Assembly (NCBI GenBank): GCA_012295275.1
Contig: CM022670.1
Coordinates: 31,062,001 to 31,126,000 of the forward strand
Source: Chrysomallon squamiferum
Lineage: Eukaryota; Animalia; Mollusca
DNA: 64,000 nt
Reading direction: 5' to 3'
Under the pieces are notes generated by a model, which saw only the letters and a program-made list of their open reading frames with translations, was not told the DNA's origin and did no database searches. This document shows, one piece after another, positions 1 through 64,000 of this stretch. A program made the translations under genes and the position numbers. Numbering within the stretch: the stretch's first letter is position 1; each line of letters begins with the position of its first letter.

Positions 1-444
1 TTTTTATTCTTCCCAACTAACTGTGTGGAATAATTATTAAAAACATAAAATACACTAATTCATGTATTATAGAAATTTAAATATATCTCTAATATTTTTA
101 ATGACATAATGGTCTTAGATTATTATTTTAATATTTCTGGTATAATAAATGATTTTAGAATTATATTAATTGTTCTGCATCAAGGCTAAACAAAACAATG
201 ATTACTAACAAAATTAATCTTAAAAATGCATTCCTTTCAAAACAACAATTACAATCATCAGGTAATATAAAAATTTAATATCGAAATAAATCAAATGTGT
301 GAATGATAGTTTAACAACTCCCCAGCATAAAAAACATATGGCTACTGAATGTCAAACAAAGATAAATAAATTACACAAATATCATAAACTGAACAAGTCA
401 AACATTTGTTGCTTTCAAAACCAGGAATTCGTATTAACAAGATT

Positions 445-476
<32 letters not shown>

Positions 477-507
477 CATAACAGTAATAAAATGTATTTA
501 TACTAAC

Positions 508-2049
508 ATAATAATATTGTTTCATTGTCTCAATATGAAGAGCATATCTTCCATAAATCTGCTTGACCAGTCCAACCATGTTAGGGTCAATGTCAAGAGA
601 CTTAAGGGGGAGGGGTAGGTGGGTTTCCATCTGAATTTCTCCATGTTCAGGTTCATAGACTGTGAATCTTGACTTGATAAAGAATTGAAGAATGGGGGTG
701 TACTTCTCAAATTCTTCTTGAACAATTTCCTTGATCAATCTTAAAATGTTTGTCAGATGTTTTCTTGTGTTCTTCTCCACTTCCCAGTAGTTGTAAGCCC
801 ACTTGCTCTGTTTGTTTTAAAAAACAGACATGTCACAGTCAATCTTGAATACATTTTAATATTAATCAATTCTTTTCCTCTCTAATGATATGATAGATGA
901 TATTAATGGATATAACTTTTATAAGGAAAAAGAATATTTGTTTCTATACTGATATGATAAATGGTGTTACCACTGCAAGAATTACACTTAGTAAAAAAAG
1001 GTTTTATTTGATGCACTATCATATGACAAATGGGTTCATTTTTGTTTTAGTTTCTCCTACTATATAAAATAAAATAAAATAATACTAAAGTTTATTTTGA
1101 GGGTGGAACTAACTGAAAGGAACATAAAGCATAAATAAATAAATAAATAAAATTAAAAAATAATAAAGGAACAAAAAAGTAGTATAAAACAAATAAATTA
1201 ATAAAATAATAATAAAACAAAATATTTCCAGAATACATATAAAAATAAGTGATCTTCACCTCTTCATAAACAGAGTTGGTCAAGGAATGAAGATGATCAA
1301 TTTCTTCTTTAGAAATGATGTCAGCCAGACAAGAACTTACGATGTCATGAACATTGTAGATGACAAAGGTGTACTGATTAGCAAGGTTTGTTGATTTCAA
1401 TCTATTAAAGAGTTTATTTGTTAAAACACTGATGTAATGATCATAATCCAGATTCTTTATTATTGGATGTCTCTTGATGTATTCCATATACTCTACTGAA
1501 AATATATTAAGATAAAAAAACAATAATATAAATAAATAGTATGATAAAATGACCATTCAGTATAATTTGTTTTTCTTTTGCATTGTCAGGAAACAAAATT
1601 GAGAAGTCTGCTCATATTTTCAAATCACTTTTCTATGTGTACAAAGATTTCTATGTTAAGCTGTGTAAATATTATGCTCTATATATAATTGATAAATACA
1701 TGTGTCATCCATATGTATTTTTGCCATATAAATCTTTCCTTCATTATAATGAAATGAATTTTATCATACAATCACAATAATGCTTTTTGCATTTCTTCAT
1801 GAAATTCTAAATATTAATGGGTTTTTAATAATGCTTAAAATAATGAAGTTGAATAATGTTGATAATAATCATGAAAAAAGGTGGTGTAATGATAATGATG
1901 GTAATGATGATTATACCTGAAACACCAATGTGCTGTTCCATTGAATTCCTAATATTCTGTAACTGTTCATCAAAATTACTAATCCATTTACTGACACTAT
2001 CTGCTGTTCTTGTTGAAACTCCCTGTAATAAAAAAAAATAAAAATAAAT

Positions 2050-2144
<95 letters not shown>

Positions 2145-4209
2145 TGTAAATGCTATAAATAGTAACAGTTAATTAATTTTCAAAGTAGTTTTTAACTGCA
2201 CCTGGATTTCATTGATGAATTCATTCATGACAGAATAAAATTTCTGTCTTATTGGATAGGATTTGATTGATTTTCCCAGTTTTGATATTTCTCTGTCAGT
2301 ATTATTGTACAATTCTGTATATCTGTCAACCATGGTAATGAAGGCATTGCTGAAATGAAGTACAATGAACAATTACTCTAGTCTTATAGACATATTTATA
2401 GTGTATTAAAAAACAACAGTTGAATGTTTTAATTTTTGATTTTCTTCTGTCATAACAGTGCTACATTGCAGCATTCAATCTGTAGATACATCAACTTAGA
2501 CATAATTCTTAAATTCAAAGATTTTAAAGATTAGGTCTGAGATAAACTAATTGCTTAAACACCTAACCAGACTTATTTTACTTCCCATTATCATCCATAT
2601 AATGAACAACCACCTAGTGAAGTTTTTAATTGTGTTACTTTAATATGGTAGAAGTGCCACTTATGTTTCATGAGTGGCAAGGTATACATCTATCTTTCAA
2701 ATTGTCTAACAATATATATATATTTGTGTGTACCTGCATGTATATGTGTATGTTTTCCATTGCTATATATAATTATATACATTATGGAAATTGTTGGAAT
2801 ATGTCTAAGATAAGGATTAGAAATAGAGATAAAAAGAACAATCATTAGTTAAAAGAAGATATAGCAGAAAAGAATAATAATAAAAAAAATAAAAAGACAT
2901 TAAGAAGAAACAAAGAAAAGGAATTTTGCCAAATTATAATTTTTTTTGTTTTATCACAAATATTTCATAACCACTACTTACATGATAGTTAAAATATATT
3001 TGCCCATGTCATGAATGTGAAGGTCATTCCTGTTGTACATACGTTGCAGGCCTCTTCTGATGACTTCAAGCTGTTTTCTCACAATAATCATCTCCTTCTT
3101 TATCATCTCACCAATGGGTTCCATCTCATCATTCAGATGGTTCACAGTTCTGTGATATCGAGCTTCAATTTCGTTTCCAATAGCTGTAGTAGCTTCTTGA
3201 ATACCTGTTTGAAAGTCTTCCCCAAATCTGTTGAATTTATGAACCAAGTAAGTCTAGAAAAAAGACAACTGGATTTTGTGATAATCAGTAAACACCACAT
3301 ATCTATGTGTTTTTGTGTGTGTCTTGTAAGCACAGCTGTTGTTATGATTTCTTATTAATTAAGGTGTATATGCCAGTAATTACACATCAACTTTACTCAG
3401 GCTTTATTTATCCATCTATTTTATTTACATCTACCAATTACTTATTTGTAGTCTACAAACTTGCATATTAAAAATCTGACACATTAAAAAAATACATATA
3501 TAAATAAAGAAATATATAAATAAAATATATGTAAAAAAACCTCCAACAAAATGCATCTTTTCTCTGATTCTTATCATCGGTGAATCAACTTGTGCTATTC
3601 TCTCCGTTGCTTTTTCTACATAACCCATTAAAGCATCTGATAACAAACCTATTCTTGCTTCATACCTGAAATTCATTCAGCGTATCTGGACTCCAGTGTA
3701 AATGTGTATGGAGTATATGTGATGTCTTGAGTCTGAATGCAAGAAGTCTATCTCTGTGTTCTTGGTTGTCTGTCATGTGGAACAGATCTGCCTGGTAGGT
3801 GCTGCTGTTGACATATCTGGCATAAATCCTAATTGCATTTTCAGGTTTTTCTGAAACATAAATAGTAATACCAATATTTAATGTAATGAAATAAATGTAT
3901 GAAAAAATATCAAACTGTGATAATGCTGCTACATTTTTATAACAAAACATTCTTAGCATAATGTCCAAATTAAATTAACTTGAAAACTTTCAGAATATTC
4001 ATAGTGCTACAGCAACATGTTTTGCTTGGAATCAGCTACTGAATTATAATGGTTTAGACTCATTTTGACAAACTCGTAAACTAATCAAGTTACTTATTTT
4101 CAGAGAATGTTTTATGTTTTCCTGCACTGACTCTAAATCATATGCTTAAACATCAACAAGGCAATAGTGAATAATTCTCTATTTATTTAGTATATATATA
4201 TATCTCAAA

Positions 4210-4301
<92 letters not shown>

Positions 4302-7300
4302 AAACAGCTGTGTTTCATGCCACTATAATAATAAATGGTTAATACATTTTGTCTTAATTTTGGCTTAATTATCATTGTCTGAAGTATATGCCTAATCAAA
4401 GTAATTTTTTATTTCTTAACTTCACATTAATTTACTGGCCTGTATCATAATTAGACAAAAAGTTAATGGTCTTATCCTCCCAGTCTATAGTTAGGTCTGA
4501 GCTAATAATCATCTCTCCAGCATTTCGATTTCTGATTTGCAGCTGAAGTGGGCTAGTGCTAACAACTTCACCATAAACTTCAAACTTTCTCTGAGGGTTG
4601 ACTATCTTTAAAATAAATATAATTAGTGATCTTTAAATGAAATATAATTGGTGATCTTTAAGGTAAGTACATAATTAGTCAGTTTTAACTGAAGTATATA
4701 GTAATTTTTTATCAAATGGATGATTAGTGATCCCTGATATGTTTAAGTTAAATAAATATAATTAGTGATTTAAAATTAAAATATATTTTATAATCTTTAA
4801 ATCAAGTATATAATTTGTGTTTATAAATAAAGTACAAAAATTACTGATTTGTATGGCAAGTTTATAATTAATCATCTTTAATTAACATAATTATATAATT
4901 AGTGATTTTTATGTGTGGTATATAATTAATATTATCTGAAAAAGAAAGGTATAAAAATTAGTAATCATCTTGGCCTCCCAACAGGAAAGAAAAAACAAAT
5001 AAATAAAAGAAAGAACAAATTATTGCAAAATTTATTATGGTATTTTTATTTATTTATTTATTCCTATAAAAAATAAGAAAAGAAAATGGTAATTTAGTTT
5101 ATTTGACAATCCTGACAAAGTTTTTTATTTTTTATTTTTTTTAAATTCTTACTTCTAATTTAATTAAATTTCTCAGTCTATTAATCTCTGCATGCAATGC
5201 TAAATTCTTGTTTTCTCTTCTTGCTGTTTTGTAAGAGATGTCCATTCCCGCAGAATATCTGTCGCTTGTGTGGCCAACACTCATTGAAAACTTGCAGTCT
5301 AAGTCAGTAATTGGATGAGTCATTCCAAAAGTGAAAGTATAATTCTTTCCATATCCACTGGAAATATCTTCTAATCTGGACAAAAGGGTAATTGTTTTTC
5401 TCTTATCCTGAGTGTAAGATACTTCAGTCTTCCCACTGAAAATTGTGCTTCCTTTGTTAAAACTCATCCTGGTTCCAAGTCTGATGTCCTAAATTTTATG
5501 GAACGGTATAACATAATGATATCAATAATAAAATGTAAGTTGGTTTATATAAAAGTTGGTCAATATAATAACTATTTTAAAAAAGTCATGATAGTTGAAA
5601 AAACCCCATTACAAAACAACAATAACAAAACGTCTCACCGACATCTACAACACATATGTAATTATACTTCTAAAATATACACATATACGCGCACACATAC
5701 ATTATTTCACGAAAAAAAATCAAACCTTTCCTATAGATGGCAACCTGAATGTAACATCTGCTCTTCTTCCAAATGGACGAAATGTAAATTTCATTTCAAT
5801 GGCTTTGGTCTTGTCTTTATCAACATCCCAAAGGAACGTTCCCTCCAATGTTCTGTCTCTGTGGTCACATCCGTACGACCCACTGACTTGCAGGCTACGA
5901 CCTGGAAAGCCAACTTTAAACATGCTATCATACTGTGTCATAAAACGCCTGGTTTTACTTTTCAAGCTGAAATCATACGAGAGTTTGCTCCCGGCATCTT
6001 CATTCCACGATACTTCAGCGTAGCTTCTAGTTTGTCTCGGTGTGTTTTTAATAGATCCAACAAAACCCATGGTACGAGCTAGATGAATCAGTTTAAATTT
6101 GAAGTCCTTGTTCAGTGATCCTTCTCCACTGCCATAAGCAGTTTCAAAATGTACGTTGCTATTAGGTTCATTTTTGTGCCAGTTGAGCGTTAGGTCACAA
6201 TCAACACGTCTGCCAACCACTAGGCCTGATGCTGTATATTCCATTTGTCTTGGCTTCCGTATTATAACAGATCCCATATGTCTGTAGTTTGAATCTTTCG
6301 AATATTCTGTATCCATATCAAGAATAACTTTATCATTATGTCCCATTTCAAAATTCAGTCCATATTTGGAATCTCCGATGTGCTGCTCATATTTGAAAAA
6401 TTCGTGTTTAGCTATTTCGAAAGGCGTTGTCACATCGATACTAACAGTTAAGATCTCGGCGAGCCAGTCAGAGTACTGTCTATATGATGTAACAATTGTT
6501 ATCTGTTCTCTAGGAGCCCAGGATAATTCGACATGTGATTTCTTCTCTAATTGATTATTGGAATCTGTTTTCGCAGCCAGTTTCATATTTTTCATATTGT
6601 CAATATTACTTGTCAGAGATACTTCTCCTTCCATGTCGTACAGAGAACCATAGCGTAGACTGGCCTTTCCTCTCACGGTATCTGTGAAACAAGTTTTTAA
6701 AACAGCTGATGACGCGAAGTCAGTTAGTCGTCCTCTGTATGTTAAAGCTAGGTCAAATATTTCAAAATCTTTTATTGGTGTCTGGATTTTCAACGATGCT
6801 GTGTAGGGAGAACCAGAAAGGTCTAACGAAATATGCAAGGAAGCTGTTTTGTTTTCATCATTTGTTACTTTAACAAAGGCTTCGTATCTCTTCATAATCT
6901 CCCCCAACTGTCCCTTAACTATCCATGTTCTAAATCCTTCAAACGGCGTTCCCATTGTAATGTCAAAATGTGGGCTTGGAATTAGAGAAGCTTGAATCTT
7001 ACCACTGATTTCGTTTCCTTCGCCATATTGTATAATTATATCAGAACTGACTGATTCGCTATCCAAGAGATGACTATAGACAATCGTAATTTTTTCATAG
7101 CCATTGTACGGCATTTTTATTTTTACCTTGTTATCAGTTCTTTTCCAGCTGTCATGAGAATGATTTAAAATGAGTGACAGTTTCTTATTTTCCATATGTT
7201 GCAAAGTTCCTTTGAAAGAAAAATGATTTATTAATCCAGAATAGTCAAATGTCAGACCGAGATTTCTGTAAGTTTCGTATGATGTGGTTATTGATATTTC

Positions 7301-10300
7301 ACCGTGGACTGCCTTGCCAGGTTGGAACGAAATATGGAAAGCTACTCTTTCTGAGTTCAAGTTTCCCACCATTTTAACTAGTCCGTTTGAAAATGTTCCG
7401 CTTTTTTCAATGTTAAAGTTTGCTTTGTTTACGTCACGCCCGTTTTTATATTCTGCTTCAGTTATTAGACTATATAACTCGTTGTCTGTTGTTTGTGTCA
7501 GTCGTATCGTCGCCTTGATATCTGTTCCTACCAAGGTAGTTGCTGTTGTTAAAAATCCTTTTGAATTACGACTGTGCTGGAAATCAATGTCAATATTTTC
7601 AATGTATGGTGCTGTTGCTCTAATTTGTGTATCAATGTTTCCTGCGAAGATGCGATGTTTAATGTCTGCTTTGTAAGTTTTGTCATCAATCATAAAGGTA
7701 TATACACCAGTAAAATCATTAATACCACCCGACTGTTTCATCATTATGGAAACTTTTCTTGTACTAGTTACGTTTGTGTTTGCAGTAATTTTTATCTCTG
7801 TTTTTGATTCTTCGACTGTTATATAAATATTTGCATTAATTTTTTGGGAGTTCTCTATTGCAACTTTAGAGTCGACAGACCATTCGGTGTTTCGTAGGCG
7901 ATGTTTGTGTTCGATTGACATTTCTCTATAACCGTCAAAAGGAGTAATTGCTGTAAATTTTCCTTTAAAATTCCTTAAAGTTGATGATGTAATACGAGAT
8001 GTTCCTTGAAGTGTTTTTCCATCCATGTATGTAATTCCTCCGTCAGACTTTAACGTGTTCTTAACAACTTGATGACCAAATGAAAGACCAACATCTCGGA
8101 AACTGTCAAATGGAGTTCGCATTTTCAAACTTCCTTCAACATTTTCAGAGTGTACAAAGTTTGTTACAATACTGAATGTTTTGTCGTCGACATTTCCATC
8201 AAGATTAGCCTTCCAGATCAATCCCGAATCTTCTTTGTGGAAAATAAATCCAGCATTTTTACTGTAGTTGTTGAATTTGTAGTTTATGATGCTGGAACAT
8301 TTAATAATCTGATCTGTAAAGGCAAATATCATGTCATTGCTTATTTTGAATATATCACCATATGATCCTGTTACTTGTGATGTAAAGTTCTTTAACTCAC
8401 CTTTCATTTCAATAGTAATGTCAGTATTTTTCATGAATGGCGTCGTGATAACAGCAGTGGATTTTAACATTTTGTGAGATAATTTATTGTCCCACATCCC
8501 TGAAATTTTCTGGGAATTACCATATAACACTGAAAATGAACAGTTTAAGTTTTTCAGATTTCCATGATGGAAAATGTCGACCACAGTTTCATTGAATTTT
8601 TTCCGTTGTATTGTGAGATGTGCAGAACTCTCACCACCAGAGTTATAACCATCGTGTCTTATCACGAGTTGGCTGCTTTTAAAGTATTCTATTGGCGTTT
8701 GTACATAAATATAACAATTAACACTTTGATTTAGCCATTTCATTTTGAGATTAAATTGTGTTGGATCGTATGAATCAAACTGAACTCTAATTTTTGTCTG
8801 AATTTCGTGATTTCCTAAAGTATGTTTTAGAGATGCACTCATATATTTTGCATACTTGAATGGTGTTTTCACAGTTGTTTCAATTTTAATTGCATCTCTG
8901 AAGTTGTATGTTGATTCAATGCTGATAATTTGTTCTGATGAATACTGTATTTCAGCAACAAAGTGATTATTCCTTTTGATTTTTTCATTCTTTATGTCCA
9001 ACTGGAAATAGGGAAAACTTTCATGAGAAGCGTCAATTCGCAATTTTGCTTGAAGATCAGAAATATAATGCCAGCTGAGAACTCCTTGATACGTTCCTAG
9101 TGGTGTTGCCGTGAATTCAGCTTTTGTGTCGAAGTCCTGAAGACTTCCAATAAACTGAAAACCAGTTTGAATTTTCCTGTAACCTGTAAATGATGTTTCA
9201 AGCCTTGCAAAGAATAACATGTTTTTATCTAGTTGAATTCGGCTTTCGAAATTTATTTCTTTTCTGTTTCCATATTCCACACCAACTCTTGTATTGAGTT
9301 CTTGCCTTTCTCTTTTTTGTTTGGCTGTTATTAAGATGTTGTTGAACCCATCAAATGGTGTTTTAAGTCGCAGATGTCCATCAATATTCGTCAGGGAAAC
9401 TGAAGTTAAGGTACCGTCAGCTATAACTTTCTTGTACGGCGAAAGTTGGAACTGGGCGTGACCTGTCAAATCATTGCCATGTCTTTGGGTTTTCAGCGTT
9501 CCAGAAATATCGTCTGTCCATGGAGTTGTAAGGAGAATGTCAGCCTCGATTTTGTCAGGTGACATAAAATAGTTCAGGTTTGTTGACATCTTTGATTCAC
9601 CGTTGAGCACAAAAGTGCCCTGGTGAGCAACGTATCCTGTTCCAATTTCATTGTTGAGGATAGTATTTACAGCGTTCAGTGGAGCCCACGGAGTTTCCAG
9701 TTTCAAGACTATTGTGCTTTTTGTTCTTGCAAATATTTCATGACTTCCTGATAAATCAAAAAGTATTTTATTTCCATTTCCCCAGTTGGAGTTGATAACT
9801 ATTTTAATGTCCTTGTCAGTGTTACGATGTTGCCAGGAATTGTCAATACGATAATAGCGGCCAGCTTTAAGTTTTAATTTGCCGTTATTAATTATATTTA
9901 AGCCTTGAATCTGGTGATGCAGTTCAAGATCATAAACATACTTTTCTTCATTTATGCCAACAGTGACTTCTGTGTCATAATCGGTCCAATCGTCAGCGTG
10001 TTTTACCTGGATTTCAAACAATCTGAACTTAGGAATACTCGACTTGAAGGAAAAGAAACCATCTAAGTCTCTTTTTGAAGACGTCCCTCTGTTTTCACCT
10101 GAAACTATGACTTCTGCTGTTGTTTTGTCGACGGAAGCCTTTAATTCAGTTTTGAGTCTGTTATCCAAGTTGTGTACGATACCAAAATTAAGTCGTCGCA
10201 TTTTATTAAAAGGTGTTTTTGCCGTCATGGTTAGCGCCATGCTTCTTGCTGATATTGGTTTTGCAACATTGACTGATGCTGTAATTATTTTTCTTTTCCC

Positions 10301-11628
10301 GGACCATGACAGCCTACTCTCTACGCCATACATTTTCTTGTTACCAATGTTTGTCAATTCTGCTTCGATATCATCAAATGGTTTGAAGGGAGATTTCATT
10401 TTTATCACCGATCTTTTTGCACTTAATACTGAATCCAAAACAATTTCATTTCCTCCAGACCACGTAATATCTGCTTCAGTTTTGAACTCAGTTTCTTTTT
10501 TATGTCTAAGGTAAAAATCTATTGATTGTTTTGGATACTTCAGGGAAAAAGATGAGTCAATATTGTCTACAGATGGAATATTAATTCTGCCAGTAGCCTG
10601 CATAACTTTTCGACCGTCCAGTTTAGTATTGATACTACCTGAATACAGAGAATCATTCTTCTCGCCCATAAATTTTATTTCTACACGTTTCGATGGATAT
10701 TTAATATTGAGTTCCAAATTTCCTTGTGTTCCTGCGCGATATTTGTAAGTAGTATCAACACCGTATTCCTTCTTTCCGTAAATGAAATCTCCCGAAGCTT
10801 TGAAGTCCTTTGCATTCAACCTGATTGTCCCCTTGATACGCATTAGTGAAATATTTGGAACGATAATTTCTGATTTAAACTCATGAGATATCTCCCCTTT
10901 GCCCCTGGAATAAATACTAATAACGCTTGCCTTCTTTTTCCCGAATTTAGCATCCATGCTGTGTTTGTATTGGTTAGAAGAGGGTTGCTTAAATTCAGTA
11001 TCAAAAGATACATCGCTTCCTGGGTAACTAATCTTGAATGAACCATAGAGTTTTGTGAGTTTTCTGCTGTTGTCTTTTAGACTAAGTTCAGTTTTGATTT
11101 TCTTGTTTTTCCCGTTTGTAAGACCATGTGAAGAGACCAAGCTCCGGCTGTCGTGTTTGTGATTACCTCCAAGGATGATATTTGTATACTGAAAGAAAAT
11201 TATTCCCCAATATATTTGCTATATAGAAAAAAAAAAAAAATTGTATACATATGTAATGCTTTAATTGTGTTACACAAATAGCTGGATGTAATCTTTGAAT
11301 GTACGTAAAAATGTGTTCATTAGATTTGGTTACATTCTATAATAAGAAAGGAATATTATCTGACGTTGAAAACGATATAGGAATTGGTTATGATCATAAA
11401 CCATTTAAGACTTATAATTATTTCTAATTCATATTACATTTAATACATAATTGACCTTTCTAATCAATATACTACAAACAGATTCTTTCTTTTATTTTAA
11501 AGTTCAAAAAAATCCACCGCATTTAAATATCTAATGAAATGATCTATGGACTATAAACGAAATTAATACACAACCCAGCCGCCTAAAACAACTATCTTAT
11601 GACTGATGTGTAAACTAAGTAACCGGAA

Positions 11629-11665
<37 letters not shown>

Positions 11666-12586
11666 TGTGTCTAACCAGTTTTTATCTTTAAAGAATTTCA
11701 ATTTGGAAATGTCAAATAAATACACAAAAAAGAATAACAATATCTGTTTTTGAAATCGTATTCGATAAAGAAAATGGGAAAAAAACCCAAAACAAAACAA
11801 AACAAAAAATCATACAAAATATATTAGACATACCTGAGATGGATGATAAAATGACAATTTGTAATCTACAGAAGCAGAACTGTTTTTTATCGCATGGTTC
11901 AAATTGGCTGACGCGGTCACAATGTTCGACACGTCTTTGAAATTTTTACCATATTTGACCTGAACGTTCAGTCCCGAGTGCTTGCGTCGATTATGACTTA
12001 AATCTATGTCTGCTTGGAAATTCAGCTCCGGGTTCTTTTTGACAATCATATTTCTGAAATTATTGGTTGAATATTTTTGACGACCATAAACAAGACTATT
12101 TTGGCAAGAAATTAGGCAATACATTACTCCACAAAGCGAAGAAATGTCATTATTATTTCGCTCGGTACAAATGTAAAAAGAGACAGGAGTGGAGATTAAT
12201 TGGATACTGGATTTTAGGGCTTTAGGCTGTTTCATCATAAAAGAAAAATTGCGTCAAGTAACAAAGAAAGCTGAAAAATGCGAAATAACGAAATTAAGAA
12301 CGAGCTAGTATAATCTAAAATTCGCAGATAACCAAGAGTTTCAAATACAGTTTGAAATGAAATCACAGAGAATTTGTATCAAATATCACACGTAACATTC
12401 TTAAACTGATTTCATTCAGAACTACAAAAGTGGACATTTCGTAATTATATTTAGTAATTACGTAATGAGGTTTTGGCATAATATAGGGAGAGTGTGTGTG
12501 TGTTTGTATCAGTGAATTGTATATCTATATATCTATATAGCTATATAATCTAGATTTATATAATCTCTCTATTTATATATCTGTCT

Positions 12587-12630
<44 letters not shown>

Positions 12631-14926
12631 CACCGTACACGTTTATTAGTATAGTATTAGTTAATTTATACTTACGCATTGATCAAGTATTTATGCAGCG
12701 ATGCCGTACTCTTGTTCTTCAGTTTAGCGCTCAGAGTTATCTTCTTTCTTTTGATATTCATGTGTCGCGGTAGATCATAATCTACAAACACTTTTGATGT
12801 CAACCCTTCATCCTTCTCTACTACATTCCCCACTGCCTTGATAGTCAGGTACTTCGATCGTATATGTACATCACAAATATATTTTCTTTTTCTTCTTGCC
12901 AAATTCCCTGAATCGACAAACAATTTCTTATGCGCTGTATAAAATTACATATCAATTTCTGGATTATTATATGGCGAAATCTTTCTAAAAAGCCATTTTA
13001 ATTTTTATATAGAAATGTACATAAAAATTATTTTTATCATTTGTTTTTCGAGTATTAAACTAAATAGGCCAAACACAAAGATGTTAGATTCATGTAATGT
13101 TAAAGATACATTAAAGCAGCATTTCTCAACTTTTAACCCTTGCGTAACCCTTGAAATAAATTATATGTCTCAAGGAATCCCTCACCAAAAAAAAATTATA
13201 TACCATATCAATCTCATATTTTTTTCTCCGGAGTTTGCGTGGTAAATAAATATCATATATATATATATTTTTTGAATAACTGGGTTAAGGAAAAATTAAT
13301 ACTTTTTTCTCAGGTTTATTGGTAATACTAAATAAAATTCATATTGCTCGTTTATGATAATTTCTCATAAGTAAACTAACTAAAAAAAAAAAAGAAAAAA
13401 ATTGCATTAAAAGATGTGTGCTAAATTTTTAGAATTCGTAAAACGTTCTTGAATGCTGGAGAATAAAAATACTGAATATCACGGATCAATGAGGGGCTGT
13501 ACCTGCACGCCAGGAAGCACATAGACAACTGATGTAAACCATGCATGCATCCTGTATTAGAGTGAGTCACATGATACACGAATCAGTCACGTGAAATACA
13601 GATCCCATTCACTAAATATATTCCTAATCGTTATGATATTTTTAGTAACAATAGGTTAGATAGGATGACGACTTTATTACAATAACGAAAAAGTTCCAAA
13701 GACTATGCTGTGCGTAATAAGGTGCATTAACTTATTTCACACTTTCTCGCAGAAGTCCTATGAACCTTTTGCGGAACGTAGGGTTCCACGGAACCCAGGT
13801 TGAGAATCGCTGATGGAAAATAGTCGTAAAAAATAAATAAATAATAAATAACAATGAGAGTAACATAGCAGTAATAATCGTAGTAATAATAATGGTAATA
13901 ATAATAATACGTATAAATACATATAAAACATATATAAAAAAAGGAAATACAGGTAACGTCAATAAATTTCCCAGGCAGTCTCTCGATGTTCACCGTGACA
14001 TTTCCAGTCACTGATTTCCCATCCTTATAATCGAGATCACCCTTTATAGATACTGGGGTAGATTCAGGTGTCTGTATAATTAGTGATGGAATGAATCTAA
14101 AGGAGTTTTTGGATGCTTTTATGTCATGAACTAATCCTGCGTGTATGGAATATCTCTCTTTGGGAGCAAGACCAACGAGCAGTTTCTGAGACGTTTCTTT
14201 GTCTGTATTGATTATTGTCGCTGGAAAATATAAACAGCTTTGGTTCAATATTCAGTTTACATATATACGCATCTGCACATGCTCATGCACCTGCACACAT
14301 ATATTATATATAAAACAGAAAAAAAAGATAGACAGATAGATAGATAGATAGATACATGCAAAAACAAAGAGAGAAAAAGAAGAGGGAGATTGATTTAAGA
14401 TTTTCTATTTTTCCAGTTTTCAGTATTACCTTATCGAATTTTTGCTTTTCATTTTATCAGTGTAATAACTGATAAATGTCGTTTTAATATTTACGATGTA
14501 TAAATTAGAGTCAAAAGAACATTAAATAAAAAACATTTATTAAAAGAAAGAATATTTAATATAGTTTTGTTTACTTAATAACAGTGCATGAGCTTTGTGT
14601 AAAAGTTCGAAATCATAATAATGATTCAGAACTCTAAAAACTCACTTTGTAGTGTGACAGGGTTTTTTCTGATTCCTTGAAATTGCAGATCGAGATTAAG
14701 TTTTCTGTTTTTCTCTGTGATAAATTTTCCGCTTATCTCGATAGGTTGGGCACCAGGATAACGGAGTTCAAACCGCGGCGTATATGAATAGCCGTTTTTA
14801 ATATTCTTAATGGCCACCTCACTGACCAAGGCGTATTGTCTTGTTTTGTCAGTGACAAGTATACCAGAAAGTTTTTTCATGTTTCGACTATTTGTTACAG
14901 AACCTATGCAAAAATGATTTGAAAAA

Positions 14927-14961
<35 letters not shown>

Positions 14962-15740
14962 AAAATATTAGCATAACGTAACATCGCCAGATTACTATAA
15001 ATAAATGTTATTATATACATTTATAAAAATACAAATAAATAAGTAAAAATGTGCATATATTCATCTCTTTCCTACAGCACCCAAAAATTATACACCTTTA
15101 ATCATGAATTTACTCACACACATAGGTATGTCTTATTCAAAGCAACAGATATGGATAGAAAAAGACAAATAAATAACAATCGAAATAATATTATACATAC
15201 ATTTATACATACATACATATATACACAAACACACATACATACAGAGAATGAGCGATGAAGAAACAAATGACAAAAATAACAAGAAAAACAACATCAATAA
15301 TAATAATAATAACAATAATACATACATACATATATATATATATATAAACAGCTACATTATTAAAGTGAATACTGATTTCATACGAAATTAAAATAAAACT
15401 TTATATATAGACGTAATATTTTCTACATAAATTAATATACCTTTCAGTAATGCCTCTTTCCATGGCGTAACAAAAGAGATATCGACGTCTTTTTTTTTGT
15501 AGTCGAGGGATACGTCTAGAGAAAGCGCTCGATTCACTGTGGATCCTGGAGTGTTGAACGTCAGTTGAGCTACAGTGGCTACTTTCGACTGAAAATATAG
15601 CTATATCAATGACGACAACGATAACAAAACAAAACAACAACAATTCAGTATTCTATTAGTAGCAGTAATTTTACAAAAAATAATAACACTAATAACATTA
15701 ATAATAATATTAACATTACTACTACTACTACTAATACTAC

Positions 15741-15789
<49 letters not shown>

Positions 15790-18700
15790 TTTAATAATTA
15801 TAAAAACACGCAAATTATGACAACTGCACAAATTAAAACTAGAATTACTGATCACTAGTAAGTAATATTAATTTAAAGCCTTCTATCTATTTATCTAGCT
15901 GTCTATCCGGCTGTTCGTCCATTCATCCAGCTATTTAAAACTTGCCTCTGAGCGTTTTGCCAGCAGTTTGTAGACTGTATGGGTATCACGATTTTTCAAT
16001 GTGAGTCCAAATTTCAAAGGGCCAGTGAACGGGAAGTATGGCGCATTTTCCATGTAGGAGGCATTGACGTACTGAAATTCAGCACACACTTCAAAGCCTG
16101 TAATTTTAGCAATTCTCTTTCCTGAACACAACTGTACGGCCTTACGCTTGTCTGTAATTAATTTCTGTTCTCGTTCTCTGTTGCCGTATATTGTGAAAAA
16201 TCCAGTTCTGAAAAGAAAACCAACCGTCTTAACGAATAAAAAGATAACTGTTTAACGACATCGCAAACAGAGAATAATAACGATTATTTATTTATACATC
16301 GATTAGTGGGACACGTTTAAACATGAAATTGTCAAAATAATGTGAACAGATAAATAAAATGTATTAGATGTGGACAAGCAATCAGAGCAGATATTTCAGA
16401 AAAAATAATGAGTTCTTTCTCCTGAAAAATAACAGTTACCGTTTTCTCTATAGGAATGATATACCAGTATTTTCATGTTCATTACATTTACTACGAAAGG
16501 TATACTGTGCCAAATAAGTTTAGCGATTAAATAAAAATATGAAATACAGAAAAGTGACTGGGTGCTGAATTTATTTGTAAACATTATTTAATTGATACAG
16601 CATTTCTGAATCTAGTCAGACGTAACACGTACTCATGGTTTCGACGTCGTTCTATTAATGTCAACTAATTAAACGGAGGGATACATCTACCAAAATGGTC
16701 AGAAAGGTTCAATAATGTGTGTGTGTGCACCAGTTGCATTGATGACAGAAGTACATCGTCGTCTCATGCTTCTAATGAGAGCATTAATATCAGGAACAGT
16801 AATTGCGTTCCATTCCCGGTTCAGAGCAATTTGTAGGTCATGGACATTATGGATATGAGGACGGTTTTCGCATTATTAACTGGGGACAAGTCAGGAGACT
16901 TTGGTGGCCAGGCAGTTCAACACTTGGGTGTGGTTCCGCTCAAGGGCATTAGCTGCTAGCCTAGCGGTATATGGTCTAACGTTGTCATTTTGATACAGAA
17001 TGCCAGGATACTGCTGCAGGAATGGAATGACCACTGGTGTATTGTTCTCGTCGCAGTAACGTTGAACAGTCATGTTCCCGTGAATGAAAACGAGATCTGT
17101 TTTACCTCCACCATGAATGCCGGCCTAGACCACGACGCTGCCACCGCCATATCGGTCAGGCTGAATGATGTTGTCTGCATCAAATCGTTCTCCACGACGC
17201 CTCCAAACATGACGCCTACCCTCCGCAAACATTTGCACAAAACCTGGATTTGTCTGTGAATAATTTCTGCGTTGCCAGTGTTGGTATATTCTGGCCATCT
17301 CAGACGTTCCTGAATGTGACGCGCTGACAAGGGAACAGTTACAAGAAGGCGACGTTCTTGTAATCCAGCAGTATGGAGACGGTTACCAACAGTTTAAGCA
17401 TGAATTCTAGTGCCTGAGGTTTGCTGCAAAGTACGAGCTAAACGTGGAGCACTTTCGAACCTATGTTCCCTTGGATTAATCGATATCGCACTTGCCCAGT
17501 TTGGTGTAAGAGTCGTGATATGGTACTGTCATGAACACGAAAGTATTGAGCGACATCATATACGCGTTGGCCGGCGTTAAGACGTTCCGTTGTTTCATGG
17601 CGTTGATTTTCCGTTAAGCCTGAACGGCATATCCATTACAACAGGATAAATTCTTCCTTTTGTTTTTGGATAATGTTGGTTCAGTGCATCAAAATGTGAT
17701 TTCAAAATATATGCACGTGCAGTACACATAGCGGCGTGCGATATGACAAGTGATGTTCTTTTCATGACCCAAAGCAACAGGGCATTGGCAACTAACATAT
17801 TACCACGTTTTATCTCTTTATTTTAATTTATTTGGAAGCAACAGTGATTTATAAAAACTTGGTAAACATTTTTGGATAAGTATATAATACAAATAAGATT
17901 AAAATAGTATTTATGCTGTGAAACCTATTTAACTTACGTGACATCTAGAATTTCCATGTTCTTTTTCGGTGCCTCAATCTCAGCACTAAGAACTTTACCG
18001 CGGTCCAGTTCTATTTTTGCACGAACAGACATACTGGAGTGCCACGTGTTGACAATCCGTATTCCTGTTTTTGTGACGAAAGCGTCAATAGTCATAGCAC
18101 CAGAGAAAAGAACAGCCCCACTGTAAGCGTATGTAAATAATAAATATCTTAGTTTTTATGTATACTATAATAATATTAAAAAAAAGAGCACACTTTATAA
18201 AAATTTTGGTTTATGAAACAGTTATTTATAATAATATTGTTTTCAGCTAATACAATGTTTAACATATGTTAACGGAAACAGTTTTCATCCTTATTTCCAT
18301 CCATTCATCAATGCTTTTAGACATATAACCCATATATACAAACGTATATTCAAATGTGCAGAGAGATTTGTAAATATATAACTATAAAATATACAAGAAT
18401 ACAAGCATAATAGAAAAGAATACACTTTCCATGTCAAGACAGCAAGAAAAACCATACCTGGGCTGGATTGTTCCGTCAACGAGAAGACTTCTCGGACTTT
18501 TGTGTACCTTACGTAGATCTATCTTTCCTTTCGCTTTCAGGTCTACAGTTGCTGTTCCGTTGACTGTCAGATTGAGTGGGAGACCGCTGCTGGTAGGAAT
18601 GATCATGGAGCTGTCGAGAAACATGATACTCTGTGTGAGCGAGTAGTCGTGGTCTTTCGACATTTTGATCAGGGCATCCAGAAAGTTGAAATTCTTTCCT

Positions 18701-20951
18701 TTGGTAAAGGAGTCGATGCCTTTGAAATGTCTGAAAGAGATTTCGTTACCGAACATCCTCATGTACATAGATCCTTTGATTCGGCCTAGCTTTTCCCGAC
18801 TCTGGAAGAAGATAAAACTAGTAATTTTGATAACATACAATGTTATAATATTCAAAAACCACCTAGCTAAAAGATGACCAAAGGCTGAGTATAAGAGTGA
18901 GAAACTAAAATAATGATGGTTAAAAATGTGGGGAAAGAACCCATATGCCTTGGATTATATATGATCTCAGGATGGAGAAAAATAGTTCATGTTGTTACCT
19001 GGGCAATATTGTCTCCAAAGTACCCATACGGTCCAAGATAAGTTTCCAGCATATATTCAAGTCCTTCTATTCTTCCACCGAGCTCGAAAAGGTTAACTGA
19101 GTTTCCAAAGAGATCCACAGTCAAGTTGACCGTAGCTGCACGCGGAATGAATGATTTCGGCGACCAGATAAAGTTACTTTCCGCCATTGCCCCTATATTG
19201 AACCTTTTCAGAAAGAAAGATGCTTCATAATTTCTTGAATATTTCATATTGTGCATATCAAATTCTTTTTTCAGGTCTTCTTTTTCAAGAATGGCTCTGA
19301 CACTTTGTTTATGTGGACTTGAAGTTTCTTTTAGATTCGTAAGATGAGACCAGATGAAAGATCCCACTTGACTGACCTTCTCCGACTCCAGAGTATTGGT
19401 GATAATGTTCAGAATATCTTGTGTTGGACATTCAATAAGAGCAAGGTAGGCTCCTATTCGCATTTCTGGATCTTCTTCTACGTCGCGGTACAGATTGATA
19501 ACATCACGTTTCTGAAAATAACACATTCCAATCTGTCCGTCTAATTAGCGTTATACTAATATTTATGACATGCCCGTATACGCACAAATACACATGAACT
19601 AAATAGAATATAAAAACATAGCAATACACATTCAGTCATAGAGAAGAACTCGTCGAAGTATGTATGTATATGTGTGTGTGTGTGAATGTGGGTGTGTATA
19701 TGTGTATATGTATGTATGTATGTATGTATGAGTATATAAAATAAAATCAGCATAACAGTTTCGCTTACATCGGCATCGCATGGCAGTCTGCGGAATCCAT
19801 CCACAGCAGCGACTCTAATTTCCATGGGGTTTGCACTTCGAGTGAAACACTTGGACAAGATACTCGAGATACGTTTTAAATGTCCGGCATTGCCAATAGC
19901 TCTGATAGCTATAAGCGCACTATTAAAGTTAGTGTCCATGATATGGCATCTGTAACCTATGTTTCTCTCAAGGCTGGAAATGATGTTGTTGACGGCGTAC
20001 TGATTAGAACAATAATTTGCTTGGCAGTAGTTGTTGACCAGGGTAGACACGGGCAGCATTGCTTTCAGCTTTATTTCTGGGGATTCTATAAGTGGCTTCA
20101 CTTCTTCAAGCATTTCTACTGAAGGGTGTATGATGAACGCCAGAGACGTTAACCACATGTCTGCTTCCATTCCCGTGACTTCTTTACTTAGTATAAGTTC
20201 CTTCAGTATCTGTACCGAGGCGCTCGTTCCAGCCATAGGAATGGCATCCAGCAAAAATTTTCTGGGAATATAATTGATATTAACAGACTAGAAACAGATA
20301 AAAATGTATTATTTATTATTATTGTTGTTGTTGTTGTCGTTATTGTTGCTGTTGTTGCTGTTATTGCTGTTGTTAAGAATGTCAAAATTATCATTATATT
20401 TGTTGTTGTTCATAATAATATTTTATTGTTATTATTACTCTTGATGATGATGTTTATAATTATTATTGTTGTTGTGTCTGCTGCTGCTGTTGTTGTTTAT
20501 AATTCAAAATAAAGTTTTGTTATAAAATATCTCTTTACCTTCCTCTAACAGTGTTATCTTTACAGAGGAATCTATCGTTGACACGCATTAGTGTGTTTCT
20601 TATGGTGGTGCTGTCCACGTTTCTGACGGTGTAGACGAGGTCGGAGAATAGACGTGGAATATCAGAACCTATGTCGTCTTCAGAGAAAACGCAGAGTCTG
20701 TTCAGTTTGGAATCTAAATGATCCTGCTGATCCCCATGTTTAAAACCAGTCCCGTGTTGAAATGTCAAATCAACTCTTTTGCCAATGAAACTTGCTATTA
20801 TACATAATTATAAAATATAGTCTATTTTCCTTTCTTTTAAATGATATGATATGACATGAAATATAATCAAATAAAGTAAAATAATTTTTTAAAAATAACA
20901 ATAATAAAATAAATATCAATGTAATTACAAAGTCCAACAGAACAACTCATT

Positions 20952-21000
<49 letters not shown>

Positions 21001-22693
21001 GAAACCAACCTCTGTCATTTACAACACTTGCACTGCGACTTTTCAATTCGAGTTTCTGCGTCACATGAGTTAAGGCGCCGCTGTTTTGATTGGAAAATGG
21101 ACGAAACACGTGATATTCGCTGCAGGTGGCGCTGGTTATCAGACCATCCTTACTCAACTTATGTTCGCAATCGTGCGTGCTCTGCATTAAAGGCAGTGAC
21201 TGGAGTTTCTGAAAATAATTAATGTGTGAAATAATCCTAACAATTACAATAATATAGCTTAGACAGAATTGGTGAAAAGCAACCCTAAAATTAAATTAAA
21301 GTTGTTATTTTATAACTATCCGTTATTTACCGATGGGACGCCATAAGGCACAGCTTGCACGGAGCTTTGATATCCATGACGACCAGTACAGCTCATTAGA
21401 TCTTTGGTTTTTTTAACTGTCGTTACAGACCATGATCTATCTATTACTCTGTAATCTGTCATACAGTGTCCAGTCACATCAGTCTAGATAAATTAAAAAT
21501 TGATACATATGTAATTAATATATATATATAGACAAGCATTACAACATATATTTACATAATATATACAGTAATAAAAACAGATATATGAAAAATCCCTTAA
21601 ATAAACAAAAAAGTATGATTCTATAATGTATCCATGTATGTATGTATGTATGTATGTATGTATGTATATGCGTACATGCGTACATGCGTTCCTGTATGCT
21701 TGGAGGTATATATGTTTGTATGTATTTATGTATCTGAGTAGCCTATATATGTATATGCGCGTTTATTTATGCAAATATTTTAAGTTTATATTGCACCAAA
21801 ATAATAATTTATTAGTATATGACGAACACATAACAGAAAGATGAAAACGATAAAGAAAATAAAAATAATTACCTCTTTCACGGTTTGACCTTGGTCTAGG
21901 CTGTTCATGGAATTCTGCAACATCGTCAAAATACCTTTCTTTATGTTGAGTACCCACGGCTCCTCGGCTCCTGTTGGACAGATGTCTTCAACGACGCCAT
22001 CTTGGTATGAGAAGCGGAGTGGGTGGCGTTCCAAGGCTCGTCTGAACTGACCAACGTTGTCAACGAAAGTTAAATGTCCCCGTGACGTGTCAAACAGCTT
22101 CACGTGTCTCAGCTGTCAAAAATAAATGAATCACGACATAATTATGTTTAAAACAAGATAAAATCAAGATCTCCGTTTTTCCAAACAACTACAAAAATAA
22201 ATAAATAAATAAATAAATAAAATGATATATAATTGAAAAAGATAATAATAATAATAATAAATAAATAAATAATTTATTGTTATATGGGTATTTGCAAGGA
22301 TGTTTGAACGTTCGTAATTATTTATTATTTCATACAAATTTCAAAATAAATTTAACTTTAATTAAAAAACAAAACAAAACTTAAAACAAAAACATAAAAC
22401 AGATAAATAAAAATTTACTTTTTATCTAAGAAAAATAATTCTTACTCGAAGTGCAAAATCACATTTTGAGATGACAGCTATGTCAGCCGTAGCCCGAATG
22501 TCTATCACGGCTTTTTCACTGTTAGCACCGCCCATCAGCGTTTCCGTTGTAACCTGGTATTCGTGTTCATAAGAAACACCAGGCAGGTACCGGAATTTTT
22601 TGGATTCTGAAATAGTGAACACCCGACTTAAATAGCAAAGTATGGAAACAAAATTTTTTCTGCGTTTCACCCACTTTCTTGGTCTTATTTTCT

Positions 22694-22735
<42 letters not shown>

Positions 22736-23502
22736 ACACACACACACACACACACACACAAAGGTTTAAATAATTAATTTTACCTGTACATCGCGTCGCG
22801 CACGAAACAGATTCATCTCCCGACTGCCAGTTGATTGGTCCTGCCCAATAAGTAAGTACGTAAGTAAGTAAGCAAACAAATAAGTAAGTAAATAAAAGAA
22901 TAATGGTTAGATAACACTATTCAGTTGTAATATCTGACATCTTAACTCTCATTTTTCCAATGGGAACATCAAATAACTGCAAACGAGAAATAAATAATAA
23001 ACAATAAATATTAATAATAAAAAAAAAATTAAAAAATATACTTCATTTTTCGATAATTTATTTGTTTTAGGGAAACATTTAAATAAAACAAAACGGTAAC
23101 GATTTTAATTTAAAGTTTTTAATAATTTTCAAAATTTATTAAGCACTTTTTTAATTATTATTTATTTATTTATTTTGAAAATATAAATTTATCTTACTCT
23201 TCATTTTTGTTAAATACTATTAATTTATTATTATTATTATTATTATTATATAGTCATTGTTGTGTCGTATAGTGGATAGACGTTAAGAACAAATAATATT
23301 TTCAGTATGAAAAACAGTAGTAATAAAAAATAAAATAAAAATTAATAATAATAACAATACTAAATTAAAATGTTTTTAATATTTATGCTTTATTTTAAAA
23401 TATTTCGTTCACATTAAAATGTTCACAATGTAATCACAAAAACTTACCTGCACGAACATACGCCAGTAAAACGACTGTAATAAGAAGTCGTGACGACTTC
23501 AT
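508..23502 (-). CDS. Large lipid transfer protein (apolipophorin/apoB/lipid-transfer-particle-like; Vitellogenin_N N-terminus); 26 exons in window, 3' end lies beyond the left edge
   Basis: ATG at 23502 gives signal peptide MKSSRLLITVVLLAYVRAG. Hand-built exons: 23448-23502, 22784-22840, 22446-22606, 21873-22112, 21331-21483, 21010-21208, 20539-20794, 19769-20261, 18999-19511, 18458-18801, 17938-18120, 15946-16207, 15441-15588, 14646-14903, 13951-14220, 12676-12934, 11834-12053, 5726-11188, 5153-5488, 4440-4605, 3666-3850, 2982-3253, 2202-2349, 1917-2022, 1260-1495, 508-807. Phases chain without stops (11283 nt = 3761 codons). LLTP-family motifs: FRYLPGVSYEHEY, TDVTGHC, FRPFSNQNSGA, AIGNAG, EIRVAA, EMRIGAYLAL, QVGSFIWSHL, KYSRNYE, SFIPRA, NLFELGGRIEGLE, YMRMFGNEI, PTSSGLPL, FNTPGS. 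No stop codon or vWD domain is reached in the window. Confidence 0.93.
2051..2140. repeat. (CT)n microsatellite, intronic
   Basis: Directly visible perfect dinucleotide run of ~90 bp. Confidence 0.98.
4217..4293. repeat. (GA)n microsatellite, intronic
   Basis: Directly visible; source of the spurious SLSLSL ORF 4205..4399. Confidence 0.98.
4615..4965. repeat. Degenerate AT-rich minisatellite (core ATATAATTAGTGATCTTTAA)
   Basis: Core variants recur roughly every 25-35 bp immediately beside the acceptor of exon 4440-4605. Confidence 0.7.
5726..11188 (-). CDS. Giant internal coding exon (5463 nt, 1821 codons) of the LLTP gene, beta-strand-rich lipid-binding region
   Basis: Contains ORF 5720..11140 (1806 aa). 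Acceptor tttcag at 11189, donor AAG|GTTTGA at 5725. Phase 0 at both ends matches the neighbouring exons. Confidence 0.92.
13117..13812. mobile_element. Non-autonomous hAT-like (Charlie-type) DNA transposon relic, intronic
   Basis: Imperfect terminal inverted repeats CAGCATTTCTCAAC ... GTTGAGAATCGCTG with a subterminal GGGTTCCACGGAACCC palindrome. The 8-bp TSD is not recognisable. Confidence 0.55.
16501..17884 (-). mobile_element. Decayed Tc1/mariner (Tc1-type DD34E) element in an LLTP intron
   Basis: Broken transposase fragments on the minus strand: FTDKSRF, DRYGGGSVVV*AGI, LYQNDNVRPYTA, followed by an SPDLSP-like segment. Degenerate TIRs TATACTGTGCCAAATAAGTTTA (16501) and TATACTTATCCAAAAATGTTTA (reverse strand from 17884), with TA ends; ~1.4 kb. 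Confidence 0.88.
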
Positions 23503-23549
23503 CGTCTTTTCTTTACTAGGCTTTCAAACTTTCCGTTCCCAGATATCAC

Positions 23550-23556
23550 TTTTATA
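23550..23556 (-). promoter_or_regulatory. TATA box of the LLTP gene
   Basis: TATAAAA on the minus strand ~48 nt upstream of the signal-peptide ATG. Confidence 0.7.
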
Positions 23557-23570
23557 CCAACCCGACAATC

Positions 23571-23583
23571 AGTCCAACGTTCA
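23571..23583. promoter_or_regulatory. Possible nuclear-receptor DR1 (HNF4-like) site
   Basis: AGTCCAACGTTCA is one mismatch from AGTCCAAAGTTCA and lies ~15 bp upstream of the TATA box. Motif match only. Confidence 0.35.
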
Positions 23584-24574
23584 TTTGCCAATGAAAAACA
23601 CGCGTAACAGAGTACGAGTGAGGTTAGCATGGAATAGATAAAAGCTTGTGATTTGGATGATGTCGTAAATCATACATTGAAACACTTTCGTTTATTATAT
23701 ACATCGAGGAATCAATCTATAGGGTAAATGAATGTATTAAGCCACGAAAAATAAATTGCTTGAATCTCAAAAATTTAAATTGTTTTTGTTGCATTTTATT
23801 TAGATTTAAAATAACCGAAAGTAATACTAATAGTAATATTGTTTTAATATAGATGAATATCTTGAATACAGAATAATACAGAAGCAAAATGAAGTTGGTC
23901 TTTGGACCCAAGTCCGTAGCAAAGATTATTACACCTAAGTGCTTTACTAAATTAATTTTCCTTGTCTGTACTGGACAAAACACTATAGTGATGTCACAGT
24001 TTATACATACGACAGACGTGCATGAACATTTCTAAGACGGGGTATGCAACCTCTGCTAAGATATATTTACGTTAATATTACATTTTAAAGAGGAAGTTTG
24101 TCAGCATCATAACCTCGCCGTAATCCAGCAAAATTATTTTTATTATATATAAACAAAAGACAAATAACAATTGAATGAATGAATGAATGAATATATTATT
24201 ATTATTATTATTATTATTTATTATTATTATTATTATTATTTCTTTTTGGATAATTTTTAATGACATAACTTTCTGACCAAATAGAACAATTTTTTCTTAT
24301 GAAAAATTTAGTAATCCTATTTTAGAATTTTCAAAAGAATCCTCCATTAGAACATGGAATACATTAAATATGCACACAACAGCACATATCTAACATTTAA
24401 AACATCTAGGAGCACCAGTTGGAATGGAAAACAAGAAGGGAATTCAAATTACGCTTTCATTTTCTCAATGGCCTGCTTGTTTCTTATTCAAATAATAGAC
24501 AGACATATTTGAATCAATAATTGAAAAGAACACACAAGTAAATAAATGTTTTTTTAAAATAATCAGCAATTTTA

Positions 24575-24613
<39 letters not shown>

Positions 24614-26628
24614 GTGTGTGTGTGTGTGTGACTACTGATACAAAACTGCACTTTATCAACAAATAACAAAAATATCTTAGATGGAAATATCGATCAACAT
24701 TTAATTAGAGGTCAGAATCAGTGTGAACAATAAGCCTCTCTTGTCAACACTGATAAACTTCATTACAGAGATAAACCTCACATAGATAAACATTTCTGAC
24801 AGAGTACATAGTGTATTGTTAAGTTTCTCTTTCACTCACTCACAGTCTCTCTCCTTCTCTCAAACTGTTACACGGACATACCCAACACACACACACACAC
24901 ATACATATTTCATGATACATACAAACAAAACTGTTGAGAGGTAGCCATTAAAAAAATTAATATAAATTATAATTATTTTTCACTCAAAACTACTGAAGAA
25001 AAATAAGCAGTTCATTTTACATGATCTTATTATATCTGTTTGTGGGAGTGCAAATACAGCCCCTCAAAAAGTATGTATGTTAGTGTATATGTTATATGTA
25101 AATGACAAAAAACCAACACACACACACACACACATACATATATATATAATGTTTGAGAAATAGTTGAATAAAATAAAATACAGTAGAAATATTTCAATAA
25201 TCAGTCGCAATATTTCAAAGTCTAAAAGTCATATACATTAACCTAGATAAGTAAATAAACAGTCGAGGTTCTATCGTTACTTATATTCAAGCTCCATAAT
25301 TTCAAATAGTTGTTTCTATTCCTTATTTATTTATATTTATTCATTTATAAACTTTGAATCATATATACAGTAATTTATAAATTTAGTTATTGTTTTTCTA
25401 CTAGGTTTTATTTCATAAAAGATTGTTATTACATATGTTCTGTGTGTTAAGCAAATATTATTTTATTATAATTTTAAATTTTTTTTTTTCAAAAACAACA
25501 CATATACTTTTTATTTATCATGTAGAGTTCTAATTAACAAGTTAAGGTATAAAGTGAATTAATAATTATATATAATATGTTGCATAGTAACAAACATTGT
25601 TAGAATAAGGAGCTAGGTCATTAACATAACCAATTGTTTTTTTTTTTTGCAAACTCTGAGTGAAGGCAATTCTATGTTTAGTAAATTTGTTATGTAATGG
25701 ATTCAGTTATCTTATAATGAGCTGGAGTTACATCCTATCTCATGTGAATATAATTTTTAACTTAACAAATAATCTATTTTAAAATCAAAACAGATAGTTG
25801 TCAGGTCAGGTTAATTTATTGTAAAACTTGGTTGTTATCTGTTGTTAAGTTCAGCTTAGTCACACGCCTGTTATCAGGTGATGCTGATCACTGATACAAA
25901 TTTGTGTGATATACCCCAAACACATATTTAAGATTAAAATCAACCATTGACACATTTATATGGCAATGACACAGTTATATAGTGTCATTTCAAGAAAAAG
26001 AAAAAAATTAATAAAATAAATAAAATAAAATCTATGAAAATTTGGGCCTGAAGATTAATGTATGAGCTTTGCTGAAACTGGCCATAAGGATAGAATTTTC
26101 TTCTTTTTTTAACACACACACTCAACCACACACGCAGTGCCAACTGCCAGAAAACCTATCTCTGCAAAATAGAAAAAACAACGAAGTCCTCATAATTTTA
26201 AAATATAGTTTTATAGAAAGTAAATAAAGCAAATTTTTTGTAAGATTTTTTCTTCTCTTTTTCTTTTTAGATTCTAAAACAAAGTAAAATGTATCACAGA
26301 TGATTATTTGACAATATTTTTAAAGAAAAATAAAGTTTTTATACAACATAACAAAATAAAATAATAATAATAATTTGAAAATCAAATCTAGGAAAATCAG
26401 ATTATCAACACAAAAGAAAATACATCACAAAGGTTATAGATAACTGTAACATAAAAATGAAAAGTAAAGTTAAAAAACGAAAACAAAAATAAGGCATTTG
26501 ATCAATGTTCTTGGTAAAAAGATCTATAAAATATTTTGAAATAAGTTAAAAAGAAATATAGGTCTGAATATGGTTGATGCCAATTGTCTGTAAACAAAAT
26601 TTTCAAGATGATATAAATGTTATTATTG

Positions 26629-26684
<56 letters not shown>

Positions 26685-28306
26685 AAAAAGAAGTAAAACA
26701 CCCTACAAACTGACTGGATTAATGTTATTTCAGTTATTTTCAAGGCTAATTTAACTTGAGAAAAAAACATACTTTAATACAAAATATTGTAAAAATGTAA
26801 CTTAAATATCAAAGACTGTATTATTAAATAAACATCACTTCCCTAAGAAGGTTACCAAATAGTCATAGAACCAGGTAATCAAGGATTTACTGACTTCACA
26901 GAAATTCAATACTGACTTGCAGATGTCATGCTTTAGTTAAAAAAGGAGGTAAATAATGATAATTTATAAAAAATAATGGTACTGAAAATAATAAATCATT
27001 CTCTTAAACTGTGCAAATTTCATTAAGTAATGTTGATAAAATACTATATAAAATATCTAAATGGTAAAAAGGATCTAACATGAATAACTGGAAACTAAAA
27101 ACATTTTAATTAAAAAAGAAAGACAAAACAAAGATAAGTACACTGTTAAGAACTGCACAAATATAAATGATTATCAGAAGCAGATTAATAAATAACCTTA
27201 CAAAAAATAAAGGTAACTGAAAACAATAAACTATGTAAAGTCTGTACACAAGTATCTAAATATCAGATCTGCTTGGATTACACCATTAAGTTTTTATTTG
27301 CATGCCACAGCAATCAGGAAAAACAAAATGCCGGATTCAGCAATGCCATTCCGATCATTAGTATTATATTAATAAAAGAATTCTGCAAATCCTGTTTATT
27401 ATAATAAATAAACTATATTTTCCTTTTGTGAGTAAATAATCAATTTCTAGATCTATATTTTTATAAAAGTGAAATTACTTTTAAGATAAAATAGATTTCA
27501 CTACGAATTAATTTTATAAAAATTCACACCCTACATATATACAATAATTTTTTAAACAGATTTAATGATGCAGATATTCTGACATATAAATGGAACTTCA
27601 AGATCAAGCCAGACATTTACAACTTAAAATAATTTTATTATTACATCAGTACCCTTTATTTGATATCAGGTTTAAATCTAGAAATTGTCATGCTCTTTAC
27701 TACATAGTTAATATCTTTAATTTTATTCATTTTTAAAAATATTTTATACAATTAAGTCTATATTTGTATTTCATGAGACAGTTTATATTTAGTGAATATA
27801 AATTAGATATAATCCAAAATTCTATATGTCTAAATTTGCTAATACAGGTTACTAAGTGTATTACAATAATGAAATTAACAATCACATAAACATGCCTCAC
27901 TTTAAAAATTAAAAACTGTGACTTCACTGATGAATATAATAAGGAAAAAATTTTATATTCTTTACCATTTCTCAAAATTGAATTTCAAATATTTAAAAAA
28001 CAGATAAATAATTTTGATTTTACAAATATATATGCAACACACTGTGGACAGATGCTAGCCTTATTCTTGATTTTTTTAAATTGGCCTAAATTAGAAAGGC
28101 ACCATAATAAATTAAATGATTGCTATATAACCTTTATTATTTAATAATTTAATATTTCAAGAGAAAACAAATATCTTCTAAACTCTAATAAGTACATTAT
28201 TTATAGACTATATATATATATTTCAGTTACCCTTTGATCACAGACAAAGTCACTACCTCACTACTGATGTGGAATCCGTTAATAGATACACATAGCAAAC
28301 TTTAGC

Positions 28307-31300
28307 TCAGTTTGAAACAGTAGCCTTGTTGTACAAGTTACTGTATATTTTACTAAGATTATCATTAAATACAATTCTGTGAGACTTGCCACTGAGCTTG
28401 GCAGAATCTTCTGTCCAATATTCACCTCGGTTAAGGTGGACAAGGCTGGAAAAGAGAGAGAAAAAACTAAAAAAAACGATTAAACATTATTATTAGTATT
28501 AATTCTCAGTTACCAAGCCAAATTATGATGCACCAATAACAATGCACATACCATGCACATACCATTCATCTTATCATTATTGTAAATATTTCTAAAGTAT
28601 AAATAGTAAATTAATTATATACAGCAAACTAGTTTAACCACGTTTTTCTAACCATAAATATTTTTATATTATAAAGAATGGTAAATTAATTATAAATAGT
28701 AAATTATTTTATCCATCTTTGTGGTTAAGGTAAATATTTCTACATTATAAAGAAGAGTAAATTAATTTATTGATCATGTTGTTAATGTAACCATTTCTAC
28801 AGTATAACAAATAGAAATTTATTTATTTTATTATTATTGTAAACATTTCAACATTAAAATGAATAGTTAATTTGTTTATTTTATTGTTATTATAAATATT
28901 TCAACATTATAAGGGAAAGTAAATTAATTTATTAGTCTTATTGCTATTGTCAGTATTTCTATTTTATAAAGAATACTACTGACCTGATTGTTACTATAAA
29001 TATAATGAATAGTAAATTAAGTGTTCCTTTATCAGAATGACTACTCATTGTCACCAGAGTATTTCTTTTTAAAACATCCAAAAATCAGTTTTACATGATC
29101 AAATGTTAATTAATTGCAGCAACAGACATTGAATTAGAAAAAAAAGATAAAGATAAACAACATGTTATTCCTTAATTCAGATGTTTTAAAATAGTGCAAA
29201 GCTAAATTTCATATCAGAAATTAATTTATAAACTTGAATATTTTATATAATTTATTTATATAAATTGTAGACTTTTTTTATTGATCTTATTCTATGTCAG
29301 ATAGTGTTGTGCTTGGCCTCTATTTCAGTTGATAATCATCATATTTAATCCAAATTTTTTAAATGAAAATGTTGCCATTCTCTGATGTAGCATCAGATCT
29401 CTGTACAAAATACTATATTTATAGCCTTCTAAATTGACTAAGGTACTGAGAAAAAAAATACCATATGGATAATAAATAAATGATGAAACGAATTAGCAAG
29501 GGGGATAATTCTGTTAGACTGGTATATAATCATGTGCATTAACAAAATATGAAAATAAATAAATAAATATAAAAATATATAAACAAGCAAACAAAAAACA
29601 TCAGAAGAAAGTACAAGTCTGACTAAGTACTAATCAAATAATATCTGTAATAATAAAATAATAATTCTGTAATCTGCATTGCCAAATCAAGTTGATTTTA
29701 ATATATTAATATTATAAGAGAATAAAAATATATTAAAAACTTTAATAAATATATTATTTATAGATTATACATATATTTCAGTTACCCTTCATTCACAGAC
29801 AAAGTCACTACCTACATACCAATGTTTTTTTTTAAATTCTAATAAATGTTAGTATGTGATGTGATGTAAGTAAGAACAAAAAACCCCAAAATGAACCTGC
29901 TGATTCACCACAAGTACCTCCTTGACTTGGCTAGTAAAGTTTCTCTCTCCAGATCATCTAATGAGTCACACAGATAGCTGCTGAATGCAGATCTCTTTGG
30001 CAGGAACTGAAATAAACAAAAACATAAATAATTCATTCTTATCTATATTATATTAACTTTTTGTAAACTAACCAGTATCAGTCATTATGTGTTTCTGCTA
30101 AATTGTTAATTCATAAAATATAAGAAGGATAGCATATATTTATCATTAAATAAATGAATTAGAGCAAACACTTATGCTGTAATTTAAAAGTTAAATATGG
30201 GAAATATCATTTTCATCACGGAAATATTAAATAAATAAAATAGATAGAACAAGAATTTTATTTTATTAATACTGTAACATTTTGTAAACTTAACTATATA
30301 ACTAATTATTACATTGTTTTTGGCATATTAACAAACCTCCAAAAACAAATATGAGATATATGAAGTCCATCATTAAAACAGTAAATGAAAGTCTAAAATA
30401 TTGCTTTCTAATAACTCTTATGATACATGTATTCAGATATACAACAGGATATCTTTATAAAAATGAATTGTCTCAATACCCAATTTTTAAGCAAAACCAT
30501 ATCTTCATAATCGTTTTAAAATGTAAGAAAAGATTATTCACATTAGTGTGAATGCAGACATATGAAGATTCACAATATTCTCATGTGTGTAAGGAAATCC
30601 TGCACTGATAATTATTATACTGGTATAAAATCATCTGGATATATTTTTTATAGGGGCAAAATACTGGGATTTGGAGTAAATTTTTATAATTAAAATTCAG
30701 TAAAGACAGAATATGAAATTAATAAATCAAATCCTTTATCTCTTATTTGCTTCTGAATTTCAACTAGTTAATTATTTTTAAAACTAATTTTTTTTTTTTC
30801 TTTACACCAAAATCAACTTGTATGACAACCCAGTACTATAATAAACAAAAAAGACAACTTCATACTGGTGTGACATCAACTGGTGACAGTCTGTCAAGTC
30901 TCTCTATTGAGCGATGTTTTCGAACGAGTGAGGTAGAAGGAATGCAGGGAGAATATGGCCTATCAAATCTACTTCTAAAACTGGATCGATACAGCAATGG
31001 GCTGACTGATCTTGGACGAACTGGAGTGATGTCAGTGCATCGGTGACGTGCTGATGTCAGTTCTGCCACTTCAGCATCTGTGCAAATTAAGTCAGTAAAT
31101 CAATAACAACAACAACAATAATTTGCATGAAAAGTAATAAAAATAGGCAGCTATAATACTTTTGTTTTCAGAAGAAACAAAACTTAAAAGAATACTAAAA
31201 CAAACATGAAATGCCGTTTAAAAAAACAAATTAAGATTTTTAAATTTTGTTTTCTCTCTTAAAAACATATATTTCACATGTGAAGAAATATAAAAAAACT

Positions 31301-33902
31301 AAATATTACAAGATTATTTTTTATATATAATTATCTCAGTTAACATGACAGCTAAAATATTCTTGTATAGGAAACTTGAGAAAGATATACAATAATATCT
31401 GGACATATGATTTGTTTACATAAATTTTATTCTTACCATCATCATCATCATCAAGCAGATACTTTGAACGATAGACTGGCAGGGGATCATCATACGAATC
31501 TCTGTAAACCTAAAAATGAATTAAAAATTTCATTTCCATTTATTATGCTCCAAACCAGAATCCAAATAAAAATGTAAGTTACTGAAAAACCAATTATTGT
31601 TATTTTATTATATGACAATCTTATTTATCAAAACATTAGTTATCGTTATTATTATATAACATTATATATTATTGGACACATTCCATTTTCATTGAAGAAC
31701 CATAATCACTTTCATTAAATTATATATTACTATTTGTATGTGTGTGTGTACATGCATGTCTGCCTACATACATACATACATACATATATATATGTATCTA
31801 AGAGAGCAGTTTCATTGTTTATCTAAAAACAGTAACTAGTGACCACAAAAATATTTTTAAAATGTATTATTTATCTTTTATTTTTTTAATTAATGAATTG
31901 AAAACAATTGGCTAAATTAATTAAAGCTAGAATAATGAAACTAGATTCAAAAGCAATTTATCTACAAAGTCTAATGTCTTAAGCAAGCAAAACTGAAAGA
32001 TGAAATGTTTTGTATTCTTACACTGTTAAAAATCGGATAAATTCCAGTGAAAGATTAAAAGAATAAAATAATAATTTTTTGAAAGAATATGAAATAAAAC
32101 AAAAACTGTGAAAACATGAATAAGAAAATACTGATGTATTTTGTGCAAATGCCAATAAAACTAATTTTTAATTGTGCTATATAAACTGCCCCTTCTGTTT
32201 TATATTAAAAATAAGAAGTAATAATAAGAAACAATTTTGTTTTTAAATGTTTAAAGTTAGGTATCAGAAGAGAAAACATCAAATAACATTGCTTAAAATT
32301 TGCACACATCACCATAACAGTATTAAAAATCAAGGATATTTGTGTTTGCCAGTTCAAAATGTGACATACACAGTTATTAAAGTATGTTTTGATTAGTTAC
32401 CTTGCTCAGATGGTACCTGTGTCTCAGACTGGGGTAGTCTGAGTAATCATAGTCGTTGTAACCTCCTACAAAACAGAAAGGGTAGTCACATGCAGCATGC
32501 ACTAACTTCAGCAACACGCATAATGAATATATATTAATAATGTCTGACACATGTATTTTGTAATGATGGCTTGAGGGAAGAAATACACCATATGAAATAT
32601 ACTTTTTATATTATACACAACAGGAAATCAATGAAAGTCATGTGGCACTGGCAGGAATCAAATAGCTGAAGTGAAACATCAAGGAGAAGTGATCCCCAAC
32701 AACAGATTCTACATGCAGGATGCCATTACATTTTTTTTTTATTGTAACAAAGACAGCTAATATTCTCAGCTTGTCTAGTAAATTTTCAATTTATTTATTA
32801 ATTAAATATATATTTTAAAAACAATAAAAAAAATCTCTTCAAAATATCTATGAACAGAAATAATGTACAGATGTTTAAGTTGTTATCCATTAAAATCTTT
32901 TATAATAGCCTTAAATATTAATGCAATACCCTCTGTGAAAATGGGAATGTTTATAAAATAATTTATATTTGAGATTCAATCATGCAATACTTTCACAACA
33001 TAGTGGTTACCTATATGTCATATAATTTAGTGACCAACTGTGGAAATGTTTTTAAATACAAGTAAGTTAAACAATAAAAATGAATAAATGAAATGTGAAT
33101 ATATGAAATCAAAAACTGATGAAAACACTTTTAATTTCAATCAAACAACTACAATTGCAGGCAATGCATGCATTTGAAGTGTGTGAAATAATAAGGAACG
33201 AAAACCATGCCAAATTGGATGTTCATACCGGTACATTGTAATAGTGACCTGTTGGATGGTAATTATATGTGTGACCCCAATATGGCCGACCCATGTGTCG
33301 CTTATAGGCTTGACAAACCAAACAGTTCCTATCAATATAGCTAGTTCCATCACATGTACCATAGGCTATTGACAGATTAAGAAAATAAAATAAAAACTGT
33401 TAAGTAAATCAGCATAAATAAATAAATTAATATAAATAAACAAAAATCAACAATAAATAAATCAGTAAACAAACAAACAAATAAATAAATAAATAAATAA
33501 ATAAATAAAGAACTGGTTTTTTCATTAAACAGTAATGTCTATTAAACATGTCTCATCAGCTGAAACTGCCTAATACATCAGAATGGTAATCTGAAAAAGT
33601 TGAAGATTAAGTAAAGAAAATTCAATTCACTATGAAGCTATAACTATTAAAGTTTTGGAGCCATAATTACTGAAAAAAACCCTTCAATAATGAATAGTTC
33701 ATTGAAAACAATAACTAAAATCTAAAATTAAAAAAAAAAAAAAAAGATTAGTATTTCTGCATTTCTTAGAAATTTTTTATTTAAGATTATATAATCAAAT
33801 GCCTTTGTATCAAAAAAGTAATGCTGTGGTATTAATTAAAATATTTAATTTTAATTCAAAAATTATATATTTGCCACATTTTTATTATTATTTTTATTAT
33901 TA

Positions 33903-33946
<44 letters not shown>

Positions 33947-35085
33947 TTCTTAATCAGTTTATAAAGACAATATATATACAATATTTGAGATACCTAAACT
34001 AGACCGACTTGTGGATCTACTCAGACTGTAGCTTCTCTTTTTTTTCTTTTTGGCATTCTTCTCCACAGGGCCTCCAGGAACCCGACCTATTAGATCTGAA
34101 TCCAGCTGTGACAAAAGTTAACATTCAAACTGAATAAAAATAGCAAAATAACCACATAATACTTATGTTTTATCTGATGATTTTTTTTTTTTGTACACAT
34201 TTTTAAAAATGTATTATTATTATTATTTTATATGTTTAAATTAAAAAATGGAGTAAACATAACAATTTTTCTGTCAGAAGTGAGATTGTGTAATTAATTC
34301 ATTTCAAATAGCATATGAAATTTTTATTACAATGATTTATAGATTTGTAATTTGGCATATGTATTAATCTTCTCAAAATGCAAGGAAACTATCAAAATTC
34401 AATAAACAAATTTATCATTTTAAGAAACATCAACTTCTAACTTACTTATTATAAAATGGTAATTTAAAACAAAATTATAAATTAGGGCAATAAATAAATA
34501 AATCAATAAAAAGAAGCAAAATTCATATAATAATAAAGTTGTTTACTAAGTATCTAACCTTTCGGACAACAAATGGTGGTCGTGTGGTGTCAGTCAGATC
34601 AATGTCATCAAATCGTTTGTGCAGAGACAGTGATGGTGACCTAGAACGAAAAATAGAAGCTATGGTAGGCTGTCTGTACCTGTCTATTACAGGTTCTACC
34701 ATATGCTGATTACAGCATGACCTGTGAACAGAGAAGGAGAAAGTAAGATAAAGTGAAAAATTCTGATATGTAAAATTTAAATATATTTTAAAGGATGCTG
34801 GAATCATTTAGTAGTTTTTAAGAAATATTTCTTTTTTGAACAGCTTTGAAAAGTTGAATGTTCAAGATGAACCTGAATGAAACAGTTTTGCCTAGTTTTT
34901 ATTCTGTGATAAATGATAATAATTTCTGTTTTCAGACTCGGTGATTTTCACTTTTTAAATTATGCTTTAGACAAGTACTAAATGTAGATGATCAGTACAA
35001 TAAGAACTCATTTAGTTATCAAATTAACTTTTCAAAGATGGTTACTTATATTCCTACTTTCTCCTTGATTTCAATTATATATTTC

Positions 35086-35117
<32 letters not shown>

Positions 35118-38100
35118 TAATGTTTATGAAAACACTTAAAAAAGTAAATAAAATTGTGAAAAAACTACAATGTTTTATAAATCATAAAAAAAATCACAAA
35201 TATTAGTAGCCATATTCTTTGGAACAGAAAGAAGGATTGTTCCCCCCATCTCATGCATGCATTGTTCAACTGCAAAACTGAATGAAGGCTGCTTGTGAAA
35301 TGCAAATGTACCGAAAACAATTTTTAAGTTAATCTGAAGGTAAAATAATAAACCAGAAACAGTCAAGTGTTAATCTGTATAGTGACATATCTAAAACAAA
35401 AGTGGCAAGATCTTATTGGTAATGCATTATGAAAAACTGCCAAAAAAAAAAAAAAACAATAAAAAAATAAATTAAATTTAAAATAAATTAAAATAAATAG
35501 AAAATAATAAAAGAAAGAAAGAAAAGAAGAAAGAAAAACTAAGTCATTTATTAGCATAATGTTTATAAACCAAATTTTAAGATATCATCATGCGATGTCA
35601 TGCAAAAATCATAAAAATATCATTTTCTAAAGTAATTATAGCAGGTAATAATACTGCTACAACATGTCAAACCTATAATATACCTCAACAAAATTAATTA
35701 ATACAATTGGTTATACAGGCTGAAATAAAAGTGCAATAAAAAATTTAAAAAAACCATGCAGTAATATAATGTTAACTGAAATAAGGATTAAAGAAAAGAA
35801 ATTTTGACAATTATAGTGTTACCAATAACAATTTTTACGTTTTATTTATATCTTGAAATTCATTAAAGCTATATTTTTAATGATGCTTATTTTTAATTTA
35901 CAATTTAAAAAAAAAACAAAAAAAAACATGCCGTTTTTGACTGGAAAATAAAAAGATACATTATTTAATTTTAAAAAATAAAACAAGCTAAATATATTTA
36001 TTATGCAACCAATGCAAGTTATAATCTCAATAATCTGAAATCTGTTTCTAGCAGCTACACACAAAAACTAAAAGTAAGTTGCATCTAAAAGGTATGCAGT
36101 ATATGTACTGTTAGCTACATACATTTCACTCAGTTTAGTCAGGATTTTTTCACAATTCTTATTCTTACCGTGCTCGTTTTGGACTGGTAGATCTTTTTGT
36201 ACGCAAACGTCTTAGCCTCTGCAAAAAGAAAAATATAATTTAAAAATTCATGTGTGTGTGCATGTGCATATATATACATATAAATATATTTATCCTACAA
36301 CCTCTATAGCAGCAAGATATATGATGACTAGATACATTTTGGGGCTTTTTCAGATGGAACTATATTTAGTTTTATAAATCACTTATTATTTGCAAATATA
36401 TATCTGTGTGCGTGTGTTTGTGTTAATCAAAGTTACTTCTTTCACGTCAAATTTCTGGTGCAGAAAGACCATTTTGAAAATGGTTTTAGTAATATTAAAA
36501 TATAAATTGTTCTTTTAGAGCTGTTTTGTTTTAATGTATACTAAAATAAAAATAGATGCGTGTGAATTGATCAATGTCAAAAATGGCCTGTTGAGAAATA
36601 AAACAGTTAATTTTATTTAGTTTTTGTATTTTTAAGGAATAGAGGATAAATGAGTTAACTGGTTATTTCCTATGTTACGTATACTGTTATCATTTTCAAA
36701 ATTTTAACATCTGATCTATTTCCAAATGCTCAAAAGAAATCAACAGTAAAAATGTTTTCACATCACTGGGTTTTACACTTGCTGGTCACCTTGAATAAAG
36801 TAACAAAAATCCAAGCTAAAGAAATCTTCTTTATTTTCAAATAATAAAATAACATACAATAAAAAGATATAAATAATTTAAAAGATATATTACTGTACCA
36901 GATTCATCTGATGAAAAAGAAAATAATCTAAATATATTATAGAATCTTGTAATTTGGCATTTGGCATATTTCATTTTTAATTTAGAACTAAAAATCATAC
37001 CCTCTCTTCTTCCAAAGCATCATCTAACGCATCCAGTTCTGGTGAATAGGACTCCTTGATAACAGTTGATGTTGAGAATTCTAGCTTAGGTGCAATGCCC
37101 TATAGAAAAAATCATAAATAACAGTATTATATCACCAATAATAAATGTATGCAGGCGTAACAGTGATATGTCATAAACAACAGATTATAATAAACAGTTT
37201 ATATCTTGTAAATAAAAGAAATCAGGTGAAGGTGTAAGCAATGTTGAGAAAATGACATTTGTCAATTTATGAAATAAATATTTGGATGAGCAAATGCAGT
37301 AAATTATTTCAAATTAATATGAACTTTTAAAATACTGATAATGATTATAATACACTCTTTAATATAGTATTGCATATACAATCACCCTTTAGAAACCAGT
37401 ATATATTATTGTGGATATAAAGAATTAATAGTCACTAAAACAAACCACAAAAAAGAGAAATATGTTATAAAATGTGAGTGGATATCAATAGATTTGACTT
37501 ACTGGAAATGCAACAGTTCTACACATTAGTAGTTCTCGACATGTTGATGTGTATGTTGGTGCAAGTGATGGATATGGATACAGGAAGTCTCGCAAGTTAG
37601 TTGAAAATGTAGCCATTCGAACACCACCATCACAGTATTCTGAGAGCTGAATTAACTCAAAGATCACCAGTTCATCTGAAAGAACAAACAAAAAAACTAT
37701 ATGATCTTTTAGGTTTCATTTAAAATTAAGATATTTAAAAATAACAATCTGTAACCTAAATTTTACCTCTACTCCATGTTTATAAAGGCTGTTTCCGATA
37801 CAACCAAATAAAGTACTTCATGAAAAATAATTAGTAAAGATTACTACACTGTACACACACATAACTAGTAAAGGTCATCACACTGCACACACACACTCAC
37901 AAATATATATCCCTATCTGTTTATATATATATATATGTTTATTAAGTTTTTATATTGATTATTCTGTTCCTAAATGCAAAATCACACATTTTGTTAGTTA
38001 AGATTTTTTGTATCAGTGTATAACTTCTATTCATGCTTTTATAAAATTTAACTCCCAAAATTAGTGTTATCAATAAATAAAATTTAAAACATGGGATACC

Positions 38101-41100
38101 TTCCATGTAATCTGCAACATCTGATGGGTCCATTGCTGTATAAAAAGTCTGTTATAAAAAGAAAGCAAATGTTTTTGTATATATAACAGTATAATTAAAT
38201 ATATATTTATAATTATAGATGAACCTCAAATAACCACAAACCATATTTATGTACATGATTTCTTGTATGTTCAGATGTGGATGGTTTTAATATTGTTGGC
38301 CAAACAATTAATATTAACTATACAAATAGTTGAGAAAAAAAACTGACATTCCAAATGAAGTTTGAATAAAGTTATTGGGTCATTCCGTGTCAAATCACCC
38401 AATGGTTTAAACCCGACCGTCTCAGATTTTTATGAAACTTGGTATACTTGTTGACTGGGATCCCACAGCACCAAATCTGAAATTTTAGCTCAATCAGACC
38501 AGTGGTGTGGGAGATACGGCCCACCGAATTTTGAGATTTTTGCCAAAAATGGGTGTGGCCACCAACCTTAGAACCCTCACATCTCAGGAACTACTGGGCC
38601 AATCTTCATAAAATTGGTATTGTTAGAAAGGCAAAATGACAAGGATACCAAATCTGCCATTTTTGTTTAGTTTGGAAAATACTGGAGTACCTTGACCTTT
38701 TGACCTTTGCTATGACCTTGAAACTGACCGTGTGGATCACGTGATCTTGAGATGACCTTTGTTGAAATTTAATCTCCCACATGTTAACTAAAACATATAA
38801 AAGTTTCCTGGGTGTAATATTTTTTGTTTAGCCACAATATAGATTTAAAAAAATGCACATACATGAAAATAACACCTTTTCAGCCATTAACATCTGATTA
38901 ACTAAAACCTGAATGATCAATTCTGGATGCTAGGAATCACCATCTCTCTTGATCATGAAGTAAGACATTGTAGGCCTACATGTATGCATAAAGTTCACAT
39001 ATAAAGGTTTCCTGGGTATAATATTTTTTGTTTAGCCATAATAGAGATTTAAAAAATGCATACCTGCATGGATGATTGATACTATGCATTACAATGTACA
39101 TTTTTTCTGAGACTAAAACTCATCTTTGGAGTTAAAACCCATCTGACATGTCTGAAGGAATGCCTGAAGGATATGAAAAGATGCCAAATGGCATGACATG
39201 TTGTACACAATCAGGCTGAAAGGGTTAACAGGAAGTGATGCTTCAGGCAGGTCAGGAACTCCTTTAGATTCCCTGGTGCAATCCCCATTGAACACATGGC
39301 AATTAGAAGTTTAAGACAAAGAAGTTTAAGACAAAGAAGTTTCTTCATCTGCATTTCTTTGACAATCTGAAGCTTTTTAAGTTGGACACAGTGTCAGATG
39401 TTGATATATAAACAATATTTTTATTTCATAAAACCTATTAAGTAATTTTATCATGTCATGTGGGCCGTGCCATTGGTTTTGAACAAGGTTTCAGTCAACA
39501 ACAGTACAACCCAGTCTGAAATCAGACGTCATCGAGTGATGTACTGCATAATGTATTTGTACACCCAGTCTTCTGCACAGAGTATGAACAAGGTCTACTT
39601 CACCTTAATAAACTGTGATTTATACTTGAGAAGATTGACATAAATGCCCAAGACTTGTGGGCCTTTGGCAATAACACATGTACTCTGCTGCCATTTTATG
39701 ACCTGCTTAACTTTACTGAAAGGGTTTCAGGATTTGATTTAATATTTAGGAAAGCACCGACTTTGTTCTATTGAATTGAAGGTGCAGGCCAATACTGAAA
39801 ATCCTTATTTCTTCCAGGGCTAACTGCAGCTTTAACTCTCCTGAAAATGTGTGTTATCAACACCATCATATCAAAAAGGAGTTGTTGCGAAGTGCATGGA
39901 AAACTGAGGAAGTTGAACTCCTCACTCTTTGAAGTGGGATCAAAACACGGGACATCAAGAGTATCACGAACAAGAACTTTTCATCAAATTTTCAACATTG
40001 CAGAAAAACTGTTGTGATCCCCTTAATCGCCACCCTGAGCAAGCACGCACTAGATCTTTAAGAATTGTTAGCATGGGCACTTACAAATGCTTAGTAAATC
40101 CTCCAAAGACACTAGTGCCAGGAGACAAGTTGTGCTGTGACTGTCTGATTACCCTTCAGAAATCAAAGGTCCTGCAGAGGATGGCTTTAGTATGGGTGGT
40201 ATTACAATGGGAGAATTTGGTGATAACTTGCCAGACAAACCACTGGTTGTTGTTTCCCCAGAAAAGGACTTTGATTTGAATTCTATTCTGTCGAGTTTAG
40301 GTGAAACTCCTGTCAAACTCCATTCACTAGCAAATTCCAGTAAATGAATGAAAGGACAGAAAAAAACTAGCATCAGCTACAGTAACATTAAAATGACATC
40401 TTAATGTCTGAATCCTACCCAGAGTGTGTGCAAATCTTGATTTTGTCACCCTTTACCATTGAAAGGACAATGAATTGAAGGAGGAAATAATCCAATTTTA
40501 TGAAAGTGATGAGAACAGTAGAATGTGTCTGGGAATGAAGGATACAGTGAGCATTTGAAACAAACATAGTGAGAAGGTTAAGCATCAGAAACACCTAGTT
40601 CTCTCAAATTTATGTGAATTTTATGCATACATGTAGGCCTACAATGTCTTACTCAATGATCAAGAAAGATGGTGATCCCTAGCATCCAGAATTGATCATT
40701 CAGGTTTTAGTTAATCAGATGTTAATGGCTGAAAAGGTGTTATTTTCATGTATGTGCATTTTTTAAATCTATATTGTGGCTAAACAAAAAATATTACACC
40801 CAGGAAACTTTTATATGTTTTAGTTAACATGTGGGAGATTAAATTTCAACAAAGGTCATCTCAAGATCACGTGATCCACATGGTCAGTTTCAAGGTCATA
40901 GCAAAGGTCAAAAGGTCAAGGTACTCCAATATTTTCCAAACTAAACAAAAATGGCAGATTTGGTATCCTTGTCATTTTGCCTTTCTAACAATACCAATTT
41001 TATGAAGATTGGCCCAGTAGTTCCTGAGATGTGAGGGTTCTAAGGTTGGTGGTCACACCCATTTTTGGCAAAAATCTCAAAATTCGGTGGGCCGTATCTC

Positions 41101-42358
41101 CCATACCACTGGTCTGATTGAGCTAAAATTTCAGATTTGGTGCTGTGGGATCCCAGTCAACAAGTATACCAAGTTTTATAAAAATCTGAGACGGTCGGGT
41201 TTAAATTTCTTTTTTTTTTTGGGTGATTTGACACGGAATGACCCTATTACATTTGAATGAATTTATTACATTTGAATAAAGATAATACATTTCCACTTGC
41301 AACTGCTTTATTATTAATGAAATGTTTACCCTGACAACAAGCACTCTTACAAGTTAACAAAATTATATTTTCCAAGATTTCTTTTTTCTTTAAAATGAAA
41401 TAAAATTTTAAAAATAAATGTACCTTTTCAAATCTGAACTTTTCATTGATAAGCAATGGGAAAATGGATGGCATCAAATGTGTATTTTTGTACTGTCCAA
41501 GCATGGACACACTTAAGTACACCTCTTCTTTGCTGGGTAACCATACCCCAGGTGCCGAAACCTACAACAAAGAAAAACAGAATTATCAGGTATAACAGTG
41601 ACACATTTTAATGTGATAATTTGAGAATTTTTATTTTATTTATAAATTTTTCTTTTCTAGGATTATCTTTCATATTGGAGAAATGACACACTATCTTTTA
41701 TTTTATTATCAAGAAAATATCAAGCTGGATGTTATTCAGAATCAAATGCCGATCCACTGATATTGCCCTATTTGTCTGTTTCACTGGGACAAGAGGTTAC
41801 ATTACTTAACTATCCCCTTACAATGTTATGTATATCTTACATACCTCTAATAATTGTTTTACAAACAAGCTGAACATCCAATGCACTCATACATTTTAAC
41901 ATCAAAATACAGTTTTATTTATTTATTTACTTTTGTTTTGTTTTGTTTGTTTGATTTTCGGTCGTTGTTTTTAAAAGGGTTTCTTTTTTATTAATTTTTC
42001 TATTTATTTTAAAGTTTATAATTAATAGTAATAATACTGAATACATATTAACAGATATCCGATATCGCTTTTTCAGTAAATCATTTATAACACCCAAATG
42101 TGATATTATGCATTATTTTATTTTTTCTATACTAACAAATTAAAACTGACCAAATGAAGAAACAAAATTAATCAAAAGAAAATGCAAGTGAAGGTAAATA
42201 ATGATTGAGCGGGTTTAAGGAAACATGACCAAACTTGATATTCTATATGAAATAAATGAAAGCAGATTAAAAATAACAATTTAAAAGCACAAACTTCCAA
42301 ATTTACTTACGGCATGAAGCTTTAAATCCACAACACATCTAAGTGCTCGTTTAGGCAT
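28307..42358 (-). CDS. SPATA6: Spermatogenesis-associated protein 6 family (SPATA6/SPATA6L-like), complete; ~493 or ~469 aa depending on isoform
   Basis: Exons 42311-42358, 41424-41561, 38100-38148, 37503-37675, 37001-37099, 36169-36218, 34559-34721, 33994-34105, [33229-33365 or 32401-32465], 31437-31509, 30866-31077, 29918-30006, 28307-28445, all GT-AG. N-terminus MPKRALRCVVDLKLHAVSAPGVWLPSKEEVYLSVSMLGQYKNT...FELIQL...RDFLYP...FPGIAPKLEFSTSTVIKE, internal RPPFVVR and C-terminal LVHLNRGEYW...GKSHRIVFNDNLSKIYSNLYNKA match recalled SPATA6 motifs. Confidence 0.92.
28580..29020. repeat. Degenerate AT-rich tandem repeat (core TAAATATTTCTACATTATAAAGAAGAGTAAATTAATT) in the last SPATA6 intron
   Basis: Several diverged copies are visible at roughly 55-65 bp spacing. 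Confidence 0.6.
32401..32465 (-). CDS. SPATA6: SPATA6 alternative exon B (phase 1 to 0)
   Basis: ttttgtag|...AAG|GTAACT; encodes (G)GYNDYDYSDYPSLRHRYHLSK. Phase-0 reading hits TGA. Confidence 0.65.
33229..33365 (-). CDS. SPATA6: SPATA6 alternative exon A (phase 1 to 0)
   Basis: aatag|...|GTATGA; encodes (A)YGTCDGTSYIDRNCLVCQAYKRHMGRPYWGHTYNYHPTGHYYNVP with no stop. Confidence 0.65.
38377..41244 (+). mobile_element. Sola2-type DNA transposon, internally deleted, in SPATA6 intron 2
   Basis: Termini GGGTCATTCCGTGTCAAATCACCC ... GGGTGATTTGACACGGAATGACCC. Near-identical TIRs of ~620 bp (38377-~39000 and ~40612-41244), 4-bp TSD TATT on both sides, GRG ends. Plus-strand transposase relics NCCDPLNRH...PGDKLCCDC and IIQFYESDENSRMCLGMKDTVSI*...QKHLVLSNLCEFYA resemble the Sola2 N-terminal region. 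Confidence 0.85.
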
Positions 42359-42574
42359 TATAGTGAAATGAACAGCAAAATGAAAACCAATAAATGATAA
42401 AACATTAGAGAAACAGTCGTTTCTTGTTTGGGGGTTGCAGGGGACGCAACAAATTTGACCAATCAGGTTTAACTTCTTAGGGAGGTCTGCGTAACAAAAC
42501 TGATGTTCCCAATTATAAAATACTTCAATATATTTGAATAAATTTTAACGTCAAGACACATTTTTTCTTTTATA

Positions 42575-42608
<34 letters not shown>

Positions 42609-43519
42609 TAATATATCCAGTTCTTTTAAATATACAAGTAACCTTGTAAATATAAACAATATTTCATTATCTAAATTATCCCATCTCAGAAACAAAAGCA
42701 TTAACCGGAACAACGACTCGGAACGTCAAAGAGAAAATAACGGATTAGTGAAAATCTATTATTTAAATATACATTTAACTGAATTCGTGCATCTCAAGAT
42801 TATTAAATTTTTATTGAATTATAAATATCGTAATATGTTGTAATTTTAATGTCGGCACAAATAAAAAGTTCCAAAAATTCCATAAAAATAAAAATATATA
42901 TATATATATGATTAAAAGTTGAAATTCTTTATGCAGTTTTTCCCCTCCTTGCTCGCGTTAAAGAAAACCTTCTCGATTAAATTTAAAACTCCAATCTATT
43001 CTATACACTATGAATGAACACGTGAAGACTAACAAAAGTAGCTTAAATGTGTAATTCTTGTAATGGATCAGTCAATAGCATCCCTCATACTAAGCTAGGC
43101 CGTTTCGTACCAGCCGAGAGCAAAATAGAAAGTGATCAAGATTCATGGAATTTGTACAAACATTCAAGAACATTATGTCAATGCATGATCACTGAAGAGG
43201 ACATGGCCGTTAAAAACAAGCCGTTAATCCTAAAAATATGGTCCATCGTGCGAACAGAACGGGGTTCCTCTCCTTATCTCTGGTAATTAAAATCTGAGCC
43301 ACAAATTAGCAAGATATTATCGGATGTTTATAACGTTTCATGTGATAAATCCATACGGTAACAGACCATGGTTTGGGTTTCAGAAGTTTTAATAAATTCG
43401 ATGCCCAGCGATTCTAAAAATGTTAGTTCTTAAACAAATAGTTTTAAATAATCCAGCTATAAATATGACTTTTGTACCATAAAACGCAACAATGGTTTCA
43501 AGATCACCATTTTATTAAA

Positions 43520-46500
43520 TTATTTAAAGCGATTACATTCCGGGATCTCTTTTCCATATTGAATAAAGTATTTTTTGTACACGTTGCATTTTCTTTCGAG
43601 AAATAGTTTCAGATTTTGCCACATTGCAGTCCGAGGATCGAGTCCAGTCACAGGAACTGTGAAATTCATCTTCAAGATCGCCTTCATATTCCGAAATAAT
43701 CTGCAAAAGTTTTATTAATAGGATGTCTGGGGAGAAAAATTCTTACATATTCGTGTTTCATTTTTACAACCTTTCAAATTTTGTGAATTAAAAATTAAAA
43801 ATGTACAAAAGTGCAATCGTTATGAAAGTTAATTCACTTGATATTACAGTCTTGCAAAATATTTTCAATGTCGTTCAACAGATTTCAAAGATTAAAAAAA
43901 TTGTCTATTGCTTTCCTAAATACGATCCGTTTCTTCCAATACAAACTTACTCGTTTATGGCTTCGAAATCTTTCATTTCTCCTTTTCACGACGATGTTCA
44001 CAAAATCATGGTGAGGCACATTCACTAAAATTTAAAAATTGAACTATAACACATTTTCCAGTGATAATTTCAATATTAAGGAAAGGAATATAGTGTATCA
44101 CAGAATGCCGAATACATATACTTTAATCTGAAGTGGCTCTTATCACTTGCCTTCTTCATCGATTTTTCTGTCTTCCCAATTTAATCTTTTCACGACGTGC
44201 TTGAAAGCGGCCAACTGACCTTCATCTGCAAGGTAGACATTTTAAAATTAACAATTACGTATGCATCACGATGCCGACAGTAAATCAAATGGATTTTACG
44301 TTTCTTTTAAAAATTCTTACTCAAAAGCCTTTCTTTTTTTTATCCAAAGCGCCCGTGCGTTCGTCTCTCAATCCGGATAAGATGCGCTTTGCCGTTTGAT
44401 AACCTCGTTTTAATATTCTTTTGGCCGAATTTTCAACTTGTACTTTTACTTCATAATCAAAATGCGACAACGGCAAAATTTTCAGCAAATCGTTGAAATC
44501 TTCGTATCTGGAATGTAAAATTTAGTCAACTAAATTAAAATTTTCATTTTGAAACTTTAGCATTTTAGTCTTTTGAATTCGGGCATATGCAGTATCAGAA
44601 GACAACCTGACCTCCGCCAAACATAACATTTTCCACCTCAGATTTATATATTACATATAAAACCTATTTCACACTGGTGCTACTATTCATTCTTATAATG
44701 ATGCAAGCATTTTTGCATTTATACGTTGAAGTTGTTTCATGATTTTTTTTTTTTTTGTTTTTTTTTTTTTATGGAAATCTACAAAATAAGATACCACTAT
44801 GCAAAAAGTATACTTGCATAGTATGACCAAGTTTCTTACCGCTCTTCAAAATCTCGTTTGACATCGCTGAAGATTCCCATCAACTTATCTGCATGTAGAC
44901 ACTTCAGATCCAAACCAGCGGCTTCACCTTCCTTCCTAATATAGAACCTGATCTTCTCTTTCAGCTTCCCTTCGTCGATTAGTTTTACAATCGTAGGATA
45001 AATCTTTTTGATGTATCTGTCCGATTCTGCCATTTAAAATGCAAAATTCTAAATTTCAAAATCTAAATTGGTACATTGATTTCATCAAGTTATAAAACCC
45101 ACAGCCACAGATTTGAGGGTACAGTTAAAATGCTAGATACAGAAATTCACTATATGGATTTCCAATTTATTCATCTAGAAATTGAATTTCTAATTTAAAT
45201 TTCATATAAATTGAACAGTTCTGTCTTATTACTCAAGTATTGTTTATCCAATTACTTAAAACATTTCAGTATTTGCATTTTTCAGAAGTATTACAATTTT
45301 AGAACATTTGAATTAACGCAGATTGCTCGGAAACAATTACTTTCCGATAGTCGGAACAAAACGTCGTCCATTAAATCGTTTGTCAAGTTGCCGAACATCT
45401 TCCTAGCGTAGAAAACGACGTCTTCACGAGATACATCGTGCTTCTTCAAAACATTCACGATGGCCATAAAAGAATCGTTTTCTAATCGTAGAACAACTGG
45501 GAAAGATCTTCCAACGGCATCTACAAAATTTATATTTAAATTACAAGTTATATTTAAATTACATATACGGTCGAATGCACCCAACTAATAATTTTTATCA
45601 ACATTTTCTGACAACTGGCAAAAACAATTTCACATTTTCAACCGATTTTGTCTGGCTGGGAGTAAATTTACAAACGAGCTTTATTGTAATAGTTTAAATG
45701 AAAACCAAAAGCTGAATCGGCTTTATAAGCTGAAATTGTTTCTGGAAACGGATTAAAAACATTTCAGTTTTCGTAAACTTGTTTGATAAAATTTTCGTAT
45801 CCTAACGTTTCGTTTTTACTTACACATGATAATTCGGTTGAAGAGCGTGGAAGGACAGTTTGCCGTGGTATTGAGAGTTTTCTCAACCAAGCTGACCATC
45901 ATTTGTTTGGCTGCCATCCTCGCATCACTAGTCAATTCAAAAATGGACAAAGCCTCGTTTATAATGGGGTTAATCGAATCCTCCAGGTTTTCCACTTCAT
46001 CTGCAGAAAGTGCACATTTGTCCAGTTTAATACAAACAAGTTTGAAGTAACGTTTCGTTCACTAAATAGTATTCATGTACATTATCGTATATCATTAAAT
46101 TTACCAATTTTAAAATAACTTAATTTTATAGCTCTACGATTTTCTTCACCAGCTTAAAATAACATACCAGACATTTTGCTTATATCTGGAAATCCAATGT
46201 AATGTTTCAATACTGTAGGTTTCAAATCGAAGCATTTAAGTTCATTTTCATCATCGTCGTCGTCGTCGTCGTCGTCTTCCTTATCTTGGTAATCTGGATG
46301 AACTTTGTCATCCGGAGGAATCGTTTTATCATTTTGCCCAGGAATTTCATTCAGTTCACGAAAAATATCTTCCAACGCTACTTCGTCGAAAGGTCCGCGA
46401 ATTGAATAACCTGTGTTTTGTTGTTTTTAAAAAGAAAAAAAAAAAAAAAAAAAAAAATTGAAATTCCAACTTACAGACAAAAATATAGAAAACACATTCA

Positions 46501-46860
46501 AAAGGATTACAACGTATTGTTAAGTTTTTGCCAGCTACAGTGTATTTAAAAATTGAATTCATTAAAGTGTAACGAATGCCGTTCTTCTGAAGAAGGATCA
46601 TACAATATTTTAAAGTATTTGCACTTTTGTTATGCATTTCCTAAATCCGTTCTGTTTGGCCTTTTAAGAAAAGTCTTTACTTCGTGTAATATAGGAATGA
46701 TTTCAAAATATGAACGAAATTCAAAACGAAAAAAAAAAGAAAAAGAGAAACAAAAAAGAAGTTTAAAGAATAAAATAAATTTACAGTAAAGAGATTTATT
46801 TCTAAACTTACCAAAAACAAAAGGACTTCCTAACAAACAAAGCAATAAACACACCAACAT
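43520..46860 (-). CDS. Mirror copy of the same secreted-protein gene (left arm); as written it has homopolymer frameshifts in exons 6 and 8
   Basis: Reverse complement of 47680-51017. A8 instead of A6 at ~44334-44341 gives a premature TGA, and A4 instead of A3 at ~43983-43986 shifts the frame. These may be real lesions or consensus errors. Confidence 0.7.
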
Positions 46861-46896
46861 TTTGACAAGAGACTGGCAAACAGGTTTGAATTGGTC

Positions 46897-46999
46897 TTTT
46901 ATAGAAGCAAAATATATCAGCACATAAATTTATATTTGCACGTGATAATACAACTAAACACGATGACTCAATGCAGAAAAATCCAATCAGATCACGTGA
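46897..46999 (-). promoter_or_regulatory. Mirror promoter of the left-arm gene copy
   Basis: Reverse complement of 47541-47643. Confidence 0.62.
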
Positions 47000-47540
47000 T
47001 TCACGTTCATTTTAAAAGGAATAATAAAAGAAAAAAAAAAAAAAAAAAGACACCAACAATAAAAGATAAAATACTGTAGTACTGGTTTTAGTTTAGTTTT
47101 TGTGTTATGTAATTCGGCGAGAAATCGTGAAAAAAGTTGGATACAATTTTTCAAAAATTAATGAACAACTTAATTTATGAAACACTTTTTATTTTATTTG
47201 TTCCTGTATTTCTACTGAACAAATAAAAAAAAAAAAAATTAAAAAGTGTTTTTTCTTTTTCTAAAAGGAATAATAAAAGAAAAAGAAAAAACACTTTTTA
47301 ATTTTTTTTTTTTTTATTTGTTCAGTAGAAATACAGGAACAAATAAAATAAAAAGTGTTTCATAAATTAAGTTGTTCATTAATTTTTGAAAAATTGTATC
47401 CAACTTTTTTCACGATTTCTCGCCGAATTACATAACACAAAAACTAAACTAAAACCAGTACTACAGTATTTTATCTTTTATTGTTGGTGTCTTTTTTTTT
47501 TTTTTTTTTCTTTTATTATTCCTTTTAAAATGAACGTGAA

Positions 47541-47643
47541 TCACGTGATCTGATTGGATTTTTCTGCATTGAGTCATCGTGTTTAGTTGTATTATCACGT
47601 GCAAATATAAATTTATGTGCTGATATATTTTGCTTCTATAAAA
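47541..47643 (+). promoter_or_regulatory. Compact promoter of the right-arm gene: TCACGTGA E-box, reverse CCAAT, AP-1, second CACGTG, TATA
   Basis: TCACGTGA 47541-47548, ATTGG 47553-47557, TGAGTCA 47570-47576, CACGTG 47596-47601, TATAAAA 47637-47643, ATG at 47680. Confidence 0.65.
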
Positions 47644-47679
47644 GACCAATTCAAACCTGTTTGCCAGTCTCTTGTCAAA

Positions 47680-50600
47680 ATGTTGGTGTGTTTATTGCTT
47701 TGTTTGTTAGGAAGTCCTTTTGTTTTTGGTAAGTTTAGAAATAAATCTCTTTACTGTAAATTTATTTTATTCTTTAAACTTCTTTTTTGTTTCTCTTTTT
47801 CTTTTTTTTTTCGTTTTGAATTTCGTTCATATTTTGAAATCATTCCTATATTACACGAAGTAAAGACTTTTCTTAAAAGGCCAAACAGAACGGATTTAGG
47901 AAATGCATAACAAAAGTGCAAATACTTTAAAATATTGTATGATCCTTCTTCAGAAGAACGGCATTCGTTACACTTTAATGAATTCAATTTTTAAATACAC
48001 TGTAGCTGGCAAAAACTTAACAATACGTTGTAATCCTTTTGAATGTGTTTTCTATATTTTTGTCTGTAAGTTGGAATTTTTTTTTTTTTTTTTTTTTTTT
48101 TTTGTTCTTTTTAAAAACAACAAAACACAGGTTATTCAATTCGCGGACCTTTCGACGAAGTAGCGTTGGAAGATATTTTTCGTGAACTGAATGAAATTCC
48201 TGGGCAAAATGATAAAACGATTCCTCCGGATGACAAAGTTCATCCAGATTACCAAGATAAGGAAGACGACGACGACGACGACGACGATGATGAAAATGAA
48301 CTTAAATGCTTCGATTTGAAACCTACAGTATTGAAACATTACATTGGATTTCCAGATATAAGCAAAATGTCTGGTATGTTATTTTAAGCTGGTGAAGAAA
48401 ATCGTAGAGCTATAAAATTAAGTTATTTTAAAATTGGTAAATTTAATGATATACGATAATGTACATGAATACTATTTAGTGAACGAAACGTTACTTCAAA
48501 CTTGTTTGTATTAAACTGGACAAATGTGCACTTTCTGCAGATGAAGTGGAAAACCTGGAGGATTCGATTAACCCCATTATAAACGAGGCTTTGTCCATTT
48601 TTGAATTGACTAGTGATGCGAGGATGGCAGCCAAACAAATGATGGTCAGCTTGGTTGAGAAAACTCTCAATACCACGGCAAACTGTCCTTCCACGCTCTT
48701 CAACCGAATTATCATGTGTAAGTAAAAACGAAACGTTAGGATACGAAAATTTTATCAAACAAGTTTACGAAAACTGAAATGTTTTTAATCCGTTTCCAGA
48801 AACAATTTCAGCTTATAAAGCCGATTCAGCTTTTGGTTTTCATTTAAACTATTACAATAAAGCTCGTTTGTAAATTTACTCCCAGCCAGACAAAATCGGT
48901 TGAAAATGTGAAATTGTTTTTGCCAGTTGTCAGAAAATGTTGATAAAAATTATTAGTTGGGTGCATTCGACCGTATATGTAATTTAAATATAACTTGTAA
49001 TTTAAATATAAATTTTGTAGATGCCGTTGGAAGATCTTTCCCAGTTGTTCTACGATTAGAAAACGATTCTTTTATGGCCATCGTGAATGTTTTGAAGAAG
49101 CACGATGTATCTCGTGAAGACGTCGTTTTCTACGCTAGGAAGATGTTCGGCAACTTGACAAACGATTTAATGGACGACGTTTTGTTCCGACTATCGGAAA
49201 GTAATTGTTTCCGAGCAATCTGCGTTAATTCAAATGTTCTAAAATTGTAATACTTCTGAAAAATGCAAATACTGAAATGTTTTAAGTAATTGGATAAACA
49301 ATACTTGAGTAATAAGACAGAACTGTTCAATTTATATGAAATTTAAATTAGAAATTCAATTTCTAGATGAATAAATTGGAAATCCATATAGTGAATTTCT
49401 GTATCTAGCATTTTAACTGTACCCTCAAATCTGTGGCTGTGGGTTTTATAACTTGATGAAATCAATGTACCAATTTAGATTTTGAAATTTAGAATTTTGC
49501 ATTTTAAATGGCAGAATCGGACAGATACATCAAAAAGATTTATCCTACGATTGTAAAACTAATCGACGAAGGGAAGCTGAAAGAGAAGATCAGGTTCTAT
49601 ATTAGGAAGGAAGGTGAAGCCGCTGGTTTGGATCTGAAGTGTCTACATGCAGATAAGTTGATGGGAATCTTCAGCGATGTCAAACGAGATTTTGAAGAGC
49701 GGTAAGAAACTTGGTCATACTATGCAAGTATACTTTTTTGCATAGTGGTATCTTATTTTGTAGATTTCCATAAAAAAAAAAATCCAAAAAAAAAAAATCA
49801 TGAAACAACTTCAACGTATAAATGCAAAAATGCTTGCATCATTATAAGAATGAATAGTAGCACCAGTGTGAAATAGGTTTTATATGTAATATATAAATCT
49901 GAGGTGGAAAATGTTATGTTTGGCGGAGGTCAGGTTGTCTTCTGATACTGCATATGCCCGAATTCAAAAGACTAAAATGCTAAAGTTTCAAAATGAAAAT
50001 TTTAATTTAGTTGACTAAATTTTACATTCCAGATACGAAGATTTCAACGATTTGCTGAAAATTTTGCCGTTGTCGCATTTTGATTATGAAGTAAAAGTAC
50101 AAGTTGAAAATTCGGCCAAAAGAATATTAAAACGAGGTTATCAAACGGCAAAGCGCATCTTATCCGGATTGAGAGACGAACGCACGGGCGCTTTGGATAA
50201 AAAAGAAAGGCTTTTGAGTAAGAATTTTTAAAAGAAACGTAAAATCCATTTGATTTACTGTCGGCATCGTGATGCATACGTAATTGTTAATTTTAAAATG
50301 TCTACCTTGCAGATGAAGGTCAGTTGGCCGCTTTCAAGCACGTCGTGAAAAGATTAAATTGGGAAGACAGAAAAATCGATGAAGAAGGCAAGTGATAAGA
50401 GCCACTTCAGATTAAAGTATATGTATTCGGCATTCTGTGATACACTATATTCCTTTCCTTAATATTGAAATTATCACTGGAAAATGTGTTATAGTTCAAT
50501 TTTTAAATTTTAGTGAATGTGCCTCACCATGATTTTGTGAACATCGTCGTGAAAGGAGAAATGAAAGATTTCGAAGCCATAAACGAGTAAGTTTGTATTG

Positions 50601-51017
50601 GAAGAAACGGATCGTATTTAGGAAAGCAATAGACAATTTTTTTAATCTTTGAAATCTGTTGAACGACATTGAAAATATTTTGCAAGACTGTAATATCAAG
50701 TGAATTAACTTTCATAACGATTGCACTTTTGTACATTTTTAATTTTTAATTCACAAAATTTGAAAGGTTGTAAAAATGAAACACGAATATGTAAGAATTT
50801 TTCTCCCCAGACATCCTATTAATAAAACTTTTGCAGATTATTTCGGAATATGAAGGCGATCTTGAAGATGAATTTCACAGTTCCTGTGACTGGACTCGAT
50901 CCTCGGACTGCAATGTGGCAAAATCTGAAACTATTTCTCGAAAGAAAATGCAACGTGTACAAAAAATACTTTATTCAATATGGAAAAGAGATCCCGGAAT
51001 GTAATCGCTTTAAATAA
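47680..51017 (+). CDS. Unassigned secreted protein, 9 exons, ~449 aa (right-arm copy, intact)
   Basis: Exons 47680-47728, 48131-48373, 48541-48717, 49021-49200, 49515-49701, 50033-50217, 50313-50387, 50514-50586, 50837-51017 total 1350 nt in one open frame with all eight intron phases compatible (seven GT-AG, one GC-AG). Signal peptide MLVCLLLCLLGSPFVFG, acidic D9 tract, upstream TATA box, AATAAA 4 nt after the stop. Confidence 0.82.
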
Positions 51018-51020
51018 TTT

Positions 51021-51026
51021 AATAAA
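51021..51026 (+). terminator. Candidate polyadenylation signal AATAAA of the right-arm gene
   Basis: Immediately follows the stop TAA (51015-51017). The AT-rich context lowers specificity. Confidence 0.45.
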
Positions 51027-51254
51027 ATGGTGATCTTGAAACCATTGTTGCGTTTTATGGTACAAAAGTCATATTTATAGCTGGATTATTTAAAACTATT
51101 TGTTTAAGAACTAACATTTTTAGAATCGCTGGGCATCGAATTTATTAAAACTTCTGAAACCCAAACCATGGTCTGTTACCGTATGGATTTATCACATGAA
51201 ACGTTATAAACATCCGATAATATCTTGCTAATTTGTGGCTCAGATTTTAATTAC

Positions 51255-51619
51255 CAGAGATAAGGAGAGGAACCCCGTTCTGTTCGCACGATGGACCATA
51301 TTTTTAGGATTAACGGCTTGTTTTTAACGGCCATGTCCTCTTCAGTGATCATGCATTGACATAATGTTCTTGAATGTTTGTACATATCCCCTGAAAATGA
51401 CTTTCCACTAACACCCAGCGGCTCATCAACGGGTATAAAGCCCGCAAACCTTTCTTTAAATGGCTATATCGTTACAACGAACTCGGTCAAAGGTTGATAA
51501 CTGATGAAATGTTTTTCAAAAATTGCTTCGGGGTAGATAGACGTTAATCAATTTATCCTGCATGTACGTCATTAAATTAAGATCGTGATTCATGGATACT
51601 TACGTTCTGATCTTTTCAT
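51255..51619 (-). CDS. Possible small two-exon gene (~50 aa) converging on the right-arm gene
   Basis: TATAAA at 51689-51694; exon 51604-51619 (ATG AAA AGA TCA GAA C|GTAAGT); acceptor ttttcag then exon 51255-51390 in matching phase: MKRSERDMYKHSRTLCQCMITEEDMAVKNKPLILKIWSIVRTERGSSPYL. No recognisable homology. Confidence 0.3.
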
Positions 51620-52651
51620 TTTTTATTTTTATTTTTTTATTTTCTTTTTATTTGTACACTTGCATAAAAGTAGGTGAATAATTCCCGCTTTATAATTTTT
51701 GAACTTGTATTACCTGTCGCTTGTAAATGTAAATTTGTTTTAAACATTTCATTTAGCAGACTTTAATGGAATTATACCTCTCCGTTATGATGTATGCTGT
51801 ATGTCTTAAACCCTGGAGACAAATATTGCATCTGCAGGTGTTCTCAACAAACAAAAAATAATAAATAAAATCCAATGAGAATATAAAATAATAAAATAAT
51901 ACAAAACAAAACAAAATTATATTTAAACTGAAAACGATAACGGATAAAAAAAAATGATAATAATAATTAAAAAAAATACTTTTTAAAATCTGCATCGACA
52001 AATTCATGAGAATCGAATTAGGCTCTAATTCGACTTATTTCCGAAACCAGTGGTTTTGGAAGGGCATGAACACCTTGTTATTTTGTCATTTACCTAATGG
52101 TTTTATGTTTAAGGCATTAAGAGACCGTAACCAAGCTCATGCCCTATATGTTTGATAATGATCAAGATAACTTTTTTTACTCCTTTATATCCCACTATAT
52201 CTATTTCTTATTTGTTTTAAACGTGTGTGTATATATAAGGAAGAAAAAAAAGAATGTTTTTTGTTGCTAATTGTAGGTATAGCAGCGTGTCTGATGTTTC
52301 AGTATACTGCACTATTCAGAATATATCCTGTTTTAATTTAATCAATTTAACAAAACACTGCCAATAATATCTTAAATTGTAATCAACCAGCGATCAGGAT
52401 GTTTCGACAGAGGGAAATTCAAAGTAGATAATATATCTGATCGCAACATTCCATACATATATAATACGATGTTGTTAGATATACACGGTAAGAAACCAAT
52501 GAATATATAATAGATATTATAGATTTATTATTGCTTTTGTTAAATTAAAGGCATTCAGTTTAATTCTGTTTACTTTGTTTATAGTATAATTCTTATTATA
52601 TAACAAGTATGTGTATTTTGTTAGTTCAAGTGTATCTATAAGTGTGTATGT

Positions 52652-52711
<60 letters not shown>

Positions 52712-52807
52712 GTATGCTATATGAATAACAATTTTATACAATTTTATACTTTTTTAAACCAGGCAACAGAATATAATTCACAAACAAATATTATAATAAT
52801 AATAATA

Positions 52808-52845
<38 letters not shown>

Positions 52846-53387
52846 AATGATGATTAACAATAATAAGTCTTTCGAAATAACGTCAAACGTCAAATATTTG
52901 CATTTTTTGTTCTGAAATATTAATACCGGAATCCAAACAATCATTCCGAGTCGCTGTGCAGAATACATAATACTTTATTTGTTATTATTTTATAGAGTAA
53001 ACTACTGGACTCGAAGCTGTGAACGTAAGCCATAAAAATTATCAATGAATCTATACTGTTCAAAATGTGGTTTAACTACCAGCTCACCTCATTGTTCACC
53101 TTCACATTATCTGGACATTTACAGACCTGTGCAGTTTTAGTGTGGACAGAAAGAAACTGGAATGTTGTCCATTGTGGGACATATCAAGAGTTTAATCATT
53201 TGAAGTCATTTATTTGTATTTAGACTGTAAAGTCTGAGTTTAATAGAAGTTTTAAATTACTTCTCTAATGCACAGCTGGTTATTTACTGCTTTTATTTTA
53301 TGTAAATATGCATTTGTATTGTCGTTGCTGCAGATATTATTATTGAATGAGAAAACGAAAAAATAGACGCATCGGTACCTATATGTA

Positions 53388-53436
<49 letters not shown>

Positions 53437-55640
53437 GTATGTGTGTGTACGAACATATATAAAACCCTAAACACATTATACACACATATATGCGTACATA
53501 CTTAATTATATACATACGTACATACATAGAGAGAGACACACATACATCTTAAGTACGTTCGTACATAAATACACACTAAAAATGCATGCATACATGTACA
53601 TACTTGCATACATACATACATTTGTACATAAATGCATACATACACAAACATACATACAGAAAGATAGAGAGATACACATATACACAATACATCCATGCAT
53701 ATTCGTACTGACAGATAAATATACTTGTACAAAAGGACACTATTTTTAGCTGACAATGAATAAAATGCAGAACAAATTCAGACTGTAGAATAAATATATT
53801 ATTTAAGATATCTAAGCAAGTTACCTGCAATAGAAAAACTATCAAATAATAGTTCATTGTTAGCTTTGTTAAGATGTATCTTTCAGACGATACAGGTCGT
53901 TTATTAATCTATGTATTTTGTTAAGCGAAAAGGAAGGATCCAATCCATAAAGGAATGTGAGATGCACCATTATTGTAGTTGATATGTCTTCATCGAAGTA
54001 ATTTCGAAGAAATCAGTTTTCATTATAAACTATAAAATAAATGATTATATATATTTGCTTATAAAACAGGCCGACTAAGATTATTTCGTTTTTAATGTAA
54101 ACACTAACATCAGTGATAGGAATACAGAAATGACTAACTTACGGAGAATTATTGAATTAAAATAAGTTTATAGTTAGGCCACTTAAAATAAATTCTTGTT
54201 TAGCGTCCACCCATTTTAATTTAACCAAGAATTTTTATTTTATATGTAGAATGTCAATGTACAAGAAGAAGAAAACTAACCACGGTATTCATGGTCAGAA
54301 GGCATGTTAAGAAAATACATAAGACATAGACACTTTCTATCTAGAAATTTCCACCTAGCTTGTAACAATTATTACCAGATAATGATGGACAAGAAAACAA
54401 ATGGCGTCATTGTTAATACGTAGGCACAACTAGTACATCTTTTGTTTGACAGATCCGCTGTCGTCAGGATATCGTGATGAAGATAATGAGAGCTTGCGCA
54501 GTCACTAAAATAGGCAGGACAGAAATACGATGCTTTTATATTGTTCAACATTTTAGCTGAAGGGTTTTTCAAAAATAAAAAATAAAATTTATTTGAGGTC
54601 GGGAACGTTTCTCATCTCGGGCAGTGGTTACTAAATAAGTATATGTATGTAATTTAAGTTTAAAAAACAACAATAAATGATTGGTAAACATACAACATTG
54701 AAGTTGATTCTTTTTTCTATCAAATATTCAAATTATATATATATATATGTTTAATTATATTTAATTAATGTCACGCGGCCCACACCATAAAACATCTTGG
54801 ATGTTATATTAAGGCTCAGCCTAGGATAACAAGATCCTTTAATGGCCACATAACAAGGAATATAAACGCTAAATTGACAGCAATCTACATAAATCAATAA
54901 TCCTATCTATCCGCTAGAGAAATAAACACAACACATGTTAAGGTACGAGTTAATTATTTAATTATAATATACAGGTGACTTGATAATAATACACTACACA
55001 ATCGATAAAAGATATATTTAAGTAATTTTGATTAATGTTACTGACACAGGTTAATTGCACATTACATCCTATCAAAATAAGTTAACAATTGCTTACCATA
55101 CTCGTCCATAAAGACAATGTCATTCAAAAACATTAGTTCCCTGCCTAACATTAGTTAAATACCAAGTGACAGCCCTTTTAAAACAACGCCACAGAGTTGA
55201 AACATTGGCGGAAAAAATAAAAAGTGCTGATGTGATTGAAGTAACAATAAGTTATGCAATTTAAATTCCATGGCATAAAAATAAACAGGCGGATGTTACG
55301 CAATCTGAATTCCATGACAATATATATATATGTATATTATTGTTATTATTTTTTTTCTGGCCTTATGTCGACACTAAAAGTAAAGAGCGGCGATAAAGGG
55401 TCACGACTCCATTGCGGGTATTAACCTAATATTAACGGATGACTGTTTGTTATTATTATTATATTTCCCACCCATTCCCAGATAGTGTTACTAACATGAT
55501 CTGAAAACATTTCTTTTGTGCACTGTATTGTCTGGCGTCTATGATATCCTGTTTGACGTGTATATGTAAATCACGTGATAATACATTTTCCCTTTTCATT
55601 AGTAACTACATCTATTTAATGCCTTTAGGTTATAATTTTG

Positions 55641-55642
<2 letters not shown>

Positions 55643-55720
<78 letters not shown>

Positions 55721-55748
55721 ATATATATATATATATGTGTGTGTGTGT
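55643..55748. repeat. Compound (TC)n-(TA)n-(GT)n microsatellite
   Basis: Directly visible. Many similar CA/TA/TAA/TATG runs occur throughout the window (e.g. ~52655-52710, ~53395-53430, ~59083-59124). Confidence 0.97.
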
Positions 55749-57170
55749 GATTCTCTTTCTCGTCCTTTGCTCGTTTATCCCTCTCTCTGTCTGACTGCGT
55801 CCGTGCGTTTTTTTTTTGCCTGTATTCATTTACTTTTTCATTTATTCAGTGACGAATTTATTTACGTATTTAATCACTTACAGTTTCGATATAATACTGT
55901 AGCAACAATGTTTATAATTTTTATACATTTCTCATTTTCTTTTTACTTCAAATAATATCTCCGTGTATAATTTCAATTGACATTTTAAAACTCAATATAT
56001 TTTAAGGTGTAATGGCTAAGTCAAAAAAATAATTAATGATACAACATTTGAAGTTGATTCTTTTTTCTGTCAAATATTCAAACTGAAATAACTTAATATT
56101 TCTATTATTATTTTAATCATATTATATTTTTTGATGTTTTTTGCTTATTTATTTTTTAAATTATTGATTACTATTTAATAATAATAATAATAAGACAAAA
56201 TTAACATAAGTTAAAATTAACAGTTCAGAAAAGTTAACAAATTTGATAAAAAAAATTAAATTGTGACATTTTATAAATTTATTTGTGTTATACATCGAAT
56301 ATATTATATTAAGCATATAATATATCTAGGAAGAAATAAAAGAACTATTAAAAATGTACAAAATATAAGATTATCTAAATTTAAATAATACTGCACACAA
56401 ACGCGCGCACACGCACTCACTACACAAACACATTCATACAAAAACACACACACAAACTAAATTTCACCGGTATCTTTTATTTTAAGTTAAATTTACGTTA
56501 TATAATATAATAACATAAATAAAATATTTTAACATTCTAAATGCCGGATATGTATGTCTAGCAATATTTAGCAAATCTGTTCAAAGCTATCGAATTATTA
56601 CTAAACACATCTACATACCTTTCTTTAATCTGCAAACAAATAAATAAACTGTACTTAAAGCTAAATCAAGTCACACAGTATAAAGATTGTTTGAGTCATC
56701 AGCACCATTCATGTATCTTCGTACATATTATCACAGCTCAAACTGCTTATTAAAATCTGTGACTAGTCAATAGCACTGCTACATTGTTCATTTTTTTGTT
56801 ACAAATTACCATAATGTTTTCATGTTTCATCCATGATCATATGTGTGCATCCGTATTCACAGGTGTTCTTCCCTTACATCGCTGCATTCCAACAGTTTTA
56901 GAGTTGATTAAATGTGTCAGTTAATTCACAATGAAAGCACTATTATTTTTTCTACGTTTATATTACTCAGTGGCAATGTTTCATTCATATTTATTTTTGG
57001 ATTTGTAATCATCATTCTGCCTCTGATTATCACTGGCAAATACTCGATTATTCGGACTTTTTTTCCCTTTCTTTTTTTCAGGCATGGAATTTGTTGTCAT
57101 GTTTTGGAAGACAATTCTATTCGACCTTCATTAAATGTTTACAATATATAAACCATACTATGAAACTGTA

Positions 57171-57554
57171 TCAAGTCGGTTGGTCTGCAATATGCTTGCT
57201 AAATTGTACCACCTCATATATACAAGATCCCGGTGCCTCGGGATCCGACACGCCTACGACAATGAATTTCTCACTTCTGTGTGCCACCAAAATGTAATCT
57301 TCCGTGCGACCGACTATCGTTCCATTGCTGTTGTGCGTAAAACACGTGAAAATGCCTTCTGAAAATGTTAGTTTGGTCAGAGCCGGGTAAGTACTTGATA
57401 TAGCTTTCAAAAGACTCGAAGCGTCACCAGAGGAAACTTTCCATTCTTGAGTAGAAGCAACAATTTGTCCATCAAGACTAATGATAGCCGCGTTTTCAAC
57501 CTTTCCTCGTTTCACCAATCCTCGTAACAAATCGTTCCATCTTCTTTCTTTCAT
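57171..57554 (-). CDS. Profilin-family protein (divergent, 127 aa, single coding exon)
   Basis: Profilin length and pattern: N-terminal W (RWNDLL), VENAAIISLDGQIVAS, late beta strands ILVAHRSEKFIVVGV, C-terminal helix PGSCIYEVVQFSKHI. TATAAAT on the minus strand at ~57661-57667. Confidence 0.8.
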   Translation of the reverse strand: MKERRWNDLLRGLVKRGKVENAAIISLDGQIVASTQEWKVSSGDASSLLKAISSTYPALTKLTFSEGIFTCFTHNSNGTIVGRTEDYILVAHRSEKFIVVGVSDPEAPGSCIYEVVQFSKHIADQPT

Positions 57555-58159
57555 GGCTGTAAAGTTCGGTTGATTTTGATTTTTATCTAATTTGACAAGT
57601 GATACTTCTTTTGCCTGTGAATGTATTTCTTTAAATGACGGCCCTGTAGGAAAGATTCTTATTTATAGCCGAGTAACAACACATTGCTTCAGGTGGGTTA
57701 CTTGCGTTCTCTGTGCACACTCACCTGTTGGTGGTTTTATCGATTGATTGGGCCACTAGCAGACGACAAATGGTGACCCGTGGAAGGTCATCTATAAATA
57801 AAGTGTACCGATAAAGATCGCTAAAAAGAAAACTGCACTCGTGCTTGTAACATAGGTTGTTTGGATAATGTACGTGTTTCACGGGATCATAATAAACACC
57901 CAGAGCGAAAACTACACTGTGTTTCAAGAAAGGCACCCTTTAACGTAAGAGGTTTTGTAGGTGACACATTTTCCACTAAGTAAAAATTAAATGACAACCA
58001 TAACAACAACAATAACAAATGAAGTCCAAATGCTTCAGATTTTCGATGTTTATTGCTCCACATTTAAAAAATATAGAAAATAAATAAATAAAAATATGAA
58101 AAGGTAACCAATTATTTTTAAAATGATAACTTTATGGAAAACAACAACAACATGAATGA

Positions 58160-58360
58160 CAGTGTTTAACACGACCTAAACACAGTTTATGTTACTAGTT
58201 ACTAGGTTACTGGGTGTTTTATACTGAAAGTATCAGAGAGGAAACACGCTACCACTACTGTAGTCTTCTCGATTAACAACAAGGAATTTTTTATACTTCA
58301 AATTCCAACAGACTGGAATGCAAATATCTTTTAAAAATCAGTCGTTAAGTACTAGCAGAA
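58160..58360 (-). mobile_element. Degenerate SINE-like fragment (Nin/Deu-domain type)
   Basis: GAGAGGAAACACGCT...TCGATTAACAACAAGGAATTTTTTATAC...CCAACAGAC resembles the recalled core of widespread gastropod SINEs. Recognised from memory only. Confidence 0.4.
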
Positions 58361-59079
58361 AGAAAAAGAATCAAAGTTTTAAAAATGTAACAGACTTTTT
58401 GTTACTAGTTCTAGCAGTGTTTGAAATGTAACGTTAAGAAATGAAACAGCACTGATGAACACAATAATGTTGACGTACTGCTCTAATTGTCAGTAAATAG
58501 GTAAATAGGTATGTAGTTCAGTGTAAATCTCATGTTAACGTTTAACTAAAGGCCCGAGTTATAATTTAAAGTACATTTTAAAAATATACTTTAAAATTAA
58601 TTCAGAAGTTTAACTTTTGTTGTTTTTTCTATTGCCTCTGCTGATGTTGTTGTTGATGCTGATACTCATGTTGTTGTTTTCACACTTCTTGTTGATTGTT
58701 TAACGACACCCCTACACAATATATATAAATAATTATATAATGACCATAATATATCAAGAAAAAAACACACACTTAGGCTGGAAGAAAATTGCCTTCTGGG
58801 CATTAGAATTAACTCTGACACTGTGAGTCAACAATCACCGACGTCAGTTGTAAAACATCACGAAACTGCGTGTTCTATAGACTGAGTAAAGAGTTGAAAA
58901 TGTCGTTTGCTAATTCATGACAGAAGAAAAAATATCCATTGACACACAGGTCGTGTGAGTGTAGAATCTAGTATAACACGATAACCCAGTTTCACATTTT
59001 TGAAGTCTTAATATTTACTTATGTTTGTATGTTTTATGCTGTGCCGAGCAGAAGTAACTACTTCATTACAAGTTAACGG

Positions 59080-59127
<48 letters not shown>

Positions 59128-60769
59128 CAAAAGAAACAACGATATAATCAAATACAACATTATTAAAATCTGAATATTTATTATAATTCGATGACATCAT
59201 TAGAATATAATACATATAAAAAATCATGAACACATTTACAAATAGAGCAACACAGCAAAAACACACAAAAGAAAGAAAGACGCACATTGTCGTTATTCTG
59301 TATAATACGATGTATGGTCATCTAGTGCGTTATGGGTTACTGACCTGGATGGTCAAAGGTAGCCTAATATCTGAAGTGGCTAAGGAACAACAAGAAAAAA
59401 TATATCCAGACAGGGGTGCGGATTTTCGGGTATTATTTACGAGGTGTATACTCTAGGGTCAAGAAGGTGTGTTTGCTAACAAAGTACCAACGCCAATGTG
59501 TGTAAGTGAAAAGAGCAGAATAATTAGCTGTTTAAATTAAGTCAACTAATCAAATGTTAAGTGTCTATAAAACATTTAAATAAACTTGATTTCTGTTGTT
59601 TGTTTGAAAGCTTAAAAACTATTCGTGTAAAACTTATATTTTCTTAGTCTTAATTGTATCCAGTGCCCTTTTATATCATGCGAGATGGACATAATTTTAT
59701 GTATAGATTTCGCAAAATTTGAGATAAGAATTAAAATGTGCATACAAAATGTTAGTTTTTGTGTTTTATTGTAAATGTTTTAGACCGTGCGAAGGAACGA
59801 TGAAAAATAATGTTAACGTCATTAGAAGAACGGCATCAAACAGCTGTATTCCTTTGTTAGGAAAAGATAAAAAAAAAAAAAAAAATTTCATATTACGTTA
59901 AACAAAGAAATGAAATACAAATATTACTATCATACGTTTGTCAAATTTGCGGCCGTTGACAGGCAGAGAAATTAATAAACTTATTTATCGAAATCTTTAT
60001 TTACTAATAATTAGGCACCTATTTATAATTTAAAGTTTCAGACAGAAAATATGTATTTGTTTGTTTATTTGTTCAATATACTTTTTTATTATTATATTAT
60101 TTTATATTAATTATTTTTCTTATCATTAGTAGAAAATTCATGAACATTAACAAAATATATAATGAAAAATCAAAACATATTAAAATAAAACGTGTTATTA
60201 TATCAGGCAAACATAATATAATGAATTTTCCTATTAAAATGCCCTGCAGATAAAACAAAATAACATCTCCGGCCCAAAATAACTGGACCATGAACAAACT
60301 GCATTCGTAGATACACCGCAGATACAGAGATTAAAATTAGACATATAAATCTATATACAGACAGAAAAAAAGACAAACAGATATACAAACAGAAAATAAG
60401 CAAATATATAAATAGATAGATGGATGGATGGATATAAATAAAAAATATTATAATACATACATACAAATATGCGGTCATCTAAGCAAACATATATACAAGT
60501 ACGTACATACAAATATGCATACTTACTTACCTGGACCCATACATACAAACACATAGACACATACAGGCATGCACATACAGACGCGCATACATACGTACAT
60601 ACACAAAGACACTCATGTACACATACACTTATATATGTATATGTATGTTAACACAATTTAAATACATTTTACAAAACCAGTTTATTTCGTTACATGCTCT
60701 TTTATTTTATTTTTATACAATATTTGTCATTTATAAATACATTTTTCTTATTTAAAAAACGTTACAAAA

Positions 60770-60900
60770 AATGGGGTTCTTTTTTGGTGGCTGGAACAGA
60801 TTAAAGGTATTTCAGTTAATTACAGTTGGGAACATTGATTTGATTTACGAGTAAATTGAGTTACGAGCTCGGTCACGGATTAAACTCGTAAGTCAAGGCT
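60770..60900 (+). mobile_element. Tigger/pogo-like terminal fragment
   Basis: GGCTGGAACAGATTAA...TTGAGTTACGAGCTCGGTCACGGATTAAACTCGTAAGTCAAGG resembles Tigger-family 3' subterminal sequence. Confidence 0.45.
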
Positions 60901-61059
60901 GGCTGTGTGTGCGTGTGTGTGTATTTGTACATATACATATATATACACACACACACATACATACATATATATATATGTGTGTGTGTGTGTATGTGTGTGT
61001 ACAAATATATATATACACATAAAAGAGCATGTAAAGAAATAAACTGGTTTTGTAAAGTG

Positions 61060-61480
61060 TATTTATCTTGGAGATCAGATAAATTGGGTTAACGCCTTTG
61101 GCTGGATTTGTAGCCTTTATCAACACCTGCTTCAGTATGGTACATATCGCAGAAGTACTATGCTTCTACTGCCTAGCCAAGCTGACTACAAGCATACTTT
61201 TTCTATGATTTCATGCTTTATTTCAATGAACATCATCCGATTCTTCTTCTCAGCACTGTCCTTTGCACTCACTGTCTTAGGATCCATGGTCAAAAAAAAA
61301 ATTGGCAAAAAACTGCACAAAATGCGAGCACAACACAACAGAGATGCTTCAACGGCGATAACCACGTAATGTAAACGAGTGAGACGCGGGATGCTGTGCG
61401 GATGTTGTATTGTTCGTTGCGCCAGCTATCGGCGGCGTATGTGAAGCTCGCTCGTAACTCAGATTCTGGCTCGCAACTCA
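61060..61480 (-). mobile_element. Tigger/pogo transposon 5' relic with a broken CENP-B-type HTH transposase N-terminus
   Basis: From ATG 61287: MDPKTVSAKDSAEKKNRMMFIEIKHEIIEK, then frameshifted STSAICTILKQ and IKATNPAKGV, typical of TIGD1/Tigger N-termini. Confidence 0.75.
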
Positions 61481-64000
61481 TTGCATATATATTTATGTAT
61501 GTATGTATTTAAAAATTATAGGATGCACTGGCAGGGGAAATTCTTTTATTAGTAAAAACATTAATTATTTTCTAATTTTATCTCTAGAGATTCGAGTTGA
61601 CTTAAAACTGATCATTGTAATATTTATTGCAGTGTGTTTTGGTCCTTTGTCTATATATTTATTATTTTGTTATCATATTTTAAAAACATTTATTTGCCTT
61701 CATAAAAGCTTTTAAAACAATATACAAAAGCGTTGAGACATGTTTACATTTCTAGAATAAAGCAGTACATTTCGAACAATTTAAACATTAAACAAAAAAA
61801 GTAACATTTAAAAAAATAAAATAAAATAAAAAATCATTCCATAAAATTCGTACAAAATGATATATTCTTTGAAAACATTTTAAATATTTCCGTTCCTTTT
61901 ATTGAATTAAATCCTTTGGATTCAGTTTTGAACCGAGAATGGGCGTTTGCTTTTGGGGATTATTTCAAAATGATATATGACCAGATAGGTTAAAATGTTT
62001 GGCGACAGGAATGTCAACTGTATGGCTAATATCGTATTTGTGACAAACAGTTTTAACTCGTAACATAATTTGTCTTTGGCCAACACACTGGGTTTTTTTT
62101 CTCCATAAGTTGCATGTTTTCAAATATACAACATTTTTGGAATCCCAGTCTAGGTTAGTTCGGATTTAATATTCACTTTTTGTTTTTTCACTTTTGAACG
62201 TAGACTGAGATTTTATTATGATCTGAAGGCTGCATTTTTCAAACTGCATACCTGTGTAAATTGTTACATCAAAAAAATCTACAGTTTGGTTTTAAATTTC
62301 CAAAATTTCCAAAATTAGTGTATCAATGGGAGTAACTAAAATGTTCTAGTCTGAGATTCAAATCGTGATGCTACACATAAATGTATGTCAATGTATGTAT
62401 GTGTGTATATATGTATATATGTGAATGTATGTATGTGTGTATTTATGTATGTATGTATGAATGTACGTATGTATGTATGTATGTATGTATATACGTACGT
62501 ACGTTTATATAGTGGATCTGTCAAAAACAAGTTTCACTTGGGACCAACCAGATTTGCGGTTTATAAAGATTAAAATGACATGAAATTGGAGTATGTTTTT
62601 CTTTTTATGAATGTTAAACGTCTATCGAGTGTCACATGTCCATTCAGATGTTTTGTTTTGATTTTTTACAGTGTAGGTGTCCAAGTTTTAAAATGTCAAA
62701 TACTGTCTGTTTTGTTTCCATTTCATCCAGCGATGATATGAACATACGTTGCGATCGGCCAGTATTATTTTCATCAGTTATATTTATTAATAAATCATGC
62801 GACCAACTACATGAGTAGCTGCAAAAATGCATTGTTTTGCTGTTGCGAGAGAGACTGACAATAAAGATAGTTCTTTTAAGTCCAGATTAACATAATGACT
62901 GTACAGAATCACATGAACAGTAAAGATTACAATTAACACGTGAACGTAAGTAGAGGTCCGAGGCAGGAGAAAGCAGGCTGCAAGTAATAGTAAACAAACA
63001 TAAGAATAAAACTTTTGTTAAGCAGTTTGATCACTTATGGCTTCAGTGTCTATGCAATATTTTGTAAAATGCCCATTTTATTATAAACAGAATATCGACG
63101 AATGCATGTAGATGGTTAATTTTATGTTTGTGAATATGCCTGGTGTTGTCTCATTTCGCCTTTACAAAATCTCACTTCGCCCTTGATGTATCCAGAGGGA
63201 GAATTAACTTCTCCCTATTTTCCCTAGCCCAGCGTAAACCCTGCATAGCTAAATCTTTCTGTTTACACAGTTTATTTGACTAAAATTCTTCTATTAATTT
63301 TGCTATAGAAAGTTCGATATGTTGCTATTAGTTAGGTCGTTCTGTCATCACGATTTATTCAACAAAATGTGCGCCATACGTATTTATGAAGACTTTCGCT
63401 CTTGACACTAAATCTAAATGAGAGAATTAATTCAGTTAGGTATCAACACATTCTAATAATAATCTTGATGAAGTATGACATCTTTATTGCAAATTGCCGC
63501 TGTTGTTTAAGAAGTGATTGTAATTTCAAAATTGTAAAATTGTGTGCCAGTGTTGACAAAACTAATTACTATACAATCTGTTGTTGCTGTGTTTTTTTTT
63601 GTTTTTTTTTGGTTGTTGTTTTTTTTATCTGGAATTTACACCCGAAATCCGAAGCAGAAAGTAATATGACTTTATTATCATAAACTATAGTAAAGGCCTA
63701 GTTTTACAGATTCCAGTGTGTGTATGTGAGTGTGTGTGTGTGTGTGTGTGTGTGGACAATTTTTTATATGTTATGAATGAATATGCAATGATATGTAATA
63801 ATTAAACACAACTGGGAGTACAGTGTCCTGCACACACAATGATTAATGTGTGATTTTGAACATGTCCTTTTTGGGCGCGCATATTAAAAATAAAATATCT
63901 GGGGGTCCTCGAAAGCATTTTATCTTTTTTAACTGCGAATATATATATTTATGTAACTGGCCTGCGATTAATATTTATTTATTTGAATGCTTCAGGCGGT

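Follow-up and report, generated by a model that had tools for sequence, protein, structure and literature searches.

Within a window of 64,000 nucleotides of the Chrysomallon squamiferum genome (the whole stretch analysed, GCA_012295275.1 CM022670.1:31062001-31126000), one complete spliced gene is present in two head-to-head, hence divergent, copies that make up an 8.2-kb palindrome. This two-copy inverted duplication is a real locus, and its 4.1-kb inverted match far exceeds chance expectation. The two copies are likely joined by a spacer of 15 nt, as the assembly has it. Gene-bearing palindromes are already known in Caenorhabditis and on the primate X, with spacers of at least 77 bp in PMC1803023 and PMC8327919; what differs here is the likely 15-nt spacer. 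The account that we prefer, and that we regard as somewhat better than an even bet, is that of a real inverted whole-gene duplication, likely with this short spacer, which likely arose by fold-back synthesis and had its centre sealed by templated end joining.

The palindrome in the assembly and its outer junctions in independent runs

The limits of the palindrome, as obtained by self-alignment, are the following.

43153..47262, minus strand: left arm, 4110 nt (self-alignment)
47263..47277, no strand: spacer (apex), 15 nt (from the assembly sequence)
47278..51384, plus strand: right arm, 4107 nt (self-alignment; contig ends exactly at 51384 in all three DNA runs)
51385..51409, plus strand: right outer flank, of which about 25 nt weakly resemble the left outer flank (43128-43152) once this is reverse-complemented

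Coordinates, arm size and spacer length reproduce those of an earlier note on this DNA. When the arms are aligned with each other, 12 of 4112 columns differ (five substitutions and seven gap columns, seven sites), an identity of 99.7%, and every difference lies in or beside an A/T homopolymer, much as the note had described; away from homopolymers the count is zero, with an upper 95% bound of about 0.07%. Next to the spacer, the arms pair with 100% complementarity over 363 nt, a 14-nt run included. Symmetry stops at 43152/51385, where the first outside column is a mismatch. That the outer flanks are unrelated, another claim of the note, is mostly correct, except that some 25 nt of them are weakly similar (p=0.006 for this length, one of the four tried, the remaining three giving p=0.02-0.07).

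The sequencing evidence consists of contigs from four of 11 listed runs, namely three DNA runs (X1, X2 and X3, with three study codes) and one RNA run; the sample that was assembled may be among the DNA runs, and X2 and X3, which both date from 2020, may share a campaign. In all three the arm contig terminates at 51384, and two contigs begin at 51355. Those that cross into the right flank measure 513, 1317 and 293 nt (X1, X2, X3) and show no difference from the assembly; those that enter the left flank, in reverse complement, measure 601, 597 and 596 nt. Their arm side holds 30 letters, one below the 31-letter bridging rule. The ratio of arm depth to mean flank depth, which is a contig depth and not strictly a copy number, is 2.54, 2.32 and 2.00. 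The note's opinion that this is no simple fold-back read is supported by both outer junctions and a roughly twofold depth in each DNA run. Beyond the junction both flank contigs continue at first without a fork, and this speaks against an empty allele or a polymorphic inversion; a heterozygous inversion, or flanks that are merely allelic, had been considered, and are rejected on account of these unforked contigs together with conserved genes on both sides. Since three samples share the palindrome, under three study codes and with no empty-site branch, the suggestion that it is very recent is weakened, at least in the sense of being private to one animal. Unbroken arm contigs extend inward from 51384 to 48086, 49772 and 48264, the inner 800 nt or so of the arms lying outside contig coverage. 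In each DNA run a single letter departs from the assembly.

The apex and a proposed origin of the palindrome

Three elements can be recognized at or near the centre.

47262..47284, plus strand: junction motif of 23 nt, made up of one left-arm nucleotide, the 15-nt spacer and 7 nt from the right arm; it recurs exactly, in direct orientation, at 47013-47035
47013..47035, plus strand: likely spacer template, 249 nt inside the left arm, with a mirror at about 47505-47527 in the right arm
47180..47251, no strand: nested small inverted repeat (47180-47203 against 47217-47251, 13-nt loop), mirrored in the right arm

Apart from simple sequence, the window has no exact 23-nt direct repeat with copies within 300 nt of each other other than the one formed by the junction motif and its upstream counterpart. 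The nested repeat is made of two exact 12-mers split by T-runs of unequal length, and two such 12-mers turned up in 12 of 1000 shuffles of 46860-47262. The SD-MMEJ signature, as established in Drosophila, is a repeat that spans an insertion and both its flanks (PMC2943611), while breaks in yeast yield fold-back inverted insertions of 5-34 bp (PMC11724301). The junction repeat discussed here, with its insertion, flanking bases on both sides and nearby template, has the composition by which an SD-MMEJ junction is defined. The spacer was likely copied from the sequence 249 nt away, a 23-nt direct repeat that pre-dated the junction being also conceivable, and together with the adjoining nested repeat it would make up the pattern expected of synthesis-dependent end joining: as in the SD-MMEJ and yeast products, a direct repeat covers insertion and flanks (loop-out) and a short inverted copy lies by the junction (snap-back). 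The published cases are small products of induced breaks (PMC2943611, PMC11724301), whereas here the template lies at a distance of 249 nt and the junction forms the centre of an 8.2-kb palindrome that is inherited. We had also considered the orientation of the spacer as a marker of the left copy being ancestral, and dropped it: the orientation is arbitrary, because repair of the centre or flipping of the spacer can change it. A 49-nt apex pattern had no match in metagenome contigs, a collection that is uninformative for animal sequence.

We may then picture the process as follows. Some 400 nt upstream of the gene, a break or a stalled fork would free a 3' end to fold back, and inverted repeats of 5-9 bp with spacers of 3-12 bp are able to drive large palindromic duplications (reviewed in PMC7999016). 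The folded-back end would copy 4.1 kb in reverse, then return to the chromosome at the weakly similar 25-nt site, the weakness of this similarity being a point against our account. Synthesis-dependent microhomology end joining would close the centre, or revise it at a later time: the left end would copy 15+7 nt from 249 nt away and anneal via the 7-nt A-rich end; the nested repeat with its 13-nt loop might record a previous apex, or a snap-back step that came before. We favour a duplication that is younger than the split from Gigantopelta aegis and has since then become common or fixed. As in yeast, where the threshold for attack by MRX/Sae2 is a spacer of 8/9 bp (PMC8053094), a spacer longer than about 9 nt would avoid the worst of hairpin cleavage and fork arrest, so that the locus could be inherited. 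Yet divergent transcription increases palindrome fragility in yeast (PMC8053094), and since 12-bp-spacer and divergently transcribed repeats remain fragile there (PMC7999016, PMC8053094), the spacer alone is insufficient to explain persistence. According to PMC10766186, long palindromes are reported to be unstable wherever they have been introduced with very short spacers, and to be rare in natural genomes; the layout seen here, with its likely 15-nt join, would be expected to be fragile and has nonetheless persisted.

A longer history is a possible, if clearly less probable, alternative: the palindrome would be old, its arms homogenized by gene conversion and its centre repeatedly broken and revised, the nested 13-nt-loop repeat being a former apex. 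It agrees with a palindrome found in all three samples with no arm difference away from homopolymers, with a nested repeat that drifted in T-run length when the main arms did not, and with arms that closely match one transcription unit. The single letter that is off the assembly in each DNA run could be a variant common to both arms, and precedents exist in the Caenorhabditis pairs (PMC1803023) and in the centre-concentrated rearrangement of primate X palindromes (PMC8327919). The abrupt arm ends, with a weak shoulder of at most 25 nt, speak against it, as does the single annotated copy in the G. aegis cluster, although a palindrome could have been collapsed in that assembly. The most far-reaching view would be that of a species-wide, transcribed, error-free 8.2-kb palindrome, whose centre records successive cycles of breakage and revision and which selection keeps for the double dose of a lineage-specific secreted protein, an older 13-nt apex lying nested next to the present apex of 15 nt, both just over the yeast threshold for hairpin cleavage. 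We hold this whole reading as a tentative one; if true, it would provide a natural animal case of centre-break stabilization near the minimum spacer.

An apex that was mis-assembled between two real inverted copies, the true spacer being longer or different, is unlikely. The apex is indeed known from the assembly alone, it is A/T-rich and of low complexity, and the arms contain homopolymer errors, which are typical of incompletely polished long-read assemblies. Against this, spacer and flanking microhomology together copy 23 nt of neighbouring sequence cleanly, in a way that polymerases would and assemblers rarely do, and the inner arms are perfectly complementary over 363 nt.

Two gene copies and a putative shared promoter region

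The annotation of the two copies is as follows.

47680..51017, plus strand: right gene copy, CDS of nine exons, 449 aa, open, colinear with XP_041358798.1
47680-47728, 48131-48373, 48541-48717, 49021-49200, 49515-49701, 50033-50217, 50313-50387, 50514-50586, 50837-51017, plus strand: right-copy exons
43520..46860, minus strand: left gene copy, nine exons, as assembled with a stop at codon 341
46812-46860, 46168-46410, 45824-46000, 45341-45520, 44840-45026, 44321-44507, 44151-44225, 43951-44024, 43520-43700, minus strand: left-copy exons
46897..47643, no strand: symmetric divergent promoter region, TATA-like boxes at 46897-46903 (minus) and 47637-47643 (plus), 733 nt apart (consensus matches)
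51021..51026, plus strand: AATAAA polyadenylation signal of the right copy, mirror at 43511-43516 (minus)

Each arm had been described as a whole transcription unit, and this is what we find, from TATA through nine exons and stop to AATAAA: in the right arm the TATA box is at 47637, the ATG at 47680 lies 402 nt from the spacer, the stop ends at 51017 and 367 nt separate it from the arm end. Intron 7 is of the GC-AG type. RNA contigs, which may stem from either copy, show introns 6-8 and the exon 5/6 join of the gene model. The promoter region contains mirrored consensus matches to CACGTG and TGA[CG]TCA, which we take to be E-box and AP-1-like motifs. Both copies, probably intact, would be driven from this one symmetric 733-nt region, doubling the dose of the protein.

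Two full copies were claimed at the outset; the right one is open over 449 aa, while the left one, as assembled, is frameshifted. Two of the seven sites at which the arms differ are exonic, the left copy having 2 nt more in exon 6 and 1 nt more in exon 8. These homopolymer lengths are absent from the contig sets of the three DNA runs and the RNA run, all of which have the open-frame lengths with no gap. The right-arm length accounts for six of six run-by-site DNA observations; with equal coverage of the two versions and random retention, the probability of this would be about 0.016, though the removal of bubbles is perhaps not a random process. The open frame also aligns best to the G. aegis homologue, exons 7 and 8 scoring 45 and 64 against 20 and 33. 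The frameshifts of the left copy are therefore probably assembly errors. Contigs drop variants, so that the left copy may yet carry them, and the palindrome could be real with a left copy that has recently become a pseudogene, losing the frame in exon 6, recovering it after exon 8, and bringing no gain in dosage. The extra nucleotides and the stop at codon 341 in the assembly point that way; both changes, however, are homopolymer lengths, for which the DNA runs and the RNA contig agree on the right-arm version, and we consider this reading quite improbable.

The encoded protein

The right-copy protein has a hydrophobic start (Kyte-Doolittle 19-mer mean of 2.16 at residue 2, the next best segment reaching 1.12), that is, a predicted N-terminal signal without further membrane segment, in keeping with the secreted protein anticipated earlier. 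It is probably a secreted protein with five cysteines and an acidic N-terminal tract, and is predicted to be helical. A HMMER search with exon 4 retrieved its homologue, Gigantopelta aegis LOC121375420 (XP_041358798.1), an uncharacterized vent-gastropod protein that is colinear with it (46% identity over 403 aligned residues, pairwise E 8e-118). Both proteins share the hydrophobic start, the acidic N-terminal tract and all five mature-chain cysteines, which align; the homologue differs by its 520 aa and a longer Asp/Gly/His repeat tract. It has one annotated copy, its 90% cluster comprising one member and one accession, with the reservation that a palindrome could be collapsed in the G. aegis assembly. 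A second exon-4 match, to a repeat-rich TPR protein, aligns over only 38 residues, and a metagenome-contig match to the protein over 18; both are due to chance.

No Pfam family scored above cut-off in the eight exons scanned (exons 2 to 9), exons 3 and 5 and the homologue, searched against the PDB, had no match below E 0.4, and word-based searches with exons 5 and 9, restricted to longer proteins, gave no match. A single-sequence AlphaFold model of the homologue has a mean pLDDT of 38, its all-helical assignment being a hint only. The homologue's NCBI identifiers are absent from the available passages and four text supplements of PMC11871041, the tables of which may use other gene names, and they did not appear in a literature search with most subscription journals outside its coverage. 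The term effector is thus not sustained: the sole real homologue is an uncharacterized gastropod protein, and neither Pfam, PDB nor any homology to known effectors supports it. The locus points to a lineage-restricted secreted protein, the dose of which may be under selection, and its likeliest role, tentatively, would be that of an extracellular matrix or secretion protein.

It is very improbable, and largely refuted already, that the palindrome is a transposon (fold-back, or with giant terminal inverted repeats) that captured a host gene. The ends of the palindrome read TG...CA, a motif associated with DDE elements, and its arms are poor in microsatellites (0.5% against 3.0% in the rest of the window); however, we found no target-site duplication at any of the 11 lengths tested (2-12 nt) and no transposase by Pfam in eight of the nine exons, just as the earlier note had reported, the arm end is not multicopy (contigs are unbranched to 51384 at about twofold depth), and the arms are a host gene with a colinear homologue. 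That an amplification chimera, a known type of artefact (PMC6218980), or a fold-back read made a single-copy gene look palindromic is barely credible: all three runs have both outer junctions and the doubled depth, the two flanks are different unique sequences, and the idea is refuted unless all three runs come from the assembly's library.

Comparison with known palindromes

The closest parallels are the inverted paralogue pairs of Caenorhabditis (F44E5.4/F44E5.5 and the hsp-16 locus), invertebrate whole genes in opposite orientation, the arms of which include intergenic DNA and are up to 100% identical; F44E5.4/5 is divergent, like the present pair (PMC1803023). Opposite orientation, arms that span gene and intergenic DNA, and 99.7% identity are all found here. 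The Caenorhabditis pairs are conserved across species, and their spacers measure 126 and 414 bp, against 15 nt (PMC1803023). Palindromes of the primate X have arms of at least 8 kb, at least 99% identical, with protein-coding genes, spacers of 77 bp to 358 kb, and rearrangements clustered at the centre (PMC8327919); the identity here is in that range, while the 4.1-kb arms are shorter. Sex linkage and testis bias are features of the primate X and Y palindromes (PMC8327919). Palindromes of Folsomia (PMC5490193) are diverged multi-gene blocks, not a close match, and PMC13155455 covers, in its available passages, only perfect repeats with spacers below 9 bp, so that the present palindrome falls outside its scope. 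For molluscs, no such locus turned up in the literature searched, most subscription journals being outside its coverage.

ODIRA inverted triplications and human inverted CNVs (PMC10766186) share with our locus an interstitial inverted copy, a short interrupted-palindrome junction and a likely origin in template switching. ODIRA yields three copies and two palindromic junctions, in contrast to the two copies seen here (in the window, with a depth ratio of 2.0-2.5), and the survey in PMC10766186 records no case in which the palindromic arms are unambiguously intact. A 15-nt spacer between whole divergent genes would test the smallest central asymmetry that an animal germ line tolerates, and a palindrome common to several samples would also test whether centres get revised over time. 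The 15.4-kb transgene palindrome of the mouse, also long, gene-bearing, carried in an animal germ line and stabilized by a small central asymmetry, was artificial and initially spacerless, and was rearranged in about 35% of offspring (reviewed in PMC8701086); the palindrome of C. squamiferum is natural, and common to several samples.

An inverted duplication in independent sequencing runs

Self-comparison of the window yields one dominant inverted match, and arm-to-arm alignment gives the same boundaries and the same 15-nt spacer as an earlier note had described from the sequence, whose gene anatomy is also right:

43153-47262, minus strand: left arm (arm-to-arm alignment)
47263-47277, no strand: spacer, 15 nt (arm-to-arm alignment)
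47278-51384, plus strand: right arm (arm-to-arm alignment)

The arms differ in 12 of 4112 aligned columns, at seven sites, every one in or adjoining an A/T homopolymer, so that the absence of differences outside such tracts, already remarked upon, is confirmed; with zero substitutions outside homopolymers, divergence is bounded at about 0.07% or less. The outer flanks had been called unrelated; over about 25 nt they are weakly alike (of four lengths tried, one gave p=0.006).

At least half of the sampled words from the left flank and arm were present in 5 of 11 runs, and contigs were compared over 49810-51600 in three DNA runs (three sample and three study codes, although one is possibly the run behind the assembly and two possibly belong to one campaign) and in one of the two RNA runs. 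In all three DNA runs the arm contig stops at 51384 and two contigs start at 51355; a graph built from 31-letter words should show just such a 30-nt overlap where it forks, a length one letter below the tool's bridging rule. One of the two enters the right flank with zero differences, and the other follows the left flank in reverse complement. Depth is 13.1, 154.1 and 113.6 on the arm and 4.6/5.7, 82.9/50.2 and 56/57.5 on the flanks, which gives arm-to-flank ratios of 2.54, 2.32 and 2.00, contig depth being a rough measure. The inverted duplication is real. A read chimera is rejected, as the earlier note had leaned towards doing for a simple fold-back read: both outer junctions recur in the three DNA runs, and the depth, far from being halved over the arms, is about twofold. 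By their length the arm contigs extend to 48086, 49772 and 48264, so that two runs show the doubling across 3.1-3.3 kb of the 4.1-kb unit. The flank contigs, 293-1317 nt long, are unforked near the junction; hence those of the three DNA runs show neither an empty-site allele nor an inverted one.

A transposon is likewise rejected: a Pfam scan of eight of the nine exons gave no transposase above cut-off, the arm end is unbranched at about twofold depth, and no target-site duplication was found at any of the 11 lengths tried (2-12 nt), as the sequence had first suggested. An ODIRA triplication is dismissed by the two copies and the depth ratio of 2.0-2.5.

Over 49810-51384, each of the three DNA arm contigs holds one unlocated letter differing from the assembly; were the site shared, both assembled arms would carry a common error or variant.

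The gene and its product

In the right arm, nine exons make an open frame of 449 codons:

47637, plus strand: TATA box (sequence)
47680, plus strand: ATG (sequence)
50387-50514, plus strand: intron 7, GC-AG; the RNA joint agrees if the cut is moved by 2
51017, plus strand: end of the stop codon (sequence)
51021, plus strand: AATAAA (sequence)

The gene is spliced, since contigs of the RNA run (X8), whose transcripts may come from either arm's copy, have introns 6, 7 and 8 removed just where predicted, these being the three introns wholly within the stretch compared; the end of exon 5 appears as a loose end ahead of exon 6. One RNA contig links 51001, in exon 9, back to 50081, within exon 6, away from splice sites; this is probably a cDNA or assembly artefact, less probably a circular form. 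In exon 9 (50837-51017) a second frame is open for about 55 codons, and the homologue matches only the modelled frame (score 125 versus 24).

The sole hydrophobic segment of the protein is its N-terminal start, and the product is probably secreted; it has an Asp-rich tract, and its mature chain contains five cysteines. With exon 4 as query, HMMER returned two matches among 1.84 billion representatives. One was rejected as a chance match. The other, XP_041358798.1, comes from Gigantopelta aegis (Gastropoda, Peltospiridae) and is uncharacterised; it is colinear with the palindrome protein and 46% identical across 403 residues, and the five cysteines all align. A Pfam scan of eight of the nine exons and PDB searches found no known family or fold and, the homologue being uncharacterised, the label of effector given earlier is unsupported. 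The gene is expressed and lineage-restricted.

Two of the seven homopolymer sites, overlooked at first, are exonic. As assembled, the left copy has two additional nucleotides in exon 6 and one in exon 8; its frame meets a stop at codon 341, and across exons 7-8 it no longer resembles the homologue. The contigs of all three DNA runs and of the RNA run have the right-arm lengths, gap-free; for exons 6 and 8, six of six run-by-site observations in DNA point the same way, with a chance probability of about 0.016 were the two versions equal, short of proof for the left copy because contigs drop variants. We take the left-arm differences for assembly errors left by incomplete polishing, in which case both arms may be fully identical.

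The apex and the origin of the palindrome

Together with one nucleotide of the left arm and seven of the right, the spacer repeats 47013-47035 exactly and in direct orientation over 23 nt, and the match lengthens to 33 nt at 94%; nowhere else in the window does a non-simple 23-nt sequence recur exactly in direct orientation within 300 nt. A repeat spanning an insertion and both its flanks is described as the signature of loop-out SD-MMEJ (PMC2943611). Close by lies a second feature:

47180-47203 versus 47217-47251, no strand: nested inverted repeat, 13-nt loop, ending eleven bases before the spacer

Its two exact 12-mers are two of eight such 12-mers in the left 47 kb; when the inner 403 nt were shuffled 1000 times, both arose together in 12 cases. 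It resembles snap-back products at yeast breaks, reported at 5-34 bp (PMC11724301), or else a former apex. Because these features look like the work of a polymerase, we give the apex more credit: from its sequence, we think it quite probable that the tight apex is real as assembled. Alternatively, they may have been present before the duplication and primed it; according to one review, inverted repeats of 5-9 bp with spacers of 3-12 bp suffice in yeast mutants (PMC7999016).

In the most likely scenario, fold-back synthesis starting some 400 nt upstream of the gene would have copied one transcription unit, the copying strand would have returned to the chromosome at a homeologous site in the outer flank, and the centre would have been closed, or later revised, through templated end joining. 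The outer-flank likeness is what a microhomeology-guided switch back would leave. As for persistence, a 15-nt loop would exceed the 8/9-bp spacer threshold reported for MRX/Sae2 attack and fork arrest in yeast (PMC8053094), where repeats with a 12-bp spacer and divergently transcribed ones are nonetheless described as still breaking (PMC7999016, PMC8053094). The TATA boxes lie 733 nt apart in a symmetric central region that would drive the two genes outward, and the palindrome likely doubles the dose of the secreted protein.

Abrupt ends and a single annotated copy in G. aegis favour duplication after the split from that species, while its occurrence in every sample and the drift of the nested repeat would also suit an older locus kept alike by conversion; the arm data fit both.

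Newborn duplicates in Caenorhabditis are reported to be often adjacent and inverted (PMC2728529), and inverted paralogue pairs there work like this locus, but with spacers given as 126 and 414 bp (PMC1803023). The same holds for primate X palindromes, whose described spacers run from 77 bp to 358 kb and whose 8-kb arm criterion exceeds the 4.1-kb arms here (PMC8327919). The nearest experimental model is a mouse transgene palindrome that gained central asymmetry (reviewed in PMC8701086). Our literature search returned no mollusc case of a comparable palindrome. The present locus stands out as a natural one, expressed and common to samples, whose spacer is both templated and very short.

Neighbourhood

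The palindrome is accompanied by a lipoprotein-family gene, a profilin-like gene and, directly downstream of the left copy:

42358 leftwards, minus strand: SPATA6, with its start 794 nt from the left arm end

Taken with the homologue, these neighbours point to an animal host, most likely a gastropod related to G. aegis.

Within an apparent SPATA6 intron sits a likely non-autonomous DNA transposon, a 2868-nt element (38377-41244) lacking any long ORF, with terminal inverted repeats of about 600 nt, 98% alike, GGG...CCC ends and TATT on both sides. A large lipid-transfer (apolipophorin/vitellogenin-like) gene occupies about 400-23600 on the minus strand, with Vitellogenin_N and open beta-sheet matches and one open frame of 1832 codons at 5720-11218; inside it, 16891-17393 is a broken Tc1/mariner-like transposase remnant (HTH_Tnp_Tc3_2, E 7.7e-6, below cut-off). 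The profilin-like ORF (57171-57662, minus strand) is apparently intronless, with a single relative at 76% identity.

What the first reader, a model, noticed from the sequence alone, without database searches (positions are those of the whole stretch)
47680..51017. Hidden 9-exon gene for a ~449-aa secreted, acidic-leader, probably helical protein of no family I recognise
Seen: the ORF track shows only fragments, but splicing joins them into one frame: MLVCLLLCLLGSPFVFG|YSIRGPFDEVALEDIFRELNEIPG...KEDDDDDDDDDENELKCFDLKP...|DEVENLEDSINPIINEALSIF...|YAVGRSFPVVLRLE...|KSDRYIKKIYPTIVKLIDEG...|RYEDFNDLLKILP...|NEGQLAAFKHVVKRLNW...|VNVPHHDFVNIVVKG...|ELFRNMKAILK...EIPECNRFK*. Eight compatible intron phases plus a signal-peptide exon and TATA box are unlikely by chance. 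Inference: an acidic pro-region, four ~60-codon exons with amphipathic helical patterning, five Cys after the signal peptide, several KR sites and a weak internal repeat (LKCF..FPDI vs LKCL..FSDV) suggest a lineage-specific exported effector (gamete, mucus, shell or immune). Function is unknown.
Basis: partly seen in the sequence, partly recalled or inferred. Interest (0 to 1): 0.82.

Follow-up and report, generated by a model that had tools for sequence, protein, structure and literature searches.

The report
Twin vent-snail secreted orphan gene
A real, spliced gene, present as two near-identical head-to-head copies, encodes a predicted secreted, helical protein whose only relative found is in a deep-sea vent snail, and whose acidic tail likely binds metal ions, though its job is untested.

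Summary
The gene model is right: RNA contigs join all 8 introns (one is GC-AG) into a 449-aa frame. Arm depth is twice flank depth and both outer junctions exist in run X5, so two copies are real. One full-length relative was found among 1.84 billion representatives: an uncharacterised protein of the vent snail Gigantopelta aegis, 47% identical over 375 aa, with signal peptide, acidic tract and all five cysteines kept. No Pfam, NCBIfam, PHROG or PDB family fits. The internal repeat, KR processing sites and cationic-effector reading are not supported. Published scaly-foot snail gene models at the syntenic spot (mapping inferred) are family-restricted, expressed in gland, gill, mantle and scale epithelium, barely in foot, and absent from shell and scale proteomes. 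Best guess (0.3): a soluble extracellular metal-ion carrier working like oyster segon; close rival (0.25): a lysosomal or phagocyte lipid-handling protein. Real, taxon-restricted, already annotated as a gene, function open.

The parts
47680..47728 (+). Exon 1: predicted signal peptide (aa 1-17, V-x-G before the likely cut)
   Evidence: same pattern in ortholog
48131..48373 (+). Exon 2: short helix, Asp-rich tract (aa 41-72, 16 of 32 residues D/E), start of body with Cys76
48541..48717 (+). Exon 3: amphipathic helices, Cys146
49021..49200 (+). Exon 4: three predicted helices, conserved N-glycan sequon at 171, start of the most conserved block (aa 189-238)
49515..49701 (+). Exon 5: helices, Cys259
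50033..50217 (+). Exon 6: long amphipathic helix
50313..50387 (+). Exon 7, followed by a GC-AG intron (50388-50513)
50514..50586 (+). Exon 8
50837..51017 (+). Exon 9: Cys428, Cys445, stop; AATAAA at 51021
47505..47679 (+). Proximal promoter inside the arm: E-boxes CACGTG at 47542 (TCACGTGA) and 47596, TGAGTCA at 47570, TATAAAA at 47637
   Evidence: motifs only, no function shown
47505..51385 (+). Right arm of the inverted duplication (3,881 nt)
43153..47035 (-). Left arm (3,883 nt) with the second gene copy, ATG at 46860, stop at 43520; as assembled it shifts frame after aa 336 at homopolymer indels that X5 and the RNA contigs do not show
47036..47504 (.). Centre: assembled as a near-perfect hairpin with a 15-nt loop; likely a single ~220-nt spacer that the assembly doubled
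   Evidence: X5 contig 13 at single-copy depth 50.8, 223 letters from 47063 to its end as the model predicts

Best explanation
This is a spliced nine-exon gene, present as two head-to-head copies, for a 449-residue protein with a predicted signal peptide, an aspartate-rich tract and a predicted all-helical body, which likely works outside the cell as a soluble metal-ion carrier. Shown: splicing, two copies, a 47%-identical ortholog in the vent snail Gigantopelta aegis. Inferred: the signal peptide is removed, the protein is glycosylated and disulfide-pinned (five kept Cys), and the flexible Asp (here) or Asp/His (ortholog) tract stays attached and chelates Ca, Zn, Cu or Fe, while the helical body keeps the load soluble in blood, mucus or tissue fluid, as oyster segon and dominin are proposed to do. 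Inferred: each arm carries its own promoter, so the duplication would double the dose. Confidence: gene and two copies above 0.95; restriction to this snail family about 0.7; the metal-carrier mechanism about 0.3.
For: Splicing. Two copies: X5 flank contigs at depth 57.5 and 56, arm contig 113.6, both outer junctions present. Ortholog: (E 7e-115). The tract keeps its chemistry though not its sequence: D+E+H is 53% of aa 41-72 here and 54% of aa 57-143 in the ortholog, which has 5 copies of a DDHKHDGG unit and 12 His; leader net charge -17 and -22. No convertase site separates tract from body. No transmembrane-strength segment here (best 19-aa hydropathy 1.1) and no KDEL-like end. No HExxH or CxxC motif. 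Syntenic published models (mapping inferred): identical TPM for both copies, foot 3.4, scale epithelium 41, mantle 54, gland 85, gill 80; phylostratum 11 = Peltospiridae; not in shell or scale proteomes, so soluble rather than structural. The two snails split about 116 Ma and gained symbionts independently (PMC7895826, passages), so the gene predates both symbioses. Functional model: oyster segon, a haemocyte-secreted metal-binding plasma protein without known relatives (PMC6530089, passages).
Against: No binding, localisation or protein-level detection is shown. The tract is only about 7% of this protein and has one His; the conserved 375-aa body, which probably holds the main function, is unexplained. 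The promoter and spacer hold no TGCRCNC metal-response element (consensus recalled) but do hold a CLEAR-type box, which points to the lysosome rival. Published TPM of 40-85 per copy is moderate for a major plasma protein, and no blood sample was among the tissues. The G. aegis model was not in that species' metaproteome table. The mapping to published IDs rests on gene order and twin scores, not on sequence; their hit score (61) is low against SPATA6 (511). Acidic tracts occur in many secreted proteins without metal transport roles.
Confidence: 0.3

Rival explanations
1. A lysosomal or phagocyte protein: it would be routed by its N-glycans to the endolysosome and use its amphipathic helices to extract or carry lipids while bacteria or symbionts are digested; the acidic tract would be a pH or calcium sensor.
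For: Two CACGTG boxes within 140 nt of the ATG, one an exact TCACGTGA CLEAR core (PMC6355916 passages); 0 of 2000 dinucleotide shuffles and no other of 338 tiles hold two (motif picked after the fact). Conserved sequon 171. Strong helical amphipathicity in both species (z 4.9, 5.2). Highest published TPM in gland and gill; lysosome genes are high in the gland of both snails (PMC7895826 section 8).
Against: Not in the gland-enriched lists: the scaly-foot IDs occur only in the novel-gene column and the G. aegis ID is missing from the fold-change table. No six-cysteine saposin pattern (recalled) and no Pfam lipid-binding hit. E-boxes bind many bHLH factors.
Confidence: 0.25
2. An antibacterial or membrane-lytic immune effector made as a precursor whose acidic piece would mask a basic mature part (closest to the first reader's view).
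For: Leader net -17, body net +6 and pI 8.8 in this species; expression in bacteria-facing tissues; dose doubling is common in defence genes (general knowledge).
Against: Ortholog body is acidic (net -10, pI 5.8); no dibasic site between tract and body in either species; no toxin or antimicrobial family hit that the ortholog shares.
Confidence: 0.12
3. A shell or scale matrix protein whose acidic tract would template mineral.
For: Signal peptide plus Asp-rich low-complexity tract; expression in mantle and scale epithelium; many uncharacterised hard-part proteins in these snails are family-specific (PMC11871041 section 5).
Against: The mapped IDs occur only in ortholog and gene-age tables, not in the 168, 178 and 156-protein shell and scale proteomes; gland and gill exceed mantle. 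Only acid-soluble fractions gave identifications, and the mapping is inferred.
Confidence: 0.08
4. A calcium buffer or chaperone of the secretory pathway, like calsequestrin or histidine-rich calcium-binding protein (names recalled).
For: Signal peptide, Asp and Asp/His tracts, broad expression in secretory epithelia.
Against: No KDEL-like end; nearly silent in foot muscle; such proteins are usually ancient and would have Pfam hits.
Confidence: 0.08
5. The second copy is an assembly artefact (fold-back long read).
For: Arms differ only at or beside homopolymer runs; the centre is assembled as an implausibly perfect hairpin; X5 shows no cover at 47215-47345 (repeat-skipped).
Against: Arm depth 113.6 against 57.5 and 56 for the two flanks, and contigs across both outer junctions; two annotation versions list twin models beside SPATA6. 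X5 may be the sample behind the assembly, which limits independence but not the depth test.
Confidence: 0.04

Closest known systems
XP_041358798.1, uncharacterized protein LOC121375420, Gigantopelta aegis (P0004, 520 aa)
   Same: Signal peptide, acidic tract, 177 of 375 identical residues in the body, 5 of 5 mature Cys, one sequon, helical amphipathicity.
   Different: Its tract is twice as long and made of Asp/Gly/His repeats; its body is acidic; one model in G. aegis against two copies here. Function unknown there too.
Oyster plasma proteins segon and dominin/cavortin (PMC6530089, passages)
   Same: Secreted; segon is an orphan; proposed metal binding and transport: the working model, not a relative.
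   Different: No sequence link found; dominin has a Cu/Zn SOD domain that this protein lacks; abundance in plasma is not shown here.
Acidic, lineage-specific molluscan shell matrix proteins (PMC11871041)
   Same: Signal peptide, low-complexity acidic tract, family-restricted age.
   Different: Large folded conserved body; mapped IDs not in the hard-part proteomes.
Young head-to-head duplicate genes in animals (PMC3194840, passages)
   Same: Inverted, linked, near-identical pair; head-to-head pairs were 10-21% of linked recent duplicates in the table rows seen.
   Different: Here the arms are only about 220 nt apart and show no substitution outside homopolymer runs over 3.9 kb.

Membership tests
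Dominin/cavortin/pernin (SOD-derived plasma proteins) | Cu/Zn superoxide dismutase domain | tested here: not met
   No such Pfam hit at E<=1 for 8 exons or the full ortholog
Segon-like plasma metal carriers | Sequence similarity to segon | tested here: inconclusive
   Segon was not compared directly; the exon-4 search of 1.84 billion representatives gave only P0004 and a chance TPR protein
Segon-like plasma metal carriers | Secreted by haemocytes, abundant in plasma, binds calcium and other metals | not testable with these tools
   Signal peptide predicted by pattern only
Saposin-like lipid-binding proteins | Six-cysteine pattern per ~80-aa domain (recalled) | tested here: not met
   Five Cys spread over 375 aa in both species; no Pfam hit
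Helical lipid carriers (nematode FAR, insect allergen repeat, apolipoproteins; names recalled) | Profile match or shared fold | tested here: inconclusive
   No Pfam hit; no confident model of the body was available to search
Ribosome-inactivating proteins (Shiga A-like) | Full RIP domain with catalytic part downstream of the matched strand region | tested here: not met
   Only a ~35-aa match in the last exon, E 0.015-0.64, with no room for the rest; the ortholog shows no such hit
Acidic shell/sclerite matrix proteins | Detected in the mineral matrix | tested here: inconclusive
   Mapped IDs absent from three proteome tables, but mapping is by gene order and only soluble fractions were identified
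Precursors with a cleaved acidic propiece | Conserved basic cleavage site after the acidic piece and a cationic mature part | tested here: not met
   No dibasic site there; ortholog body pI 5.8
CLEAR-network lysosomal genes | TCACGTGA near the start | tested here: met
   47541-47548 plus a second E-box; motif from PMC6355916
CLEAR-network lysosomal genes | Lysosomal location and MiT/TFE dependence | not testable with these tools
   needs bench work
Palindromic duplications kept alike by gene conversion | Arms above 99% identical around a short spacer | tested here: met
Palindromic duplications kept alike by gene conversion | Variants shared by both arms in a second individual | tested here: inconclusive
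   X5 differs from both arms at 44704 and 45614 in one collapsed contig; contigs cannot tell conversion from a dropped variant

The most novel reading that the evidence does not exclude
A new all-helical secreted fold private to peltospirid vent snails that ferries iron or other metals through blood and mucus, whose dose was doubled in the iron-armoured scaly-foot lineage by a tight palindrome that gene conversion keeps identical.
Probability: 0.12. Interest if true: 0.8.

Novelty: new member of a known kind. Interest (0 to 1): 0.42.

Why it matters
How vent snails handle metal- and sulfide-rich fluid and house bacteria is an open question, and their family-specific genes are almost unstudied. 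This one is old (kept for roughly 70-180 million years), moderately expressed in the tissues that face vent fluid and bacteria, has a 375-residue body with no recognisable family, and was recently doubled. It gives a concrete protein to express and fold, and a clean comparative test in non-symbiotic peltospirids. The duplication also shows how a tight palindrome is mis-assembled (false frameshifts, doubled spacer). Against that: orphan secreted proteins and young inverted duplicates are common in molluscs, the gene is already annotated, and no function is shown.

Full report
1. Observation. Joined by coordinates they give 1,350 nt, 449 residues and a single stop. Four RNA runs (X1-X4, one study, assembled contigs) bridge introns 1 to 8 in 2, 4, 4, 4, 3, 2, 3 and 3 of 4 runs. 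Seven introns are GT-AG; intron 7 starts with GC, and the read-through frame stops two codons later. Residues 1-17 look like a signal peptide by pattern (no predictor was run). Residues 41-72 are half Asp/Glu. The body (73-449) has helical periodicity well above shuffles (z 4.9 at 100 degrees, 0 of 200; none at strand angles) and no membrane-spanning stretch. The claimed internal repeat is chance: no exon pair beats shuffles (best 37 of 500) and the best off-diagonal score, 32, is under the shuffled median, 33.

2. The gene fills one arm of an inverted repeat, 43142-51395, 99.5% identical. A mirror copy runs from ATG 46860 to stop 43520. This could be a long-read artefact, so I laid run X5 (kind not on record; it covers introns and flanks like DNA) on the left arm. 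A contig at depth 57.5 joins the unique left flank to the arm; another at depth 56 joins the arm end to the right flank; the arm contig has depth 113.6. Two copies are therefore real in X5. All arm differences sit in or beside homopolymer runs. The two that break the left frame after residue 336 are absent from X5 and from the RNA contigs that cover them, so they are likely assembly errors, though contigs drop variants. The centre is also suspect: a 267-nt contig there has single-copy depth (50.8), and a model with one 220-nt spacer predicts 223 letters from 47063 to the contig end, exactly as seen; the predicted total is 280, 13 more than seen, at a poly-A end. The likely true layout is two 3.88-kb arms, ATGs about 570 nt apart, each arm with its own promoter.

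3. Relatives. Eight exons gave no Pfam, NCBIfam or PHROG family at a credible level. A HMMER search of 1.84 billion representatives with exon 4 gave 2 hits. One is chance. The other is XP_041358798.1, uncharacterized, from the vent snail Gigantopelta aegis: 177 of 375 residues identical, 3 gap positions, E 7e-115. It keeps the signal peptide, all five mature cysteines and one glycan sequon. Its acidic tract is longer and built of Asp/Gly/His repeats, with the same D+E+H share (54% vs 53%). Its body is acidic (pI 5.8 vs 8.8), and no dibasic site follows the tract in either protein. Residues 189-238 are the most conserved (36 of 50; 48 of 5000 shuffles). The full ortholog also has no family, PDB or Atlas match. 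No prokaryote, phage or viral relative was found.

4. Neighbourhood and published data. In the window the pair sits about 800 nt upstream of SPATA6 (ATG 42358), with a large lipid transfer protein gene beyond it and a profilin-like gene on the other side. In supplements of PMC7895826 (rows only), G. aegis contig ctg1169 carries SPATA6, an apolipoprotein and ctg1169-1.12-1, which hits two scaly-foot snail models, Scaf103_21.6 and 21.8, with the same score; SPATA6 is 21.7. PMC7142155 supplements (12 of 13 files) list both only as novel genes, in no tissue-enriched column. PMC11871041 file 3 (cut when stored) groups two v2.0 models with ctg1169-1.12-1, gives both phylostratum 11 (Peltospiridae by the paper's list) and the same TPM: foot 3.4, scale epithelium 41.4, mantle 53.7, oesophageal gland 84.7, gill 79.9; they do not occur in the shell or scale proteome sheets. 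I saw no sequences for these IDs. The mapping, and the view that the window is from the scaly-foot snail or a very close relative, rest on gene order, twin copies and orphan status. The two snails split about 116 Ma (71-184) and gained symbionts independently (PMC7895826 passages), so the gene is older than either symbiosis.

5. How it most likely works. Shown: transcription, splicing, two copies, long conservation. Inferred: export, glycosylation, disulfides, a retained flexible acidic tract. I commit to a soluble extracellular metal-ion carrier (0.3): the one property kept in the fast-changing tract is a dense array of carboxylate and imidazole groups, the protein seems to be made in the tissues that meet vent fluid and bacteria, and it is not found in the hard parts. 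It would work like oyster segon, an orphan plasma metal binder (PMC6530089 passages), without being related to it. Weak points: the tract is small, the conserved body is unexplained, and there is no metal-response element upstream. The promoter instead has two E-boxes, one an exact CLEAR core (0 of 2000 shuffles hold two), which keeps a lysosomal or phagocyte lipid-handling role close behind (0.25). A masked lytic effector (0.12), a matrix protein (0.08) and an ER calcium buffer (0.08) fit worse; a gamete role is unlikely given the broad somatic expression, though gonad was not among the tissues.

6. Known and new. The gene is annotated but undescribed: five identifiers occur in the main text of 0 papers of the library. 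It belongs to a known kind, the taxon-restricted secreted protein with a low-complexity acidic tract, and to no named family. Young head-to-head duplicates are common in animals (10-21% of linked pairs in the rows seen, PMC3194840 passages); what stands out is the short spacer and the lack of substitutions, meaning very recent origin or ongoing conversion. Papers seen: PMC11871041 abstract, section 5 parts 1-2 and supplement rows; PMC7895826 abstract, section 8, passages and supplement rows; PMC7142155 section 8, passages and supplement rows; PMC6530089, PMC13768707, PMC6355916, PMC3194840 passages; all others as search listings only. Saposin, FAR, calsequestrin, metal-response and Sola features are recalled.

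7. Verdict. Real, expressed, duplicated, family-restricted as far as searched, function open. Interest 0.42.

Noticed in passing
window 38377-41244: A 2,868-nt element with ~630-nt terminal inverted repeats (96% alike), GGG...CCC ends and TATT on both sides, inside a SPATA6 intron; looks like a non-autonomous DNA transposon (Sola-like, recalled).
   Followed up: partly
window ~5100-22700, minus strand: Large lipid transfer protein (apolipophorin-like) gene with Vitellogenin_N, open beta-sheet and DUF1081 hits and one 5.5-kb open frame without a Pfam hit; the syntenic G. aegis model has log2FC 2.2 in that paper's fold-change table.
   Followed up: partly
window 17070-17393, minus strand: Tc1-like transposase remnant within the lipid transfer gene.
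   Followed up: no
window 57171-57554, minus strand: Divergent profilin-like frame with a single relative found, P0002, 76% identical.
   Followed up: partly
window 47280-47396 (mirror 47144): A low-depth contig of RNA run X1 matches the spacer and then continues for 255 or more letters not found in the window: another spacer allele or a repeat elsewhere.
   Followed up: partly
window 44001-52000 vs 24001-40000: CpG observed/expected is 1.2-1.3 over the twin genes (1.45 in the coding sequence) and about 0.3 over 24-40 kb, suggesting unmethylated versus methylated gene bodies (interpretation recalled).
   Followed up: no
window 44704 and 45614 (mirrored in the right arm): X5 differs from both arms at these two intronic sites in one full-depth contig: possible arm-to-arm conversion or a collapsed variant.
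   Followed up: partly
G. aegis model ctg1169-1.12-1 (PMC7895826 supplement): Labelled 'eIF4B, putative'; if it is the ortholog, the label likely comes from its Asp/Gly repeats.
   Followed up: no
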